A stretch of DNA of 64,000 nt from assembly GCA_963668625.2 (NCBI GenBank), contig CAXXKA010000006.1, positions 448,001 through 512,000 of the forward strand. Direction: 5' to 3'. Shown piece by piece: positions 1-64,000 of the stretch. Below the pieces are notes generated by a model that saw only the letters and a list, made by a program, of their open reading frames with translations, did no database searches and was not told the DNA's origin. The position numbers were made by a program, and so were the translations under genes. The stretch's first letter is position 1. Each line of letters opens with the position of its first letter. This DNA comes from an uncultured candidate division Zixibacteria bacterium (GTDB lineage: Bacteria; Zixibacteria; MSB-5A5; UBA10806; 4484-95).

Positions 1-1
1 C

Positions 2-1666
2 GCGCTTATTACCGAGCCATACCCACAAAAATGGCAGAATGAAATTTCTGATCTGATGGCTAAAGCCCGTATTCCCGGCTTGTCGGCTGCAATTATACAG
101 GATGGAGAGATTGTCTGGGCGGATGCTTTCGGTGTTAAAAACGATTCTACCGGAGAGCCATGCGATAAGCAGACTATTTTCGAAGCGGCATCGATGACAA
201 AGCCGTTATTTGCCTACATTGCTCTTCTATATGCTAAAGAGGGTAAGCTTGATTTGGATAAGCCGCTGGTAAAGTATCTACCAAAGCAATTAATTGCCGA
301 TTCAGTTTTAACCCATCCTTTAGATCGACCAGGTTTCCGCAGGGATTGGTTCGAGAAAATCACAGCTCGTCATGTATTAAGTCACTCAGCCGGAATGCCG
401 CATGGCAAACCGATCGATGAGTACTATCCTCTTTTATTCGAGCCGGGTAAAGAATTTAAGTATTCCGCTTCGGGATATCGTTTTCTTCAGCTTGTTATAG
501 AGTATATGGAGGGAGCAACGCTAGATGAAATTGCTAAAAAGCGAGTTCTCGATCCTCTGGGGATGACTGAAACCTCGCTGGTATGGCGGGATGAATACGA
601 GCAAACCGCGGCTAACGGTCATGATATGTTCGGTGTTCCACAGGTGCATCGCCGATGGTCTCGTGCGAACGCGGCGGCCTCTATGTATACCACGGCTACT
701 GATTTCGCTAAGTTCATCTGCGCGATTCTAAATAATAAGCAGTTAGAAAGCGATGAAACTACCTCGATGCTTTCTCCTCAAATAGAAATTGATGATCATC
801 TGTCCTGGAGTTTGGGATTCGGCAGGCAGAGTGATTCGAACGGTATGGCGTTCTGGCAATGGGGAGACTACGGTATCTATCGTAACTTTGTTCTTGCCTA
901 TGAAAAACAAAAATGCGGAATTGTGTGGTTTACGAATAGTTTCTACGGAATTAGTATCCTGGATGAGTTGGTGGAAAAATGCCTGGGAGGTAAAGAGCAT
1001 GCAAATAATTATCTCGAATATCCGGCTTACAACTCGCCATCAATGCGCTTTATTTTCTCTGCCATTGACAATGGAGTCGAAGCTGCAATGAAGCACATCG
1101 ATGAATATAATGGTGAAGATTACGATGATGTAAATGAGCTAACTATCAATGATATTGGATATACATTTTTGAATGATAATCGTATTGGTGAAGCTATCTC
1201 TCTATTTCAATACAATGTAAAGGAGTATCCTAAATCATCCAATGTGTGGGATAGTTACGCTGAGGCATGTATGGTAGCAGGTGAACTTGATTCGGCTGCG
1301 ACATATTATAAGCGAGGGCTCGAGATAGATTCAAGCAACGGTAGCGCTAAAAAGCATCTCGAATGGATAAGTACCGAGCTGAACGCGCGCGAAAATCCAC
1401 TTAAGCTTACCGGCTTGGAGTTATCAGTGTACGCCGGGGATTATGGCCCCCGTCATTTGAGAGTACAAAACGATACGCTATACTATCGTCGTGATGGCAG
1501 CTCTAATCCCGAACGATATCTCTATCCATTGAAACCGGGATGGTTCGGACTTCAGGATAACACTGATTGGCGATTTCATTTCGAAATAGATGAGACTGGT
1601 AAAGCTGTCGCTATCGAGGGCTGGGTGTACAGAGGCATGGTGGATAAACACGCACGGGATAAGTGA
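2..1666 (+). CDS. Serine hydrolase (class C beta-lactamase/AmpC-like) with C-terminal TPR region; 5' end probably lies before the window
   Basis: FEAASMTK (SxxK), LSHSAG, FKYSASG motifs and TPR-like YPKSSNVWDSYAEA. The frame is open from base 2, upstream of the listed ATG at 56. Confidence 0.85.
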   Translation, partial: ALITEPYPQKWQNEISDLMAKARIPGLSAAIIQDGEIVWADAFGVKNDSTGEPCDKQTIFEAASMTKPLFAYIALLYAKEGKLDLDKPLVKYLPKQLIADSVLTHPLDRPGFRRDWFEKITARHVLSHSAGMPHGKPIDEYYPLLFEPGKEFKYSASGYRFLQLVIEYMEGATLDEIAKKRVLDPLGMTETSLVWRDEYEQTAANGHDMFGVPQVHRRWSRANAAASMYTTATDFAKFICAILNNKQLESDETTSMLSPQIEIDDHLSWSLGFGRQSDSNGMAFWQWGDYGIYRNFVLAYEKQKCGIVWFTNSFYGISILDELVEKCLGGKEHANNYLEYPAYNSPSMRFIFSAIDNGVEAAMKHIDEYNGEDYDDVNELTINDIGYTFLNDNRIGEAISLFQYNVKEYPKSSNVWDSYAEACMVAGELDSAATYYKRGLEIDSSNGSAKKHLEWISTELNARENPLKLTGLELSVYAGDYGPRHLRVQNDTLYYRRDGSSNPERYLYPLKPGWFGLQDNTDWRFHFEIDETGKAVAIEGWVYRGMVDKHARDK

Positions 1667-1681
1667 TAGGCCAAATCATAT

Positions 1682-1736
1682 TCTCGTTCCCAAACTCCGA
1701 TTTGCGAACGTCCCGTATTCTAGAAACTTTGTTTCG
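1682..1736. repeat. REP-like palindromic unit (TCTCGTTCCCAAACTCCG..TTTG.GAACG family)
   Basis: Imperfect hairpin CGTTCCCAAACTCCGATTTGCGAACG followed by GAAACTTTGTTTCG. A related inverted copy lies at 49385-49438. Confidence 0.55.
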
Positions 1737-1803
1737 ATTCGATCAATCGAGAGGATATTTCCGATTCTTCATGGTATTGGTATCTAAAACATAGATAAAA
1801 CAA

Positions 1804-1831
1804 AACCCGCACGGCGTTAACCGGGCGGGTT
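1804..1831. terminator. Intrinsic terminator between convergent genes
   Basis: AACCCGC...GCGGGTT stem with an A-tract on the left, between the hydrolase and EF-G stop codons. Confidence 0.65.
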
Positions 1832-1877
1832 ATATCAATATAGCGAACCAACCACAATCCGCTATTATATTTCGATA

Positions 1878-3962
1878 TTACTTCTCCTCGGTTTCGCCGC
1901 TTTCTCTTTCGATTTCGGCTACTACCTTCTCGGCGATCTCGCGCGGAACTTCCTCGTAATGCGAGAATTCTCGATTATGCGTTCCGCGTCCCTGGGTGAG
2001 CGAACGAAGCGAGGTTGAGTATTTATACATCTCGGCCTGAGGTATCTGGGCGCGGATAATCTGGCTCTTGCCGTCAGGATCCATACCCATGATTCTGCCG
2101 CGACGGGAGGAGACATCACCCATGACATCACCCATGTATTCTTCGGGCACTCTGATCGTGACATTGAAAATCGGCTCGAGCAAATACGGATCGGATTGCT
2201 CGTAAGCGGATTTGAATCCCATCGAACCGGCGATTTTGAACGCCATATCGGAGGAGTCAACGCTGTGATAAGAGCCATCATAACAGGTAACTTTGAAATC
2301 GATCACTTTAGTCTTGGCCAGGCCGCCCTCTTGACGGGCCTCTATGATACCTTTTTCCACCGCCGGGACGAATTTGCCGGGGATAACACCACCAACGATG
2401 GCATCCACGAACTCGAAATCACCGCCGCGAGGGAGAGGCTCCATGCGAAGCCAGCAGTCGCCGTATTGACCGCGTCCACCAGACTGACGTTTGAACTTGC
2501 CCTGCACCTCGACTTTTTTGCGAATCGATGACTGGTAGGGGATACGCGGTTTGCCAAGCTCTACCTCAACGCCGAAACGTTTTTTCAAACGACCGGTGAT
2601 AACATCCAGGTGAAGCTCGCCCTGTCCCTCGAGCAATGTCTGATGCAATTCGCCATCCAGGATCACCTTGATAGTGGGGTCTTCCTCGCTGAGCTTGTTC
2701 AGGCCGCTGGCGATTTTGTCCTCATCACCTTTCGCTTTGGCATTGACTGCCAACTGAATGGAGGGACTGGGGAATTCTATCGGAGGATACTGTATCTCGG
2801 AACCCTTGGTGGCTAGAGTATCACAGGTGCGGGTGGCTTTTAGTTTAACCAGCGCGCCTATATCTCCAGCGACAATCGAGCCGCCCTCGGTTCGCTCTTT
2901 ACCGTTCAAGAAATATATGGTACCGATTCTCTCGGAATCACGTTTACGAGTGTTCATTACGTCATCACCAGTACTGATTTTGCCTGAGATAACTTTAAAA
3001 AACGAAAGTTCGCCGACATGCTGCTCGGAGATTGTTTTGAAAATGAACAATGATGGTTTCTCATCGACGGAAACCTTGGTGGTAACCTCTTTATCGCCTA
3101 ACAAAGCCGTTACCTCGCCCTTGTAATCGGGAGCAGGGTAAAATCTGACGACCGAATCCAGGAAATTAGTGACACCGGCAACCAATGTGGCAGAGCCGCA
3201 GAATATCGGAGAGATAGAGCGATCGGCAATGCCTTTACGTAAACCAGCGGTCAGTTCATCATCGGTTAGCTCGCCGGCATCGAAAAACTTCTCCATCAAC
3301 TCTTCATCCGACTCGGCGGCAGCCTCGACCAGCTTATCGTGCCATTCCTGGGCGGCGTCTTTCATATCGGCCGGGATATCCTCGGATTCGGCTTTGCCGT
3401 CCTTGCCGAATTTCATTGCTTTCATGCTTACCAAATCGATTATGCCCTTAAACTCGAGACCATCACCCCAGGAGAGCACGAACGGCATGGCATGATTGGA
3501 GAAATTTTCCTGAATAGCATTAACGCAGCTTAAATAATTGGCATTTTCTTTATCCATACGGTTTACGAAGAAGGAGCGGGGCATATCATATTGATTAGTA
3601 GTCCGCCAGACCCCCTCGGTACCGACCTCGACGCCGGTGACACCGTTTACCACTATTACAGCGGTATCAGCAGCGCGAAGACCACCCATGACCTCGCCGT
3701 AAAAATCGGCGTAGCCGGGCATATCTATAATATTGATTTTTGTACCTTTTATATCTACATGGCCTAAAGCCGTGTTAATTGATATCTTACGTTCGATTTC
3801 GTCCTCGGTATAATCCGTGACCGTGTTACCAGCATCGATACTGCCCAACCTCGAGATGACCTTACCAGCATAGAGCATAGCCTCTACCAGCGAGGTCTTA
3901 CCCGTGGTGCCATGGCCGGCAACTCCTATGTTTCTGATTTTGTCGACAGAGTATTCCTTCAT
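1878..3962 (-). CDS. fusA: Elongation factor G paralog (EF-G2/EF-G-like), stand-alone
   Basis: IRNIGVAGHGTTGKT, DMPGYADF, NRMD, KRQSGGRGQYG, DGSYHSVDSS, SLTQGRG. G1 and switch I (ERKISI) are non-canonical and the gene is not in a str operon. Confidence 0.9.
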   Translation of the reverse strand: MKEYSVDKIRNIGVAGHGTTGKTSLVEAMLYAGKVISRLGSIDAGNTVTDYTEDEIERKISINTALGHVDIKGTKINIIDMPGYADFYGEVMGGLRAADTAVIVVNGVTGVEVGTEGVWRTTNQYDMPRSFFVNRMDKENANYLSCVNAIQENFSNHAMPFVLSWGDGLEFKGIIDLVSMKAMKFGKDGKAESEDIPADMKDAAQEWHDKLVEAAAESDEELMEKFFDAGELTDDELTAGLRKGIADRSISPIFCGSATLVAGVTNFLDSVVRFYPAPDYKGEVTALLGDKEVTTKVSVDEKPSLFIFKTISEQHVGELSFFKVISGKISTGDDVMNTRKRDSERIGTIYFLNGKERTEGGSIVAGDIGALVKLKATRTCDTLATKGSEIQYPPIEFPSPSIQLAVNAKAKGDEDKIASGLNKLSEEDPTIKVILDGELHQTLLEGQGELHLDVITGRLKKRFGVEVELGKPRIPYQSSIRKKVEVQGKFKRQSGGRGQYGDCWLRMEPLPRGGDFEFVDAIVGGVIPGKFVPAVEKGIIEARQEGGLAKTKVIDFKVTCYDGSYHSVDSSDMAFKIAGSMGFKSAYEQSDPYLLEPIFNVTIRVPEEYMGDVMGDVSSRRGRIMGMDPDGKSQIIRAQIPQAEMYKYSTSLRSLTQGRGTHNREFSHYEEVPREIAEKVVAEIERESGETEEK

Positions 3963-4065
3963 TTATTCCTCCAGGGTTCCACTTTTCGATTTCAAAGATT
4001 TCAAAGATAATAAAGAGAGGTTTGATTGTCAATAGGATATGCGGAGCGGATTGGCTGGAATGGCG

Positions 4066-5553
4066 CTACTCGATCTCAACCCGGGCCTGCTTAGCCAACT
4101 TAACCATCTCCCAGTACGGTGGATTGTATCCTCGATCGGCCTCGAATTCCTCCGCTAATCGTATCAATCGGGCTTTGATAGCAGCGTGCTTTTTAGAGAA
4201 ACGTTCGTTTTTCAAGCCTGCGACAGCATTCATGCCCTCCGGTATCGGACCGATTCCGCCGCACAGGTTTTTTGCCTCGGAATAGGCTTTAGCCACCCGA
4301 GCTATAGGCAGCTTGTACCAGTCGTATTCGAGCATCTCGCCGTTGTTGGCATCCTCCAACATAATATCTATGACCGCGTTATCGAGATGGTCTTTCAAAA
4401 GCGATTCAGGATTGTACCATTCGGCTACTACTCGAAGCTGTGGGTCGTATTCCAGATCGGACGGCTCCTGCGTCTCGAAATGTTTCACACCGAATGCCGC
4501 CAGCCACGAGCGCACACCAGAGGATGAGATGTTCGATATTCCCATCCACAGCGTCACGCCCATCTGAGAGTAAGCGTTCGAGGCCACCTCCGAACAGAAC
4601 AGCTTACCGCCATCGTTAAAATTCATCTCAAAATCGTAGGGTATATGTTCGATTAATGCTCGATTCAATACTATCTCAGCGGCTTTATGAGGCAACATCG
4701 GATCGGATTCCAACTGGGGGGTATCGGCTCTCATTCGCAATACCAGAATACGAAGCTTGTAATCATCCAGGTATTGATCGATAGTGGCAAGCTTGACACC
4801 GCACTCGATATGCGATTCTATAATCGATACCTCGTTGGTGGTTTCATCAACATGAACCAGGGCAACGTGCGAGAAATTGCCGGGGTAATCGTTACCCCGA
4901 GCGATAAGCGCTGAGGTCGGAGCGCCACCTCGAGAGACCAGTATATCACCGCTGTGAATTTTTATACCGAGAATCTCCGCCTCAGGTGTCATCGATGGCT
5001 CATCGCAGGCTATCGTAAGGGCAGGGAAAGATGATTCCGGTGATTGCAGGATGACTTCCTCGATAGCGGTACGCGTACCGAACAACAAGCGATATAGCCT
5101 GTCCCGTGTTTCCTCGGAGTTCATATCCCATTTTGATGACTGATCTTTGACTGCCTGTCTTAACTTGTTGCGCAGTTCTATTAATTTCGGCAGATGCTCG
5201 GACTGGGCTCCTATTAACGGGCATAGCTCGAAAAAGTTTTTTTCTATGGATGACAAGGCGGGGGAGCCAGGTTCAAGATCGGTGCTATAAAGTAAATCAA
5301 GTGAGTTCGATATACGCTCCAGTTCCACACTAATAGAATCATGAAGCGATACTGAGTCCAACTCTTTAGCCCGTACGAATGACGATTCGAGATATATCCA
5401 ATATTCGTCCTGATCCCATATAAACGGGCTGATCTCTCCCGGAGGCTGCGGCGAGTGTTCAGGCGGCGGAATGAGAAGCGCCAGGTATATAAGGAGTAGA
5501 CCAGTTGGTATACCCCAGAATATTTTTTTATAGTTGATATAAATTTTCTTCAC
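4066..5553 (-). CDS. YiiX/YebB-like permuted NlpC/P60 (papain-like) amidase with N-terminal membrane anchor
   Basis: SGDILVSRG...NFSHVALV (His) and LFCSEVAS (Cys) in permuted order, YDFEMN motif, N-terminal TM helix. Confidence 0.75.
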   Translation of the reverse strand: MKKIYINYKKIFWGIPTGLLLIYLALLIPPPEHSPQPPGEISPFIWDQDEYWIYLESSFVRAKELDSVSLHDSISVELERISNSLDLLYSTDLEPGSPALSSIEKNFFELCPLIGAQSEHLPKLIELRNKLRQAVKDQSSKWDMNSEETRDRLYRLLFGTRTAIEEVILQSPESSFPALTIACDEPSMTPEAEILGIKIHSGDILVSRGGAPTSALIARGNDYPGNFSHVALVHVDETTNEVSIIESHIECGVKLATIDQYLDDYKLRILVLRMRADTPQLESDPMLPHKAAEIVLNRALIEHIPYDFEMNFNDGGKLFCSEVASNAYSQMGVTLWMGISNISSSGVRSWLAAFGVKHFETQEPSDLEYDPQLRVVAEWYNPESLLKDHLDNAVIDIMLEDANNGEMLEYDWYKLPIARVAKAYSEAKNLCGGIGPIPEGMNAVAGLKNERFSKKHAAIKARLIRLAEEFEADRGYNPPYWEMVKLAKQARVEIE

Positions 5554-5723
5554 GACATTTCTCCTGATTGTTTTTCTATCTAATCATCGAGAATCAGGTA
5601 TTTCTCTTGGAGAAGATTAAAAGATTGTCCACCATATAGCAAGCTATAATTAATTATGCCCGGGTGTTAGCCTGGTAATTTGCGAATGATGGTTTATATG
5701 AGAAACGAGTCAATAGTCAGATA

Positions 5724-6617
5724 TCAGAAAAGTAGCTTTCTCGATGATTTGAAATCATGATGTTTGCCGCTTATCGGATCATCGAATTCCATTTCCCTGG
5801 CGATCAACTGGAGCGGATTATTGAAATCATCCGATCGTTCGCTTAGAAGCCGGGGGTGGTAACGGTCATTGATAATGTGGCTGCCTATAACCTGCAGGTG
5901 AAGGCGAATCTGATGCCCTTTGCCGGTCAAGGGCTCGATCCTGAATTTCATCAAATCATCCTTCTCGCCGATTACCTTGATTTTAGTCCTGGCATTTACC
6001 GGGCCATCGCAGTTTTTCATCAATGGCCAATTCTCGGATTCCTCTATTCGATTTTCGATCAACCACTCTCCTGTAGTTTTGCCCGTGGGTTTGGTGCCGA
6101 TAGCCTCATATACTTTTCTGATTTTGCCTGATCTGAATAATTGATGGTAATCATTTCGAGATTCCTTACAAGCCGAGAATATGACCACGCCGGCTGTTTC
6201 ACGATCAATCCTGTGCAATGGAACCAGATTATCGTTATGTAAGCTTTTCAGCAGGCGGTTTAATAAGCATTCTTTAACATAAGGCCCTGATGGTTGAACC
6301 GGCAGAAAATGTGGTTTACAGACAGCCACCAGATGATCATTTTGAAAAAGAATCTTTTCTTTAAATGGGATGATTATCTCATCAGGAACTTCCCTGTAAT
6401 ACGATAATCTCATACCCGCTTTGTAAATGGTTTTGAGATTGATAGGATTTCCGCCGGGATCCGAGATTGATCCATTATTGATTCTTTCCAGCCATGTTTC
6501 CTTTTTTATATGCGGAAAGTGTTTAATCAAAAATTCGAGAATCGTGACGTTTTCATCATCATGTTTTGGAAGCGTAATAAAAGATTTTTTTTCTGATCTC
6601 GAATTATTTATTTTCAC
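5724..6617 (-). CDS. RluA-family RNA pseudouridine synthase
   Basis: KPHFLPV, LHRIDRETAG (catalytic Asp), TGKGHQIRLHL motifs. Confidence 0.9.
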   Translation of the reverse strand: MKINNSRSEKKSFITLPKHDDENVTILEFLIKHFPHIKKETWLERINNGSISDPGGNPINLKTIYKAGMRLSYYREVPDEIIIPFKEKILFQNDHLVAVCKPHFLPVQPSGPYVKECLLNRLLKSLHNDNLVPLHRIDRETAGVVIFSACKESRNDYHQLFRSGKIRKVYEAIGTKPTGKTTGEWLIENRIEESENWPLMKNCDGPVNARTKIKVIGEKDDLMKFRIEPLTGKGHQIRLHLQVIGSHIINDRYHPRLLSERSDDFNNPLQLIAREMEFDDPISGKHHDFKSSRKLLF

Positions 6618-6825
6618 AAACGATTACCCTAGTAGTAGATTTTAGCCTGACTCTAATATAAGCAATTTCCCGGATTGGCAAATCAATTTGTTTATTATCA
6701 GTTCAGGAAATTTAAATCCTGAGTTCTTCCCATACGGGAGAATTGTGATTATATGGCGAATCTTACTGAGGTATACTGTGTTAGATCCCGCTGTAATCGA
6801 CGATTTTAGCCAATTTTAAAAAGAT

Positions 6826-6851
6826 GGAATAAACATTTTCCCCGCGCCGTA
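6826..6851 (+). promoter_or_regulatory. Candidate ECF-sigma promoter for the VWA gene
   Basis: GGAATA-N16-CGTA, resembling the SigW-type TGAAAC-N16-CGTA consensus. Confidence 0.4.
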
Positions 6852-6893
6852 ATATATTCCAGAAACGAATAAAACTTAACATTGGAGGATCGG

Positions 6894-8537
6894 ATGAAAA
6901 GGGTAATCTTTTTCATAGGTGTATTGGTGTTGATCGCAATTCTAATTGCCTGCAGTAGTTCCAAGGATCACAGAAAAGGCGGGGTTATTGATTCGCCTAA
7001 AAAACGCGGTGAAATTTCTTATGTAGGTGATGAAAAAGCTGCTTCAAATTTGTCGGGTCCGGCTTCTCCGTCGCCTTACGCAGCCCACCGTTGTGAAATG
7101 GATTATCCGTATCACAATACTGAGCAGTACGACTTCAAATCCGAAAACACGTTCAAGGATGTTATCGAAAATCCGCTGTCAACGTTTTCCATCGATGTTG
7201 ATGCGGCCTCGTACAGCAATGTCAGACGATTTATCAATAGCGGTTCTTTACCGCCCGAAGATGCCGTGCGTATCGAGGAGATGATAAATTATTTCAGCTA
7301 CGACTATCTCCAGCCCGCTAACGATCAACCGTTTTCGGTAAACACGGAGATATCCTCCTGTCCATGGAACAGCGGTCATCGCCTCGTGCATATCGGCCTG
7401 AAAGGTCAGGATATCGAACTGGAGAATATGCCTGCCAGTAATCTCGTGTTTCTGCTTGATGTCTCGGGGTCGATGAACATGCAGAATAAACTGCCGCTTC
7501 TAAAAGCCTCGTTCCGGTTACTTGTCGATCAGCTTCGCCCCGAGGACAGAGTGGCTATAGCCGTTTATGCCGGTTCGGCCGGACTGGTTTTGAAATCCAC
7601 TCCGGGGGATCAGAAAGAGAGGATTTTAAACGCGATAGAGAGACTTCAAGCGGGAGGCAGCACCGCCGGTGGAGCGGGAATCATACTGGCTTATAACGAG
7701 GCGCAGAATAATTTCATCAAGGGAGGCAACAACCGGGTGATACTGGCTACCGATGGTGATTTCAATGTCGGCGTCTCCAGTGATGGCGAACTTGTCAGAA
7801 TGATTGAGGAGAAACGCGAGAAAGGCGTGTTCCTGACCGTGCTTGGTTTCGGTACCGGTAATATTAAAGATTCCAAGATGGAGAAACTGGCTGACAGGGG
7901 CAACGGCAATTACTCTTATATCGATAATATCCAGGAGGCTCGTAAAGTGTTAGTCAGCGAGATTGGCGGTACGCTGTTCACAATTGCCAAGGATGTTAAA
8001 ATACAGGTAGAATTCAATCCCGCCCGGGTACAATCGTACAGACTGGTCGGCTATGAGAACCGCCTTTTGAATCGCGAGGATTTCGAGGATGACACCAAGG
8101 ATGCCGGCGAGATTGGCGCCGGACATACAGTGACTGCTCTGTATGAGATAGTACCTCGGGACATAGATAAAGTACTAAATGATGATGACGGTTTAAAATA
8201 CCAGAATGTCAATATCGATTCCGAGGCGCTTGGAAGCCCGGAGTTGATGACATTGAAACTTCGATACAAACAACCTGACGGTGACAAGAGTAAATTAATC
8301 ACCAGCCCTATCATCGATAACGGTCGCGCGTTAAGTAAAACCTCGGATAATTTCAGGTTCTCCTCGGCCGTGGCACAATTCGGGATGTTGTTGCGCGATT
8401 CCAAGTTCAAAAGCGATGCCACATTCAGTAACACATTGAAACTGGCTAAAAGTAGCAAAGGTAATGATCCGATGGGCTACAGGGCGGAGTTCATTCGCCT
8501 GGTAGAATCATGTATATTGCTTGCGGATAGTAATTAG
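6894..8537 (+). CDS. YfbK-like VWA-domain lipoprotein (vWF_A, VWA, DUF3520-type C-terminus)
   Basis: Lipobox LIAC, STFSIDVDAASYSNVRR, MIDAS LLDVSGSM, ATDGDFNVG, TIAKDVKIQVEFNP. GGAGG precedes the ATG at 6894. Confidence 0.9.
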   Translation: MKRVIFFIGVLVLIAILIACSSSKDHRKGGVIDSPKKRGEISYVGDEKAASNLSGPASPSPYAAHRCEMDYPYHNTEQYDFKSENTFKDVIENPLSTFSIDVDAASYSNVRRFINSGSLPPEDAVRIEEMINYFSYDYLQPANDQPFSVNTEISSCPWNSGHRLVHIGLKGQDIELENMPASNLVFLLDVSGSMNMQNKLPLLKASFRLLVDQLRPEDRVAIAVYAGSAGLVLKSTPGDQKERILNAIERLQAGGSTAGGAGIILAYNEAQNNFIKGGNNRVILATDGDFNVGVSSDGELVRMIEEKREKGVFLTVLGFGTGNIKDSKMEKLADRGNGNYSYIDNIQEARKVLVSEIGGTLFTIAKDVKIQVEFNPARVQSYRLVGYENRLLNREDFEDDTKDAGEIGAGHTVTALYEIVPRDIDKVLNDDDGLKYQNVNIDSEALGSPELMTLKLRYKQPDGDKSKLITSPIIDNGRALSKTSDNFRFSSAVAQFGMLLRDSKFKSDATFSNTLKLAKSSKGNDPMGYRAEFIRLVESCILLADSN

Positions 8538-8540
8538 AAT

Positions 8541-8668
8541 CACCACTGTCCGGCCTTTCCATCTCGTTGCGAGGCGCCGCTTCGCAACGTGGCTTGTTTG
8601 CCGGCAGAATGCGCGTTTTTCATGACTCGAGAAGGTTTCCAGGCTGCGCTTGGAAACCGGGAAACCAA
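8541..8668 (-). mobile_element. Degenerate one-ended copy of the 255-bp MITE
   Basis: CACCACTGTCCGG end plus both internal hairpins. Aligns in reverse to about 15220-15346. Confidence 0.8.
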
Positions 8669-8673
8669 AAAGA

Positions 8674-8709
8674 AAAGAGGTGTCGGGCAATGATACCTGA
8701 CACCTCTTT
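8674..8709. terminator. Bidirectional intrinsic terminator
   Basis: AAAGAGGTGTCGGG...CCTGACACCTCTTT between convergent genes. Confidence 0.75.
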
Positions 8710-8739
8710 AAGGATATTCAACTGGTTTTCTGCTATGGA

Positions 8740-9441
8740 TTAGTCAATAAACTCAAGAGTATTGATTTCCATCGAGTTACTCATAGAAGTGAAACTCCAG
8801 ACATCGCTTTCATACTCGAAGTCATCACCATACCAGGCAACTACTTTCCAGTAGTAAGTAGTGTTCCCCTCGAAGCCAAAAGATATATCATTGACCGTGT
8901 GTGAAAGCGTGCCGCTCTCATCGATTGTCCAGGTATCGATAGAAGCATCGTTATCGACATTAGCGGTTGCCGTGCATGTAAACGAGTTAGCGTCGCTGGT
9001 TATCGCGTAGGAGTAAACATCATTAGCATCGACAGTCAAATCGAGGCTCGTCGAGAAAGAATTAGGTTCACCAGCGGAGGCGATATCTCCGTTGCCGGTA
9101 TAAGTGGCGTTTTGAGTGTGGTAATCGACCTGGGCATCGTAAACATCATTAAGGAAATTCTGGGCAATATCACATCGCTGCCAGGCGGAGATTAATTCGG
9201 TTTCGGTCAGGTTGGCATATTCTAAAGATGGATTATTCGTTGTACCGAAATAAAAATCATACTTGATGGAATCGGAGGGCATACCCTGTACATTCCATTC
9301 GAAAGTAATACCACGACCTAAATCAGTAACGCCGTCAGCCGGGGAAGGATCAGTGATTGATGGTCCGACTGGAGCGGTAGAGTTCTCGGAACAACCGATA
9401 AACAACAACATGGCCAATAGTAATACGATTGTGAATTTCAT
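8740..9441 (-). CDS. Lipoprotein: Fn3-like domain with an inserted type IV pilin-like head domain
   Basis: Lipobox FIGC. Fn3-like halves PSPADG...YDFYFGT and NTTYYWKVVA...SDVWSFT surround about 100 aa (AQNFLNDVYDAQVDY...FTCTATANVDNDASIDTWTID). Confidence 0.7.
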   Translation of the reverse strand: MKFTIVLLLAMLLFIGCSENSTAPVGPSITDPSPADGVTDLGRGITFEWNVQGMPSDSIKYDFYFGTTNNPSLEYANLTETELISAWQRCDIAQNFLNDVYDAQVDYHTQNATYTGNGDIASAGEPNSFSTSLDLTVDANDVYSYAITSDANSFTCTATANVDNDASIDTWTIDESGTLSHTVNDISFGFEGNTTYYWKVVAWYGDDFEYESDVWSFTSMSNSMEINTLEFID

Positions 9442-9856
9442 CCTTGTCTCCTTTTGTTGTATTTTATAATATTTCTTTAAAGGTTATCGTCAGTCTGAGT
9501 TGCGGGTTTAATAGCGCTGTAACTTGATGAAATACAAAACATTAATAGGGTGAAACTGAAATCCGATATTTTCATTCGTAAATAAAGTTAGTTGTTTTAT
9601 TTTTCGTTTCGATGCCTCGGCGATCGTAGAATACTTTCCCAACCATAGCCTTTATGAGGGGAGAAGTAACCTGTCATTATGGCTGATAACAATTTACGGA
9701 CTATCATAAAAGATATCTCTACTGGATAGAGTTACTTTTAGACTTTTGTAGAGGCGTTATAGCGGCTGGATAAGTGTTAGAGCCGGGAAATTCTCATTCT
9801 TAGAGACAACGCATTTTATGCCTTTACTCTATCGAATCGCTGTAAAAAGTTGAAAC

Positions 9857-9883
9857 AAAAAGGCCGGGGTGGTTATCCCGGCC
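9857..9883 (-). terminator. Intrinsic terminator of the 417-aa lipoprotein gene
   Basis: GGCCGGG...CCCGGCC stem with AAAAA on the left (U-tract on the minus strand). Confidence 0.65.
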
Positions 9884-9907
9884 GTGCAATTTGCATCATT
9901 GAGCGTT

Positions 9908-11161
9908 TCACTCGGTGGTAAAACTCCAAACATCACTGGTCAGCGATTGATTATTGCCGTACCTGGCCACGATTTTCCAGTAGTACGTAGTATTCGATTG
10001 ATATGCCACCGGCTCATCATCGACAGTATGGGTTATAGTACCGGTTTCATCAATTGACCAGGTGTCAACAATGGCATCAATATAATCGAGATTCGCTGTC
10101 GCTGAGCAAGTATAGACGTTTTCACTTGCGACAATCGTGTATGAGTATATATCAAGCGGGTATAATATTATGTGATATTCTGAAATCATATTCCCGGGAT
10201 TAGAGTTCGAAAAGGTTACTCCATTGCCAAAATAAGTATCATTTACTGAATGATAATATTCCTGACGATCATGAAGTTCAAGTAGTGTTTGCTGTGTTAT
10301 TTCTTGAAGTTTCCACGGTGTAGCGCAAATCGTATTATCGTAATTTCTAATCGTCCTGGAGGGATCACTGGTAGTATCGAAATAGACATCGAAGCTTACG
10401 AGACTGGTAGCCAATCCATCGAATTCCCATTGGAAAACGAAATCATCCGTTACACCTGTGGCGTTATTTGCCGGGGATACCAGTGTCAATACCTGATCGC
10501 TGGGCTGTACGCTAAAATGCCAGGTGTCGCTAACGAGTGAATCGTTATCTCCGCTTCTGGCAACTACTTTCCAATAGTAAGTGCCGCCCGGTTCGAATGG
10601 ATTGTCTATATCTTCAATAGTGTGTACCAGGTAATTGTTCTCATCTATTTTCCAGGTGTCGATAGTATCATCATTATCCAAATTAGCGGTTGCGGTGCAG
10701 GTAAAATGGTCGGCATCGTTTTGCATGCGATATGAATACACGTCAAGGGAATCCATCACTAAGTTTAAATATTGTTCCCAATAATCAGGAATGCCGGGGT
10801 GTACGATTTCACCATTATAAATGTAAGTGTCTTCCTGATCTCTATACACTTGCTCCGCGTCATGGATTTCCTGCAGGAACTCCGCTGCGATTGCCTGTCT
10901 TTGCCAGATTGTAAGTAGCTCGCTTTGATCTAAATCGGTTGATACCAATGGTGGATTTGTGTTCGTGCCAAGATAAAAATCATAACGAGTACCGGCGGGA
11001 AGATCATCGGCTTCCCAATCAAATACAAAATTTAAACTTGTTATAGTAGCGCCATCGGCCGGGGCCGGGTTTGAAAATGCCGTGTCAGTCGGCTCTGTCC
11101 CATTATCATCACATCCTATAAACAGCAGAATGCTTAGTAGTAATACGATCTTGAACTTCAT
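9908..11161 (-). CDS. Lipoprotein with two tandem Fn3/pilin-like modules; paralog of 8740-9441
   Basis: Lipobox FIGC. Two repeats of PA..G/A.T...YDxYxxT...[QxxY...TY..NG...YSY...TCxATANLD..DTWxIDE..HT]...TYYWKxVAR...SDxWxF. Confidence 0.7.
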   Translation of the reverse strand: MKFKIVLLLSILLFIGCDDNGTEPTDTAFSNPAPADGATITSLNFVFDWEADDLPAGTRYDFYLGTNTNPPLVSTDLDQSELLTIWQRQAIAAEFLQEIHDAEQVYRDQEDTYIYNGEIVHPGIPDYWEQYLNLVMDSLDVYSYRMQNDADHFTCTATANLDNDDTIDTWKIDENNYLVHTIEDIDNPFEPGGTYYWKVVARSGDNDSLVSDTWHFSVQPSDQVLTLVSPANNATGVTDDFVFQWEFDGLATSLVSFDVYFDTTSDPSRTIRNYDNTICATPWKLQEITQQTLLELHDRQEYYHSVNDTYFGNGVTFSNSNPGNMISEYHIILYPLDIYSYTIVASENVYTCSATANLDYIDAIVDTWSIDETGTITHTVDDEPVAYQSNTTYYWKIVARYGNNQSLTSDVWSFTTE

Positions 11162-11273
11162 TTCATCTCCCTGGTTATAATCAATGGATATCTCTATTAT
11201 TGAAGTTGTCGTCAGTTAGAACGTAATATTTAATCAGTATGTAAGTTAATACATTTCATCACTTTAGTTAAAA

Positions 11274-11299
11274 CGAAACCAAAAACTAATAATTTCGTA
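11274..11299 (+). promoter_or_regulatory. Candidate ECF (SigW-like) promoter
   Basis: CGAAAC-N16-CGTA upstream of the DUF4097 gene. Confidence 0.5.
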
Positions 11300-11355
11300 T
11301 ATAAATCAGTCGAATGATACTTACTTTGAAAATCTAATAGATTCAGGAGGATATA

Positions 11356-12264
11356 ATGAAAATTAAAGTTAAAATGATAGCATCCGTGATTGTTGTTATG
11401 TTGCTATTGGGGGCGGTGCAGGCTCTTGCTGATGAGATAGTCAGGGAGTTTGATCCTAAAGCGAGAGTGATTATCGAAACTGTCTCCGGCGATGTCGAGA
11501 TCCGAAAGGGGGGATCGGATAAGATAAAGGTCGTTGTCGATGCGAATGTTCGCCCCCGGGATTCTTTCGAACCTATATTCAGGGATCGCGGCAGATCTCT
11601 GAGATTAGAAGAGCGTATATACGAATCTAACAGCGGCAGAATTACCTGGACTTTAACCGTACCTAACGGCACCGAAATCAAATTCAACTCCGCCTCAGGA
11701 AATATGACCATCGAGGATATCGAGGGCGAATTCTCGGGAAGTACAGCCTCGGGTGACTATAATATTTACAGCTGCAAAGGCATTTTCGATCTCAATACCG
11801 CCTCCGGTGATTACACTCTCGAAGATTGTTCCGGTGAGTTCGATATCAACTCCGCCTCGGGTGATTTCTCCATTCGGCATATCAAGATAGATGAGAGGAG
11901 TAAGATAAATACCGCTTCCGGAGATATTACGGGTCGCGATGTTTTGGTCAATGGATACTGTGATTTCGGTTCGGCCTCCGGCGATGTCAAGATAGTACTT
12001 GGCGAAAGCCCCAAGGATGATATCAAAGTAGGTTCGGCCTCCGGTGACGCCAGCCTGGATTATAACGGCAACAAGATGGTCGGGTTTTTCGAGGTGTCCG
12101 CCAAAAGACGTAACGGCCATATACGTTCCGACCTCGATTTCGATAACGAGGAAGAGTATCGTAAAAACGGCCAGTGGTATGTTCGTAAAACAGTGAAATT
12201 GAATGATAATGAGCCGCTAATAACGGTTGGAACGGCCAGTGGACGGGCGGAACTCAAGAAATAA
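11356..12264 (+). CDS. DUF4097-family beta-strand repeat protein, secreted
   Basis: Signal peptide, many (N/G)(T/S)ASGD repeats, AGGAGG RBS. Confidence 0.85.
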   Translation: MKIKVKMIASVIVVMLLLGAVQALADEIVREFDPKARVIIETVSGDVEIRKGGSDKIKVVVDANVRPRDSFEPIFRDRGRSLRLEERIYESNSGRITWTLTVPNGTEIKFNSASGNMTIEDIEGEFSGSTASGDYNIYSCKGIFDLNTASGDYTLEDCSGEFDINSASGDFSIRHIKIDERSKINTASGDITGRDVLVNGYCDFGSASGDVKIVLGESPKDDIKVGSASGDASLDYNGNKMVGFFEVSAKRRNGHIRSDLDFDNEEEYRKNGQWYVRKTVKLNDNEPLITVGTASGRAELKK

Positions 12265-12303
12265 TTAAAATACTTTTACATACTTGATTAAATTGTAACA
12301 ATA

Positions 12304-12339
12304 AAAAAACTGCCGTATAATATATCCGGCAGTTTTTTT
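12304..12339. terminator. Bidirectional terminator
   Basis: AAAAAACTGCCG...CGGCAGTTTTTT. Confidence 0.75.
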
Positions 12340-12465
12340 AGTAGACAATTGTTTTTTGTCTCGCTTTTGATTTTCCCAGGCTCCATATCCCAATATTTAC
12401 AAAGGTGGCGGGTAATGTGATATTTGCCAACCTGGATATTCAGCGATCTTGTTCTGCAAACTAGT

Positions 12466-12700
12466 TTATTCCGGAAAGTCAGGATGGATGACTATATCGA
12501 TTCTCCTGTTTTTCGCTCTTCCTTCCGAGGTTTCATTATTGGCGATTGGTTTAGTTTCGCCAAAACCCTCGGATGTTATTCTCGATTCATCCATTACCAT
12601 ATTAGCTAAAAGATAAGATTTTACCGCTTCAGCTCTTTTTCCGATAATTCGAAGTTCAAATCATCGCTACCGTATGAATCCGTGTGCCCTTGAATGGTTT
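12466..12700 (-). pseudogene. Frameshifted remnant of an OmpA-like (peptidoglycan-binding) C-terminal domain
   Basis: Minus strand reads IQGHTDSYGSDDLNFELSEK, then after a 1-nt shift RAEAVKSYLL...RITSEGFGETKPIANNETSEGRAKNRRIDIVI. No intact 5' part. Confidence 0.85.
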
Positions 12701-12780
12701 GCTGCGAGAAAAGGATACTATATCTGATGTTTTATCAGTATAATTGGTTATTAATGATTGATTGTATTTGCCAAAACTTA

Positions 12781-13116
12781 CTATCCGGGCGGCCAGTGAA
12801 GCCATCTACCACCAAGTAAATGAAGATGTACATGATATACCGATTGCCCGCCATGTTCGCGACAGTTAATCACCGTGCGATAGCCTTTGGCGGATACACC
12901 CAACTCGACCGCCAGCTCGGCAGCTTTGGAGGTCATCTTGCCTAATAATTCAGGTGGTGTGTCCTCGATAGTTTCGTAATGCTTTTTGGGGATAACCAGA
13001 ATATGAGTTGGCGCCTGCGGGTTGATATCATGAAAAGCGAATAGCTCATCATCCTCGTATATCTTTATCGAGGTTCTTTCTCCGGCGGCTATCTGGCAAA
13101 ATAAGCAGTTAGACAT
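12781..13116 (-). CDS. Histidine triad (HIT/Hint) nucleotide-binding protein
   Basis: MSNCLFCQI, DINPQAPTHILVIPKKH, HVHLHLLGGR..WPPG. Start reassigned to the ATG at 13116. Confidence 0.92.
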   Translation of the reverse strand: MSNCLFCQIAAGERTSIKIYEDDELFAFHDINPQAPTHILVIPKKHYETIEDTPPELLGKMTSKAAELAVELGVSAKGYRTVINCREHGGQSVYHVHLHLLGGRWLHWPPG

Positions 13117-13365
13117 TTGGAATCTATAGCATAAGTTAGAGTTTATATCAATTATTAAATTAATAGAAATGTATGTGTAAAAACCGGGTTTCACGAGTAC
13201 ACTCAGCAAAACTCATTATAGTCTCTTGAAAGACTATTTTCTGATTCAATAGTATTAAAATATCCTGAAATTGGCTATTAAAGGATTATTAGCTATAGCC
13301 GAACTTTTAAATAGTAGGATTCAAAATGTAAATCAATTTTAATGTTAGAATTTAAAGGAGAAATT

Positions 13366-14655
13366 ATGTTTAGTATCTCAAAGAAAGCAGCATTGTTAAT
13401 CATCCCATTAACCCTTTGTTTATTTTTCGCGTGTAGTGATGATGATTCGACTTCATCGGGTACCGGAGATCTTGCGGGCAAGTATGTTGGTGTAATTATT
13501 GAAAGCGGTTACGATACTCCCGGTGAAATGGACGCCACGGATTTTGGTTTTGTCGGCGAGACTTTCGCTGTTGAAGTAACAGACAATCTCATGCTTGTTG
13601 TCAATGAGAATAGCGTTTACAATGATGAGGTGAGTCTTCAGCTGACGGAGGCTACGGAAGATACTTATACCGGGGCTTTCATTGATAATGAGGTTGATTA
13701 CACGCTTACACATAATTTTACTATTACCTATAATGAGGATTTAGCGAAGTGGCAGGCTGGTGTTGAGCTTGTGCTGGATTCGGGCAGTGATGGTGATACG
13801 GATGATACAGGTTTAATCAATATCGTTTTAGAGCAGAGGCTTGACTGGAGTGAATACCCGACAGAATGGGCGGTTGCAAACTCCTATACCGATGGTAATA
13901 CCGGTTTCGTTGAACTGGAGGTTATGACCGCTGCTTTAGGAGCCGAGGGTATTATACATGGTCTGGTTTTTTATAATGACGGAGATTCGATTAGAGCGCG
14001 GCAATATATAAGCGATAGTCCCGAAGTTCTTACTATTGTCATTCAGGAAATGAACGATGACTATATCCGTTTCTCAGCAATTGATCAGGAACTACCATCA
14101 ACTACAATTACACCTGATCCTGAGGATTGGAATACAGATGCCGGTTTATCGGATGTTCATTTAATTCCGACGACTCGCATGGCCGGTTTCGTTGCGGATG
14201 AGGATACGATTACAGTTGAATCGCAAGCAGACTACGATACGGATGGCCAGGATGGCGGCAGCACATATTCATACTTCGGCGCTAATATAACCGGTGTAGA
14301 AGTTACTTATACTATCAATAATGATGGCACGATGGATACTGAGATGGGTGGCGATCCCGAAACCAGAGATTTAGGATACATGGAGTTCTCCGGGATAGGT
14401 TACCTGGTTTCCCCGCGCATTGATACATCAGGGAATGATCTGGATGTAAGCTACCTGGTTATGGAACTGGATGCATCAGGTAATGCAACCGGTGATGGTC
14501 TTATTCAGGGGTATGATATTCCCGATACTGACCTCGATGGTGAGCTTGATGATGACGAGGCTGAGAATATCGATAATGAGGGAGTTGCGGTTTTCGGTGA
14601 TGGCCTCGATCCCGATTTATTTGATTTCATAACAACAACAATACCTACATTGTAG
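13366..14655 (+). CDS. Very acidic hypothetical lipoprotein
   Basis: Lipobox FFAC, Asp/Glu/Thr-rich, AAGGAG RBS before the ATG at 13366, terminator downstream. Confidence 0.75.
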   Translation: MFSISKKAALLIIPLTLCLFFACSDDDSTSSGTGDLAGKYVGVIIESGYDTPGEMDATDFGFVGETFAVEVTDNLMLVVNENSVYNDEVSLQLTEATEDTYTGAFIDNEVDYTLTHNFTITYNEDLAKWQAGVELVLDSGSDGDTDDTGLINIVLEQRLDWSEYPTEWAVANSYTDGNTGFVELEVMTAALGAEGIIHGLVFYNDGDSIRARQYISDSPEVLTIVIQEMNDDYIRFSAIDQELPSTTITPDPEDWNTDAGLSDVHLIPTTRMAGFVADEDTITVESQADYDTDGQDGGSTYSYFGANITGVEVTYTINNDGTMDTEMGGDPETRDLGYMEFSGIGYLVSPRIDTSGNDLDVSYLVMELDASGNATGDGLIQGYDIPDTDLDGELDDDEAENIDNEGVAVFGDGLDPDLFDFITTTIPTL

Positions 14656-14685
14656 AACCTGATTTAACAGATATACTAATTTAAG

Positions 14686-14712
14686 ATGGCAGGGGTTTTA
14701 AACTCCTGCCAT
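14686..14712. terminator. Intrinsic terminator
   Basis: ATGGCAGGGG...CTCCTGCCAT stem. Confidence 0.65.
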
Positions 14713-14780
14713 TACTTTATACTCTTAATCTAACAATCAGCACTGATGCACATAAGTTTGATTGCCGGTAAGACCGGGTA

Positions 14781-15053
14781 TCAGATCAAATTAAACTTGA
14801 ATAGTATTAATCCCAGAACGGCTAACGCCGCCGAGTTGATTGAGGCCAGTCACAGGTAGTACAATAGGCCAGGGTTTCCCGATTCTTCGATAGTAATCTC
14901 TTTATATTGATTTAGGTATTTAAAGATGTAAATCCGAACTAGAAAAATATTAATCTTGATATTTCTCTTATCAAGCTCTCTGAAAATCAGGATGGTTGCC
15001 AGAATATTTATCGTCACGAAAGCGCATGTCAGATAAATCAATGCCGTTAACAT
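14781..15053 (-). pseudogene. Small membrane protein gene with probable premature TGA at 14850-14852
   Basis: GGAGGT RBS and ATG at 15053. The reading continues in frame after the TGA into a hydrophobic helix (LYYL*LASINSAALAVLGLILFKFNLI*). Confidence 0.55.
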
Positions 15054-15091
15054 TTTATACACCTCCGTTAAGTTCCTCTATCATATAATAC

Positions 15092-15346
15092 CACTAGTGT
15101 CCGGTGTTTTTCGTTAAATTTTAAATTTCTCCTTGGAATTGTTAATGAGAAATATTTTCCGATATAATTATTTTATTCAGCGTATCATTCATCCTGACAT
15201 ATCCTGCCGATGTTAGGCTTGGTTTTCTGGTTTCCAAGCGCTGCTTGGAAACCTTCTTGAATCATGTAGAATGCGCATTCTGCCGGCAAACAAGCCACGT
15301 TGCGAAGCAGCGCTTCGCAACGAGATGAAAAGACCGGACAGTAGTG
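15092..15346 (+). mobile_element. 255-bp MITE, complete copy 1
   Basis: TIRs CACTAGTGTCCGG / CCGGACAGTAGTG, 9-bp direct repeat ATATAATAC at 15083-15091 and 15347-15355, near-identical to 48838-49092. Confidence 0.93.
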
Positions 15347-15438
15347 ATATAATACATTTAAATGATGAGAATATTCATAAGTAGCGACCGATAATAGAAT
15401 GCAATATACGCACTATAAGAAGTTAGATGATTAAAGAT

Positions 15439-16362
15439 TTATTCTTGTTTGGTGATAGCCTGTAAAGATTCCGCCTCAATGAATACTTTCTTAACATGGG
15501 GAAAAGACTGCTTTATGTTGTTATCAAGTCCGGCTATAATTTGCTCCAGCTCGACTACGGATATCTCATCGGCGAACTCTATACTGAGATTCACCAGGAT
15601 AAACTCCGGCCCAACATGCATGGTGAGTATCTCATTAGCTTTGATTATGCCCTCTTGTTGATTGACGATCTCGCGTATACCCTGTACTACTTCAATATTG
15701 GCGCGTTCGCCTATTAGCAACCCTTTAGTCTCATAAGCCAGCCAGATAGCGGTGCCGCCTAATATCAAACCGATAATAATCGAGGCGATAGAGTCATACG
15801 ACGTATTGCCCGTTAGCTGGGTTAACATCACGCCCAGCACAGCTACGATAATACCGAGCATCGCCGCGGAGTCTTCAAATAGCACCACGAATATCGAGGG
15901 ATCTTTGCCGCGTTTAACAGCCTCAAGATATGACCGTCTGCCTTTTACTTTAGAGAACTCCCGCAGCGCGAATAACCAGGCGGCCGCCTCGAACACGAAT
16001 GCAAGGCTAAGTACTATATAGCTGAGCATGAAAGAGTCTATTTGCTTCGGGTGCTGAAGGTGACGGATGCCCTCGTATAGCGAAACCCCCGAGCCGACCG
16101 CGAATATCAATATGGCAACCACGAAACTCCAGAAATACACCTCTTTACCGTGACCAAACGGGTGGATTTCATTGGCCGGGCGGTTGGCTCGTTTTAAGCC
16201 ATACAACAGAAGAATCTGATTGCCGGTATCGACCGTGGAGTGGATGCCCTCCGAGAGCATGGCCGAACTGCCGGTAAATATCGCCGCTATAAACTTGCTG
16301 ATCGCAATTAGAGTGTTACCAACCAGCGCTGCGTAAATAGCTTTTTTAGAGGATGATGCCAT
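15439..16362 (-). CDS. Cation diffusion facilitator (CDF) family transporter
   Basis: SAMLSEGIHSTVDTGNQ, HPFGHGKE, VLFEDSAA. Start reassigned to MASSSKK. Confidence 0.9.
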   Translation of the reverse strand: MASSSKKAIYAALVGNTLIAISKFIAAIFTGSSAMLSEGIHSTVDTGNQILLLYGLKRANRPANEIHPFGHGKEVYFWSFVVAILIFAVGSGVSLYEGIRHLQHPKQIDSFMLSYIVLSLAFVFEAAAWLFALREFSKVKGRRSYLEAVKRGKDPSIFVVLFEDSAAMLGIIVAVLGVMLTQLTGNTSYDSIASIIIGLILGGTAIWLAYETKGLLIGERANIEVVQGIREIVNQQEGIIKANEILTMHVGPEFILVNLSIEFADEISVVELEQIIAGLDNNIKQSFPHVKKVFIEAESLQAITKQE

Positions 16363-16369
16363 AAAAAAG

Positions 16370-16398
16370 ACTATAGCATGAATATCGGGGAAGGTCAA
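16370..16398 (-). promoter_or_regulatory. Sigma70 promoter giving a probably leaderless CDF mRNA
   Basis: TTGACC-N17-TATAGT-N7-ATG, no SD sequence. Confidence 0.6.
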
Positions 16399-16544
16399 GT
16401 GTCCAGACGCAAGAAACATGATCTATCTCGATACGAAGCTCCGGAATCGTTGAAAAACCAGAAAGCGGTATTTACGAGTGAATCAATGTAATCAGTCTAT
16501 TGAAGGTGGCGCGTATGAATAGTACTGGAGCAAACGCGAATTGC

Positions 16545-16799
16545 TTATCTATAGCGTATTTTCAATCCCAGGATGATAACCGCTAACGTTATGGTGATCA
16601 GGTTGGCAACGATAATGGGAATGGCGTCAATTATAAATCCATAAATGATCCAGAGTAGCAAACCTAATATGAATGCGATATACATGACAATAGAAATATC
16701 TTTGGTCGATTTGGTGCGCCAGGCTTTGGTCAGTTGAGGTATAAATGATATCGTTGTCAAAGCCCCGGCCAGGTAGCCGAGAATCGCTGCTACATCCAT
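16545..16799 (-). CDS. SemiSWEET (PQ-loop/MtN3) transporter
   Basis: LGYLAGALTTISFIPQ...TKSTKDIS...LWIIYG...PIIVAN. Confidence 0.9.
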   Translation of the reverse strand: MDVAAILGYLAGALTTISFIPQLTKAWRTKSTKDISIVMYIAFILGLLLWIIYGFIIDAIPIIVANLITITLAVIILGLKIRYR

Positions 16800-16938
16800 A
16801 GATGCGATATTATAGGTGAGATGCTGTTTATGCAAGAGAAATAAATAGGCTCATGTAAGTTTAATGGTACCTGCTACTACTTCCTGTTGGATAATATCAC
16901 TGAGCCGCGCTTTAAGGCAAGTGGTTCCAGGTCGGGGA

Positions 16939-17685
16939 TTAAATCTCCCCGGCTTTTTCCATAACCAGTGCCGCGAAAAGTATAGCGGCGGTCTCCACCC
17001 GGAGCCGTCTGGGGCCGAGTTTTACCGGCTTGAAACCGTTATCTATTGCCCGGGCAACCTCAGGTGGAGTCAAACCCGATTCGGGGCCGACCAGTATAAG
17101 AACCTCCCGGGGGCCGTCATACAGAAGCTCTTTCAAGTTCTCCGGCGAAAGACGCATATCGGCGATAAGCGAAACATGATAATCGATGGACATCCGAATG
17201 ATATCCTCGTAACGAACCAGCTCGGCGATTTCCGGCGTGATCGTTCGCAACGATTGCTTGGTGGCGGCCCTGGCGATTTTTTGCCATCTGGATAGCTTAC
17301 GGTTGGATGATTTATCGAGTTTGTCATCGGCTAGTGTTCTTTCGGAGGTGAAGAAGATGAACTTGCTCACACCTAACTCGGTGCCTTTTTCTACGATGAA
17401 ATCTATCTTGGCCGGGCGCGCCAGACCTACGGCCAGGGTGAGCTTTATTAGAGGCTCGTTCTCCAGGCGGGTCGTTTTGATTATCTCGCCGGTGACAGAA
17501 CTGAGCGATATCTCCTTTATTATTGCCTGATGTTTCCGGCCCTGGCCATCCACGGCGTAGAATATATCGCCCACCTGTGCCCTCATTACTTTAGCCAGGT
17601 GACGGGACTCCGTAGAATCGAGTGTGAACCGTCGCCCCTCGATAGAATCGGGGGAGACCATGAAATTTGTTGCTTTAATTTCCAC
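16939..17685 (-). CDS. rsmE: 16S rRNA m3U1498 methyltransferase
   Basis: HLAKVMR, EKGTELGV, VGPESGL, LGPRRLRVETA. Follows prmA; exact start uncertain. Confidence 0.9.
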   Translation of the reverse strand: MEIKATNFMVSPDSIEGRRFTLDSTESRHLAKVMRAQVGDIFYAVDGQGRKHQAIIKEISLSSVTGEIIKTTRLENEPLIKLTLAVGLARPAKIDFIVEKGTELGVSKFIFFTSERTLADDKLDKSSNRKLSRWQKIARAATKQSLRTITPEIAELVRYEDIIRMSIDYHVSLIADMRLSPENLKELLYDGPREVLILVGPESGLTPPEVARAIDNGFKPVKLGPRRLRVETAAILFAALVMEKAGEI

Positions 17686-18562
17686 TGCCGGATGCTTTCG
17701 AGGCGATATAGCTGACCCATTCCTCGCCGAGCAGCTCATCGCGGATTATATATGGTTTCTTCAAAATGAAATCCAGAAAACGCTGTTTATCGAATGTCGG
17801 TATACCAGAATAGATAACCTGTCCACCGGGTTTGAGCGATTTGTCAAGCTCCGTGTACACCTCTATAATCTGGTCGATACTGAGGTTGGCGGCGATGATA
17901 TCCACCGGCTTTTCAGGTATGTATTTGCCTGATTCGATCACCTCAACTTTGACCTTGTTGAGCATTATATTCTCGCGAGCGCATTCGATCGCCTCCGGGT
18001 CGATATCGCAGGCGATGACTTTATCCGCGCCCATCTTGTATGCCGCTATTGCCAGCAAGCCCGAGCCGCAGCCGTAGTCGAGTACGCGTTTTCCCATCAC
18101 GCCCAGTTTCTCAACGCCGGCCATACACTGCGCGGTTGTCTCGTGATGTCCCGTGCCGAACGCCATTTTTGGATCGATTACCACCTCGATCTCGCCGGGT
18201 TGTATATCGTAGCTCTCCCAGGTCGGCCTGACCACCAAGTTCTCGGTGACATGAATCGGCACGAATGTTTTCTTCCAGCCGGCCATCCAGTCCTCGGCCT
18301 CGATGAAATCCAGCGAGATGATATCGTACTGAGCGTCATCGAAATTGCCCCTGATCGACTCGAAAAACTTCTCGATTTCCTCATGAGTAAACAGCTCGTT
18401 TTTATCGGGGCTGAGATACGCGGTCAACACGGTCTGTCCGTTTAGCTGTCCGTCCTCGGCGACTATGCCTCCGGTATTTCGTTCGAGAAGGTAATTCGAG
18501 AATATCTCCATGATATCATTGGAGCAGGAGATCGAGATTTTCTGGTATTTATTTTCAGACAT
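17675..18562 (-). CDS. prmA: Ribosomal protein L11 methyltransferase
   Basis: IDPKMAFGTGHHETT, VLDYGCGSGLLAI, DIDPEA. dnaJ-prmA-rsmE synteny. Confidence 0.93.
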   Translation of the reverse strand: MSENKYQKISISCSNDIMEIFSNYLLERNTGGIVAEDGQLNGQTVLTAYLSPDKNELFTHEEIEKFFESIRGNFDDAQYDIISLDFIEAEDWMAGWKKTFVPIHVTENLVVRPTWESYDIQPGEIEVVIDPKMAFGTGHHETTAQCMAGVEKLGVMGKRVLDYGCGSGLLAIAAYKMGADKVIACDIDPEAIECARENIMLNKVKVEVIESGKYIPEKPVDIIAANLSIDQIIEVYTELDKSLKPGGQVIYSGIPTFDKQRFLDFILKKPYIIRDELLGEEWVSYIASKASGSGN

Positions 18563-18577
18563 TACATTTTCCTCGTG

Positions 18578-18948
18578 TGTTATTCCCACGAAAGGGGGAA
18601 TCTGTCAGTAAGTAATGAGATTCCCGTTTTCACGGGAATGACATCAATAAAACCCACATACCTCAGGATGGAAGCTATGCGACATCCTGAGGTACCAGCG
18701 CCAACCTCTTGAACAGTAGGTCAAGCCCACTCGGGGCTTGACTAACCCGCATAGGAAACATGACGCTTATTGACTATATGATTAAACGGGGGGAAGGTCA
18801 AGGGAGATGTGGGGGGATGAGGGATATCAGAATTGGTATATAAGGCAGTATCTATTGTAATTCGTTTTTATACAATCAATTTTATAACTATTATAAACGC
18901 GCGTTAGTCCCCAATTGGGCTGGCACGCCCCGAGTCAGAGTGACCTAC
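18578..18948. repeat. Cluster of REP-like hairpins between dnaJ and prmA
   Basis: TTATTCCCACGAAAGGGGGAATC...GATTCCCGTTTTCACGGGAATGACA doublet, CCTCAGGATG...CATCCTGAGG, GTAGGTCAAGCCC..GGGCTTGAC, and an inverted degenerate GTAGGTCA copy at about 18923-18948. Confidence 0.65.
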
Positions 18949-18957
18949 GAATGGAAA

Positions 18958-20124
18958 TCACACCCCAAGCGTCTCACGCAATTTCTCGAAAAACGATTTA
19001 TCTACTTTTAGCGGACGGTCTTTGCCTAGATGGGCTAGTCGGGCGAATAGCTCTTTCTCCTCCGAGGATAACTTGTTCGGCGTAATCACCAGTACGCGTA
19101 CCAGCTCATCACCGCGGCCGTAGCCATTGAGATGGGGAATACCCTGACCGCGCAGACGGAATATCTTGCCCGATTGAGTACCTGCCGGAATTTTCAACGA
19201 GATATCACCCTCAAGCGAGGGGACTTTTATTTCATCACCTAATGCCGCCTGGCTGAAACTGATCGCCTGTTCGCAGACTATATCATCTCCGTGACGGGTG
19301 AAATGCTCGTGCTCCTGCTCATCCACGATGACCAGGAGATCGCCGGCCGGACCACCTCTGGGGCCGGTATCACCCATATTGCGGACAGGGATATAGTTGC
19401 CGGCGGTAACACCGGGTGGGAATTTCACTTTAACCTGCGATTTGCCTTTCCTGCGGCCGTTTCCGGCGCACTCGATACAGGGCTTCTCGATTATCTGACC
19501 GGTTCCGCTACAATAAGGACAGGGGGAGACTCGGATCATCTGCCCCAGTAGCGAGCGGCTGACCGTACGCTGTTCACCGCTACCCTGGCATCGCGGACAG
19601 GTTTTCTTGGAGGTGCCTGGTTCGGCGCCTGTGCCATCGCAGTTTTCGCAGTTCACCTGACGGGTAACATTTAGCTTTTTCTCGACACCATTTGCTATCT
19701 CCTCGAGAGTCAGGGGGATACTGATGCGAAGGTCGCGGCCGCGCTGCGGTCCAGATCGGCCTCTCGAACGACTGGCGCCGCCGAATATATCATCGAAACC
19801 ATCAAAGCCGAAACCGCCGAAATCGCGCATAAACGCCCTTAAGGCATCGCTTAAATCGAATCCGTAAGAGCCACCCGAGAATCCATTGAAACCGCCGCCC
19901 TGTAGCCCTTGATGGCCATATTGATCGTATAGTTGACGTTTTTGGGAATCCTTTAAAACCTCGTAAGCTTCGGTAGCCTCTTTGAATTTCTCCTCGGCGG
20001 ATTTGTCACCCGGGTTTTTATCAGGGTGAAAAAGCAAGGCTTTCTTGCGATAGGCTTTTTTTATATCATCTTCGCCGGCTTCCCTCGGGACTTCCAGCAC
20101 TTCGTAGTAGTCTCTTTTTTCCAT
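18958..20124 (-). CDS. dnaJ: Chaperone DnaJ
   Basis: J-domain HPD, G/F-rich region, four CxxCxGxG zinc motifs. TTGACT-N17-TATATT promoter upstream. Confidence 0.97.
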
Positions 20125-20231
20125 AACACTCAAATAATCGTCAGAATATAAGATAAATCAAGTACCCAGTCAACTCTCTTAATAGACGATTTATAACAAC
20201 GACCAGAATGATTGAATTGTTCGTGGTAATT

Positions 20232-20588
20232 TTACCTGAATCTTATCTGGGTGTCATCGATTTGCTCGAATACTACAAGTTGATCGTAAGCAGTTGAGGG
20301 TATGCGGTCAAGCATACGGTTTTTGGTCACCAGTACGACATGATATTTATTGTTAAACTGGCGACGAAAAGCCATAACCTTCTTTAAACCACCCTGGGGG
20401 GCAAATGAGGTGACAGGCTCTACGACGATAACCTTGTTGTGAAAGCGCTTACCGATAATTATGAAGCTGGGTTCGTACTTAAACGGTTTAGGACCGTCGC
20501 CATCGATAATAAAAGTCTCAGCCTCGGTAGTGAATTCGATTTTTTGCGCTTCAAGCCATTCTTTTGTTTTTTCTACTATTTTACTCAT
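20232..20588 (-). CDS. Hypothetical protein, possibly a degenerate PD-(D/E)XK fold
   Basis: 118-aa ORF with its own TTGAAA-N17-TATAAT promoter (20678-20706) and a KYEPSFII...IVVEPV pattern. Confidence 0.65.
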   Translation of the reverse strand: MSKIVEKTKEWLEAQKIEFTTEAETFIIDGDGPKPFKYEPSFIIIGKRFHNKVIVVEPVTSFAPQGGLKKVMAFRRQFNNKYHVVLVTKNRMLDRIPSTAYDQLVVFEQIDDTQIRFR

Positions 20589-20739
20589 CTTCCAAAATCA
20601 GTAAGACATCAGCAGTAACACTTCAACACATCACGAAATTTTATCAATGGATAATTCAAGATATCCTTAATCAATCAATTATAGTGTTTTAGTCCGAGGA
20701 TTTCAAGAGGAAAATGTTCTTTCTGGATATTTATTGTAC

Positions 20740-20876
20740 AAATAATAACAGGGCGAGCCGTAACTCGCCCCATTCGCAGGAACATAGGAATTTTTAATCT
20801 CAAGGAATTAGCCCATTGGGCTAATCCCTTTATCTAACCAAATACCACCCGAGAGATGGAAATAAGATATTCTGTG
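20740..20876 (-). ncRNA. Candidate small RNA of about 135 nt
   Basis: TTGACT-N16-TATTAT promoter (20883-20910), internal hairpin, GC-rich terminator hairpin with U-rich tail, no evident ORF. Confidence 0.35.
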
Positions 20877-21091
20877 AAAATAATAATAATCAGAATCTAA
20901 ATATAGTCAATACGCCAAAGATACGTACGTAATTCGTAAGTATGCTTACAGTATACAAGTTCTAACTATATTTTATATAATAGATTAGAAGAGATAAAAG
21001 AATAATGAACCTTGTTGGAATGATACTAATAATGTATTAAATAAATAATGCCTGGATGACTTATTGCCATCCAGGCTAACAAATTCTAATA

Positions 21092-22351
21092 CTATTTCAC
21101 CAGCATCATTTTTTTGGTATCACTGAAATTATCCGTTGTTATTTTATAGAGATATACTCCGGATGAAACGTTATCGGCGTTCCATACTACCTGGTACTGG
21201 CCTGCAGGTTGAATGGCATCCCGGAGAGTGCTGACTTTACAGCCGAGTATATCGAATATCTCGATTGTTACATTTGAGGCCTCAGGCAATTCGTACTTGA
21301 TCAGGGTGGAGGCATTGAAAGGATTGGGGTAATTCTCTAAAAGTGCATAAGAGGTCGGGATATTCGAGTTTGGCTCGTTTACATCAGTTTGATATAAAGC
21401 CGGTATTAACTCGATAAATCGGTAAGAACCCTCGGCTTTTACCTCAATGATATTCCCGGTTTCAGGATCCAATTCGGCGACATAGTCACCGTTAGTGGCC
21501 AGTATGTTGCCATTTCCAAGCCTGTATACGCCACGGCCACTATCCCAGGTAAACTGGAAAATAGTTTCATCGAGATTAAATCCTGTAATGACATTCTCAG
21601 AAAACCCGGCATTTAAAAATTGTCCCTCATTGGCTAAGTCAAACTGGACTTGTTCCGGAAAATTAACACTGAAAATTTCATGATCCAACTCGCCATTAGT
21701 ATTGTACATTCTCACATTATCCGATGTACCCTGGATATCGCAAAGTAGTGATCTGCCGTCCTCTAAAAACATGATATCGAAGGGATCGCTACCATCGTTG
21801 ATAAAATCCTCAAGACGGTTATGGGGGCCATCGAACTCGGCCACGTATTCATCACCGCTGGTTACGAATAGATGCCCGTCCCGGAAATCGATTCCCCTGA
21901 TATTATTCAACCCATCATCGCTATTGGCATACGTATCGAGATAGTTTCCTTCGCGATCGAAAATAAAAACCGCGTCGGAGACCTGATCCGATATATAGAT
22001 ATTATCATCAGGGCCGGCCATTGCGCAAACAGGTGTCGAGAACTGCTCGAATGAGGGAATAAAACAACCCAGGTAATCTCCCGAGTAAGGATCGAACATA
22101 TCGATACAGTCATCCGTTGATTCCGGGATCAATAATACGTCTGCGCTATCCGGCAGCGATTCGGCAATCACAGGAATATCTCCCGGAGCGACATTGTTGT
22201 GGATTACGGCTCCCAGTTCGTAACCTAGCTCTTCGTAGCCCTCGGGGTACGAGAGTATACTAGATTGAGCTGCTCCCGAGGCGCCCGCGGTAAATGCAGC
22301 GAGTATAATCGCTATAAATACCAGCGTTAACAATTTGTAGATTTTGTTCAT
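21092..22351 (-). CDS. Secreted beta-propeller-like (NHL-type) protein with T9SS-type C-terminal sorting domain
   Basis: Signal peptide, GPDDNIYISD repeats, NYPNPFN...SGVYLYK...KKMMLVK. Terminator hairpin at about 21050-21076. Confidence 0.75.
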   Translation of the reverse strand: MNKIYKLLTLVFIAIILAAFTAGASGAAQSSILSYPEGYEELGYELGAVIHNNVAPGDIPVIAESLPDSADVLLIPESTDDCIDMFDPYSGDYLGCFIPSFEQFSTPVCAMAGPDDNIYISDQVSDAVFIFDREGNYLDTYANSDDGLNNIRGIDFRDGHLFVTSGDEYVAEFDGPHNRLEDFINDGSDPFDIMFLEDGRSLLCDIQGTSDNVRMYNTNGELDHEIFSVNFPEQVQFDLANEGQFLNAGFSENVITGFNLDETIFQFTWDSGRGVYRLGNGNILATNGDYVAELDPETGNIIEVKAEGSYRFIELIPALYQTDVNEPNSNIPTSYALLENYPNPFNASTLIKYELPEASNVTIEIFDILGCKVSTLRDAIQPAGQYQVVWNADNVSSGVYLYKITTDNFSDTKKMMLVK

Positions 22352-22497
22352 ACTTACTCCTTTCAGTTAATTGGGATATATGAAATTAAGATAACCGCAT
22401 ATCGAGCCAAACATTTATTGAAATTTCAATTAGAATTCTTATTAAAAGATACTTTATGTTTTAAGATTGTCAAGTATAATTATCAGGAAATAATTCG

Positions 22498-23820
22498 TTA
22501 TTTGACCAGAATCATCCTTCGTGTTCCTTCGAAATCATCAGCTTGCAGTTTATAAAAGTACACACCCGATGATAAATTTTCCGCATTCCAAATGACATTG
22601 TGAACACCGGCCGGCTTTTCTTTTTCCTGAATTGTTGCTATCTTCCGTCCAACTATATCGAATATATCGATTTTGATATCGGAGTGAGAAGGCAGCTCAT
22701 AGCTGATCAGGGTAGAGGAGTTGAATGGATTGGGGTAATTTTGGAATAAGGATATCTTTGAGGGGATTCTGGTGTCATCTCGTATACTTACCGAATCCTG
22801 TTGAATAGTGATGAAGTCGATATACCAGCCGGCGTCAACACCATTACGATCAACCTGTAAAAGAAAACCTAATTTGACCATCCGATCGCTGTAATCGTTA
22901 AGCGGATAGGTGAAGAGCGACCATACCGGGCTATCATCATTGAACGGGCCGCCAATCGTAATCCAGTTCGAATCGGGATGATCGATTTTAACCTGGACAT
23001 AACCATAATCAGGATCGTTATCGGTAAATTTAAACCAGTGATAGAAGGTAAGCCGGGGATTGACTCCGGCAGGTGGAACCGGAAAGGCGGGGCTGGTCAA
23101 CCTCGAGTTAGCATAGTTGGGATATCTTGCGTCCAGTATAGTCCCGGCGCAGTTTTCTCCCTCGTAAGCGGCTCCGGGTCCCGGAGAGCCGGGGATTCCA
23201 ACCTCCCAAATTCCAGCGGAGGCGTACCAATCACCGATACCTGCCTCGAAATTTTCGGTATTGTCGGGAAATGGAGTATCCCATTCGCCTTTTTCTAGTG
23301 TTAAATAATCCATATACCAGCCGGCGTCACCGTTACTGACATCCGATTCGAAATAGAATCCGGGCCTGACTGAAAGTCCCGCATACGGAGTTAAATCGAT
23401 TTCCAACGGGGTCCATATGGGGCTATCGTTTATTATTGCTGAAGAGATATTTATCCATTCATCATTAACCAGTAGCTGAACGTAAACGAAATCGTCATCG
23501 TTATCACGAAACTTGTACCAGTGGAAGAATTTTAACCGGGGATGTTCCTCGGCATTTGGAATCAATATCACCGGTCCCACCAGTCTCGTGTTGGCGTTAT
23601 TAGGATAGGTGGAACTAAGTACGGTACCGGCACAGTTTAGCTCCGAGTAAGCCTCGGTTGGTCCCGGAGAGTTGGGATCTCCGATTTCCCAGATTCCATT
23701 AGTCGCATACCAATCATTCCAGCCGTCCTCCCAATCCTCCAACCAGACTATCTCGGCCCGGCCTGATACGACAAGTAACGAACACACTAATATCCCGATA
23801 AGAATAGCGATCCTTAACAT
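22498..23820 (-). CDS. Secreted protein with two tandem MAM/cleaved-adhesin-like jelly-roll repeats and C-terminal sorting domain
   Basis: Duplicated WYAxxGIWExGxP..PGP..AY...NCAGT...GWY(M/I)D units, NYPNPFN CTD. Confidence 0.75.
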   Translation of the reverse strand: MLRIAILIGILVCSLLVVSGRAEIVWLEDWEDGWNDWYATNGIWEIGDPNSPGPTEAYSELNCAGTVLSSTYPNNANTRLVGPVILIPNAEEHPRLKFFHWYKFRDNDDDFVYVQLLVNDEWINISSAIINDSPIWTPLEIDLTPYAGLSVRPGFYFESDVSNGDAGWYMDYLTLEKGEWDTPFPDNTENFEAGIGDWYASAGIWEVGIPGSPGPGAAYEGENCAGTILDARYPNYANSRLTSPAFPVPPAGVNPRLTFYHWFKFTDNDPDYGYVQVKIDHPDSNWITIGGPFNDDSPVWSLFTYPLNDYSDRMVKLGFLLQVDRNGVDAGWYIDFITIQQDSVSIRDDTRIPSKISLFQNYPNPFNSSTLISYELPSHSDIKIDIFDIVGRKIATIQEKEKPAGVHNVIWNAENLSSGVYFYKLQADDFEGTRRMILVK

Positions 23821-24061
23821 TTTCGCCTCCTATGTTAATGGTTCAAATACTCAAAAAATGGACGACATAAATTGCTTTTACCTTTTATTAAATACCGCAT
23901 GATGCTTTTTATTAGTGATTACGCATGAAGTCGGATAGGTGAAAGGAAATTGGTTTAGAATACTTTGTCAATAAAATTCGATAAAGAGGGATAACATATA
24001 TTGATACTTGTTAGAGTAATTGTCAGATTCATGATAAAGTAATTATTGAAATGAAGCAGCC

Positions 24062-24206
24062 CACTACTGTCCGGCCTTTCCATCTCGTTTTCAAGCGCTG
24101 CTTCGCAACGTGGCTTGTTTGCCGGCAGAATACGCATTCTACATGACTCAAGTAAGTTTCCAGGCAGCGCTTGGAAAACAGGCAACTAAGCCTGACATCG
24201 GCAGGA
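24062..24206 (-). mobile_element. Degenerate one-ended copy of the MITE
   Basis: CACTACTGTCCGG end, both hairpins and CCTGACATCGGCAGGA align in reverse to 15202-15346. Confidence 0.8.
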
Positions 24207-24222
24207 CTTGTTATGATGGCTA

Positions 24223-25500
24223 TTATTTAATAAGTAATAATCTCTTAGTATCGTTATAATCGTTAGCCTGCAGCTTGTAGAAATACACTCCCGAGGCCAA
24301 CTCATCCGCATTCCAAACCACCTGATGGCTCCCCGCCGGTTGTGTGCCATCCTCCAGCGTGGCGATATGTCGTCCGAGTATATCGTAGATATCGAGCTTG
24401 ACCTCCGATGATACCGACAGCTCGTAGCTAATCTGGGTGGAGGCGTTGAACGGATTGGGGTAGTTCTGGTGAAGTCCTATGACATTAGGTTCAGAAATTA
24501 AATCATCCCCGATACCGTTTTGGTTTATCCTCAATACGTCGAATGAATCGTAAGTAGTAACATATAAGTATTCGCCGTTTTTCTCTAAATCCCCTATATC
24601 ATTCGATAAGCTTATGGAAGATACAACATTTTGTACGGTGGGATTGCTAATATCCAAGCAGTATATTGTTTCATCCAAAGCAAGATACAGGTAATTATCG
24701 TCAATCTCCAGGTAGATGTAAAAATTAAAATTACTATCTTCGATTGTGTATTCAGTCACATAAGACAGATGGGCAGGAAGGGAAACATCAAGAACTAATA
24801 CGCTCGTGCAGTTGGCGAGAAAAGCAATGTCATTAGTGATATCGAATTCGTAAGCAAAGGTATTGTATTCATCAAAAGATCCCACCATAACGTAATAATT
24901 TGGATTGGATATATCGTACACTTTTAGGGTATGTGAAACGCAATTGATGAAAAGATAATCACCATAAACGCGCATATACTGCTTTCGACCTGGAACATTT
25001 AAATCCTGATGGAGAATCGGGGCGGAGGGATCAGAGATATCGAAAATATGCATAGTGGCAATCCCTCCTCCAACAAAAATGTAGTTGCCATAGAATTCCA
25101 TAGAATCCCATAGCCTTATACCGAGTTCGGTTTGGCTTTGCTCCACGGGTTGAATAGGATTAGAGATGTCAATAATACTTAGCAAGCTATGAATAGTCCC
25201 GACTCCAGTGGATATATTTATACAGTACAGATTATCTCCGTATATTTTGATTTTTCTTGCTGAGTACCCCGTAGGATTGGGAATAGTATCAATGATTTCT
25301 GGATTATCAGGATAGGTTACATCAATGACAGAAATCCCGAATCCCGGTTCAATCATATAGACATAGTTATCTTTAGTAGTCAGTAATCTTGGGGCTTGAG
25401 GGAGTTCAATAGAGCTAACCAGTTCAAGGTATTGAGCCGATGTTGGAGACACAAACAGGCTAATAAATACTAATGTGATGATTGTTAATAATTTATTCAT
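24223..25500 (-). CDS. LVIVD-repeat secreted protein with C-terminal sorting domain
   Basis: Repeated (I/V)xD(I/V)S(N/D)P motifs, signal peptide, NYPNPFN CTD nearly identical in DNA to the next three genes. Confidence 0.8.
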   Translation of the reverse strand: MNKLLTIITLVFISLFVSPTSAQYLELVSSIELPQAPRLLTTKDNYVYMIEPGFGISVIDVTYPDNPEIIDTIPNPTGYSARKIKIYGDNLYCINISTGVGTIHSLLSIIDISNPIQPVEQSQTELGIRLWDSMEFYGNYIFVGGGIATMHIFDISDPSAPILHQDLNVPGRKQYMRVYGDYLFINCVSHTLKVYDISNPNYYVMVGSFDEYNTFAYEFDITNDIAFLANCTSVLVLDVSLPAHLSYVTEYTIEDSNFNFYIYLEIDDNYLYLALDETIYCLDISNPTVQNVVSSISLSNDIGDLEKNGEYLYVTTYDSFDVLRINQNGIGDDLISEPNVIGLHQNYPNPFNASTQISYELSVSSEVKLDIYDILGRHIATLEDGTQPAGSHQVVWNADELASGVYFYKLQANDYNDTKRLLLIK

Positions 25501-25636
25501 TGATTCTCCCGGGTCATAATTAAAACTATCAAATATCTCGTTAGTTAGTTTATGATCTTATATTAAGATCACCTTAAATAATAATATAACATGCCGAATT
25601 GTCAATATAATTATCCATCTTTATTGCGCCATAATA

Positions 25637-27238
25637 TTATTTCACCAACACCATTCTTTTTCGCTCAATATAATCCTTAGCCTGCAGCTTGTAGAAATAC
25701 ACTCCCGAGGCCAACTCATCCGCGTTCCATACCACCTGATGGCTCCCCGCCGGTTGTGTGCCATCCTCCAGCGTAGCGATATGCCGCCCGAGTATATCGT
25801 AGATATCGAGCTTGATCTCGGATGATACCGGCAGCTCGTAGCTAATCAGGGTGGAGGCGTTGAACGGATTGGGGTAGTTTTGATGAAGTTGCACTCTTTC
25901 AGGCAATGCTATCGGATCATCGATATCGCTAATCCATTGATTGAAATACAGCGCTCCCATATCAGCGTGGGTGGAATCGGGATCAAGGGGAGACCAGGGC
26001 GCGCCGGTATCTATGCAAGGGGATTTGGTTTCATCCTCGATTGGGTAGTTAGCCCAGGTGATATGAAAGTCACCGTTATCGGGATCGGCAAACAGCGGGT
26101 TGGCGTCGATGTTGCCCTCGCCCGGCCAGCCGCCTTCAATGCAGGAATAGTAAACATGGGAACTATCGCCGAATAAGTATAGGTTATCTTCACCATACAT
26201 TGATGTATTTTCCAAAAAGATGCAGTTAGCTATAGAGTCAGTTTCTGTTAATAAAACTACGATAGCGCCGCCATTATAATATGCCTGGTTTTTCCAAAAT
26301 GTATTATTAATTAAATCTAACTCACCATCACTTACTGCTAAACCTCCGCCATTTCCCTCATAGGAATAGTTATTGTAAAATATATTGTTTTTAACTAAAG
26401 AATGCGAACGATAGCAAAGTAAACCACCGCCAGCATATCTTGAGCCGTTTGCATCAAATGTATTATTAAGTATATCACCATTACTACACTCAAGTATAAC
26501 TCCTCCTCCGGAAAAATCAGATAGGTTATTACTGATGATATTATCACAGATTAAGACATCAGAAAAACTACATAAAATTGCACCACCCCAGACGCCACCT
26601 AGATAATAAAACACGTCGTTATCATTTATTGAATTAGAGACTATCTCTGCAGTAGAAGTATCACAACAGATACCGCTACCACCAAATCCGGCATAATTGT
26701 TAATTAGTATACATTCTTGAATTGTAATTGTAGCGTTACTCGCATAAATGCCTCCGCCGTAATTCTCAAAAGCTATATTATTACGAATATTGGAATATGT
26801 AATTTTAAAATTCATATCATCTATAAAGATTCCAGCACCGTTCTTTGTGTAATATAGCGAGCAAAATGATTCAAATGGAATAAAACCCCACTCGATTATA
26901 CAATATGCTAATTCACAACTATCACTGGCCGAAAGAAATCGAAGGCCGTGCCATCCCACCAAGGTATCGGCAGTAGTGAATGTGATCGAATCCGTGGCAT
27001 TTCCTATTGCTCTCAGGGTAGCTGATGTATCTACTATAAATGTGTAGTACCCCTGAAAATCAAAATAGCATCCGGCCTGTATTTCAAGCGATTCACCCTG
27101 TGGCACGCGGAGATCACCGACCACCTCATAGGGGCTGTTGGCTGAGGATAATATACCTGAAATATCTCCTGATATCGGAGTAGCAATACTTGTTACACTA
27201 AACGATAATATAGCGATAGCTGTCATAATATATTTCAT
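25637..27238 (-). CDS. Right-handed parallel beta-helix secreted protein with sorting domain, paralog 1
   Basis: GGG(I/L)...N..F..N repeats, DPLFAD...SPCIDTG...DMGA, NYPNPFN. Start at MKYIMT. Confidence 0.85.
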   Translation of the reverse strand: MKYIMTAIAILSFSVTSIATPISGDISGILSSANSPYEVVGDLRVPQGESLEIQAGCYFDFQGYYTFIVDTSATLRAIGNATDSITFTTADTLVGWHGLRFLSASDSCELAYCIIEWGFIPFESFCSLYYTKNGAGIFIDDMNFKITYSNIRNNIAFENYGGGIYASNATITIQECILINNYAGFGGSGICCDTSTAEIVSNSINDNDVFYYLGGVWGGAILCSFSDVLICDNIISNNLSDFSGGGVILECSNGDILNNTFDANGSRYAGGGLLCYRSHSLVKNNIFYNNYSYEGNGGGLAVSDGELDLINNTFWKNQAYYNGGAIVVLLTETDSIANCIFLENTSMYGEDNLYLFGDSSHVYYSCIEGGWPGEGNIDANPLFADPDNGDFHITWANYPIEDETKSPCIDTGAPWSPLDPDSTHADMGALYFNQWISDIDDPIALPERVQLHQNYPNPFNASTLISYELPVSSEIKLDIYDILGRHIATLEDGTQPAGSHQVVWNADELASGVYFYKLQAKDYIERKRMVLVK

Positions 27239-27373
27239 CCAATTTCCCTTTCCGCTATTAAGATAATAAACAATCTCCATTTGTCAAATATTAACTCTAT
27301 AAATCTATATAAGCACTAGAATTAACATATTGTAGCTATAATGATTACAAATTTTATAAAAGCTTGTATGGTT

Positions 27374-28981
27374 TTATTTAATCAGCATGAGTTTTCTGGT
27401 TGCATTGTATTCCTTGGCCTGTAGCTTGTAGAAATACACTCCCGAGGCCAACTCATCCGCATTCCAAACCACCTGATGGCTCCCCGCCGGTTGTGTGCCA
27501 TCCTCCAGCGTGGCGATATGTCGCCCGAGTATATCGTAGATATCGAGCTTGACCTGTGAGGCTATCGGCAGCTCGTAGGAAATCAGGGTGGAGGCGTTGA
27601 ATGGGTTGGGGTAGTTTTGATGAAGCCGTACTCTTTCGGGTAACGCGATCGGGTCATCGATATCGCTAATCCATTGATTGAAATACAGCGCTCCCATATC
27701 GGCGTGGGTGGAATCGGGATCGAGGGGAGAGAAGGGCGCGCCGGTATCTATGCAGGGGGATTTGGTTTCATCCTCGGATGGATAGTTATCCCAGGTGATA
27801 TGAAAGTCACCGTTATCGGGATCGGCAAACAGCGGATCGGTATCGATGTTGCCCTCGCCCGGCCAGCCATTTTGGATACAGGAATATTCTAATTGTAAAG
27901 AGTTATCCGGATTATATAATTGTGAAAGAGGATCTAAGCTATCGCCATTAACTTCATTATTCCAAAAAATATTATTTGTAAATGTGTCAAGAGAACTATT
28001 ATTGATTTGAAGACCGCCTCCAGAATTCATTGACCGATTTCTACAGATGGTATTAAAACTTATACTTCCTTGGGAATCGTAGAAAACAATTCCGCCACCA
28101 AATGCCCAACCTGCTGAATTTTGTACAACTATATTGTTAGATAATACTATCAAGGAACACAAACTTACTACTATTCCTCCTGCCCTATCTAGAGCCTCAT
28201 TATCAATGAAGGTGTTATTAGATATTTCCCCTGATGAATGTCCAATATATGCACCACCGCCTGCTTGCCCACAGTAATTATTATTTATTGTACAATTTCT
28301 TATTTCAATATTAGAATACCAAATATTTAGTCCACCTCCCCAATCACCTCCTAGAGAATACCATGAAGTATCAGCCGCTATTGAGCACGAGATCAGACTT
28401 AATTCAGAATTAGTACAAAACAAACCACCCCCTTCAAAACTTGAATTGTTGTAACTTATTTCTGATTCTATTATTTTGATATTCGAGTATTCTGAATATA
28501 TTCCACCGCCAAGTCCCTCATAAGCTTTGTTATGGCTTATCTTAGAATTAATAATTTCAAGAATCGAGTTACTTGTGAAAATCCCTCCGCCATGGGTTAA
28601 TAACCCCTGATTGAGGGCTCTTGCATATCCCTTTTCAATTACGCAATATTTCAATATACATGTGTCGGCGCAGTTTAAGAACCTAATTGCGCCCCAGCCC
28701 GGGTTAACATTCGTAGCTGTAAAAACGATGGAATCATCAGGAGCGCCAAGTGCTTTAAATACAGCGGAAGTATCTATAGTGAAAGTGTAATTGCCCTGGA
28801 AATCGAATATACACCCGGCCTGTATTTCCAGCGATTCACCCTGTGGCACGCGGAGATCACCTACTACCTCGTAAGGGCTATTTTCAGAGGATATAATCCC
28901 CGATATATCTCCTGATATCGGAGTCGCAATGCTTATTACACTGAGCGATAATATAGCGATAGCTGTCATAATATATTTCAT
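27374..28981 (-). CDS. Parallel beta-helix secreted protein, paralog 2
   Basis: Same architecture as paralog 1; part of a tandem unit of about 1.74 kb. Confidence 0.85.
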   Translation of the reverse strand: MKYIMTAIAILSLSVISIATPISGDISGIISSENSPYEVVGDLRVPQGESLEIQAGCIFDFQGNYTFTIDTSAVFKALGAPDDSIVFTATNVNPGWGAIRFLNCADTCILKYCVIEKGYARALNQGLLTHGGGIFTSNSILEIINSKISHNKAYEGLGGGIYSEYSNIKIIESEISYNNSSFEGGGLFCTNSELSLISCSIAADTSWYSLGGDWGGGLNIWYSNIEIRNCTINNNYCGQAGGGAYIGHSSGEISNNTFIDNEALDRAGGIVVSLCSLIVLSNNIVVQNSAGWAFGGGIVFYDSQGSISFNTICRNRSMNSGGGLQINNSSLDTFTNNIFWNNEVNGDSLDPLSQLYNPDNSLQLEYSCIQNGWPGEGNIDTDPLFADPDNGDFHITWDNYPSEDETKSPCIDTGAPFSPLDPDSTHADMGALYFNQWISDIDDPIALPERVRLHQNYPNPFNASTLISYELPIASQVKLDIYDILGRHIATLEDGTQPAGSHQVVWNADELASGVYFYKLQAKEYNATRKLMLIK

Positions 28982-29116
28982 CCAATTCTCCTTTTCGCTA
29001 TTAAGATAATAAATAAACTCCATTTGTCAAATATTAACTCTATAAATCTATATAAGCACTAGAATTAACATATTGTAGCTATAATGATTACAAATTTCAT
29101 ACAAGCTTGTATGGTT

Positions 29117-30727
29117 TTATTTAATCAGCATGAGTTTTCTGGTTGCATTGTATTCCTTGGCCTGCAGCTTGTAGAAATACACTCCCGAGGCCAACTCATC
29201 CGCATTCCATACCACCTGATGGCTCCCCGCCGGTTGTGTGCCATCCTCCAGCGTGGCGATATGTCGCCCGAGTATATCGTAGATATCGAGCTTGACCTGT
29301 GAGGCTATCGGCAGCTCGTAGGAAATCAGGGTGGAGGCGTTGAATGGGTTGGGGTAGTTTTGATGAAGTTGCACTCTTTCAGGCAATGCTATCGGATCAT
29401 CGATATCGTTAATCCATTGATTGAAATATAGCGCTCCCATATCGGCGTGGGTGGAATCGGGATCAAGGGGAGACCAGGGCGCGCCGGTATCTATGCAGGG
29501 GGATTTGGTTTCATCCTCGATTGGGTAGTTAGCCCAGGTGATTTGAAAGTCACCGTTATCGGGATCGGCAAACAGCGGATCGGAATCGATATTGCCTTCG
29601 CCCGGCCAGCCGTTTTGGATACAGGAATAAATAAACGATAATGTCGAATCAAGATCGATAATCTGAGCGTTAGGATGTATTTGATCATTATTAACAGAAT
29701 TTGCCCAGATAATATTGTTCTCTAAATTACTAATGGTGCTATTAGCAATATGAAAACCGCCACTGAATGCCGCGCCATTATTACCATAAATCGTATTATT
29801 ACTAATTACCCCGTTAGTATTACCTACCATAACTCCACCTCCCATGCCATATTGAGTTGAATTAAAAGCGATAATGTTATTTACCATATTCAATTCAGGG
29901 CAATTAGTAAAAGAAATACCTCCAGCAGCTTCAAAAGCAGCGTTGCAAAGAATTTTATTATTTTTCATATTCACGGTTGACTGGCTTAATAATACCCCAC
30001 CTCCACTTTGTCCGCAATAATTATCCGAAATAATACAATTATCGATTAAAACATTCGAACGAGTAATTGACAATCCTCCGCCCCAACCGCTTCCTAAAAC
30101 ATACCTGGATGTATCAGCTGAAATAATACTGGAGGATATGGAGATATCTGATTTTGTACAACAAATACCTGCGCCATCCCAACTGGATTTGTTGTTGACT
30201 ATCTCAGATTCAATAATTTCTACAAAGCAAGAATCACCTATAAAAATTCCACCGCCGCTTCCCTCATAAGCTTCGTTTTTCCTGATCGAACTATTTTTTA
30301 TAACTAGATTAGAATTAATAGTATATATACCTCCCCCGAAGGTTTGATCCAATGGTGGAATACTACGGGCAAAACTATGTTCAATTATGCAATGATTTAA
30401 TATACATGTATCACCACAGCTGAAAAACCTTAAAGAACCCCATCCCGGGTTAACATTCGTAGCTGTAAAAACGATGGAATCATCAGGAGCGCCAAGTGCT
30501 TTAAATACAGCGGAAGTATCTATAGTGAAAGTGTAATTGCCCTGGAAATCGAATATACACCCGGCTTGTATTTCAAGCGATTCATCCTGTGGCACGCGGA
30601 GATCACCTACTACCTCGTAAGGGCTATTTTCAGAGGATATAATCCCCGATATATCTCCAGATATCGGAGTCGCAATGCTTATTACACTAAGCGATAATAT
30701 AGCGATAGTTGTCATAATATATTTCAT
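29117..30727 (-). CDS. Parallel beta-helix secreted protein, paralog 3
   Basis: Same architecture; N- and C-terminal DNA nearly identical to paralogs 1 and 2. Confidence 0.85.
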   Translation of the reverse strand: MKYIMTTIAILSLSVISIATPISGDISGIISSENSPYEVVGDLRVPQDESLEIQAGCIFDFQGNYTFTIDTSAVFKALGAPDDSIVFTATNVNPGWGSLRFFSCGDTCILNHCIIEHSFARSIPPLDQTFGGGIYTINSNLVIKNSSIRKNEAYEGSGGGIFIGDSCFVEIIESEIVNNKSSWDGAGICCTKSDISISSSIISADTSRYVLGSGWGGGLSITRSNVLIDNCIISDNYCGQSGGGVLLSQSTVNMKNNKILCNAAFEAAGGISFTNCPELNMVNNIIAFNSTQYGMGGGVMVGNTNGVISNNTIYGNNGAAFSGGFHIANSTISNLENNIIWANSVNNDQIHPNAQIIDLDSTLSFIYSCIQNGWPGEGNIDSDPLFADPDNGDFQITWANYPIEDETKSPCIDTGAPWSPLDPDSTHADMGALYFNQWINDIDDPIALPERVQLHQNYPNPFNASTLISYELPIASQVKLDIYDILGRHIATLEDGTQPAGSHQVVWNADELASGVYFYKLQAKEYNATRKLMLIK

Positions 30728-30852
30728 CCAATTCTCCTTTTCGCTATTAAGATAATAAATAAACTCCATTTGTCAAATATTAATTGTGCCCGTTACCTAA
30801 GTCTAATAATTAACAAATAACTATCTACGATGTAATTAGAAATTGATATTTA

Positions 30853-30880
30853 AAGATCCCGGGTACAATCCCGGGATCTT
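30853..30880. terminator. Intrinsic terminator
   Basis: AAGATCCCGGG TACAAT CCCGGGATCTT perfect stem. Confidence 0.7.
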
Positions 30881-30905
30881 GATTAATACTACTGGTTTTC
30901 AGACT

Positions 30906-33437
30906 CTATTTTTGATGTACATTTGTGTTGTTTTTTGCACGAAGCTTTTTCTCGATGACTGTTATTTCGTCACGAATTGAGTTAACGGGCATCGATTTGA
31001 TCACCTTTTTATTTAATAACAGCGATCCACTATTAGGACAATTAGAACAAAAAACGGGCGCTGAACCACCGCCGAAATAACTTATGAGATAACTAACATC
31101 ACCGCCTATAACTGAGCAATCACCATTAGCGTCCGCAGCATGATACAAGAAATTGGTCGGGCACATGCAGGAATCAGGCGGAACAGTTCCTCCTCTAAAA
31201 TAGTTTACTAGATAGGTGATATCTCCTCCAAGCACACTACCATCACCGTTAGCATCACCGGCAACTGCGTCCGCACAATAATGAACAACTTCAATAGAAT
31301 CCTTATAAAGAATGTAATTGCCTTTCAAACATGAAACGGTAATCCAGCCGGTTGTTTGAGGATTAAGTTTCGGCGTCATATTACCGGTGGAGTTGGTATA
31401 ACCTCTTTCGAAAACCTCATCACCTTTCGATAAAGTCACCATAACATTCGGAATACCTGCCTGAGTTAGACTATCTTTTACAATAATTGTTGTACTATCG
31501 ATACTATAAATCATTACCGAATCTGGATAATCTGCAACTAGATTTCGCGGAGACGTTCCACCCCATAGAAACATTGATGGGTCACCAAACAAGGTGTTAC
31601 CATAAATTATCTCTTTAGAATTTGTTGTACTTTTAATTACATAGTGGGTAGGCCCAATCCGGCTTCCATAGGTGCTACCGTTAGGACCGAATAGCCATTC
31701 TGCACGAGTCATCTCTAAACTTGTAGAGGCGCTGACCCAGCCGACGCGAGTATTATAAGTACCAGCTACTGCTCCTCCATATAGCAATAATTCATCCTCA
31801 GCTAAACATCTCGCATAACCATACCCGTCTGGAGGCAGTTCACCGAAGAAAACATCTTGATCATCGCAATCAAGAGCTCCAAGATAGCACGAAATTGAAA
31901 AATGAACGTATTCTCGTCCCTCATTCTCTATATCGCCTATATATCCCCAGGTAGGATAGTTAGTTGCGCGCCACGTGTCAGTTGTTACGCCTGACCAGTT
32001 TGCGTCATGATATCCATCCTGTCGAACACCATACCAGTTTGGACTGCCATGACAATTGCTGTAAAAGATTACATAACTGGGATCACTTAATTCATCAATA
32101 ACATCTTCTCCTGTTGGGCCGGTAGGAAAGGGATCATTTCCGGAAGGCTGCTCCGTAAGAGTTTCAATATCGACATTAAACCAGTATGGAATTCTTGATG
32201 CTATTCGCTCATGGGAGCCATATTCGACCATTTGGTCGGCAGTTGCCATGATGACATCATTTGTATATCCACTGTTACCATTCCCTGGCGCTTCAATATA
32301 GTTGATTAATTTTTCAGTCCAAACCGTGGCTTGTCCGGTATCGCTTATTGCAACTCGTCCAACCCATATATCTCCTACAAGGTCACAATTATAAGGTTCA
32401 GTCCAATTATCCAATGCAGCGTAATACAGATCAGTAGGGATATCGCTTCGAGCGGGGTTTAAATCATTTCCATAATATCTTATCGGAACAACATCCATAT
32501 TGCCCATTAGGAGTACAAACTCTGCGCCATGTTGGTACTTTTCTTTAATGTAATTCCTAATTTTTTCAGGATTATCACTCCCTGTGTATTCAGTGTAGAT
32601 ATCCTCAACTGTTTTGACCTCAACTGAGAAACCTGATAAATTCTTATAGTACTCTATAGTATTCATTTCAGCTTCAAATTCATTAGATGTAATAATTAAG
32701 TAATTTGGTTCAATATCAACAGGATCTGTAGGGTAATTATAGGAGTATGTTGTTATTGACGGCATATTACTTTCGACGGAACCAGGATTTTCGACCATTA
32801 TTTTTAAGTGATCAATTATTCTTGCTTGAGTATACGTACTGCGGCTGATCACAGATAAAGCAGAAGCTCCTGATGAACTGGTGTGAATCGTGAGACTCAA
32901 ACTTGAAACCACCCAGATTTTGTCATTGCTAAGATTATAGTAAATTGGCCTTACCTTTATACTTCCGATTGTCATTCCCGAAGCAAAACCATATTGTGCT
33001 TCGGCCAATGCAATTTGATCTTCTGGGGGGTAAATGGTTGAATCATACCATGAACTAGGCGTATCAAATACTGGGGCGGTGCAATCATAACATAGAGCAT
33101 GTGGTGATTGTCGGGGGTATACTTGATCACTTAAATTTGCGAGTAATAAGGTATCCATACTGGTAATAGTCACCGAATCAATCATCTCGCCGCTTGGAAG
33201 GCTATATGTATAAATAAACATCGGTAGTTCAGGACACCCTGCTGAATCCGGATATGCTTGTTTGGGTAAATCACTTGAAATTCTCACATAGTAATTAGAA
33301 TCAGGCGCTAAAACTGTAGCGGTATCAAAATCGCTAAAAGAAAACGATAATTGGTCAGTAATGTCAGCGTGTGTTATTGGTGAAAAAAATACCATTAGAC
33401 ACAGAGACAATAAAATAATAATAGAGATTTTAGACAC
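30906..33437 (-). CDS. C25 (gingipain-like) cysteine peptidase with propeptide and C-terminal dockerin
   Basis: GCPELP propeptide, YLIIT...IRNYIK...FVLLMG...TDLYYAALD...VGR, CHGS and SCY catalytic dyad, two GDANGD-type repeats. Confidence 0.85.
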   Translation of the reverse strand: MSKISIIILLSLCLMVFFSPITHADITDQLSFSFSDFDTATVLAPDSNYYVRISSDLPKQAYPDSAGCPELPMFIYTYSLPSGEMIDSVTITSMDTLLLANLSDQVYPRQSPHALCYDCTAPVFDTPSSWYDSTIYPPEDQIALAEAQYGFASGMTIGSIKVRPIYYNLSNDKIWVVSSLSLTIHTSSSGASALSVISRSTYTQARIIDHLKIMVENPGSVESNMPSITTYSYNYPTDPVDIEPNYLIITSNEFEAEMNTIEYYKNLSGFSVEVKTVEDIYTEYTGSDNPEKIRNYIKEKYQHGAEFVLLMGNMDVVPIRYYGNDLNPARSDIPTDLYYAALDNWTEPYNCDLVGDIWVGRVAISDTGQATVWTEKLINYIEAPGNGNSGYTNDVIMATADQMVEYGSHERIASRIPYWFNVDIETLTEQPSGNDPFPTGPTGEDVIDELSDPSYVIFYSNCHGSPNWYGVRQDGYHDANWSGVTTDTWRATNYPTWGYIGDIENEGREYVHFSISCYLGALDCDDQDVFFGELPPDGYGYARCLAEDELLLYGGAVAGTYNTRVGWVSASTSLEMTRAEWLFGPNGSTYGSRIGPTHYVIKSTTNSKEIIYGNTLFGDPSMFLWGGTSPRNLVADYPDSVMIYSIDSTTIIVKDSLTQAGIPNVMVTLSKGDEVFERGYTNSTGNMTPKLNPQTTGWITVSCLKGNYILYKDSIEVVHYCADAVAGDANGDGSVLGGDITYLVNYFRGGTVPPDSCMCPTNFLYHAADANGDCSVIGGDVSYLISYFGGGSAPVFCSNCPNSGSLLLNKKVIKSMPVNSIRDEITVIEKKLRAKNNTNVHQK

Positions 33438-33703
33438 TATTCCTCCTTAAAGTATCACTAAGTTGTTTGAATTAAACGAGTTAATGAATTTCCCTGATTT
33501 CCAGTTAAAGATTTTTACCAAAACTAACTTAACCATTTTGTACATAACATTTATGTTAATGTCAAGTTTTAATTGTCATAAAATAAAATAAATGTTATTT
33601 ATTATTGTATCAAATGGATCTGGCCTGCAGAATGCGAATGAAACTATGTTTATTTGATGTTTTTTACATCGTTTTAGTTGTCATTATATACAACACCACT
33701 TCC

Positions 33704-33735
33704 CCCTTGCATTTTAACCCGATTTTCCCTATATA
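33704..33735 (+). promoter_or_regulatory. dnaK promoter
   Basis: TTGCAT-N17-TATATA. The context CCCTTGCA...CCCTATAT also resembles heat-shock sigma32 promoters. Confidence 0.5.
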
Positions 33736-33794
33736 TAGCCCTGTTTTTACGGATATTTGTTTAATTTGTAATAGATTGAAGGAGTTTAGATAAA

Positions 33795-35762
33795 ATGGCT
33801 AAAGTGATAGGAATTGATCTGGGCACCACCAACTCGTGCGTGGCTGTAATGGAGGCCGGTGAGCCTACCGTTATCACCAACTCGGATGGCTCCCGGACAA
33901 CGCCCTCGGTGGTGGCATTCACCAAAACCGGCGAGCGGCTGGTCGGGCAAACCGCCAAACGCCAGGCGATTACCAACCCCGAAAATACGATATTCTCGAT
34001 TAAACGTTTCATGGGCAGACGGTACAAAGAGGTCGGCTCAGAGGAGAAGATCGTGCCGTATAAAGTCAAGGCCGCCCCCAATGATGATGTCAGGGTAGAG
34101 GCGCAGGGCAAGGATTACGCCCCGCCGGAGATATCGGCCATGACCCTGCAATATCTCAAGAAAGCTGCCGAGGATTACCTGGGCGAGAAAATCACCCAGG
34201 CCGTGATTACGGTGCCTGCCTATTTCAACGACTCACAACGCCAGGCTACAAAGGATGCCGGAGAGATCGCCGGGCTCGAGGTGCTGCGTATTATCAACGA
34301 GCCGACTGCGGCCTCTTTAGCCTATGGACTCGATAAAAAGAAAGATCAGAAAATAGTAGTCTACGATTTAGGCGGCGGTACTTTCGATGTCTCCATACTG
34401 GAGCTGGGCGAGGGTGTGTTCGAGGTGCGCTCGACCAACGGTGATACGCATCTGGGCGGCGATGATTTCGATCAGCGTATCATGGATTACCTCGCGGATG
34501 AGTTCAAGAAAGAGCAGGGGATTGACCTTCGCCAGGATAGAATGGCCCTTCAGAGACTGAAAGAAGCGGCCGAGAAAGCCAAGTGCGAGCTTTCCTCCAC
34601 CATGCAGACCAATATCAACCTGCCGTTTATCACAGCCGATCAATCCGGCCCCAAGCATCTGGATATTACCCTGTCGCGCGCCAAGCTCGAACAGCTTTGC
34701 GATGACCTGATCCAGCGTACCCTGGAACCATGCCGTCAAGCGCTACGTGACGCCAAGCTGACCGCCGGCGATATACAGGAGATCGTGCTGGTCGGTGGTA
34801 TGACTCGTATGCCGAAAGTGCAGGAGGTCGTAAAAGAGGTATTCGGTCGCGAACCGCATCGCGGTGTCAATCCCGATGAGGTCGTGGCTATCGGCGCGGC
34901 TATCCAGGCGGGCGTACTGGCCGGGGATGTCAAAGACGTGCTTCTTCTGGATGTCACCCCGCTGTCGCTGGGAATCGAGACACTGGGCGGCGTGGCAACC
35001 AAGCTGATAGATCGTAATACCACCATCCCGACCAAGAAGACGCAGATATTTTCGACTGCAGCGGATAATCAACCGGCGGTGTCTATCAACGTGCTGCAGG
35101 GCGAGCGCGAGATGGCTATCGATAACCGTACGCTGGGTCGGTTCGACCTGGTTGGTCTTCCACCGGCGCCGCGCGGTATCCCGCAAATCGAGGTTACATT
35201 CGATATCGATGCCAATGGTATATTGCATGTCTCGGCCAAGGATTTAGGCACCGGCAAGGAGCAGTCGATCCGTATCGAGTCGTCCTCCGGTTTGTCCGAT
35301 GATGAGGTCGAGAAGATGAAGAAGGACGCCGAGGTTCACGCCGATGAGGATAAAAAGCGCAAGGAGCTGATCGAGGCCAAGAACAAGGCAGACAGCACTC
35401 TTTACGCTACCGAGAAATCCTTAAAAGATCATGGCGATAAAATCTCCGATGACGAAAAAGCCAAGGTCGAAAAGGCGATCGAGAATCTCAAAGAGGCGAT
35501 GAAGACCGAAGATGTCGAGCGTATCAACAAGGCCTCCGAGGAGGTGCTGACAGCCTCGCACAAGCTGGCCGAGGAGATATACAAGCAGGCGCAACAACAA
35601 CAGCAGGGTGAAGGCGGCGAGCAAGCCGGACCGCAACCGGGAGCCGAGCAAGCTTCCGGGGCCGATCAGTCACAACAGCAAGCGGGTTCATCCGAGGAGA
35701 AGAAGGATGACGGCGCGGTTGATGCCGACTACGAGGTTGTTGACGAGGATGATAAGAAATAA
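33795..35762 (+). CDS. dnaK: Chaperone DnaK (Hsp70)
   Basis: [38 protein letters not shown]. Terminator at about 35790-35817. Confidence 0.99.
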
Positions 35763-35842
35763 ACTATTTTAGATAGATATGAGAGATTGAAAGGGTGTCC
35801 GGTTGGATGCCCTTTTTAAATATGGTTGATTTTTCAAGCGGC

Positions 35843-35865
35843 GATACGAAGCGCTGTTTCGTATC
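35843..35865. repeat. Single REP-like hairpin of the AAGCGCTGCTT family
   Basis: GATACGAAGC-GCT-GTTTCGTATC. The tail TTCGTATCAAGGT recurs at about 36694. Confidence 0.55.
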
Positions 35866-35956
35866 AAGGTTTTGGCTACTGTGCAAATAGTAAAGGGAGT
35901 ATGCGATATATTCATATGCTCGTTTTTGTGCTAATTAATAATCGCAAATCAAATTA

Positions 35957-36553
35957 TTAAAACATATCTCCGGTCTGTTTCCCTGGGATTTGACTTTCCT
36001 TCTCGAATGCTTGTATCTCGTTGAAACATTGATTGGTGCAATCTTTCAAAACTTTCTGATATAACTGTTCGATATAATCTTTCGAGGCGTGCCATGAGGT
36101 TACCTCATACCAGGCCTCGCCCTTGTAGGAATACATGCATGGCTCATGTACTCCATCGTAGAAATTAAACCTCATCGCTACTTTCACGTATTCCGACTCT
36201 CCCCAGAATTTACAGTCGTACTTCATCTTGCCCTCGAGCAGCGTAACCACGATATCAACCTCGGTGCCCGTTCTTGTCGCCAGCTTATAAATCTCACCTC
36301 TAATCGTGTTTTTGTCATACTCGGTGAACTCGGGATATACTTGATCATCATGCCAGGGAAACGCCAATGATGGAATCTTGATCTCCCTATAAGTGATCTC
36401 CGGCCTCTTATCAACAAACGAGATGCTATTAACGATCAGATTCGCGGGTGTTCCCCTGACAGCGTATTCCTTCTCAAGATAGGCCAGTTTTGATGATGAT
36501 CCGCAGCTTACTAAAAGCACCAATAATGATAGCATAGTGATTGTTTTTTTCAT
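35957..36553 (-). CDS. Hypothetical lipoprotein
   Basis: MKKTITMLSLLVLLVSC lipobox, 198 aa. Confidence 0.7.
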   Translation of the reverse strand: MKKTITMLSLLVLLVSCGSSSKLAYLEKEYAVRGTPANLIVNSISFVDKRPEITYREIKIPSLAFPWHDDQVYPEFTEYDKNTIRGEIYKLATRTGTEVDIVVTLLEGKMKYDCKFWGESEYVKVAMRFNFYDGVHEPCMYSYKGEAWYEVTSWHASKDYIEQLYQKVLKDCTNQCFNEIQAFEKESQIPGKQTGDMF

Positions 36554-36778
36554 CTGTTTGCCCTTCATTTTATTGAGATATTGACCATAACATTATTCCC
36601 CGAGTAGCTTAATCTTGGAACAATATATTGATCTTGTTCTGAAAAAGCTATATTAAATTCGTTTGTAAAATATTTCATGCAAAGATGCAGCGATTCGTAT
36701 CAAGGTGCTGGCGGTTTAGCGATTTAAAAAGGGCGTCCAATCGAACGCCCCTACATGAGAAATCTATTTCAATGCAAA

Positions 36779-38131
36779 CTACAGGATATACCTGCTCAAA
36801 TCTTCATCCTCGATAATCGCTTTGAGTGTTTGCTCTACCATCTTTTTAGTGATACGCACCTTTTTCGATTTTACTTTCGGCGCCTCATACATCAGGTCTT
36901 CCAGCAGGGTAGTCATCACCGTATGTAACCTTCTCGCGCCGATATTTTCGGTGCTATTGTTTACCTCGGCGGCCACCCTGGCTATCTCCTGAATGGCGGC
37001 TTTGTCGAACTTGATATCGACACCCTCGGTCGCCAACATCTCGATATATTGCTTTATCAAAGCGTTTTCGGGCTCGGTAAGTATGCGCACGAAATCATTC
37101 TCGGTCAGCGTATCGAGTTCGACCCGAATGGGGAACCGTCCCTGCAACTCCGGGATTAGATCGGAGGGTTTGGACATATGGAAAGCCCCGGCGGCAATGA
37201 AAAGCACATGATCGGTTCTGACCATGCCGTACTTGGTCATGATATTCGATCCCTCGACTATCGGCAGTATATCGCGCTGCACGCCTTCGCGAGAGACATC
37301 GGGGCCGGACTTGGCATCCTTGCCGGCGATCTTGTCTATCTCATCGATGAAAATCAATCCCGAATTCTCGACTCGCTCCAAAGCGATATTTATTACCTCA
37401 TCGAAATCGATCAGTTTTTGCGATTCGTCCTGGGTGAGGATTTTGTAAGCCTCGAGTACGGTTACTTTGCGTTTCTTGGTCTTCTGAGGCATCATACCGG
37501 AGAACATCTCCTGTATGTTCATGCCTATCTCCTCGATACCCATAGGGGAGAAGACCTCCACGACCGGGAAACGATCACTGGGAACATCCAGTTCTATGAA
37601 ACGTTTATCGAGCTTGCCCTGCCGGAGTTGTTTGCGCATTTTTTCGCGAGTGGCCAGGGCTTTCTTGGCATGTTCCTCATCCTCTTTAGCGCTCTTCTTG
37701 TTCTTGCCGGCGCTCGAGGGCAAGAGTAAATCCAGGAGTTTTTCCTCGGCCAGCATCTCGGCCTTGGCCTCAACCTCTACCTGTTTTTCTTTTTTTACCA
37801 TGTTCACAGCCAGGTCGCACAGATCGCGCACCATCGACTCGACATCCCGGCCGACATAGCCGACCTCGGTATATTTCGAGGCCTCGACCTTCACGAACGG
37901 GGCGTTGGAAAGATTTGCCAGGCGGCGGGAAATCTCGGTTTTACCGACACCGGTAGGGCCGATCATGATAATGTTGTTCGGCATTATCTCATCTTTTAAC
38001 GGCCCGGTTACCTGCTGACGGCGCCAGCGGTTGCGCATGGCAATCGCCACCATTTTCTTGGCTTTATCCTGACCGATTATATATTTGTCCAGTTCGTTTA
38101 CTATTTCCTGAGGTGTTAATTCGTCTAACAT
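36779..38131 (-). CDS. hslU: ATP-dependent protease ATPase subunit HslU
   Basis: [40 protein letters not shown]. Confidence 0.98.
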
Positions 38132-38138
38132 ATTTACC

Positions 38139-38666
38139 TTACTTGAGTGTTTCCAATACAATGTTACCGTTGGTATAGATACAAATCTCAGAGGCTATCC
38201 GCAACGACTTTTCGACTATTTTGTCGGGAGTTAGCTTGGTGTTTTGTACCAGCGCCCGGGCCGCCGAAAGGGCGTAAGTCCCGCCCGAACCGATTGCCAG
38301 AATTCCGTCATCCGGTTCTAATACATCACCGTTACCCGTTATCAGGAAACCCTGTGATTTATCCATGATAACAAGTAACGCTTCCAGGCGCCTGAGATAT
38401 TTATCGGTTCGCCATTCTTTGGCCAACTCTACGGCCGCGCGTTGGAGGTTACCTCCGTACTCGTCCAGCCTCGATTCGAATTTCTCGAATAGCGTTAACG
38501 CATCTGCGGTAGCTCCGGCGAAACCTGCCAGTACCGTATCGTTATACATTCTGCGAATTTTTACCGCTGTCGATTTGATCACGGTATCATCCAATGATAC
38601 CTGGCCATCCGCGCCCATTGCCGCGCCATTTTTGGTTATCACGCCTATTACTGTCGTGCCTTTCAT
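38139..38666 (-). CDS. hslV: ATP-dependent protease subunit HslV
   Basis: N-terminal [22 protein letters not shown]. Confidence 0.97.
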
Positions 38667-39577
38667 TCAGCCTCCGCCCGGGGATGTGCTTTCTTGTAAA
38701 CCGAAATTAATCGCCCGGTAGTAATGTGGCTGTATTTCTGTGTGGTTTTCAACGAGGCGTGTCCAAGCATCTGTTGAACCGCCCTGAGATTAGCGCCCGC
38801 TGTCAGTAGATGAGTGGTGAAAGAGTGGCGAAGACTATGAGTTGAAAGACCGGTCTTCTCCGAACATCTCTGGAGATGCGCTTTCACGATTCTAGCGGCG
38901 CTGCGCGGGGTCAGTTGTCCGCCCCGGGTATTCAGAAATACAGCGTTTTGATTTGTTTTATTCTTCTCTATCAGTAAATCTTTTCTGTGTACTAGATATT
39001 TCTCGATCGATTCGATGACCATATCGCCAACCGGCACCAGGCGGTATTTTCCTCCCTTGCCGAATACCTTGATTTCGTTTTTATCGAAAATCAAATCTTC
39101 GAGATCAAGCCCGGTCAATTCCGAAAGTCTCAAACCGCAACCGTAGTAAACCTCGATCATAGCCCGGTCGCGTATGTCTTTGAACGAATCATCCCCCCAG
39201 CCGGTTTCAATAAGAAATTTGGCCTCCTCTTCGGAGATATATTTAGCCCGGTAAGGTTCGACTTTAATCGGCTCTATAAGCCGGGCGGGATTATGGCCGA
39301 CACGTTTGATGCCTGCGAGGAAATCGAAAAGCATTTTCAGCGCCTCCAGTTTGCGGGCGATGGAACTGCTTTTTAAGCCGCTTTTCCTGAGATTTATTAA
39401 ATATCGGCGAATCTCGAATTGGGTTAGATCCGTCTTGCTATCACATTCGTTTTTGATATATTTTATGAAATGTTCGATATCGGCGCCATAGGCTATACCG
39501 GTGTTTTCGGCGTAATTGCCGCTCTTTAAATGCTTTAGAAAGAGGATATAAGATTCATCCCAGAAATTAGTTTCCAT
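38663..39577 (-). CDS. xerC: Tyrosine recombinase XerC
   Basis: GLRLSEL, GKGGK, HSLRHSF, LGH, TTQKY. xerC-hslVU synteny. Confidence 0.88.
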   Translation of the reverse strand: METNFWDESYILFLKHLKSGNYAENTGIAYGADIEHFIKYIKNECDSKTDLTQFEIRRYLINLRKSGLKSSSIARKLEALKMLFDFLAGIKRVGHNPARLIEPIKVEPYRAKYISEEEAKFLIETGWGDDSFKDIRDRAMIEVYYGCGLRLSELTGLDLEDLIFDKNEIKVFGKGGKYRLVPVGDMVIESIEKYLVHRKDLLIEKNKTNQNAVFLNTRGGQLTPRSAARIVKAHLQRCSEKTGLSTHSLRHSFTTHLLTAGANLRAVQQMLGHASLKTTQKYSHITTGRLISVYKKAHPRAEAE

Positions 39578-39771
39578 AGGGGATGTATATACGAATTAGC
39601 GGTTTTTTATGCAAGGGATAAGTTACTTTGATTGTGTTTAGGGTATGTTGACTTATTGCCAGTCGCTTCACTATATCCAATAACCACGAATGGGATATCC
39701 GCCCGCCTTCGGTTGAATATCCATAATAATAGAAAAGCGGGGCATGTATTATCATACCCCGCTTCGTATTC

Positions 39772-42030
39772 TTATTCCGGCAAAGGCGGTTTGCTTTCGA
39801 TCATTGATGAATTTAACAGATCTCCGGGAGGCGGTAATGCAGGACAGAAAAGTAATCCCGGTGTCAGGCCGCGGAAATAGTTTACCAGGTAGGTAACATC
39901 CGCGCCGATTAAAGCACAGTCCCCGTTAACATCCCCGGCAACATAAAGCCATCTCGATTCCGCATCCAGATAACAGGAGTCGACAGGCACTAGTCCTCCC
40001 CGGAAATAATTCACCAAGAAAGTGACATCACTGCCGATTACGGCATCATCCCCGTTAACATCACCGGGTTTATATACGCAATCAATCCCGACAAAATCAG
40101 CTATCAATGAATAATTTTGAGGGCCATATGGAATAGCGGTACCGTTAACGCGGATAGTCCACAATCCCTCCTCGGGCAAACTCACTATTACCTGTTCCAT
40201 GTTATTCAGATTGTCGATCCCGGTAGTCGCCGTATTGCCTGGATTGTCGGGGTCGAGAATAAACGGGTAGTAAGTCACGGCCGAGGGGCTAACCAGTTCC
40301 AGATCGATATTATTTACCAGTTTTATACTGGCGCCTGTCGAGGCTTCTTTGTCATCCCAGGCAATCGTAACTTTTATTCTCGGCTCACCGGCGCCAACCT
40401 CCACATAGTATTCATCTAGCGCGGAAGTTGAGATATCATCTTGAACGATTTTCAAACCATACCCGGCGTCGGCGATGATCAAATCGACTGCATCCTGGAC
40501 ATTGATTCTGCCATAGCCGTACAGGTAATCCGGTCCGTAATGACCCAAGTCCTCCGACGTATGATAAAATATCGCGCGAATAGTCGAGGGGAGAGGATCG
40601 GTACCGTTCAAGTTGTTGTACTCCTCGTACATCAAGATAGCGCTGCCCGAGGTGGCGGGGGAGGAGAACGACGTTCCGCAATAATTATCATCATAGCAAT
40701 TATCGGTGTAGGTAGTTTTAACTCCCGCGAAAGACTTGCATCCCGGCGCCGCTATATCCGGCTTAATGCGACCGTCCTGGGTGGGGCCACGGCTCGAGCT
40801 CGACCACCAACCATCGTTATTGGCATGTGTAGCCGAGACCGACAGGGCATTTTTGGAGGTTGCCACCGGGCCCGATACCGTGCCATAGGGATAGTCGGGC
40901 AACTCTCCCGAGCAGGTCGTACATTCGCCGTCATTGCCGGCCGAACCGATCACGGTAATCGGATACGTGTAGTATCCCCTGATAATTATATCGTATAATC
41001 TCGAATAAGTATCGTATTCGCCGAAACCATCGCAATAGCCGGCCTGACAGTTGTTATAACCCCAGGCGTGTTGGGAGACATCCGCGCCATAAGTATTAAT
41101 CGCGCTGTCATGCTCGCCGGTGTGGCTGTTCCAGTTATACGATACCACGTTGACATCGTTAGCGATTCCCCGGTAGTAGCCCTCGATCGTGCCGCATTCA
41201 TTGCCCCGGGAACCATCCCCGGCCATTATGCCGCAAACCAGAGTGGCGTGGTAGTGGGTACTGGAGCCATCCCCCGAGGTCAGTCTGCTGGAGTAGTCGC
41301 CATGAGCGTAAGCTACACCGGCATCCCACATAGCGGCGGTATAGCCAGTACCATGAAGGTTATACGGAGCTGCCTGAACCTCATCGGCGTTAATCTTATA
41401 ACGAACGTAATTGAGATGAGTGGTTTTTTCGCGCTCGGCATTCTCTATCCATTGAACCAAATCCTCATCGACGAAAGCGTCGAAATCAGCTTGATCGATT
41501 ACGATTTCCCAGGTATCGGCCAGAAGCATTTCACCGGCGCCATACTTCGAGAGCAAAGCCTCTACCTGTTCTTTGTTTACGTCCCGATGAAAGACAACGG
41601 TAAAAGCCACCCGTGTATCATCGAGCAGGCTTCTTTCGGCAAAACCATGTTGCTGTATTTGAGGGGTTATTTTAAGGGCGGGTTTGATTTTATCTATATA
41701 ACGAATTCCGTCGGGAAGAAGATTTGGTATGGCATCGAGATAAGCGTACCAGGCATTATGAGGCAGGTAGCTTAAAAGATGAATGCCGTTTGCCGCCAAT
41801 GATTGTTTCTCGGCAGTGGATGGTATATGATCGAACTGTATGAGTACGTGCCGGTTCAGATTTTCGGATAACTTACCGACTATTTCCTGCGATACCTGTA
41901 TCTCAGGGGTAAACTGGCCGGATAACAGTTTAATCTCATTATTGCTATCGTTCGCTTGAATTCCAGCACAGTAAAGCATGAAAATTACTAATACGAAAAA
42001 AGGAAGCTCGATTAATGACTTATTTTTCAT
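39772..42030 (-). CDS. S8 (subtilisin-like) serine peptidase with C-terminal dockerin
   Basis: WDAG, HATLVCG, GTSFSSP triad, SSRGPTQDGRIKPDI, YGYGRIN, two GDVNGD repeats. Confidence 0.9.
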   Translation of the reverse strand: MKNKSLIELPFFVLVIFMLYCAGIQANDSNNEIKLLSGQFTPEIQVSQEIVGKLSENLNRHVLIQFDHIPSTAEKQSLAANGIHLLSYLPHNAWYAYLDAIPNLLPDGIRYIDKIKPALKITPQIQQHGFAERSLLDDTRVAFTVVFHRDVNKEQVEALLSKYGAGEMLLADTWEIVIDQADFDAFVDEDLVQWIENAEREKTTHLNYVRYKINADEVQAAPYNLHGTGYTAAMWDAGVAYAHGDYSSRLTSGDGSSTHYHATLVCGIMAGDGSRGNECGTIEGYYRGIANDVNVVSYNWNSHTGEHDSAINTYGADVSQHAWGYNNCQAGYCDGFGEYDTYSRLYDIIIRGYYTYPITVIGSAGNDGECTTCSGELPDYPYGTVSGPVATSKNALSVSATHANNDGWWSSSSRGPTQDGRIKPDIAAPGCKSFAGVKTTYTDNCYDDNYCGTSFSSPATSGSAILMYEEYNNLNGTDPLPSTIRAIFYHTSEDLGHYGPDYLYGYGRINVQDAVDLIIADAGYGLKIVQDDISTSALDEYYVEVGAGEPRIKVTIAWDDKEASTGASIKLVNNIDLELVSPSAVTYYPFILDPDNPGNTATTGIDNLNNMEQVIVSLPEEGLWTIRVNGTAIPYGPQNYSLIADFVGIDCVYKPGDVNGDDAVIGSDVTFLVNYFRGGLVPVDSCYLDAESRWLYVAGDVNGDCALIGADVTYLVNYFRGLTPGLLFCPALPPPGDLLNSSMIESKPPLPE

Positions 42031-42383
42031 GACTCCCGTTCCTTCCGAGTATTACTTCAACTCTATATTGCCAAACTTTTATTTTCTAAACAGCTAAATA
42101 AGTAAACCAAAACCGCGCGTTCTATGTTTGATAAATTACAAAACTATACGATCAAATAAAAATCAAAACTCCCGATCGAGCGGTCAAGTAGTATCAACGT
42201 TAGCTTAAATAAAGTATATAGATATTTTATGTCAAGAAGAATTAATTTTGAGCATGGGTCTATAAGAAACGCTCAGGCCGATTCTTGCTGAATCGAAACA
42301 GAATTATATCGGGTTTTATATGCTCTCTATCGTTCGCTCCGAAATCCTAACCTACAGTGTTTAAAACAGAATGCTGCTAAAAC

Positions 42384-42578
42384 CACTACTGTCCGGACTT
42401 TCCTTCTCGTTGCGAAGCTTGATTGTTTATTTCGCTCCGCCCGTAATGATTGACCTTATACGATTTTTCAACAATCCCCGCGCTTGGAAACCAGGGGGAC
42501 TAAGCCTTTCATCACCAGGATGTGCCCGGATGAAAGCGAAGCGACATCCTGATACGCTGAAAACACCGGGCAATAGTG
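42384..42578 (-). mobile_element. Diverged 195-bp variant of the MITE with both ends
   Basis: CACTACTGTCCGG...AAAACACCGGGCAATAGTG, internal GCGCTTGGAAACCAG and TGATACGCTGA match the full element. No clear TSD. Confidence 0.75.
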
Positions 42579-42665
42579 ATAAAATGTCATTAAACATATG
42601 AATAAAAAAACCGGCGAATGAATCATCCACCGGCTGTAATTTGCAATTATCGAATACCTTATAGC

Positions 42666-44885
42666 TTAGCTTTTCACCTTTGCGGGCTCTTCCTCAACCA
42701 CACGATGTTTACACAGGGGGCAGTAGAGATGGTCGCCTTTGGCCTGGGTGCTTTTTTCAACCATGTAAGCGTTGCCACAACTGGGACATTGCTTGTTGAC
42801 CGGTTTCGACCAGAGCGAGAATTTGCAATCGGGATAGCGCGAGCAGGAAAAGAATATTTTACCTTTGCGGGATGAACGCTCGAGTATCTCGCCATCACAA
42901 CCATCCTCAGGGCATTTAACTCCGGTGGGTATACTCTGCGTGGTTTTGCAATCGGGATATTTGGAACAGGCCATGAACCTGCCGAACCTGCCGTGACGAA
43001 TCTCCATCGGGGAGCCGCAGTTGGGGCATTTTTTGTCGGTTTTCTCGATCTCGTTACCCAGCGGTTTGGTGTTTTTGCAATCGGGATAAGCGCTGCAAGC
43101 CAGGAATCGGCCGTTACGCCCGAATTTTATCACCATTGCCGAGCCGCATTTATCGCAAACCTCGTCGGTTTCCTCGATAGTTTGTTTTTTGATATTCTTG
43201 GTGTTGGCCTCGACCCGTTTCAAGTCATCACTGAAAGGATTGTAAAATTCCTTGAGCACTTTTACCCAATCCTCGCTGCCCTCCTCGATACGGTCGAGTT
43301 CCTCCTCCATCTCGGCGGTGAAATCGGTGTTGAAAATATCCTCGAAATTTTCAACGAGTATTTTCGTTACCATTTTACCCAGGTCGGTGGGTTTGAAACG
43401 CCTCTGATCCAACTCGACATATTTGCGAGCGGTCAGGGTAGTGACGATCTGAGCGTATGTTGACGGTCTTCCGATCCCTTTTTCCTCGAGTTCCTTAACC
43501 AGGCTGCCGGAGTTGAAACGGGGGGGAGGTTGCGTGAAATGCTGTTCGGGTTTTATCTCCGAAAGCTTCACTTTGTCGCCGTCCTTGAGTTCGGGTATTT
43601 TCTTTTTCTTGGAATCGTCATCGATGCCGTTTTTATAGGCTTTCAGCCAACCCTCGAAAACCAGTTCCTGCTCGGAAGCCCTGAAAGTATACTTGCCTCC
43701 GAGAAACTCGGCGGTTTTAGTCGCGTATTGCGCATCCGCCATCTGTGAGGCCATGAATCTCGACCAGATCAGGCTATACAGACGGTTCTGGTCGCGGGTA
43801 AGGTATTTTTTGACTGCGGCCGGATCTTTATAAGAGGAGGTCGGCCTGATCGCCTCGTGAGCATCCTGCGCTGATTTTTTGGTTTTATAGAAACGGGGTT
43901 TTTCGGGATTAAAATCCTTGCCGAAAGTTTCAGCGATATATTTAGCGGCTTCATCCTGGGCTATCTTGGCGATACGAACCGAATCGGTACGCATATATGT
44001 GATAAGACCGATCTGGCCCTCGCCGCCGATTTCCACACCCTCGTAAAGTTGCTGGGCGATTGTCATCGTTTTCTTGTTATTGAAACCCAGTTTACCATAA
44101 GCATCTTGCTGAAGCGTGCTGGTTATGAAAGGCGGCGGAGGTTGACGTTTTAAGCTGCCTTTCTTAAACGAGGAAACCTCGTATTTTTGCTCTTTGATAT
44201 CTTTGCATATTTCATCGGAAAGGTTCTGGTTATCTATCTCTGGCTTTTTGCCTTCTATTTTAACCAGACGAGACGGGATTTTGGTAGATTTACCGGCTAT
44301 GAATTCAGCATCGATTGTCCAGTATTCCTGGGCAACGAATTTGTCGATTTCATCCTCTCGCTCGCAAATAAGACGAAGAGCGACCGACTGAACGCGACCG
44401 GCAGATAATCCATAGGTGATAGTTTTCCACAGCAGGGGAGAGACCTTGTAACCAACCAGCCTGTCCAGTATTCGTCGTGCCTGCTGTGCGTTTACCAGAT
44501 TGCTATCTATCTCTCCGGCGTTTTTAATACCATCGAGAACCGCTTGCTTGGTAATCTCATTGAAAGTGACACGATAGACATTAGCTTTGGTTTTGCCCAA
44601 ATTATTAGCGATATGATAAGCAATCGCCTCGCCCTCTCGGTCTGGATCGGGAGCTAAGTATATATCACTGGCTTTCTTTCCCAGTTTCTTTATTTCGGTT
44701 AAGATCTTTCCCTTACCCTTGATTGTCACGAACTGCGGCTCGAAATCCTTATCGATATCCACGCCGAGTTTCGATTTAGGGAGATCGATGATGTGCCCGT
44801 TCGTTGAGGCAAGCTGATAGCTTTTTCCGAGAAATTTCTGCAATGTCTTAGTCTTTGTCGGCGACTCGACTATCAGTAATTTCAC
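42666..44885 (-). CDS. topA: DNA topoisomerase I with C-terminal zinc ribbons
   Basis: IVESPTK, DPDREGE, SAGRVQS, ITYMRTDS, GIGRPSTY, C4 repeats. Confidence 0.98.
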   Translation of the reverse strand: MKLLIVESPTKTKTLQKFLGKSYQLASTNGHIIDLPKSKLGVDIDKDFEPQFVTIKGKGKILTEIKKLGKKASDIYLAPDPDREGEAIAYHIANNLGKTKANVYRVTFNEITKQAVLDGIKNAGEIDSNLVNAQQARRILDRLVGYKVSPLLWKTITYGLSAGRVQSVALRLICEREDEIDKFVAQEYWTIDAEFIAGKSTKIPSRLVKIEGKKPEIDNQNLSDEICKDIKEQKYEVSSFKKGSLKRQPPPPFITSTLQQDAYGKLGFNNKKTMTIAQQLYEGVEIGGEGQIGLITYMRTDSVRIAKIAQDEAAKYIAETFGKDFNPEKPRFYKTKKSAQDAHEAIRPTSSYKDPAAVKKYLTRDQNRLYSLIWSRFMASQMADAQYATKTAEFLGGKYTFRASEQELVFEGWLKAYKNGIDDDSKKKKIPELKDGDKVKLSEIKPEQHFTQPPPRFNSGSLVKELEEKGIGRPSTYAQIVTTLTARKYVELDQRRFKPTDLGKMVTKILVENFEDIFNTDFTAEMEEELDRIEEGSEDWVKVLKEFYNPFSDDLKRVEANTKNIKKQTIEETDEVCDKCGSAMVIKFGRNGRFLACSAYPDCKNTKPLGNEIEKTDKKCPNCGSPMEIRHGRFGRFMACSKYPDCKTTQSIPTGVKCPEDGCDGEILERSSRKGKIFFSCSRYPDCKFSLWSKPVNKQCPSCGNAYMVEKSTQAKGDHLYCPLCKHRVVEEEPAKVKS

Positions 44886-44906
44886 GATGTCCTTTCCGTT
44901 CTGATG

Positions 44907-45164
44907 TTATAATTCCGGGAAGAGTTCCTCTTCTGAAGACGTATCTTCCTTAATAGTGAATTTAACTTTACCCTCGGCTAAGGCCGTGATAGCCTCGACT
45001 GTTACCTTGGTTTTGAAAGATGGCGGAATTTCCTCAGGGCCAACACTTTCAGTAACAGATAACCGCTCCAAATTAATCTTTCTGGAAAGCTTGGAGGCTA
45101 CTATAACAGCCTCGTACTTGTTGCTGGTGTATTTAGCCACTTTCTTCTTGATATCGTAATCCAT
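44907..45164 (-). CDS. rpoZ: RNA polymerase omega subunit
   Basis: NKYEAVIVASKLSR...KVTVEAI; directly follows gmk. Confidence 0.8.
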   Translation of the reverse strand: MDYDIKKKVAKYTSNKYEAVIVASKLSRKINLERLSVTESVGPEEIPPSFKTKVTVEAITALAEGKVKFTIKEDTSSEEELFPEL

Positions 45165-45196
45165 CTGCCTCCCAACATTGAAATCTATCGGCGTAT

Positions 45197-45835
45197 TTAT
45201 GTTAAACCTAACAGTTTACTGAGTGATTTGTTCCAATAATCTTTATCGTTAAGTCGATTCGTTTTTAATCTCTCTACGTTGATAATGCTATCCACTTCAG
45301 CAACAGCGTCATCCAGATCATCATTAACTACAACATAGTCGTATTCGTTCCATACATTTAATTCGTGGATTGCAGTATCGAGCCTTTCATTAATGATATT
45401 GTCGCTGTCGGTATTCCGGCCTTTCAGCCTGTTTTTTAACTCCTCCAGGCTGGGGGGAAGGATAAATATTGTAATCGATTCCGGCAACTGTTTTTTTATC
45501 GATTTTCCGCCCTGAATATCGATGTCTAGCATAACAACCTTGCCCTCGGCTATACTGGCCCGTAAAGGCGCTTTAGGAGTTGCATACCAATTGTTAACAT
45601 AACAAGCATGTTCGATAAACTCGTTACTATCTTTAGCTTTTTCGAATTCGGGCTCAGTCATGAACATGTAATCTACCCCATCAACTTCCTCGCCTCGGGG
45701 TTTTCTGGTGGTTGCCGAGATGGAATAAATATAGTCCTCGTGCGAGTCGATAAGCCTATGGCATATAGTGGTTTTCCCTGTGCCGGAGGGGGATGATACA
45801 ACAACTGCTAATCCCGGCCGTTTGTTTAAATTCAT
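45197..45835 (-). CDS. gmk: Guanylate kinase
   Basis: SSPSGTGKTT, SISATTRKPRGEEVDGVDY, LDIDIQG. Confidence 0.96.
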   Translation of the reverse strand: MNLNKRPGLAVVVSSPSGTGKTTICHRLIDSHEDYIYSISATTRKPRGEEVDGVDYMFMTEPEFEKAKDSNEFIEHACYVNNWYATPKAPLRASIAEGKVVMLDIDIQGGKSIKKQLPESITIFILPPSLEELKNRLKGRNTDSDNIINERLDTAIHELNVWNEYDYVVVNDDLDDAVAEVDSIINVERLKTNRLNDKDYWNKSLSKLLGLT

Positions 45836-45902
45836 GTGATGTTAATTTTGATTGCTACTTTTAGTTTTTATCACTACTTCGTTATTACTACATTAAATTC
45901 TA

Positions 45903-46781
45903 TTATTCGATATTCATTGCCTGTTCGCGAAGTTTTTCCAGTTCATCTTTAATATTGATAACTCGTTCGGAGATATTGTAATTAGATGATTTCGAGGCTA
46001 TCGTATTGGCCTCGCGATGCATCTCCTGAAGGATAAATGTCAGACGTTTGCCTATCGCGCCGCCTTTGGAGAGCGTGTTCTCGTAATTATCCATATGCGA
46101 TCTTAAACGAGTAAGCTCTTCCGTGATATCTATTTTCTCGGCAATAATAGCTACCTCAGTGGCGATTCTCTGCTGGTCAACCGGATAGTCTCCCTGAATT
46201 TCTTTGATTCTTTGGTCGAGTTTATCCCGGTAAGTATCGATATTAGTCCCCGCAATCTCAGTGATATCATCGATATAGTTGGCAAACATTTTTAAGCGGG
46301 TCATGAAATCCTGATAAAGGTTAGCACCCTCCTCCAATCTCATCTCGGATAAGCTATTGAGGGCATCTAAACATAACGGCTCGATATCTTGCCAAATATT
46401 TTCCAGTTCGATATCGTTGTTTTGCGGCGTAATCAAATCCGGCAAACCAACGAAAGCATCTATACTGAGATTGCCGTCAAGATTGTACCGCTTTTGAAGA
46501 TCGCTGTAGGCTTTGAAATACATATCGGCGATCTCGGTGTTTAACTCCATACGATTGCCCAACTCGACATTATCCTCGAATGAGAGGGAAAAGTTCAGTT
46601 TGCCGCGATGCACTTTTGTCGATAGCAGTTTCTTGACTTTCTGTTCCAGCCCTATTAAGGTGCGCGGCAGCCTTACCTGTAATTCCAGGTAGCGATTGTT
46701 AACCGAAGTTATCTCAACAACGGCTAAATGATCATTAAGGACGCGTTCGGCCCGTCCGTAGCCGGTCATACTTGAAATCAT
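45903..46781 (-). CDS. yicC: YicC/YloC family endoribonuclease
   Basis: MISSMTGYG, SVNNRYLE, DITEELTRL, QEMHREANTIASK, EKLREQAMNIE. Confidence 0.93.
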   Translation of the reverse strand: MISSMTGYGRAERVLNDHLAVVEITSVNNRYLELQVRLPRTLIGLEQKVKKLLSTKVHRGKLNFSLSFEDNVELGNRMELNTEIADMYFKAYSDLQKRYNLDGNLSIDAFVGLPDLITPQNNDIELENIWQDIEPLCLDALNSLSEMRLEEGANLYQDFMTRLKMFANYIDDITEIAGTNIDTYRDKLDQRIKEIQGDYPVDQQRIATEVAIIAEKIDITEELTRLRSHMDNYENTLSKGGAIGKRLTFILQEMHREANTIASKSSNYNISERVINIKDELEKLREQAMNIE

Positions 46782-46873
46782 AATCTCCTCAAAACAGCTT
46801 GATATAATATAAAAAACACGCGGGATGTCAATAAATTCTTGACATTGACCGCAAAATTAAATCAGTTTGGGTT

Positions 46874-48418
46874 ATGAAAACACAACTTCTCACCGCATTT
46901 GATATTCACTTTCTGGCCGTCGAATTATCGAGTCTGTTGACCGGTAAGGCCGTCAAATCTATAGTTTTTAGATCGGGAGACTATTATTTTACTGTAGATG
47001 ATATTAAATTCAAATTCAGCGTATTCAGGGGATCTCCATACTTAACTCATTGTGATAAAATCACTTCAGGGCAAAACCGTCTTAACATTATATATGGCGG
47101 AGTCATTCAAAAGGTCAACCAGATAAGATCGGACAGGCTTCTCGGATTCGAAATTGTCTCATTTGACAGATTGGGGAAACGGAAGACTTATTGTCTATAT
47201 CTCGAGATTTATAAAAATGGAAATATAGTCATGACCGACAGCCAGAATAAAATAATGTTCAGTCACAGAAAAAGTTATTCGAGCGGAGATATCTATAAGC
47301 CAGGGAGTAAATCCGGATTTAGTTTGCTCGATCACGATTTATCGAAAGAAATTACCCGGGAGAATATTGAGCAAATTATAGAGTTAAAAACATTCCAGCA
47401 CTCGGCCGTATTCGAAAAGCTATCCGGATACGATACGAATAAATTCATCGATAATTGCCTGCGTAAGCCTCAATATGGCTTATTACATGATAAGGCCGGG
47501 GAGCCAGCCGGTTTCGTATCGTACGGCCCGCCATATCGCGAAGGATTGGTATTCGAACCGTCCGATTCGCTTTTGGATACGATCACATTATATATCGATT
47601 CTCTGGCGGAGGATAAGAAGCCGCACATCGTTGATTATCAGAAAATGATAAAGAAAGCCGAGAAAAAACTTGCGGCAATCGCGGCGGAACTGGCTGAAAC
47701 CGAGAATTACAAACGCTATCGAATGAATGGCGAGTTGATCCTGGCGAATATGCATACCATTAAAAAGGGTCAGACACGGGTTGAACTGGAGAATCACGAT
47801 GCCGGTGACGACTCGGAGAAAATCGTGACGATTGCTCTGGAGCAATCATTACCGCCGGATAAAAACGCCGCCGCATATTTCGATAAAGCCCGCAAGCTCG
47901 AAACCGCTATTCCGATAATCAGCAAACGCTATGAAAAACAGAAAGCGGAAATAGAGAGGCTGAAAAAGCTCGATTCCGGCGAGATAGAGGACGATTTTCA
48001 GGCGAGGAAAACCGCTCGAGCCGGTAAGCAATATCAGTCTAAGATACCATTCAAGCAGTACGATTTCGGTAACGGTTGGAGAGCTTATGCCGGTAAATCG
48101 GCGAAATCCAACGATCAACTAACATTCGGTTTTGCCAATAAAGATGATTTATGGTTTCACGCCTGGCAGACACACGGCTCGCATGTCATCCTTCGCGCGC
48201 CGCAGAAAGGCATGGCAGCCGATCACAACCTGCTTTTGAAAGCGGCCTCGCTGGCTGCTTATCTATCCAAGGCGAAATCCTCCAGCAAGGTGCCGGTGAT
48301 ATATACGGAGGTACGCTATCTTCGTAAGGTGAAGAAGGTGCCGGGCAAGGCAATTTATGCCAATGAGAAAGAGCTGATGGTAGAGCCGGTATCGCCGGGG
48401 GATATTTTGGGGAAGTAA
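46874..48418 (+). CDS. NFACT family protein (RqcH/FbpA-like)
   Basis: DRLL..E, NAAAYFDKARK, GKSAKSNDQLT...WFHA...GSHVIL. Confidence 0.85.
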   Translation: MKTQLLTAFDIHFLAVELSSLLTGKAVKSIVFRSGDYYFTVDDIKFKFSVFRGSPYLTHCDKITSGQNRLNIIYGGVIQKVNQIRSDRLLGFEIVSFDRLGKRKTYCLYLEIYKNGNIVMTDSQNKIMFSHRKSYSSGDIYKPGSKSGFSLLDHDLSKEITRENIEQIIELKTFQHSAVFEKLSGYDTNKFIDNCLRKPQYGLLHDKAGEPAGFVSYGPPYREGLVFEPSDSLLDTITLYIDSLAEDKKPHIVDYQKMIKKAEKKLAAIAAELAETENYKRYRMNGELILANMHTIKKGQTRVELENHDAGDDSEKIVTIALEQSLPPDKNAAAYFDKARKLETAIPIISKRYEKQKAEIERLKKLDSGEIEDDFQARKTARAGKQYQSKIPFKQYDFGNGWRAYAGKSAKSNDQLTFGFANKDDLWFHAWQTHGSHVILRAPQKGMAADHNLLLKAASLAAYLSKAKSSSKVPVIYTEVRYLRKVKKVPGKAIYANEKELMVEPVSPGDILGK

Positions 48419-48449
48419 GGATTATTTGAGCTTTCTTTTCACCGCTTTT

Positions 48450-48553
48450 CCCCTCATTACGAAGCGCTGCTTCGTAATGTTTTTGCAAGCGGCACAATAG
48501 AATATCTCTTCCAACGTAAGCAAGGTTCCAAAGCAGCGCTTTGGAACCAGGGG
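48450..48553. repeat. REP doublet (REPIN-like), left copy
   Basis: CCCCTCATTACGAAGCGCTGCTTCGTAATG-spacer-GGTTCCAAAGCAGCGCTTTGGAACCAGGGG. Confidence 0.8.
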
Positions 48554-48582
48554 GGAATAAACTACCAAAGGGAGAAGTCGAT

Positions 48583-49233
48583 ATGAAATCCAAACCTTCA
48601 TTGGCAAAATGGGAGCCTATCAAAAATGCCCCTAAAAGAATGATCTTAGATAGCTTACTTGATACTTATGAAGGATTTCGTTTGCTATTAAAGGATCCAG
48701 ATACCTCAGAAACACTGAGGATAACTTTTGAAAGTCCCTATTCGTATAGAAATACAAATGAGTCTTACTTACTAAAGACTTGGGGGGAATTGGAAGGAGT
48801 TGCTAAAAGCTCATTCCATATAATTGAAGGCTCTCAACACTAGTGTCCGGTGTTTTTCGTTAAATTTTAAATTTCTCCTTGGAATTGTTAATGAAAAATA
48901 TTTTCCGATATAATTATTTTATTCAGCGTATCATTCATCCTGACATATCCTGCCGATGTTAGGCTTGGTTTTCTGGTTTCCAAGCGCTGCTTGGAAACCT
49001 TCTTGAATCATGTAGAATGCGCATTCTGCAGGCAAACAAGCCACGTTGCGAAGCAGCGCTTCGCAACGAGATGAAAAGACCGGACACTAGTGGGCTCTCA
49101 ATATATTAAATGGTTTCATGAACAAAGTGAAGGAATATACGCCACCGAACCAGTGAAACATTATGCTATCTTTACAATTGAGGATTGCGTGGAGGTTATA
49201 ACACAATTTGAACCGGTGTGTGAATGGCTATAA
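48583..49233 (+). pseudogene. 128-aa hypothetical protein gene split by the MITE
   Basis: Removing the MITE and one TSD restores MKSKP...FHIIEGSQ-YIKWFHEQSEGIY...KHYAIFTIEDCVEVITQFEPVCEWL* in frame. Confidence 0.9.
48838..49092 (+). mobile_element. 255-bp MITE, complete copy 2
   Basis: Perfect 13-bp TIRs CACTAGTGTCCGG, TSD GGCTCTCAA at 48829-48837 and 49093-49101. Confidence 0.95.
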
Positions 49234-49275
49234 TAATATGGTCAATCACATAACCGGATAAGGGAAGCTTTTTAA

Positions 49276-49378
49276 CCCCTTATTACGAAGCGCTGCTTCG
49301 TAATGTTGCCGAAAATGGCAGGAAAATACATCTCTACCAGCGCAGTCAAGGTTCCAAAGCAGCGCTTTAGAACCAGGG
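49276..49378. repeat. REP doublet (REPIN-like), right copy in direct orientation
   Basis: Same two hairpins as 48450-48553 with a diverged spacer of similar length. Confidence 0.8.
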
Positions 49379-49384
49379 AAAAAC

Positions 49385-49438
49385 CGAAACGGAGTTTCTC
49401 GAACACTATCATTACCAAATAGAGTTTGGTAACGAGAA
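49385..49438. repeat. REP-like unit related to 1682-1736 (inverted)
   Basis: CGAAACGGAGTTTC...CATTACCAAATAGAGTTTGGTAACGAGAA. Confidence 0.55.
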
Positions 49439-49560
49439 GTATCAGGAACAGGCGAACGGAGTTCTTTATTTATGTCCCGGCTCTCAGACTTACATTTAGC
49501 CAATAAAAAACGGCGGTCACCATAGCAACCGCCGTTTGTGTTTTCTTTATCTAACAAATA

Positions 49561-51690
49561 CTATTTGAGTAATGTCACTCGTTTGGTCTCTACCTCGGTG
49601 CCGTTGGTTAGCCTGATTAAGTAGATACCGGTGGCATACTCGCCGGCGTTCCAGATATAGCTGTGTTCGCCCGCTGATTGATGTCCATCGTATAAAGTCT
49701 CTACTTTCTGTCCCAGAAGGTTGAATATCTCCAGCGAGATATCGCTGTCTGAAGGCAGGCTGTAAGCAATCGAGGTGGAGGCGTTGAATGGATTGGGAGC
49801 GGCGTTCTTGAGAGCGAACGCGCCAGGTAACGCAATGTCATCCTCAGCCACATCGACCATCTCTTCAACGAACATCGTAACCGGGATCTCGATGATCGGC
49901 TGTTCCATGGAGGTGCACATTATGCTTATAACAGCCTGATGTGTTCCCCCGGGAATACCGGTGGCATCAAAGGTGATATTGATATCCTGAGAATTGTAAG
50001 GCTCGATAATGTCGTTTTCGGGGTCGGGAGTTATCCAGGTCATCTCGGGTGGTGGATCCCCGACTATGAATTCGATTGCCAGGTTATCATGAACGAACTC
50101 CTCGTTATATGCCACCTGTGAGCCAATCGCGCCGGTGCCGTTTTCGATACCGACAGTGCATTCATCCAGGCGACCCGGGCCCATCGAGTTGTATTGATAT
50201 ACCACTTTATTGGGAGCAACGAGAATTATCTGGAACGTGAAAACACCCTGCTCCAGATCATCGGGAATAGCATCCCAGGTAACTATCGCGGAATCGGTTT
50301 CGTTGGTGTAGTACAACACCTGACCGCCTAATTCCAAATTGAGATTATCGAAAAACGCCGCCAGCATATTGTTGGGCTGATTGTAGCTGGGAATAGGTGA
50401 GTTCTCCCATTCGAGTATGAAAGCGTTGCTCATAGACGCCCAACCGTTGGTACAGATACTTATCTCATCCTCGATTTCACCATAATATTCGAAATCGAAA
50501 CCCAAATCGAGCGGGCCGGAATTACCATCATTATCGTAACCCCAGAAATCTACCACCGTAGCGACATCGGAGATATCCACCCACTCGTAGTCCGGGCCGT
50601 CTGGTTGATCGCTGTCACGATAGTAGTAGCCGAACTCATCCTGATCGGTAACCGAGAATCTGTTTATGTAATAGCGAAGATCACCATCGCCGACATTTTC
50701 CAGATGGAGCGGTAGTGTAACTTGATCGCCCTGGACGATATCTATATCGTAGGATTCGGGGGACCATTGAGCTTCGCCGATTCCGGCGTAATCGTAAAAT
50801 GGTGCGTTAGTGGCCGTGCCGATAGCGGCGGCATCATACTGGATATAGAAATAACCACCCAGTCGGCCGAACCCCGGTCCCCAGCTATTTTTAACTATCC
50901 AGGCTCCGTTGCCGTTACATTCATCATCATCCCAACCGACTATTAAAACGGCGTGATTGGTCGGTTCGGTATCGGCATGGTAGTAACATCCGCGTTGATA
51001 TGAATAAAAATCATCATATACCGTGAATGAGGTCGAAACTGGTGCTATTGCCAAAAAGCTTTTTATCACATCTACGTTATTGGGGATTGGCTGATAACCC
51101 TGAAGATTCGCCAATACCTCGCATTCCTCCTGGGTGCAGGGGATATCATCTCTTTGTAGATAAGGCATGCAAGACTCATCTATGGCGCCGAAATCCATGA
51201 ACATATTATAAGCGCTACCGCACCAGCCGCCCTCGCAACCGTCACATTCCACGACACACGAGACAATGGCCTGCTCGGATATATCCAGATCAATACCGGT
51301 GGCTATTTTATAAGCTGACTCGAAACCGGCGGTTGCCGCGAAAGCCCAGCACGAACCGCAATCCCCCTGATTGGTAACCGGGGTAACACCGCCCATCACG
51401 CGCCAGTCGAACACGGATTGGGTGTTGGTTATTGTAGGCGGGTCAACCTCGAGGTTTTCGTACATCAGGCGGACGCTGTCAGGAATAATATGGCCGAGCC
51501 GCATTCGTCTTTCCTCGAGAGGTAAATCCATGATCTCGTTATAGCCGGCCTCCCAGCTTAGTCCTTGATCCTTTATTTTACTCTGGATTGCCTCGATTTC
51601 TTCTCGTACATCGGCTTCATCGGCGTACAATGATATGCAAAATACTGCAAAAAATACGTACACCAATAACACGATAGCCTTTTTGCTCAT
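49561..51690 (-). CDS. C1A papain-family cysteine peptidase with C-terminal sorting domain
   Basis: FDWR, NQGDCGSCWAF, NHAVLIVGW, WIVKNSWG, APNPFN CTD. GGAGG RBS before 51690; terminator at about 49508-49537. Confidence 0.92.
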   Translation of the reverse strand: MSKKAIVLLVYVFFAVFCISLYADEADVREEIEAIQSKIKDQGLSWEAGYNEIMDLPLEERRMRLGHIIPDSVRLMYENLEVDPPTITNTQSVFDWRVMGGVTPVTNQGDCGSCWAFAATAGFESAYKIATGIDLDISEQAIVSCVVECDGCEGGWCGSAYNMFMDFGAIDESCMPYLQRDDIPCTQEECEVLANLQGYQPIPNNVDVIKSFLAIAPVSTSFTVYDDFYSYQRGCYYHADTEPTNHAVLIVGWDDDECNGNGAWIVKNSWGPGFGRLGGYFYIQYDAAAIGTATNAPFYDYAGIGEAQWSPESYDIDIVQGDQVTLPLHLENVGDGDLRYYINRFSVTDQDEFGYYYRDSDQPDGPDYEWVDISDVATVVDFWGYDNDGNSGPLDLGFDFEYYGEIEDEISICTNGWASMSNAFILEWENSPIPSYNQPNNMLAAFFDNLNLELGGQVLYYTNETDSAIVTWDAIPDDLEQGVFTFQIILVAPNKVVYQYNSMGPGRLDECTVGIENGTGAIGSQVAYNEEFVHDNLAIEFIVGDPPPEMTWITPDPENDIIEPYNSQDINITFDATGIPGGTHQAVISIMCTSMEQPIIEIPVTMFVEEMVDVAEDDIALPGAFALKNAAPNPFNASTSIAYSLPSDSDISLEIFNLLGQKVETLYDGHQSAGEHSYIWNAGEYATGIYLIRLTNGTEVETKRVTLLK

Positions 51691-52195
51691 GATAATACCT
51701 CCTAAAAGTACACTCAAAACACTACTAATTTTCAATCTACCAGGTAAATGAATATAGTCAAGCGAAAACTGGAGAGGCAGTTGCGGCAAAATGGTGTATA
51801 GTCAAGTAATCTCGCAGTTAAAGGCGCTTTAACTAAGCTTTACTTAATACATATAAGCATAATAGTTAACAAAAAGCCAGCCATTTATATAATTGTATCT
51901 ATTCTAATTTAATGTAAAGCGGGCGATTAAAAATGGAATAACGTTTTTTAACCTGAAATAAGTAATCGATTTACGTCATATGAGTATTAGTATTATGAAG
52001 CGGTATTTTTTCAGTAAATTGGCAAAAAAAATCGGATACCAGGGAGTTAGATATGGTAAATGTCAAGGAGGCCTTACTTAATAAGCGACTATATGAATCT
52101 ATGTCTAATATAAGTTGAATTATCCGATGAAATTAATTATAAGCAGTGGGTTGTTTAGGCTGGCACAAAAGGAATAGTGGCAGCGTATTATAAAG

Positions 52196-55100
52196 ATGAT
52201 GAGGTCTATGAAACTAGCGATAATCATACTTGCTTTGTTATCGGTATTTTGCCTGGCGGACACCGATGTGGGCGAGCCACTTGATTTAATCCATGCCGAT
52301 AAGCTTCTAACTACAGGCAAGGATGTTAACAATCAGACTAATCTGATTGGTAACGTGCATTTTCATCACGGCACAACCGATTTATGGTCGGATAGGGCGA
52401 TCTGGTATCGCAAAACCAATCTGGTGGTGTTTATCGACTCGGTTCGGGTGGTCGATAGTACGCGGGTTCTAACTTGTCAGCATCTTACATATTACCGCAA
52501 CACCGGCTCAGCCATGGCTGTCGGTACGGTTAAAATCGAGGATAAAATCGAAAAGGTAAGACTCGAGGCCAATAAGGTGAATTACTATCGCGAGGAGGAT
52601 AAATTTATCGCTACCGGTGGCCCGATGTTTACTTTAAACCCCGAGGATGACTCCGCTAAAACCGCGATCGAGGGTGAGGAGATCGTGTTTTACGCCGGCG
52701 AAAAAACCGGCGAGGTGCTCAATGACGTTATTATAACTCGACAGGATTTGAAAGCCACCGCCGATCGCGCCGAGTTTTACGATTCGGGCGAGATAATCAA
52801 GCTGTTGGAAAATCCTCTAGTAATCCAGGATAATAATGAACTCGAGGGCGATGAGATTACCGTATATACCAAAGAGAAAACTATCAACAACATGCTAATC
52901 GAGGGGGATGCCAGGGCAACCTACCGTCAGAGAGACGATACCACCGCGACAGACTATACCGAGGCGATACTCGAAGGCAAGCAGTTGGAGGTTTTCTTTT
53001 TCGATGATGAGATAGAGAAAGCCGTGATGAGGCGAAACGCTACCAGCTATTATAATCCATCCTCAAAAGATACGGTCGCCCGGGGTAGAAACGTAGCCAG
53101 CGGTGATTCGATAACACTGTTTTTCAAGCAAGGTGATATAGAAAGGGTGCAGATCTTAGGTGGCGCCCAGGGATTTTACGAGGAGTCGAAAACAAGACGA
53201 GTGGAGGGCGAGCTCGAGACCTACGCCGATACGACTTTCTATGAGGGCGCCGAAATCGATTACAACGTAGAGAATAATGTTATCAAGCTGATCGACCGGG
53301 GAAAACTCAAGTATCAGAACATGACTCTCGAGTCGGCGGATATTCGTTACGATGTCGGCGAGGAGATACTGGTAGCCGAGGGGCGATATATTCAGACTGA
53401 TTCAGGCGAGGTATATGACCAGGGTCCGACCTTGAACGAGGGCAGCGATAAACTTCGCGGACATAGAATGACCTATAACATAGGTACGCGCAAAGGCAAA
53501 GTGGAACTGGGAAAGACCAAGCTGGAGGATAAACATTTCTTCGGGGATGAGGTGCGGCAGGTGGATAAGGATGTGCTCTACGTGCGCTCGGGTAAGGTTA
53601 TCCCATGTAAAGATGAAAACGCCAATGTTCATTTCTATGGCCACAAGATGAAGATTATCAATAAGGATAAATTAATTGCCCGGCCGGTTATCATGTTTTT
53701 AGGGCCGTTGCCGGTATTCGCTTTACCTTATATCGTGTTCCCGATCGAAAAAGGCAGACGTTCTGGAATCACGACTTTCACTCTGGGGAGTTTCGAGGAG
53801 GGCGAGAGATATATCCGGGATATCGGCTATTACTGGGCGGCCTCCGATTATTGGGACGCGAAAGCAACGTTGGATTATTACGAGAATTCGAGAACCACGT
53901 TAAACGGTACTTTAAGATACAACGTTAAATATTTATTGAGTGGCAATATCAACACCTCCTACACCAGGGCTTCCAGCTGGAGTAATTATTCTCAAACCCG
54001 GCGTAACGACTGGCGCGTAAATTTCAGGCACAATCAGAAAATTACGGAAACCATGACATTAGCGGGAAGCGGCACGTTCGTTTCGAGTAAGACTTATAAT
54101 CTCGATAACACCTACGATCAGGATGAACGACTTCAGAGAACGATAAGCTCCAATATGAGCCTGACGAAAAGTTGGCGTGACGGTATTCTTCGTAACCTTG
54201 TCATCGCCGCCGATGAGAATTGGAATCTCGACACCGACGTTAAAACCCGTCACCTGCCTATAATTACTTTAAGCAGTAACAGCATACAATTGTTCAAGCC
54301 CAAAGAGAAAGATGAGTCTCTCCGGGTGTTGCCGTGGATAGAGGAAGAGGATGAGGATGATGATCGCTGGTACCATTCGGTCAGGTTGAGTTTTAACAGC
54401 AAGTTTAATAATGACCAACGTTATTATACCAGTAATGAGATCAAAGACTGGAAGAAAATCAACACATTATATTCGACAATGCGGCTTTCTATGAACCCCA
54501 AACTGTTCGGAGTTTTAACGTTCACTCCCTCGTTAAATCTTCAACAAACATTTTATAACATACAGAAGGTTCATGATGCCGATTCTACCGATGTGGAAAC
54601 CGGAACCATAGCCAGCCGAGAGGTCTGGTCGGCGAGTATCGGAACCGGTACTACGATGTATGGCACGTTTTATCCCAATTTCCTCGGTATTACCGGATTC
54701 AGGCATGTGATCTCGCCCAGTGCCTCGTACAATTTCGCCCCGGAAACGAAGAAAAACGAGGAATACCAGGATTATACCGGAGTGGGCAGTTCGAGTCGCC
54801 GGCAAAGAAATTTCAGCTTCGGATTGTCCAATAATTTCCAGATGAAGATAGGTTCGGGGGAGAACGAGAAAAAACTGGATTTGCTTACCGTCAATTTTTC
54901 CTCCGGCTATGATATAGAAGCGGATGCGAAGAAAGTTAAACCTCTCCGCACCTCGGTAAACACGGGAGCTATTAAAATCGTGAATCTTTCGGCAAGTTTT
55001 GCCCATGATTTTTATGATGAATCCATTTCTCTTAACTTGCTTGATCCTTACCTTACCAGTCTTTCGCTTTCGGCCTCTTTTTCCAGGAAAATCGTTATTT

Positions 55101-55552
55101 TTAAAGGCGAGGGCTCCGGTAGCGGCTCGAAGCAGGACATAAGTGATGATGGTGAGAGAGGGAAGCTTCTGTCAATTCCCGGTAAAGGTGGTGAGGATGA
55201 TTTTGAGGGGTCGGATGAGGCCTCTCTGGGCATAAGCCTCAGTCATCGCTATACAGAAAGCAGAAGTTTCGGTCATGTCACCGGCAAGACACGATTTTTA
55301 GAATGCGATTTCGATTTGAATCTTACTAAAGGGTGGAAAATCGAATCGAGTTTTCGTTACGATCTGGAGGATAAACGAACCGAGTTCCCGGTGGTAAGTT
55401 TCTCCCGCGACTTGAATTGCTGGGCCGGCGTATTCGAATGGCGACCCTCGGGAAGTTTATCCGGTTATTTTTTCAAGATATATATCAAACAACTGCCCGA
55501 TATAAAAGTTGAGCAGTCTACCGGCGGTCTGGGCGGTTCGTCTTTCCGCTAA
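52196..55552 (+). CDS. lptD: LPS-assembly protein LptD with extended N-terminal OstA/LptA-like repeats
   Basis: Beta-jellyroll N-terminus, LPYIVFP..GRRSG, IGYYWAASDYWD, RDLNCW near the barrel end. Confidence 0.85.
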   Translation: MMRSMKLAIIILALLSVFCLADTDVGEPLDLIHADKLLTTGKDVNNQTNLIGNVHFHHGTTDLWSDRAIWYRKTNLVVFIDSVRVVDSTRVLTCQHLTYYRNTGSAMAVGTVKIEDKIEKVRLEANKVNYYREEDKFIATGGPMFTLNPEDDSAKTAIEGEEIVFYAGEKTGEVLNDVIITRQDLKATADRAEFYDSGEIIKLLENPLVIQDNNELEGDEITVYTKEKTINNMLIEGDARATYRQRDDTTATDYTEAILEGKQLEVFFFDDEIEKAVMRRNATSYYNPSSKDTVARGRNVASGDSITLFFKQGDIERVQILGGAQGFYEESKTRRVEGELETYADTTFYEGAEIDYNVENNVIKLIDRGKLKYQNMTLESADIRYDVGEEILVAEGRYIQTDSGEVYDQGPTLNEGSDKLRGHRMTYNIGTRKGKVELGKTKLEDKHFFGDEVRQVDKDVLYVRSGKVIPCKDENANVHFYGHKMKIINKDKLIARPVIMFLGPLPVFALPYIVFPIEKGRRSGITTFTLGSFEEGERYIRDIGYYWAASDYWDAKATLDYYENSRTTLNGTLRYNVKYLLSGNINTSYTRASSWSNYSQTRRNDWRVNFRHNQKITETMTLAGSGTFVSSKTYNLDNTYDQDERLQRTISSNMSLTKSWRDGILRNLVIAADENWNLDTDVKTRHLPIITLSSNSIQLFKPKEKDESLRVLPWIEEEDEDDDRWYHSVRLSFNSKFNNDQRYYTSNEIKDWKKINTLYSTMRLSMNPKLFGVLTFTPSLNLQQTFYNIQKVHDADSTDVETGTIASREVWSASIGTGTTMYGTFYPNFLGITGFRHVISPSASYNFAPETKKNEEYQDYTGVGSSSRRQRNFSFGLSNNFQMKIGSGENEKKLDLLTVNFSSGYDIEADAKKVKPLRTSVNTGAIKIVNLSASFAHDFYDESISLNLLDPYLTSLSLSASFSRKIVIFKGEGSGSGSKQDISDDGERGKLLSIPGKGGEDDFEGSDEASLGISLSHRYTESRSFGHVTGKTRFLECDFDLNLTKGWKIESSFRYDLEDKRTEFPVVSFSRDLNCWAGVFEWRPSGSLSGYFFKIYIKQLPDIKVEQSTGGLGGSSFR

Positions 55553-55653
55553 GGATATTAAAATTAATCCAAAAAAAAATTTGACAGGATAATTAAGGCT
55601 ATGCTAAGCTTTTTCCAGATGATTAACTAAACCTAATACAATAGGGAGCGAAA

Positions 55654-55926
55654 ATGAATAAAGAGATGATTGTGGAGAAAATTGCCGAGGAAGCTGGAAT
55701 TAATAAAGCACAGGCAGGCCGCGCATTCAAAACCGTATTTGATTCCATTACCGACACACTTAAAGGCGGCGACAAGGTGACCTTGACCGGTTTCGGCACA
55801 TTCCTGGTTTCCGAGCGTAAAGAACGCGAGGGACGTAACCCGCAGACCGGTGAAGCTATAACTATCCCCGGTGGAAACGTTCCGAGATTTAAAGCCGGCA
55901 AAGCTTTAAAGGATGCCGTAAAGTAA
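55654..55926 (+). CDS. hup: DNA-binding protein HU
   Basis: MNKEMI...GFGTF...REGRNPQTGE...PRFKAGKALKDAV. TTGACA-N18-TAAGCT promoter and terminator at about 55953-55975. Confidence 0.96.
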   Translation: MNKEMIVEKIAEEAGINKAQAGRAFKTVFDSITDTLKGGDKVTLTGFGTFLVSERKEREGRNPQTGEAITIPGGNVPRFKAGKALKDAVK

Positions 55927-56059
55927 CATTAACCGAAAATTAAACATATCATAGCCCGGCTCCGGTCGGGCTTTTAATTTTATCGTATGTATGGAACAGA
56001 AATAGGTTTAATCCATATACTTAAACGTAAAATTGTGCTAAGAGAATGCTTTAAATGGA

Positions 56060-56088
56060 TTGACAGACTTTTCTGGGAATTGTAAAAT
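56060..56088 (+). promoter_or_regulatory. Sigma70 promoter giving a probably leaderless ftsK mRNA
   Basis: TTGACA-N17-TAAAAT-N6-ATG. Confidence 0.65.
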
Positions 56089-56094
56089 CAGGGT

Positions 56095-58431
56095 ATGGCA
56101 GGAAGAAAAAAGAAAGACACGGTAAGAAATAATCGAATTCTGGGATTATTGTTGGCTATTTGCGGGCTATTGATCGCCGTTAGCCTGGTCTCACATAACC
56201 AGTTGAATGATTCCGAGGTGCTGTTAAAGGCATTCGAGGATAACAAGCTGATAGAGTTGTTCGATACTCCATTCGATAATAGAGGGGGGATCATAGGTGT
56301 ATTCATATCCTACGGTTTACTCTCATTATTCGGCTATCTGGCGTTCTTTTTGCCGTTGGCAATCTGGTCTGTCAGTTTCTGTGTATTCTTCTCGACTAAA
56401 TTCTTACCGACATTCAAACGCATCGGTTATGCGGCTATGTTTTTATATTTTATCGGTATACTATTTTCTCTTCACGGGGCCGATACTGAATTTTTCTCGA
56501 TCGACCCGGGGGTCGGTGGATTAATCGGGCATTATAGCGCTGCGCTCATAAAGTTGCTCACGGGCAGCGTTATCGCATACACCATAACGATCTCGCTTAT
56601 AATAGGTAGCATTATCTGGGTGATGCCATCCAATATGAAAATACCGGGTAGAAATTTGCCCTCTCAATTCATCAAGTTCAAAAATATGATATTCGATTCG
56701 GTCGGCTCGGTTAAAGTGAAAAAGCCTAAGAAAGCAAAAATAGGAGTGGCCAAACCCGAAACCGAATCCGATGTTGATTTTGATATACCTCCAGTCGCCG
56801 AGGCCGAGCCGGGGCTGTTAAAGAGGATTGTCCGTATTAAGAAAGCTAAGCCGAAAGGCACCATGAACTTACCGGCTGGTCTGGGGCAACCGGAACTCGA
56901 GTTGGATTCAGGCAATGGCGATCATGATTTCGATCCGGCCACTGCTGCCGGTATCGATGGTCCGCAGATGAGAATACCTACCACGGAGAGCGGCGAGCGC
57001 GAGGATGATGTCGCCGTGGGATACGTGTTCCCCTCTACTGACCTTTTGGCCGACCCGCCCGATAACGAACCCTCGATAAGCAATAACGAGTTAGAGGCAA
57101 CCGCCGAGGCGTTAAAAGATACGCTGGCGACATTCGGAGTGACCCTGGCCAATGGCGAGGTGGAGATCTATCCGGGGCCGATCATCACTCGTTACGAGTT
57201 CAAGCCGGGGCCGGGAATCAAGGTTTCGCAGATAGTAAATTTGGCTGATGACCTGGCGTTGGCGATGAAAGCCAAACGTATCAGGATCGTGGCTCCCATA
57301 CCGGGTAAATCCGCGGTGGGTGTCGAGATACCGAATCGTCTGAGCCAGACCGTATATATCAAGGAAATCATCGGTAGCCGTAAATTCCAGGAAAATACTT
57401 TAAAACTGCCGCTAGCGATAGGTAAGACTTTATCGGGGCAGCCGCATGTGGTGGATCTGGCCGCCATGCCGCATCTTCTAATAGCTGGCGCCACCGGCAC
57501 GGGAAAATCAGTGTGTTTGAATTGTATTATCACCAGCATGTTATACCATCTCTCGCCGGAAAACCTTCGGCTGATTTTGATAGACCCGAAGATGCTGGAA
57601 CTTTCGGTGTATAACGATTTGCCGCATCTGGAAAAACCGGTAGTAACCGAGATGAAATATGCCGAGCGAGTACTGGCGGAGGCCGTCGTCGAAATGGAAG
57701 ATCGGTACCGCAAGCTGGCTAAAGAGGGTGTGCGAAACATCGCCGATTTCAACGAGACAGCCGACAAGCCGATTCCGTACGTAGTAATCATAGTGGATGA
57801 GCTGGCGGACTTGATGATGGTCGGTTCGAATCGGGTGGAGACTTTGATAACCCGCCTGGCGCAAATGGCGCGCGCAGTGGGGATACATCTGATACTGGCT
57901 ACGCAGCGTCCCTCGGTGGATGTTATCACCGGTCTTATCAAGGCCAACTTTTCTACACGTATCGCGTTTCAGGTGGCTACGAAAGTCGATTCGCGTACGA
58001 TTCTCGATTTGAACGGCGCGGAAAAATTGCTGGGCCGAGGCGATATGCTGTACATGAACCCATCATTCCCCGAGCCCAAGCGAGTTCACGGTGGCTTTAT
58101 CTCGGGTAAGGAGACTAAATCATTATGTAAGTTCTTAGGCTCGCAGGAATATGCCCCGGAGAAAATCAAAAATTTCGATTCGGATGAAAATAAACCGATG
58201 CAATACGATCCGGCCGCCGACGCGGTGTATCGCGAGGCCATAAAAGTCGTGGTGAAACATAAACAGGGTTCGGTATCTCTTCTGCAGAGACGATTGGGGA
58301 TCGGTTACCAGCGGGCGGCCAGGCTTATCGATCAACTGGAGGAGAACGGTATCGTTGGGCCTTACGATGGCTCAAAGGCACGCGAGGTGCTCATGGATGA
58401 GGACGCGCTCGAAGAGATGTTCAGCGAGTAA
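56095..58431 (+). CDS. ftsK: DNA translocase FtsK
   Basis: N-terminal TM domain, PHLLIAGATGTGKS, IDPKMLE, LATQRPS, gamma domain SLLQRRLGIGYQRAARL. Confidence 0.97.
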   Translation: MAGRKKKDTVRNNRILGLLLAICGLLIAVSLVSHNQLNDSEVLLKAFEDNKLIELFDTPFDNRGGIIGVFISYGLLSLFGYLAFFLPLAIWSVSFCVFFSTKFLPTFKRIGYAAMFLYFIGILFSLHGADTEFFSIDPGVGGLIGHYSAALIKLLTGSVIAYTITISLIIGSIIWVMPSNMKIPGRNLPSQFIKFKNMIFDSVGSVKVKKPKKAKIGVAKPETESDVDFDIPPVAEAEPGLLKRIVRIKKAKPKGTMNLPAGLGQPELELDSGNGDHDFDPATAAGIDGPQMRIPTTESGEREDDVAVGYVFPSTDLLADPPDNEPSISNNELEATAEALKDTLATFGVTLANGEVEIYPGPIITRYEFKPGPGIKVSQIVNLADDLALAMKAKRIRIVAPIPGKSAVGVEIPNRLSQTVYIKEIIGSRKFQENTLKLPLAIGKTLSGQPHVVDLAAMPHLLIAGATGTGKSVCLNCIITSMLYHLSPENLRLILIDPKMLELSVYNDLPHLEKPVVTEMKYAERVLAEAVVEMEDRYRKLAKEGVRNIADFNETADKPIPYVVIIVDELADLMMVGSNRVETLITRLAQMARAVGIHLILATQRPSVDVITGLIKANFSTRIAFQVATKVDSRTILDLNGAEKLLGRGDMLYMNPSFPEPKRVHGGFISGKETKSLCKFLGSQEYAPEKIKNFDSDENKPMQYDPAADAVYREAIKVVVKHKQGSVSLLQRRLGIGYQRAARLIDQLEENGIVGPYDGSKAREVLMDEDALEEMFSE

Positions 58432-58436
58432 ATGAT

Positions 58437-59060
58437 ATGAACCGACATTCGTTGATTAAAGCTTTTGGCAAGATGTCGTTTTTTCTGGCCTTGATGATTG
58501 CCTTGCCGGTGGTGCTGTCTTTCACCGGCGAATATCCTAAACCGGCGCTGGCTAGGTACCTCGATAAAGACAACGTTTACTGGAAAATAGAGCAGATAAA
58601 TATTTCGCCTATATTCGATGAGCCGGAAACTACCTTAATAGAATTATATTTTCAGAAACCGGATAATTTATATCTGGTTACTGATGTCAGTATGATACTC
58701 ACTCGTGCCGATACGATCTGGACTTATTCACCCGATAACAGGCAAATTCAGAAAAACATAGGCGGCGGGGTGTTCAATCCGTTTAATTTTATCGATACCT
58801 CTCAGACTCACTATAAGATAGTGGAATCCGACGCTAACTCGGTTTCGCTGAAATGTATCGATGGTACGCTCGAACCCGACAGCCTTCAGGTTACCTATGG
58901 CATCGATGGAGTGATACGGTCAGTCTCGTATCTCGATATCAACGAGAATGAAATAAGTCTCGTGTTCAAAGATGAGTCATTCGATAAACTCATTCCCGAG
59001 GATAATTTTCTGACCAAAACGCCCGAGGGGGTACAGATAATAGATTTCAGCGATGAGTAA
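58437..59060 (+). CDS. lolA: Outer-membrane lipoprotein carrier LolA-like protein
   Basis: YFQKPD, DTIWTYSP..Q, F...TPEGVQIID; directly after ftsK. Confidence 0.65.
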   Translation: MNRHSLIKAFGKMSFFLALMIALPVVLSFTGEYPKPALARYLDKDNVYWKIEQINISPIFDEPETTLIELYFQKPDNLYLVTDVSMILTRADTIWTYSPDNRQIQKNIGGGVFNPFNFIDTSQTHYKIVESDANSVSLKCIDGTLEPDSLQVTYGIDGVIRSVSYLDINENEISLVFKDESFDKLIPEDNFLTKTPEGVQIIDFSDE

Positions 59061-59069
59061 GGATTTCCC

Positions 59070-59909
59070 ATGATAAAAAAATATATCGGATTATTAATAG
59101 TTATAATATTAACGTTATCGGCAACCTCCCGGAGCCTGGCTGGGGAGGTTTTTAGATATAAGTTCGAACGAGATACTCTTCACTACAATCTTTCGATCCT
59201 GAGCAACCTTCAATTTACCCAGCTCCAAAGCCTGGCGGAGTTGCTCGATATCGACTCGTTGAAAAACGTATTCGATATGGATATCGACATGGTCGCCAAG
59301 CCGGGTAAAGGCAAAAACGGTTCGATCGTGAAGTTGAGATTCAATCGCATCAGTTCGGTGACGATAGTCGGTGACTCGGTTATCAGTGATGATAATGTCG
59401 GTTGGGGAAGGGTCAAGCCCGGTTCGGAATTTCTGCTATTGATTTCCGATAGGGGAGAGATAAGACTGATGAATAAGATTAATATCAAAGCCGGGCGGCA
59501 GGTAGTCGATATGATTCAACGATTCATGCCCGTTTTTCCCGAAAAACCCATAAGCGAAAAGTACGGTTGGCCGGATACGGTCAGTTTCGATATCGAGTTG
59601 CCTCAGCAGGAAACCCGGCAGATCGAGACGATAGTGAATTACACCTACTCGGGAGATGACCCGACGACCGGCATGGAGAAATTCGATTATCTGCTGAATA
59701 ACTCCTCCAGCGATTCCTCTCAGATATATCTTGCCGGGTATGGTAAGCTCGAATTCGACAGCGATGAAGGATTTATCGAGTATAACGAGGGTGATATCAC
59801 GATCGATACCGAGATCAGCTTGTCGGTGTTCGGTTTGCCTGAAATGTTAGGCACTACGCCACTCCATATCGACTCGAAAATCAAATTGAATTTGGTTGCC
59901 AATGAGTAA
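59070..59909 (+). CDS. Hypothetical exported protein
   Basis: Signal peptide, 279 aa, tightly packed in the operon. Confidence 0.7.
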   Translation: MIKKYIGLLIVIILTLSATSRSLAGEVFRYKFERDTLHYNLSILSNLQFTQLQSLAELLDIDSLKNVFDMDIDMVAKPGKGKNGSIVKLRFNRISSVTIVGDSVISDDNVGWGRVKPGSEFLLLISDRGEIRLMNKINIKAGRQVVDMIQRFMPVFPEKPISEKYGWPDTVSFDIELPQQETRQIETIVNYTYSGDDPTTGMEKFDYLLNNSSSDSSQIYLAGYGKLEFDSDEGFIEYNEGDITIDTEISLSVFGLPEMLGTTPLHIDSKIKLNLVANE

Positions 59910-61176
59910 AAACTATTATTTCTTAAACCTCGGCTGTCCTAAAAATCAAACGGATGGCGATTTCGTACGCGGAGCTTTGAATGATCTTGGATTTGACGAG
60001 ACATTGGATGTTTCCGATGCCGATTTCGTTTTCATCAATACCTGCGCATTCATCGATGACGCCCGTCGCGAAACCGAGGGCGAAATAGATATACTCCTAG
60101 AATATAAAAACGAACATGCCAAATTGGTTGCTTTAGGATGTTACCCCGCCATACCCGAATACGATAAGTACAAGCTCGAGGTTGATGCCTCTTTCAAATT
60201 CAACGAGGTGGAGGAACTTCTAAAATACGTAAGCGGCGATAATAGCTACTGCCTCGATCCGAAAAATATCAACCGTGTGGTAAACGACTTGCCATATGCC
60301 TACCTGGTAATCTCCGATGGCTGCAATAATAGATGCAGTTACTGTGCTATTCCAGATATAAGAGGGGGATATGGCAGTCGCAGTCCGGAGACAATCCGCA
60401 AAGAGGCGGAATATTTAGCGGCTAACGGTGTAAAAGAATTGATACTCGTAGCGCAGGACACCTCGATCTACGGCAGGGATCTGGATGAGGATATCGATTT
60501 GCCCGGACTGTGCGAACGGTTGGCTGTTATCGAGGGGATCGAGTGGCTGAGAATCATGTATATGCATCCGGCGCATACGGATGAGGCCATGCTCGACAGG
60601 CTGTTCGCCATACCGAAAGTATGCCGTTACCTGGATATGCCGATACAGCATATCAGCGATAATGTACTGAATGATATGCGTCGCGGATACAATTCCGAGC
60701 GGGTGGTAAGGCTAATAAATCATTTGCGAAAGTTGGATAAAGATATATCTTTACGAACTACTTTGATGGTAGGGTTTCCGGGCGAGTCGGATGATGACTT
60801 CAAACAGCTTCTGGATTTCGTCGAGGAAACCAAATTCGATTTTCTTGGAGCGTTTGTTTACAGCCCGGAACACGGCACGCCGGCCGAAACTATGCCCGGT
60901 AGGGTAGATAAGGAACTGGCGTTGCAGAGGCATGAACTGCTTTACGATATCTCCGAGGAGATATCATTACGCAAAGCCGAAAGCAAAATCGGTAAAACGG
61001 TGAAATTGTTTATCGAGGATGTTTCAGCCGAGTACGATGAATGCTACGAGGCCCGTACCGCCGGGCAAGCGCCGGAAATTGACGGCATGTATATCGTAGA
61101 GATGTTCGAGGGAGTAGGTATCGGCGATATGGTCATGGCAAAGATAACCGATATCTCGTCGGCAATAGTAATTTAG
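59902..61176 (+). CDS. rimO: Ribosomal protein S12 methylthiotransferase RimO
   Basis: LGCPKN, NTCAFI, CNNRCSYC radical-SAM motif, YLDMPIQH, QAPEIDG. Confidence 0.92.
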   Translation: MSKNYYFLNLGCPKNQTDGDFVRGALNDLGFDETLDVSDADFVFINTCAFIDDARRETEGEIDILLEYKNEHAKLVALGCYPAIPEYDKYKLEVDASFKFNEVEELLKYVSGDNSYCLDPKNINRVVNDLPYAYLVISDGCNNRCSYCAIPDIRGGYGSRSPETIRKEAEYLAANGVKELILVAQDTSIYGRDLDEDIDLPGLCERLAVIEGIEWLRIMYMHPAHTDEAMLDRLFAIPKVCRYLDMPIQHISDNVLNDMRRGYNSERVVRLINHLRKLDKDISLRTTLMVGFPGESDDDFKQLLDFVEETKFDFLGAFVYSPEHGTPAETMPGRVDKELALQRHELLYDISEEISLRKAESKIGKTVKLFIEDVSAEYDECYEARTAGQAPEIDGMYIVEMFEGVGIGDMVMAKITDISSAIVI

Positions 61177-61179
61177 GAG

Positions 61180-61791
61180 TTGATGTTGATAGGAAAACGC
61201 GGTGTAATCTCGATTACGATATTGATACTGGCGTTTGTCGTTTCGGTTTATGCCGGTAATCCCCCGACGAACGAAGAATTCGTTGCCGGGGCAGTCTCGA
61301 CCGAGTTCGTGAAATTGCTGGATAGCTTGAATATAGATCGCGGCCCGATAGTGATTGAATCCGAACGCGGTATGAACTCATTGATCGCCGACGGGGCTAA
61401 AAGTGGCGCGCTCGAAAAAGGTTTGCTATTGCTCAATGGTAAAGACGGGCAAGCCGAGTACGCATACCTGATTACGATATCTCTCAGTTCGTTCGATTTT
61501 AATTACAGCAACGGCAAGTCGAGAGGATTTTTTCATCGTCCTTATATCAAAAGAAATCTTTTCGGCCAGATGCTGATAAGTATAACCGGGGCTGATGTGA
61601 ATTACCTCGGATTTCGGGGGTTCGATAATTCCGATGAGGTCGAGCCTGGCTCGTTGAACTATATATCGAGTATCCGGTATAATCAACTATCTCCCCGCCC
61701 GCCGGGCGCCGGAGTGAAGAAGTATCTCGAACCGCTGGCGGTCACGGCGACAGTGGGCGGTTTGATCTACCTGTTTTTCATCAATCGTTAG
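61180..61791 (+). CDS. Hypothetical exported/membrane protein
   Basis: Signal peptide and C-terminal hydrophobic helix (EPLAVTATVGGLIYLFF); within the operon. Confidence 0.7.
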   Translation: MMLIGKRGVISITILILAFVVSVYAGNPPTNEEFVAGAVSTEFVKLLDSLNIDRGPIVIESERGMNSLIADGAKSGALEKGLLLLNGKDGQAEYAYLITISLSSFDFNYSNGKSRGFFHRPYIKRNLFGQMLISITGADVNYLGFRGFDNSDEVEPGSLNYISSIRYNQLSPRPPGAGVKKYLEPLAVTATVGGLIYLFFINR

Positions 61792-61809
61792 TTTTAGGAG
61801 AAAAAGAGC

Positions 61810-62580
61810 GTGAAAAAGCTTTTAATTTTGATAGCGGTAACAGCCCTGACAATTTCATACTGCGGTAAGAAACCCAGAATGATCCTTCCGGCCAATCAGC
61901 AATTCGCGAAAGCAATGGAACTGTACGAGGATGGAAAATACGTGAAAGCCCAGGTAGAATTCGAGAACCTGATCTATACCTATCCCGGTAACACGGTTAT
62001 CGATACCGCCCAGTACTATCTCGGGATGTGTTATTATGAAGATGAGGACTACGGTCTGGCGGTTGGCGAATTCCACCGGCTTCTGACAGTATATCCCTCC
62101 TCGGAGTTTGCCGATGACGCCCAGTACTATGTTGCCATGTCGCATTATGAGATGTCACCGAAATACAGTTTGGATCAAACCAACACATTCCAGGCTATCG
62201 AGGAGTTCAATAACCTGATCGCCAATTTCCCGACCAGCGATTTCCGCGATGATTCCCGGGCTAAAGTAAAAGAGCTGGAGGATAAGCTGGCGCATAAATC
62301 TTTCAAGGCCGGCGAGCTGTATGTAAAACTGCATGATTACAAATCGGCGATGGTGTATTTTACGTTTGTCAGGGATAATTACCCGAGCACCGACTGGGCG
62401 ATCAGATCGTTTTACTATAGCGGCGAGGCTCAATTCCAACTCGAGCAATACGACGAGGCCAGGGACACTTTCGAGAAATTCCTTCAGGGATTTTACGAAC
62501 ATGAATTGGCCGAGAAAGCCCGCGACAGGCTTCGGGAAATACATGAAATCGATGAGACGGTAAACTCGAAAGAGGGCTGA
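61810..62580 (+). CDS. bamD: Outer membrane protein assembly factor BamD
   Basis: Lipobox ISYC, TPR repeats, LDQTNT..AI..F...FP.S motif. Confidence 0.88.
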   Translation: MKKLLILIAVTALTISYCGKKPRMILPANQQFAKAMELYEDGKYVKAQVEFENLIYTYPGNTVIDTAQYYLGMCYYEDEDYGLAVGEFHRLLTVYPSSEFADDAQYYVAMSHYEMSPKYSLDQTNTFQAIEEFNNLIANFPTSDFRDDSRAKVKELEDKLAHKSFKAGELYVKLHDYKSAMVYFTFVRDNYPSTDWAIRSFYYSGEAQFQLEQYDEARDTFEKFLQGFYEHELAEKARDRLREIHEIDETVNSKEG

Positions 62581-62581
62581 G

Positions 62582-63154
62582 ATGGCAAATCTCGGCGTAT
62601 TCGGCGGTACATTCGATCCGCCCCACATAGGGCATCTGATACTGGCGCAAAGCGCTTGCGAGCAGCTAAATCTCGATAAAATTATTATCATACCCGCAGG
62701 TAAACAGCCACATAAGTCAAATCTGAATATATCATCGGGAAAAGCGCGTTTGGAGATGCTCGAGTTGGCTATTGCCGGAGATGATCGGTTCGAGATATCC
62801 GATATCGAACTAGGCAGCGATGACATCTCGTATACGTACAAAACGATTTCCCGCCTGCGCGAATTATACCCCGAAAACGAGTTGTATTTTCTGATCGGCG
62901 GTGATAATATCTCCGATATCGAAACCTGGATGAAACCGGAGGAGATATTCGGGAAAGCCGTAGTGGCGGCGGCCATGAGACCCGAATACGAACCCTCGGG
63001 CAAGTTCAAAAATGACATTAGATTGTTTAACATGCCGCCTATCGGTCTGTCATCCACGGAGATTAGAGATATGGTTAAAAACAAACGATCGATCAAATAT
63101 CTGGTACCCGAAAAAGTTGAAAACTATATCAGAAAGAATAAGTTATATATCTAG
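62582..63154 (+). CDS. nadD: Nicotinate-nucleotide adenylyltransferase
   Basis: GGTFDPPHIGH, SYTYKT, FLIGGD, LSSTEIR. Confidence 0.95.
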   Translation: MANLGVFGGTFDPPHIGHLILAQSACEQLNLDKIIIIPAGKQPHKSNLNISSGKARLEMLELAIAGDDRFEISDIELGSDDISYTYKTISRLRELYPENELYFLIGGDNISDIETWMKPEEIFGKAVVAAAMRPEYEPSGKFKNDIRLFNMPPIGLSSTEIRDMVKNKRSIKYLVPEKVENYIRKNKLYI

Positions 63155-64000
63155 ATGAGTAAACTACTGCTTCTAATAGACGGCTCGGCGGTCGCGTATC
63201 GGAGTTATTTCGCGTTTATCCGCAATCCGCTGGTTAACTCGCATGGGGAAAATACCGGCGCGCTTTTCGGATTCACCGGCTCCATCGTAAAGATACTCGA
63301 ACAGGTCAAGCCTGATTACCTGGCCTGCGTTTTCGATACCGCTGCCCCGACATTTCGCCATGAACTATATGATGAATACAAATCGACTCGCGCTAAAATG
63401 CCCGATGAATTGGCCGATTCGCTGCTCTGGATAAAACAGATGCTGGAGGGATTCAAGATTCCCGTTTTGGAGATGCCGGGATACGAGGCGGATGACATTA
63501 TCGGAACGCTGGCGCGCAAAGCCGCCGACAAAGGTTTCGAGGTTGGGATGTTTACCGGCGATAAAGATTTTTATCAACTTGTTAACGATAAAGTCAAACT
63601 TCTGCACCCTAAAACATTCGAATGGTTCGGCAGTGAACGAGTCGAGGAGAAATTCGGCGTACCTCCCGATAAAGTCATAGATTTTCTGGCCCTGATGGGA
63701 GACAGTTCGGATAACGTTCCGGGCGTACGAGGAGTTGGCGAAAAGACAGCATTGAAACTACTGAATGAATTCGGCAGTTTCGAGAAAGTGCTCGATTCCG
63801 CCGATCTGGTCAAACAAAAAAAAATCTCGAATTCACTAAAAGAGAACAGGGAACTGGCGGAGCTGTCATACAGGCTGGTGACTATCGATACCGATGTACC
63901 GGTCGAGTTGGACGAGGATGCTCTCAAAGTGGAAAACCCCGATAGCGCCTCGTTGGCCGAATTATTCAAGCGTTATGAGCTTGGTATGTATTATAAACGT
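63155..64000 (+). CDS. polA: DNA polymerase I, 5'-3' exonuclease domain; runs off the window end and is absent from the ORF track
   Basis: MSKLLLLIDGSAVAYRSYFA...YKSTRAKMPDEL...GYEADDIIGTL...GDKDFYQL...LMGDSSDNVPGVRGVGEKTA. Confidence 0.95.
   Translation, partial: MSKLLLLIDGSAVAYRSYFAFIRNPLVNSHGENTGALFGFTGSIVKILEQVKPDYLACVFDTAAPTFRHELYDEYKSTRAKMPDELADSLLWIKQMLEGFKIPVLEMPGYEADDIIGTLARKAADKGFEVGMFTGDKDFYQLVNDKVKLLHPKTFEWFGSERVEEKFGVPPDKVIDFLALMGDSSDNVPGVRGVGEKTALKLLNEFGSFEKVLDSADLVKQKKISNSLKENRELAELSYRLVTIDTDVPVELDEDALKVENPDSASLAELFKRYELGMYYKR

Follow-up and report, generated by a model that had tools for sequence, protein, structure and literature searches.

What is a type IV pilin head doing in a lipoprotein? 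To our knowledge, this domain has hardly been met except as the outward-facing portion of a filament subunit, in which it comes together with a class III signal peptide and with alpha1-N, the hydrophobic helix of ~21 residues that serves pilins as membrane anchor and filament core. The question is raised by P0001 and P0002, two adjacent genes in a 64,000-nucleotide stretch (the window) of the genome of an uncultured Zixibacteria bacterium. An earlier note on this DNA had proposed that they encode lipoproteins holding three copies of one module, an Fn3-like scaffold split by a pilin-like insert. We put the probability that the module is indeed a head of the pilin family nested in an Fn3 sandwich at about 95%.

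Both open reading frames lie where the note had placed them, on the minus strand; their parts are listed in Table 1. An AGGAG-like Shine-Dalgarno sequence stands 5' of the ATG of P0001. The terminator-like hairpin (7 pairs, all G-C, then TTTTTGTTT) lies ~25 nt past the P0002 stop codon, inside the 466-bp intergenic spacer. We read P0001 and P0002 as paralogous lipoprotein genes that appear to be transcribed separately. Their neighbours in the window (EF-G, RluA-like, YfbK/VWA, DUF4097 and HIT) offered no clue to function and lack conservation across related loci; for the latter reason functional inference from gene neighbourhood was dropped. An Rfam scan of the whole window returned 0 matches.

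Table 1. Coordinates of the two lipoprotein genes and their parts in the window
Feature	Residues	Position	Strand	Description	Evidence
P0001 gene		8740..9441	-	233-aa lipoprotein, one composite module, stop codon included	ORF list and translation
P0001 signal peptide with lipobox	1-17	9391..9441	-	...LLFIGC; lipidation predicted	Sequence and crude lipobox scan
P0001 Fn3 N-terminal part	29-83	9193..9357	-	Strands A to E	HMM 7-61, E 1.1e-11
P0001 nested pilin head	84-185	8887..9192	-	alpha1-C helix 86-111 and four-stranded sheet	Prepilin-head HMM E 1.2e-27
P0001 Fn3 C-terminal part	186-221	8779..8886	-	Strands F and G	HMM 63-98, E 1.2e-9
Terminator-like hairpin		9862..9883	-	GC hairpin, then T run	Consensus match only
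P0002 gene		9908..11161	-	417-aa lipoprotein, two composite modules, stop codon included	ORF list and translation
P0002 module 1 Fn3 N-terminal part	27-81	10919..11083	-		HMM 5-60, E 1.1e-10
P0002 module 1 nested pilin head	82-184	10610..10918	-		Prepilin-head HMM E 1.6e-22 over 88-185
P0002 module 1 Fn3 C-terminal part	185-220	10502..10609	-		HMM 63-98, E 2.3e-8
P0002 module 2 Fn3 N-terminal part	224-280	10322..10492	-		HMM 6-70 over 224-288, E 1e-8
P0002 module 2 nested pilin head	281-383	10013..10321	-		Prepilin-head HMM E 5.8e-21 over 289-382
P0002 module 2 Fn3 C-terminal part	384-417	9911..10012	-		HMM 64-97, E 2.4e-10

The module comprises ~195 aa and occurs once in P0001 and twice in P0002. 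The three copies align end to end with 88/193 (46%), 80/194 (41%) and 70/193 (36%) identities, which bears out the repetition that had been claimed. For the scaffold we used an HMM of 100 positions built from 605 uninterrupted Fn3 repeats of 115 proteins. This profile matched each module as two pieces, positions ~5-61 and ~63-98, and the break at 61/63 shows that the Fn3-like motif is split as precisely in all three modules as the note had it. The insertion site is the loop after strand E, just ahead of a conserved Leu and the TTYYWKV strand F. In the AF2 model of P0001, strands were found at 28-84 and at 195-219, and the N-terminal Fn3 part of P0002 module 2 has strands at 225-280 (its end at residue 280 was set from the start of the model helix at 282). 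Model and split profile agree that the flanks rejoin into one seven-stranded beta-sandwich of the Fn3/Ig_Rha78A_N type. P0002 scored 19.4 bits against PF25788 (cut-off 27.4) and P0001 gave no match; halves below the Pfam gathering score are expected of a split domain. NCBIfam gave nothing meaningful for either protein. The uninterrupted relatives P0039 and P0049 pass both PF00041 (fn3; 61-62 bits, cut-off 25) and PF25788 (Ig_Rha78A_N). They are lipoproteins among the long multi-repeat beta-propeller proteins in which the scaffold repeat is also found and which, judged by their architectures, are probably cell-surface proteins. Unlike these plain repeats, the modules of P0001 and P0002 carry a folded domain of ~100 aa after strand E.

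That domain was analysed with a second HMM (105 positions, beginning after AIPRF) built from 28 genuine prepilin heads only. An ORF was counted among the 28 pilins if it carried a G[FY][TS]... motif together with motifs of the AIPRF and D.W.I types; this three-motif selection leaves out minor pilins of other families by design. The profile matched all three inserts from position 8/12 to 103/104, with E-values far beyond chance (Table 1). The claimed resemblance to pilins thus held, as did the insert length of ~100 aa, but the Fn3 profile moved the start in P0001 from the proposed residue 87 to ~84, with the end at 185. P0001 was also matched by three 141-142-aa PF07963 prepilins at 44-48% identity. 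These results support homology of the insert to the post-transmembrane part of type IV pilins, alpha1-C plus beta-sheet.

Structure prediction points the same way. AF2 models of P0001 (pLDDT 87.2, pTM 0.76) and P0002 (82.3, 0.70) predict a pilin fold for the insert, a complete globular head in which alpha1-C, followed by an alpha-beta loop, packs on a four-stranded antiparallel beta-sheet, and in P0002 the secondary-structure elements follow in the same order in both modules (module 1, helix 85-110 and strands 143-182; module 2, helix 282-307 and strands 340-380). Foldseek of the P0001 model gave a probability of 1.00 for 5v23, 4d40 and 6xxd, and the pilin matches cover model residues 84-186. 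Searched as a whole, the model had no match at E <= 0.001, and the top rows were tandem-Fn3 receptors with an rmsd above 20; pilins rank below these because the two-domain model confuses the search. Neither phmmer of P0001 against PDB sequences (0 matches at E <= 10) nor the ESM Atlas (no usable match) added to this. Chance similarity, mis-assembly or a non-coding ORF would have to account at once for E-values of 1e-21 to 1e-27 on a prepilin-only profile, for homologues built in the same way in further genomes and in metagenomes and for confident AF2 models, and we regard the chance of such an artefact as negligible.

The part of the pilin that is present ends abruptly. As defined in a published account, a class III signal peptide is a short hydrophilic leader ending in Gly or Ala that is cut by prepilin peptidase (PMC8179133). 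P0001 and P0002 begin instead with lipoprotein signals ending in LLFIGC. PF07963 (N_methyl) matched neither protein at E <= 10, and the residues ahead of the insert helix belong to an Fn3 strand. As the note had stated, there is no GFTLxE leader and no hydrophobic alpha1-N: class III leader, cleavage site and polymerisation helix are all missing, and the nested domain starts where the membrane-embedded alpha1-N of a pilin ends. Absence of these elements argues against processing by PilD and normal entry into a pilus, and polymerisation by the canonical route is expected to be impossible without alpha1-N. For the same reason we rejected a minor pilin and a pilus cap, the latter a suggestion of the note. 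The cut has a counterpart in the laboratory. Model residues 84/88 onwards of P0001 align to residues 27/31 onwards of chains of the type of 4noa ("Truncated minor pilin PilE", P. aeruginosa), and since such soluble constructs without alpha1-N were crystallised, a pilin head can fold alone. Unlike these constructs, the truncation in P0001 and P0002 is genome-encoded, conserved and embedded in a host domain.

The nearest likeness in alpha1-C and head is to the short major pilins of type T4a represented by M. xanthus PilA and T. thermophilus PilA4, among them the pilins of this lineage (141-144 aa). The C-terminal motif F-x-C/A-x-A-x-x-N-x-D-x-D/E-x-x-x-D-x-W-x-I is shared with them, and HMMER aligns it to residues 152-171 of M. 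xanthus PilA. P0001 and P0002 differ from T4a pilins in lacking the class III signal peptide, the G|F site, Glu5 and the hydrophobic alpha1-N, and in having a lipoprotein signal and a head that is nested in another domain and has lost alpha1-C invariants. These are K8, S10, E11, K17 and M22, invariant in pilins and not conserved in inserts (conservation and identity comparisons leave out rows P0095_163 and P0021_500). D81, D83, D87, W89 and the core aromatics are conserved in pilins and inserts alike. Beyond the core, the only strongly conserved feature common to both is an acidic loop near the C-terminus of the head, N-x-D-x-D-x-x-x-D-x-W, which is invariant in the two sets. Ca2+-stabilised loops occur in the T2SS major pseudopilin GspG and, as a nine-residue site, in P. 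aeruginosa PilY1. At the level of the motif, the acidic loop with its 1,3,5,(7),9 spacing resembles these and is thus an EF-hand-type-like candidate Ca2+ site, which would stiffen the head and replace the usual disulfide D-region. In a paper on M. xanthus PilA, calcium appears in the reference list only (PMC12691611).

The genome encodes pilins of its own: two tandem 142-aa prepilins on contig C1 with PF07963 scores of 41.6 and 38.5 bits, flanked by a PilR-like sigma-54 response regulator and a PilD-type peptidase (PF06750 and PF01478). The inserts proved homologous to their heads, with 36-48% identity (48% for the P0001 head and pilin 2). Scanning the whole genome in six frames with the head HMM revealed exactly five heads, those of the two prepilins and the three inserts. 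A weak tblastn match of a pilin to a 777-aa ORF (G000:C6:674326-674571, E 0.1) was discarded, as the head HMM did not match there at E <= 1.

How widespread is the module, and how old? Among 155 proteins examined, 34 were Fn3-nested. The 35 non-prepilin proteins with pilin heads contain 54 such domains: 42, from 30 proteins, have Fn3 halves on both sides and share one insertion point at mutual identities down to 18%; 10, which are fragments or have weak halves, are flanked on a single side; and 2, both in P0095, on neither. Diverged paralogues occur several per genome and often in tandem, as in the window and in loci L011 and L013. A related-locus search confirmed at least 41 loci among 592 pattern stretches; among the matches listed, only L021 is a composite module and L022-L026 are plain pilins, and the remaining ones, partial flank matches or 23-28% identical, we took for Fn3 repeats. 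Searching the own pilin head (38-142) against longer proteins gave 0 of 771 candidates at E <= 1e-5, which is weak evidence given the word-based pre-filter. Within the phylum (Zixibacteria-like), the module was present at E <= 1e-24 in 5/285 genomes. In a sample of 41 genomes, 35 gave matches at E <= 1e-10; for 30 of the 35, the insert part of the query alone was matched, that is, they are pilin-type matches as read off the table.

Mean pairwise identity was 58.8% among pilins, 36.0% among inserts and 39.1% between the two. In a tree of 49 inserts and 28 pilins (heads covering at least 80 HMM positions), the inserts lay on long branches outside a tight pilin cluster and were not nested with the own-genome pilins, on which ground a recent capture from this genome's own pilin was rejected. 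A second tree, without both P0095 heads and the long-branch P0021_500, split 46 inserts from 28 pilins on one branch (SH-aLRT 88.6, not starred). The nested domain is a paralogue of the lineage's T4a major pilins and has diverged from them; its capture seems to be old and was possibly a single event.

Where would the head be displayed? We infer that P0001 and P0002 are exported by Sec and anchored by lipid on the N-terminal Cys. The lipoprotein signal with lipobox and invariant Cys (...LLFIGC|S/D in P0001/P0002; lipidation predicted) recurs in 26/35 family proteins by a crude regex, and by eye in 28/28 N-terminally complete Fn3-nested members. In the standard Fn3 topology, N-terminus and EF loop sit at opposite poles. 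This would make the sandwich a substitute for the alpha1-N stalk and place the head membrane-distal on a short stalk, an arrangement that follows from textbook topology, not from coordinates. In E. coli, Asp at +2 after the lipid Cys causes inner-membrane retention. D or E was seen by eye at +2 or +3 in 24/28 complete members, usually as a single acidic residue; P0001 reads C-SENS and P0002 C-DDNG. A surface-export signal of Bacteroidetes is K-(D/E)2 or Q-A-(D/E)2 directly after the Cys (PMC5080379). It is not exactly matched here and was defined outside the host phylum, a member of the FCB group according to NCBI. The acidic residues are thus ambiguous as to surface export or inner-membrane retention.

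If retained, P0001 and P0002 would be lipoproteins of the inner membrane, or of the inner leaflet of the outer membrane, that show the head to PilNOP, secretin, PilD or proteases and act as competitor, chaperone or pilin-pool sensor. The C-DD of P0002 suits such a modulator, and the head begins precisely at the border between alpha1-N and alpha1-C, so that it equals the periplasmic part of a membrane-embedded pilin. But the alpha1-C face conserved in pilins is lost, the module is rare among T4P-bearing relatives, neither the gene neighbourhood nor the related loci show linkage to T4P (pil) genes, and the plain repeats of the same Fn3 subfamily probably face the outside. Together these make a periplasmic role improbable.

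The functions suggested in the note (phage decoy, pilus cap, chaperone, kin-recognition adhesin) received no direct support from the analysis. Our preferred functional reading, which we rate a little below an even chance, is a binding or adhesion module of the cell envelope, probably of its outer surface, in which the co-opted head would anchor the cell body to a ligand. Candidate ligands are a polysaccharide, the matrix or the substratum; the head surface would have diversified among paralogues, and no filament would be formed. One precedent is M. xanthus PilA, of which a soluble C-terminal domain binds exopolysaccharide/GlcN (PMC12691611); another is the presence of the scaffold repeat in the long beta-propeller proteins described above.

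The ligand might instead be a pilus. Lipid-anchored, non-polymerising heads may engage the pili of the same or neighbouring cells head to head, as in bundling, or the pilus machine through pilin-head contacts, and so serve as landing pads for retraction-driven cell-cell cohesion or kin recognition. The nested head is a homologue of the major pilins encoded in the same genome and the only other kind of head of that family there; T4P motor ATPases and secretins are present as a full set (6 T2SSE ATPases, 2 secretins); and several diverged, often tandem paralogues per genome would suit a recognition code. A retained pilin fold in a lineage with unusually conserved pilin heads could equally fit interaction with the pilus system. 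However, the inserts do not co-vary with the highly conserved pilins of the class (36-48% identity), which, with the lost alpha1-C invariants, is weak evidence that the pilus surface is not faithfully mimicked. The module is unlinked to T4P genes and is found in the five genomes of the phylum only; being rare where pilin-type matches are common among the sampled genomes, it is not needed as a general pilus partner. An uncontrolled complex prediction for P0001 (27-228) with the own pilin head (38-142) scored 0.00 and 0.00, which is evidence neither way. We consider pilus binding unlikely, though worth keeping in view.

The note had also thought of pilus-phage decoys. Heads displayed on the surface or on shed vesicles would titrate away pilus-specific phages or other pilus-binding agents. 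Heads with a pilin fold that cannot make a retractable filament would serve this end, and fast-evolving paralogues would suit an arms race. Yet the head surfaces are strongly unlike those of real pilins at 36-48% identity, and a decoy attached to the cell itself would draw phage towards the envelope instead of away from it. The class pilin heads are so conserved (58.8% mean identity) that they give no sign of strong phage-driven selection on the pilus surface, and phage or defence genes were absent from the neighbourhood of P0001 and P0002 in the window. All this leaves a decoy very improbable.

Does the head need to bind anything specific? It might be a bulky spacer or stabiliser in a lipoprotein of a surface layer or matrix: apart from the acidic loop and the core of the fold, no conserved surface patch was seen, and the domain is dispensable in most relatives. 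Against such a filler, an intact head is kept at the same insertion point in the 42 doubly flanked copies at as little as 18% identity, which indicates selection on the head itself. We find this explanation quite improbable and retain the binding or adhesion module as the preferred one.

Like P0001 and P0002, modular pilins are a product of evolutionary tinkering in which a pilin module is joined to a second functional module for display at the surface. In S. sanguinis PilB, the extra module is grafted on a pilin that is itself complete, and the filament presents it (PMC8179133). The logic in P0001 and P0002 is inverted: they have neither a complete pilin module nor a class III signal peptide, and a truncated pilin head is the guest in an Fn3 loop, displayed by a lipid anchor. 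In agreement with the note, no description of this architecture was found in the literature searched; it is a new domain architecture built of known parts.

This family of at least 34 proteins, cut by nature at the alpha1-N/alpha1-C boundary, nested in Fn3, lipid-anchored and long kept, is the mirror image of the modular pilins and shows the pilin head to be a portable domain that stands on its own. For structural and binding studies of an uncultured phylum, it supplies a soluble-head scaffold of natural origin. Should the heads bind pili or the machine that builds them, this would be a new kind of link between cell body and type IV pili, a programmable landing pad for retracting pili or an assembly brake, with the tandem paralogues as a recognition code.

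P0001 and P0002, the two neighbouring lipoproteins of the window, are encoded by the sole long frames within their interval. Their N-termini (MKF.IVLLL..LLFIGC) form a signal peptide whose end resembles a lipobox. The mature part of P0001 is a single module of ≈ 195 aa and that of P0002 is two such modules; aligned over the full length, the copies show pairwise identities of 46%, 41% and 36%. The spacer between the genes is unusually long; it had no Rfam match and contained no ORF of ≥ 60 aa. Because a GC hairpin followed by a T-run lies ≈ 25 nt past the P0002 stop, inside this spacer, P0001 and P0002 look like two separate transcription units. The VWA lipoprotein and the DUF4097 protein flanking them are envelope proteins, neither of which is kept beside composite genes in other genomes.

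Positions in the window of the two lipoprotein genes and of neighbouring features
Feature	Position	Strand	Description
P0001 gene	8740-9441	minus	233 aa (ORF list)
P0002 gene	9908-11161	minus	417 aa (ORF list)
Spacer P0001-P0002	9442-9907		466 bp, non-coding
Flanking gene	6882-8537	plus	YfbK-type VWA lipoprotein (vWF_A, VWA, YfbK_C)
Flanking gene	11356-12264	plus	DUF4097 'toastrack' protein with signal peptide
ORF	13342-14655	plus	437 aa, signal peptide, lipobox-like Cys (…LFFAC|SDDD), extremely acidic; no Pfam family at E ≤ 0.001
GC-rich stretch	34001-36000		local GC up to 0.53, AT skew strongly positive (+0.13)
Skewed stretch	36001-46000		≈ 10 kb, AT skew strongly negative, down to -0.18; with 34001-36000 probably due to long genes running in opposite directions

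Each module contains an insert of ≈ 100 aa, for which Pfam returned only sub-threshold hits to ComP_DUS (E 5e-4 and 0.012). A search of 5.8 billion proteins yielded three proteins of 141-142 aa that carry the N-methyl prepilin motif and are 44-48% identical to the insert. The genome itself (4.3 Mb, 10 contigs) encodes two tandem 142-aa prepilins (GFTLIELMIVVVIIGILAA...), located on a different contig with a sigma-54 response regulator on one side and a PilD-type peptidase on the other. We built a profile of 105 positions from 28 prepilins (own genome, relatives, protein search) cut after AIPRF. This prepilin-only profile matched the three inserts with E 1.2e-27, 1.6e-22 and 5.8e-21, from positions 8/12 to 103/104. 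Scanned with it in all six frames, the complete genome yielded five heads and no more, those of the two pilins and of the three inserts. Over the head region, identity was 36-48% between the inserts and the genome's two pilins, and 36-47% between inserts. The match starts at the end of the pilin membrane helix; the leader, the G|F site and alpha1-N are absent from all three inserts. Both the similarity to type IV pilins and the lack of a prepilin leader and hydrophobic alpha1-N, as proposed in the earlier note, were thus borne out. P0001 and P0002 lack two defining features of a type IV pilin, the class III signal peptide and alpha1-N, and so are not pilins.

We then consider the scaffold. Searching 1.84 billion representatives with P0001 gave 1011 matches at E ≤ 0.001; the best 150 of these were mostly long multi-repeat proteins that match just P0001 residues ≈ 21-82 and ≈ 186-222. 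An Fn3 profile (100 positions) was made from 605 uninterrupted repeats of 89-105 aa, which occur in 115 of the 117 retrieved proteins that lack a pilin head. On P0001, residues 29-83 aligned to profile positions 7-61 and residues 186-221 to positions 63-98; on P0002, the consecutive pieces were 27-81/185-220 and 224-288/384-417. By this profile the Fn3 domain is complete in spite of the insertion, no part being missing, and the head enters past the E strand, immediately ahead of the conserved Leu and the TTYYWKV strand. In the uninterrupted relatives, the repeats pass Pfam fn3 and Ig_Rha78A_N; the split halves fall below the Pfam threshold (P0002, 19.4 bits on PF25788, Ig_Rha78A_N, with a cut-off of 27.4; P0001, no match).

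AF2 models were obtained for P0001 (19-row alignment; pLDDT 87.2, pTM 0.76) and P0002 (14-row alignment; pLDDT 82.3, pTM 0.70). The P0001 model consists of strands (28-84), a helix (86-111), a four-stranded sheet (144-182) and strands again (195-219), and this order is present twice in P0002. A structural search against 48,161 chains gave matches of two kinds. The earlier note had predicted a pilin fold for the insert and flanks that rejoin into one domain. The helix and sheet of P0001 agree with the former, and the consecutive profile pieces, with strands either side of the head, with the latter; from profile matches, models and structural search, the finding therefore stands. That the architecture is an artefact is exceedingly improbable. 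By homology and predicted fold, P0001 and P0002 do carry a true pilin head.

The prepilin-head profile matched 38 of 155 proteins, three of them real prepilins and 35 without the prepilin motif. These 35 contain 54 heads, with Fn3 halves on both sides (42), on one side (10; fragments or weak halves) or without an Fn3 flank (2, both in P0095). The family includes proteins with one module, proteins with two, and proteins in which a module comes after plain Fn3 repeats (P0011, P0026, P0021, P0022). A lipobox Cys was seen by eye in all 28 N-terminally complete members (26 of 35 by a crude regex). Public entries label the members 'hypothetical protein', with one exception, a metagenome annotation that names P0160 (235 aa) 'Tfp pilus assembly protein PilE'; an automatic pipeline therefore caught the resemblance to pilins but recorded neither the absence of a leader nor the Fn3 host. 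P0095 (371 aa, from outside the window) has a zinc-ribbon-like N-terminus, one transmembrane segment and two tandem heads (HMM E 1.6e-7 and 4.9e-35), a second leaderless use of the same head; its second head was placed beside real pilins in the tree.

A quick ML tree was computed from 49 inserts and 28 pilin heads. Long branches lead to the inserts, and the pilins gather in a compact cluster with short branches; the inserts of the window clustered with P0003, P0004 and P0011, apart from the pilins of their own genome. With three rows left out (P0021_500 and both P0095 heads), inserts and pilins split on one branch (SH-aLRT 88.6, not starred), which is compatible with a single capture of the pilin head. 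On average, two pilins were 58.8% identical, two inserts 36.0%, and an insert and a pilin 39.1%. Both groups conserve the core aromatics Y26, Y33 and Y61, G37, A76 and the loop D81-x-D83-x-x-x-D87-x-W89; on alpha1-C, K8, S10, E11, K17 and M22 are conserved in pilins only, as are D82 and L97 elsewhere. From these patterns we infer that the inserts were freed from filament-packing constraints on alpha1-C and kept the fold; their retained acidic loop probably binds metal, with N161, D163, D165 and D169 of P0001 as candidate Ca2+ ligands. A head serving as an inert spacer is given little weight. The class pilins (141-144 aa) occur in tandem pairs or triplets (own genome, G000 C1 430603-431823, L001 679-1107 and 1501-1929; loci L014-L026). 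Their heads are unusually conserved for pilins; the D-x-D-x-x-x-D-x-W loop is invariant, and MAGs titled Ignavibacteria and Calditrichaeota carry almost the same motifs.

Of 41 genomes sampled up to the level of the class, 35 matched at E ≤ 1e-10, with the whole module spanned in just five; the others matched through tandem pilins, on residues ≈ 92-186. At least 5 of 285 phylum genomes matched at E ≤ 1e-24, all within two families of one order; since at most 10 candidates were scored per genome, diverged copies may escape this survey. In a scan of 185,579 species genomes, L021, from a MAG titled Candidatus Zixiibacteriota, was the only composite locus among the matches listed, own genome apart. 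Tandem paralogue pairs recur (L011, 267 + 324 aa; L013, 535 + 449 aa). Gene neighbours vary between related composite loci, none of which has a pil gene next to it; that the proteins modulate the type IV pilus machine from the periplasm is unlikely.

From established knowledge, these proteins would be processed by Sec/Lgt/LspA in place of PilD, canonical polymerisation would be ruled out, and insertion in the EF loop would put the head and the lipid-anchored N-terminus at opposite poles. We tentatively favour a putative cell-envelope binding or adhesion module (probability roughly 0.45), the head surface being diversified among paralogues. Uninterrupted repeats of this Fn3 subfamily occur in long multi-repeat proteins with beta-propellers, presumably cell-surface proteins, and in Myxococcus xanthus a soluble PilA C-terminal domain is reported to bind exopolysaccharide (PMC12691611). 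Docking to the pilus or kin recognition, the latter raised in the earlier note, is a less probable use of the head, and its suggested role as a phage decoy is very doubtful. The nearest concept is the modular pilin (PMC8179133), with host and guest swapped in P0001 and P0002. Titles and abstract openings yielded no paper describing the nested architecture. P0001 and P0002 represent a real, new domain architecture made of known kinds, and such split-Fn3 pilin-head proteins are of moderate to clear interest for work on type IV pili.
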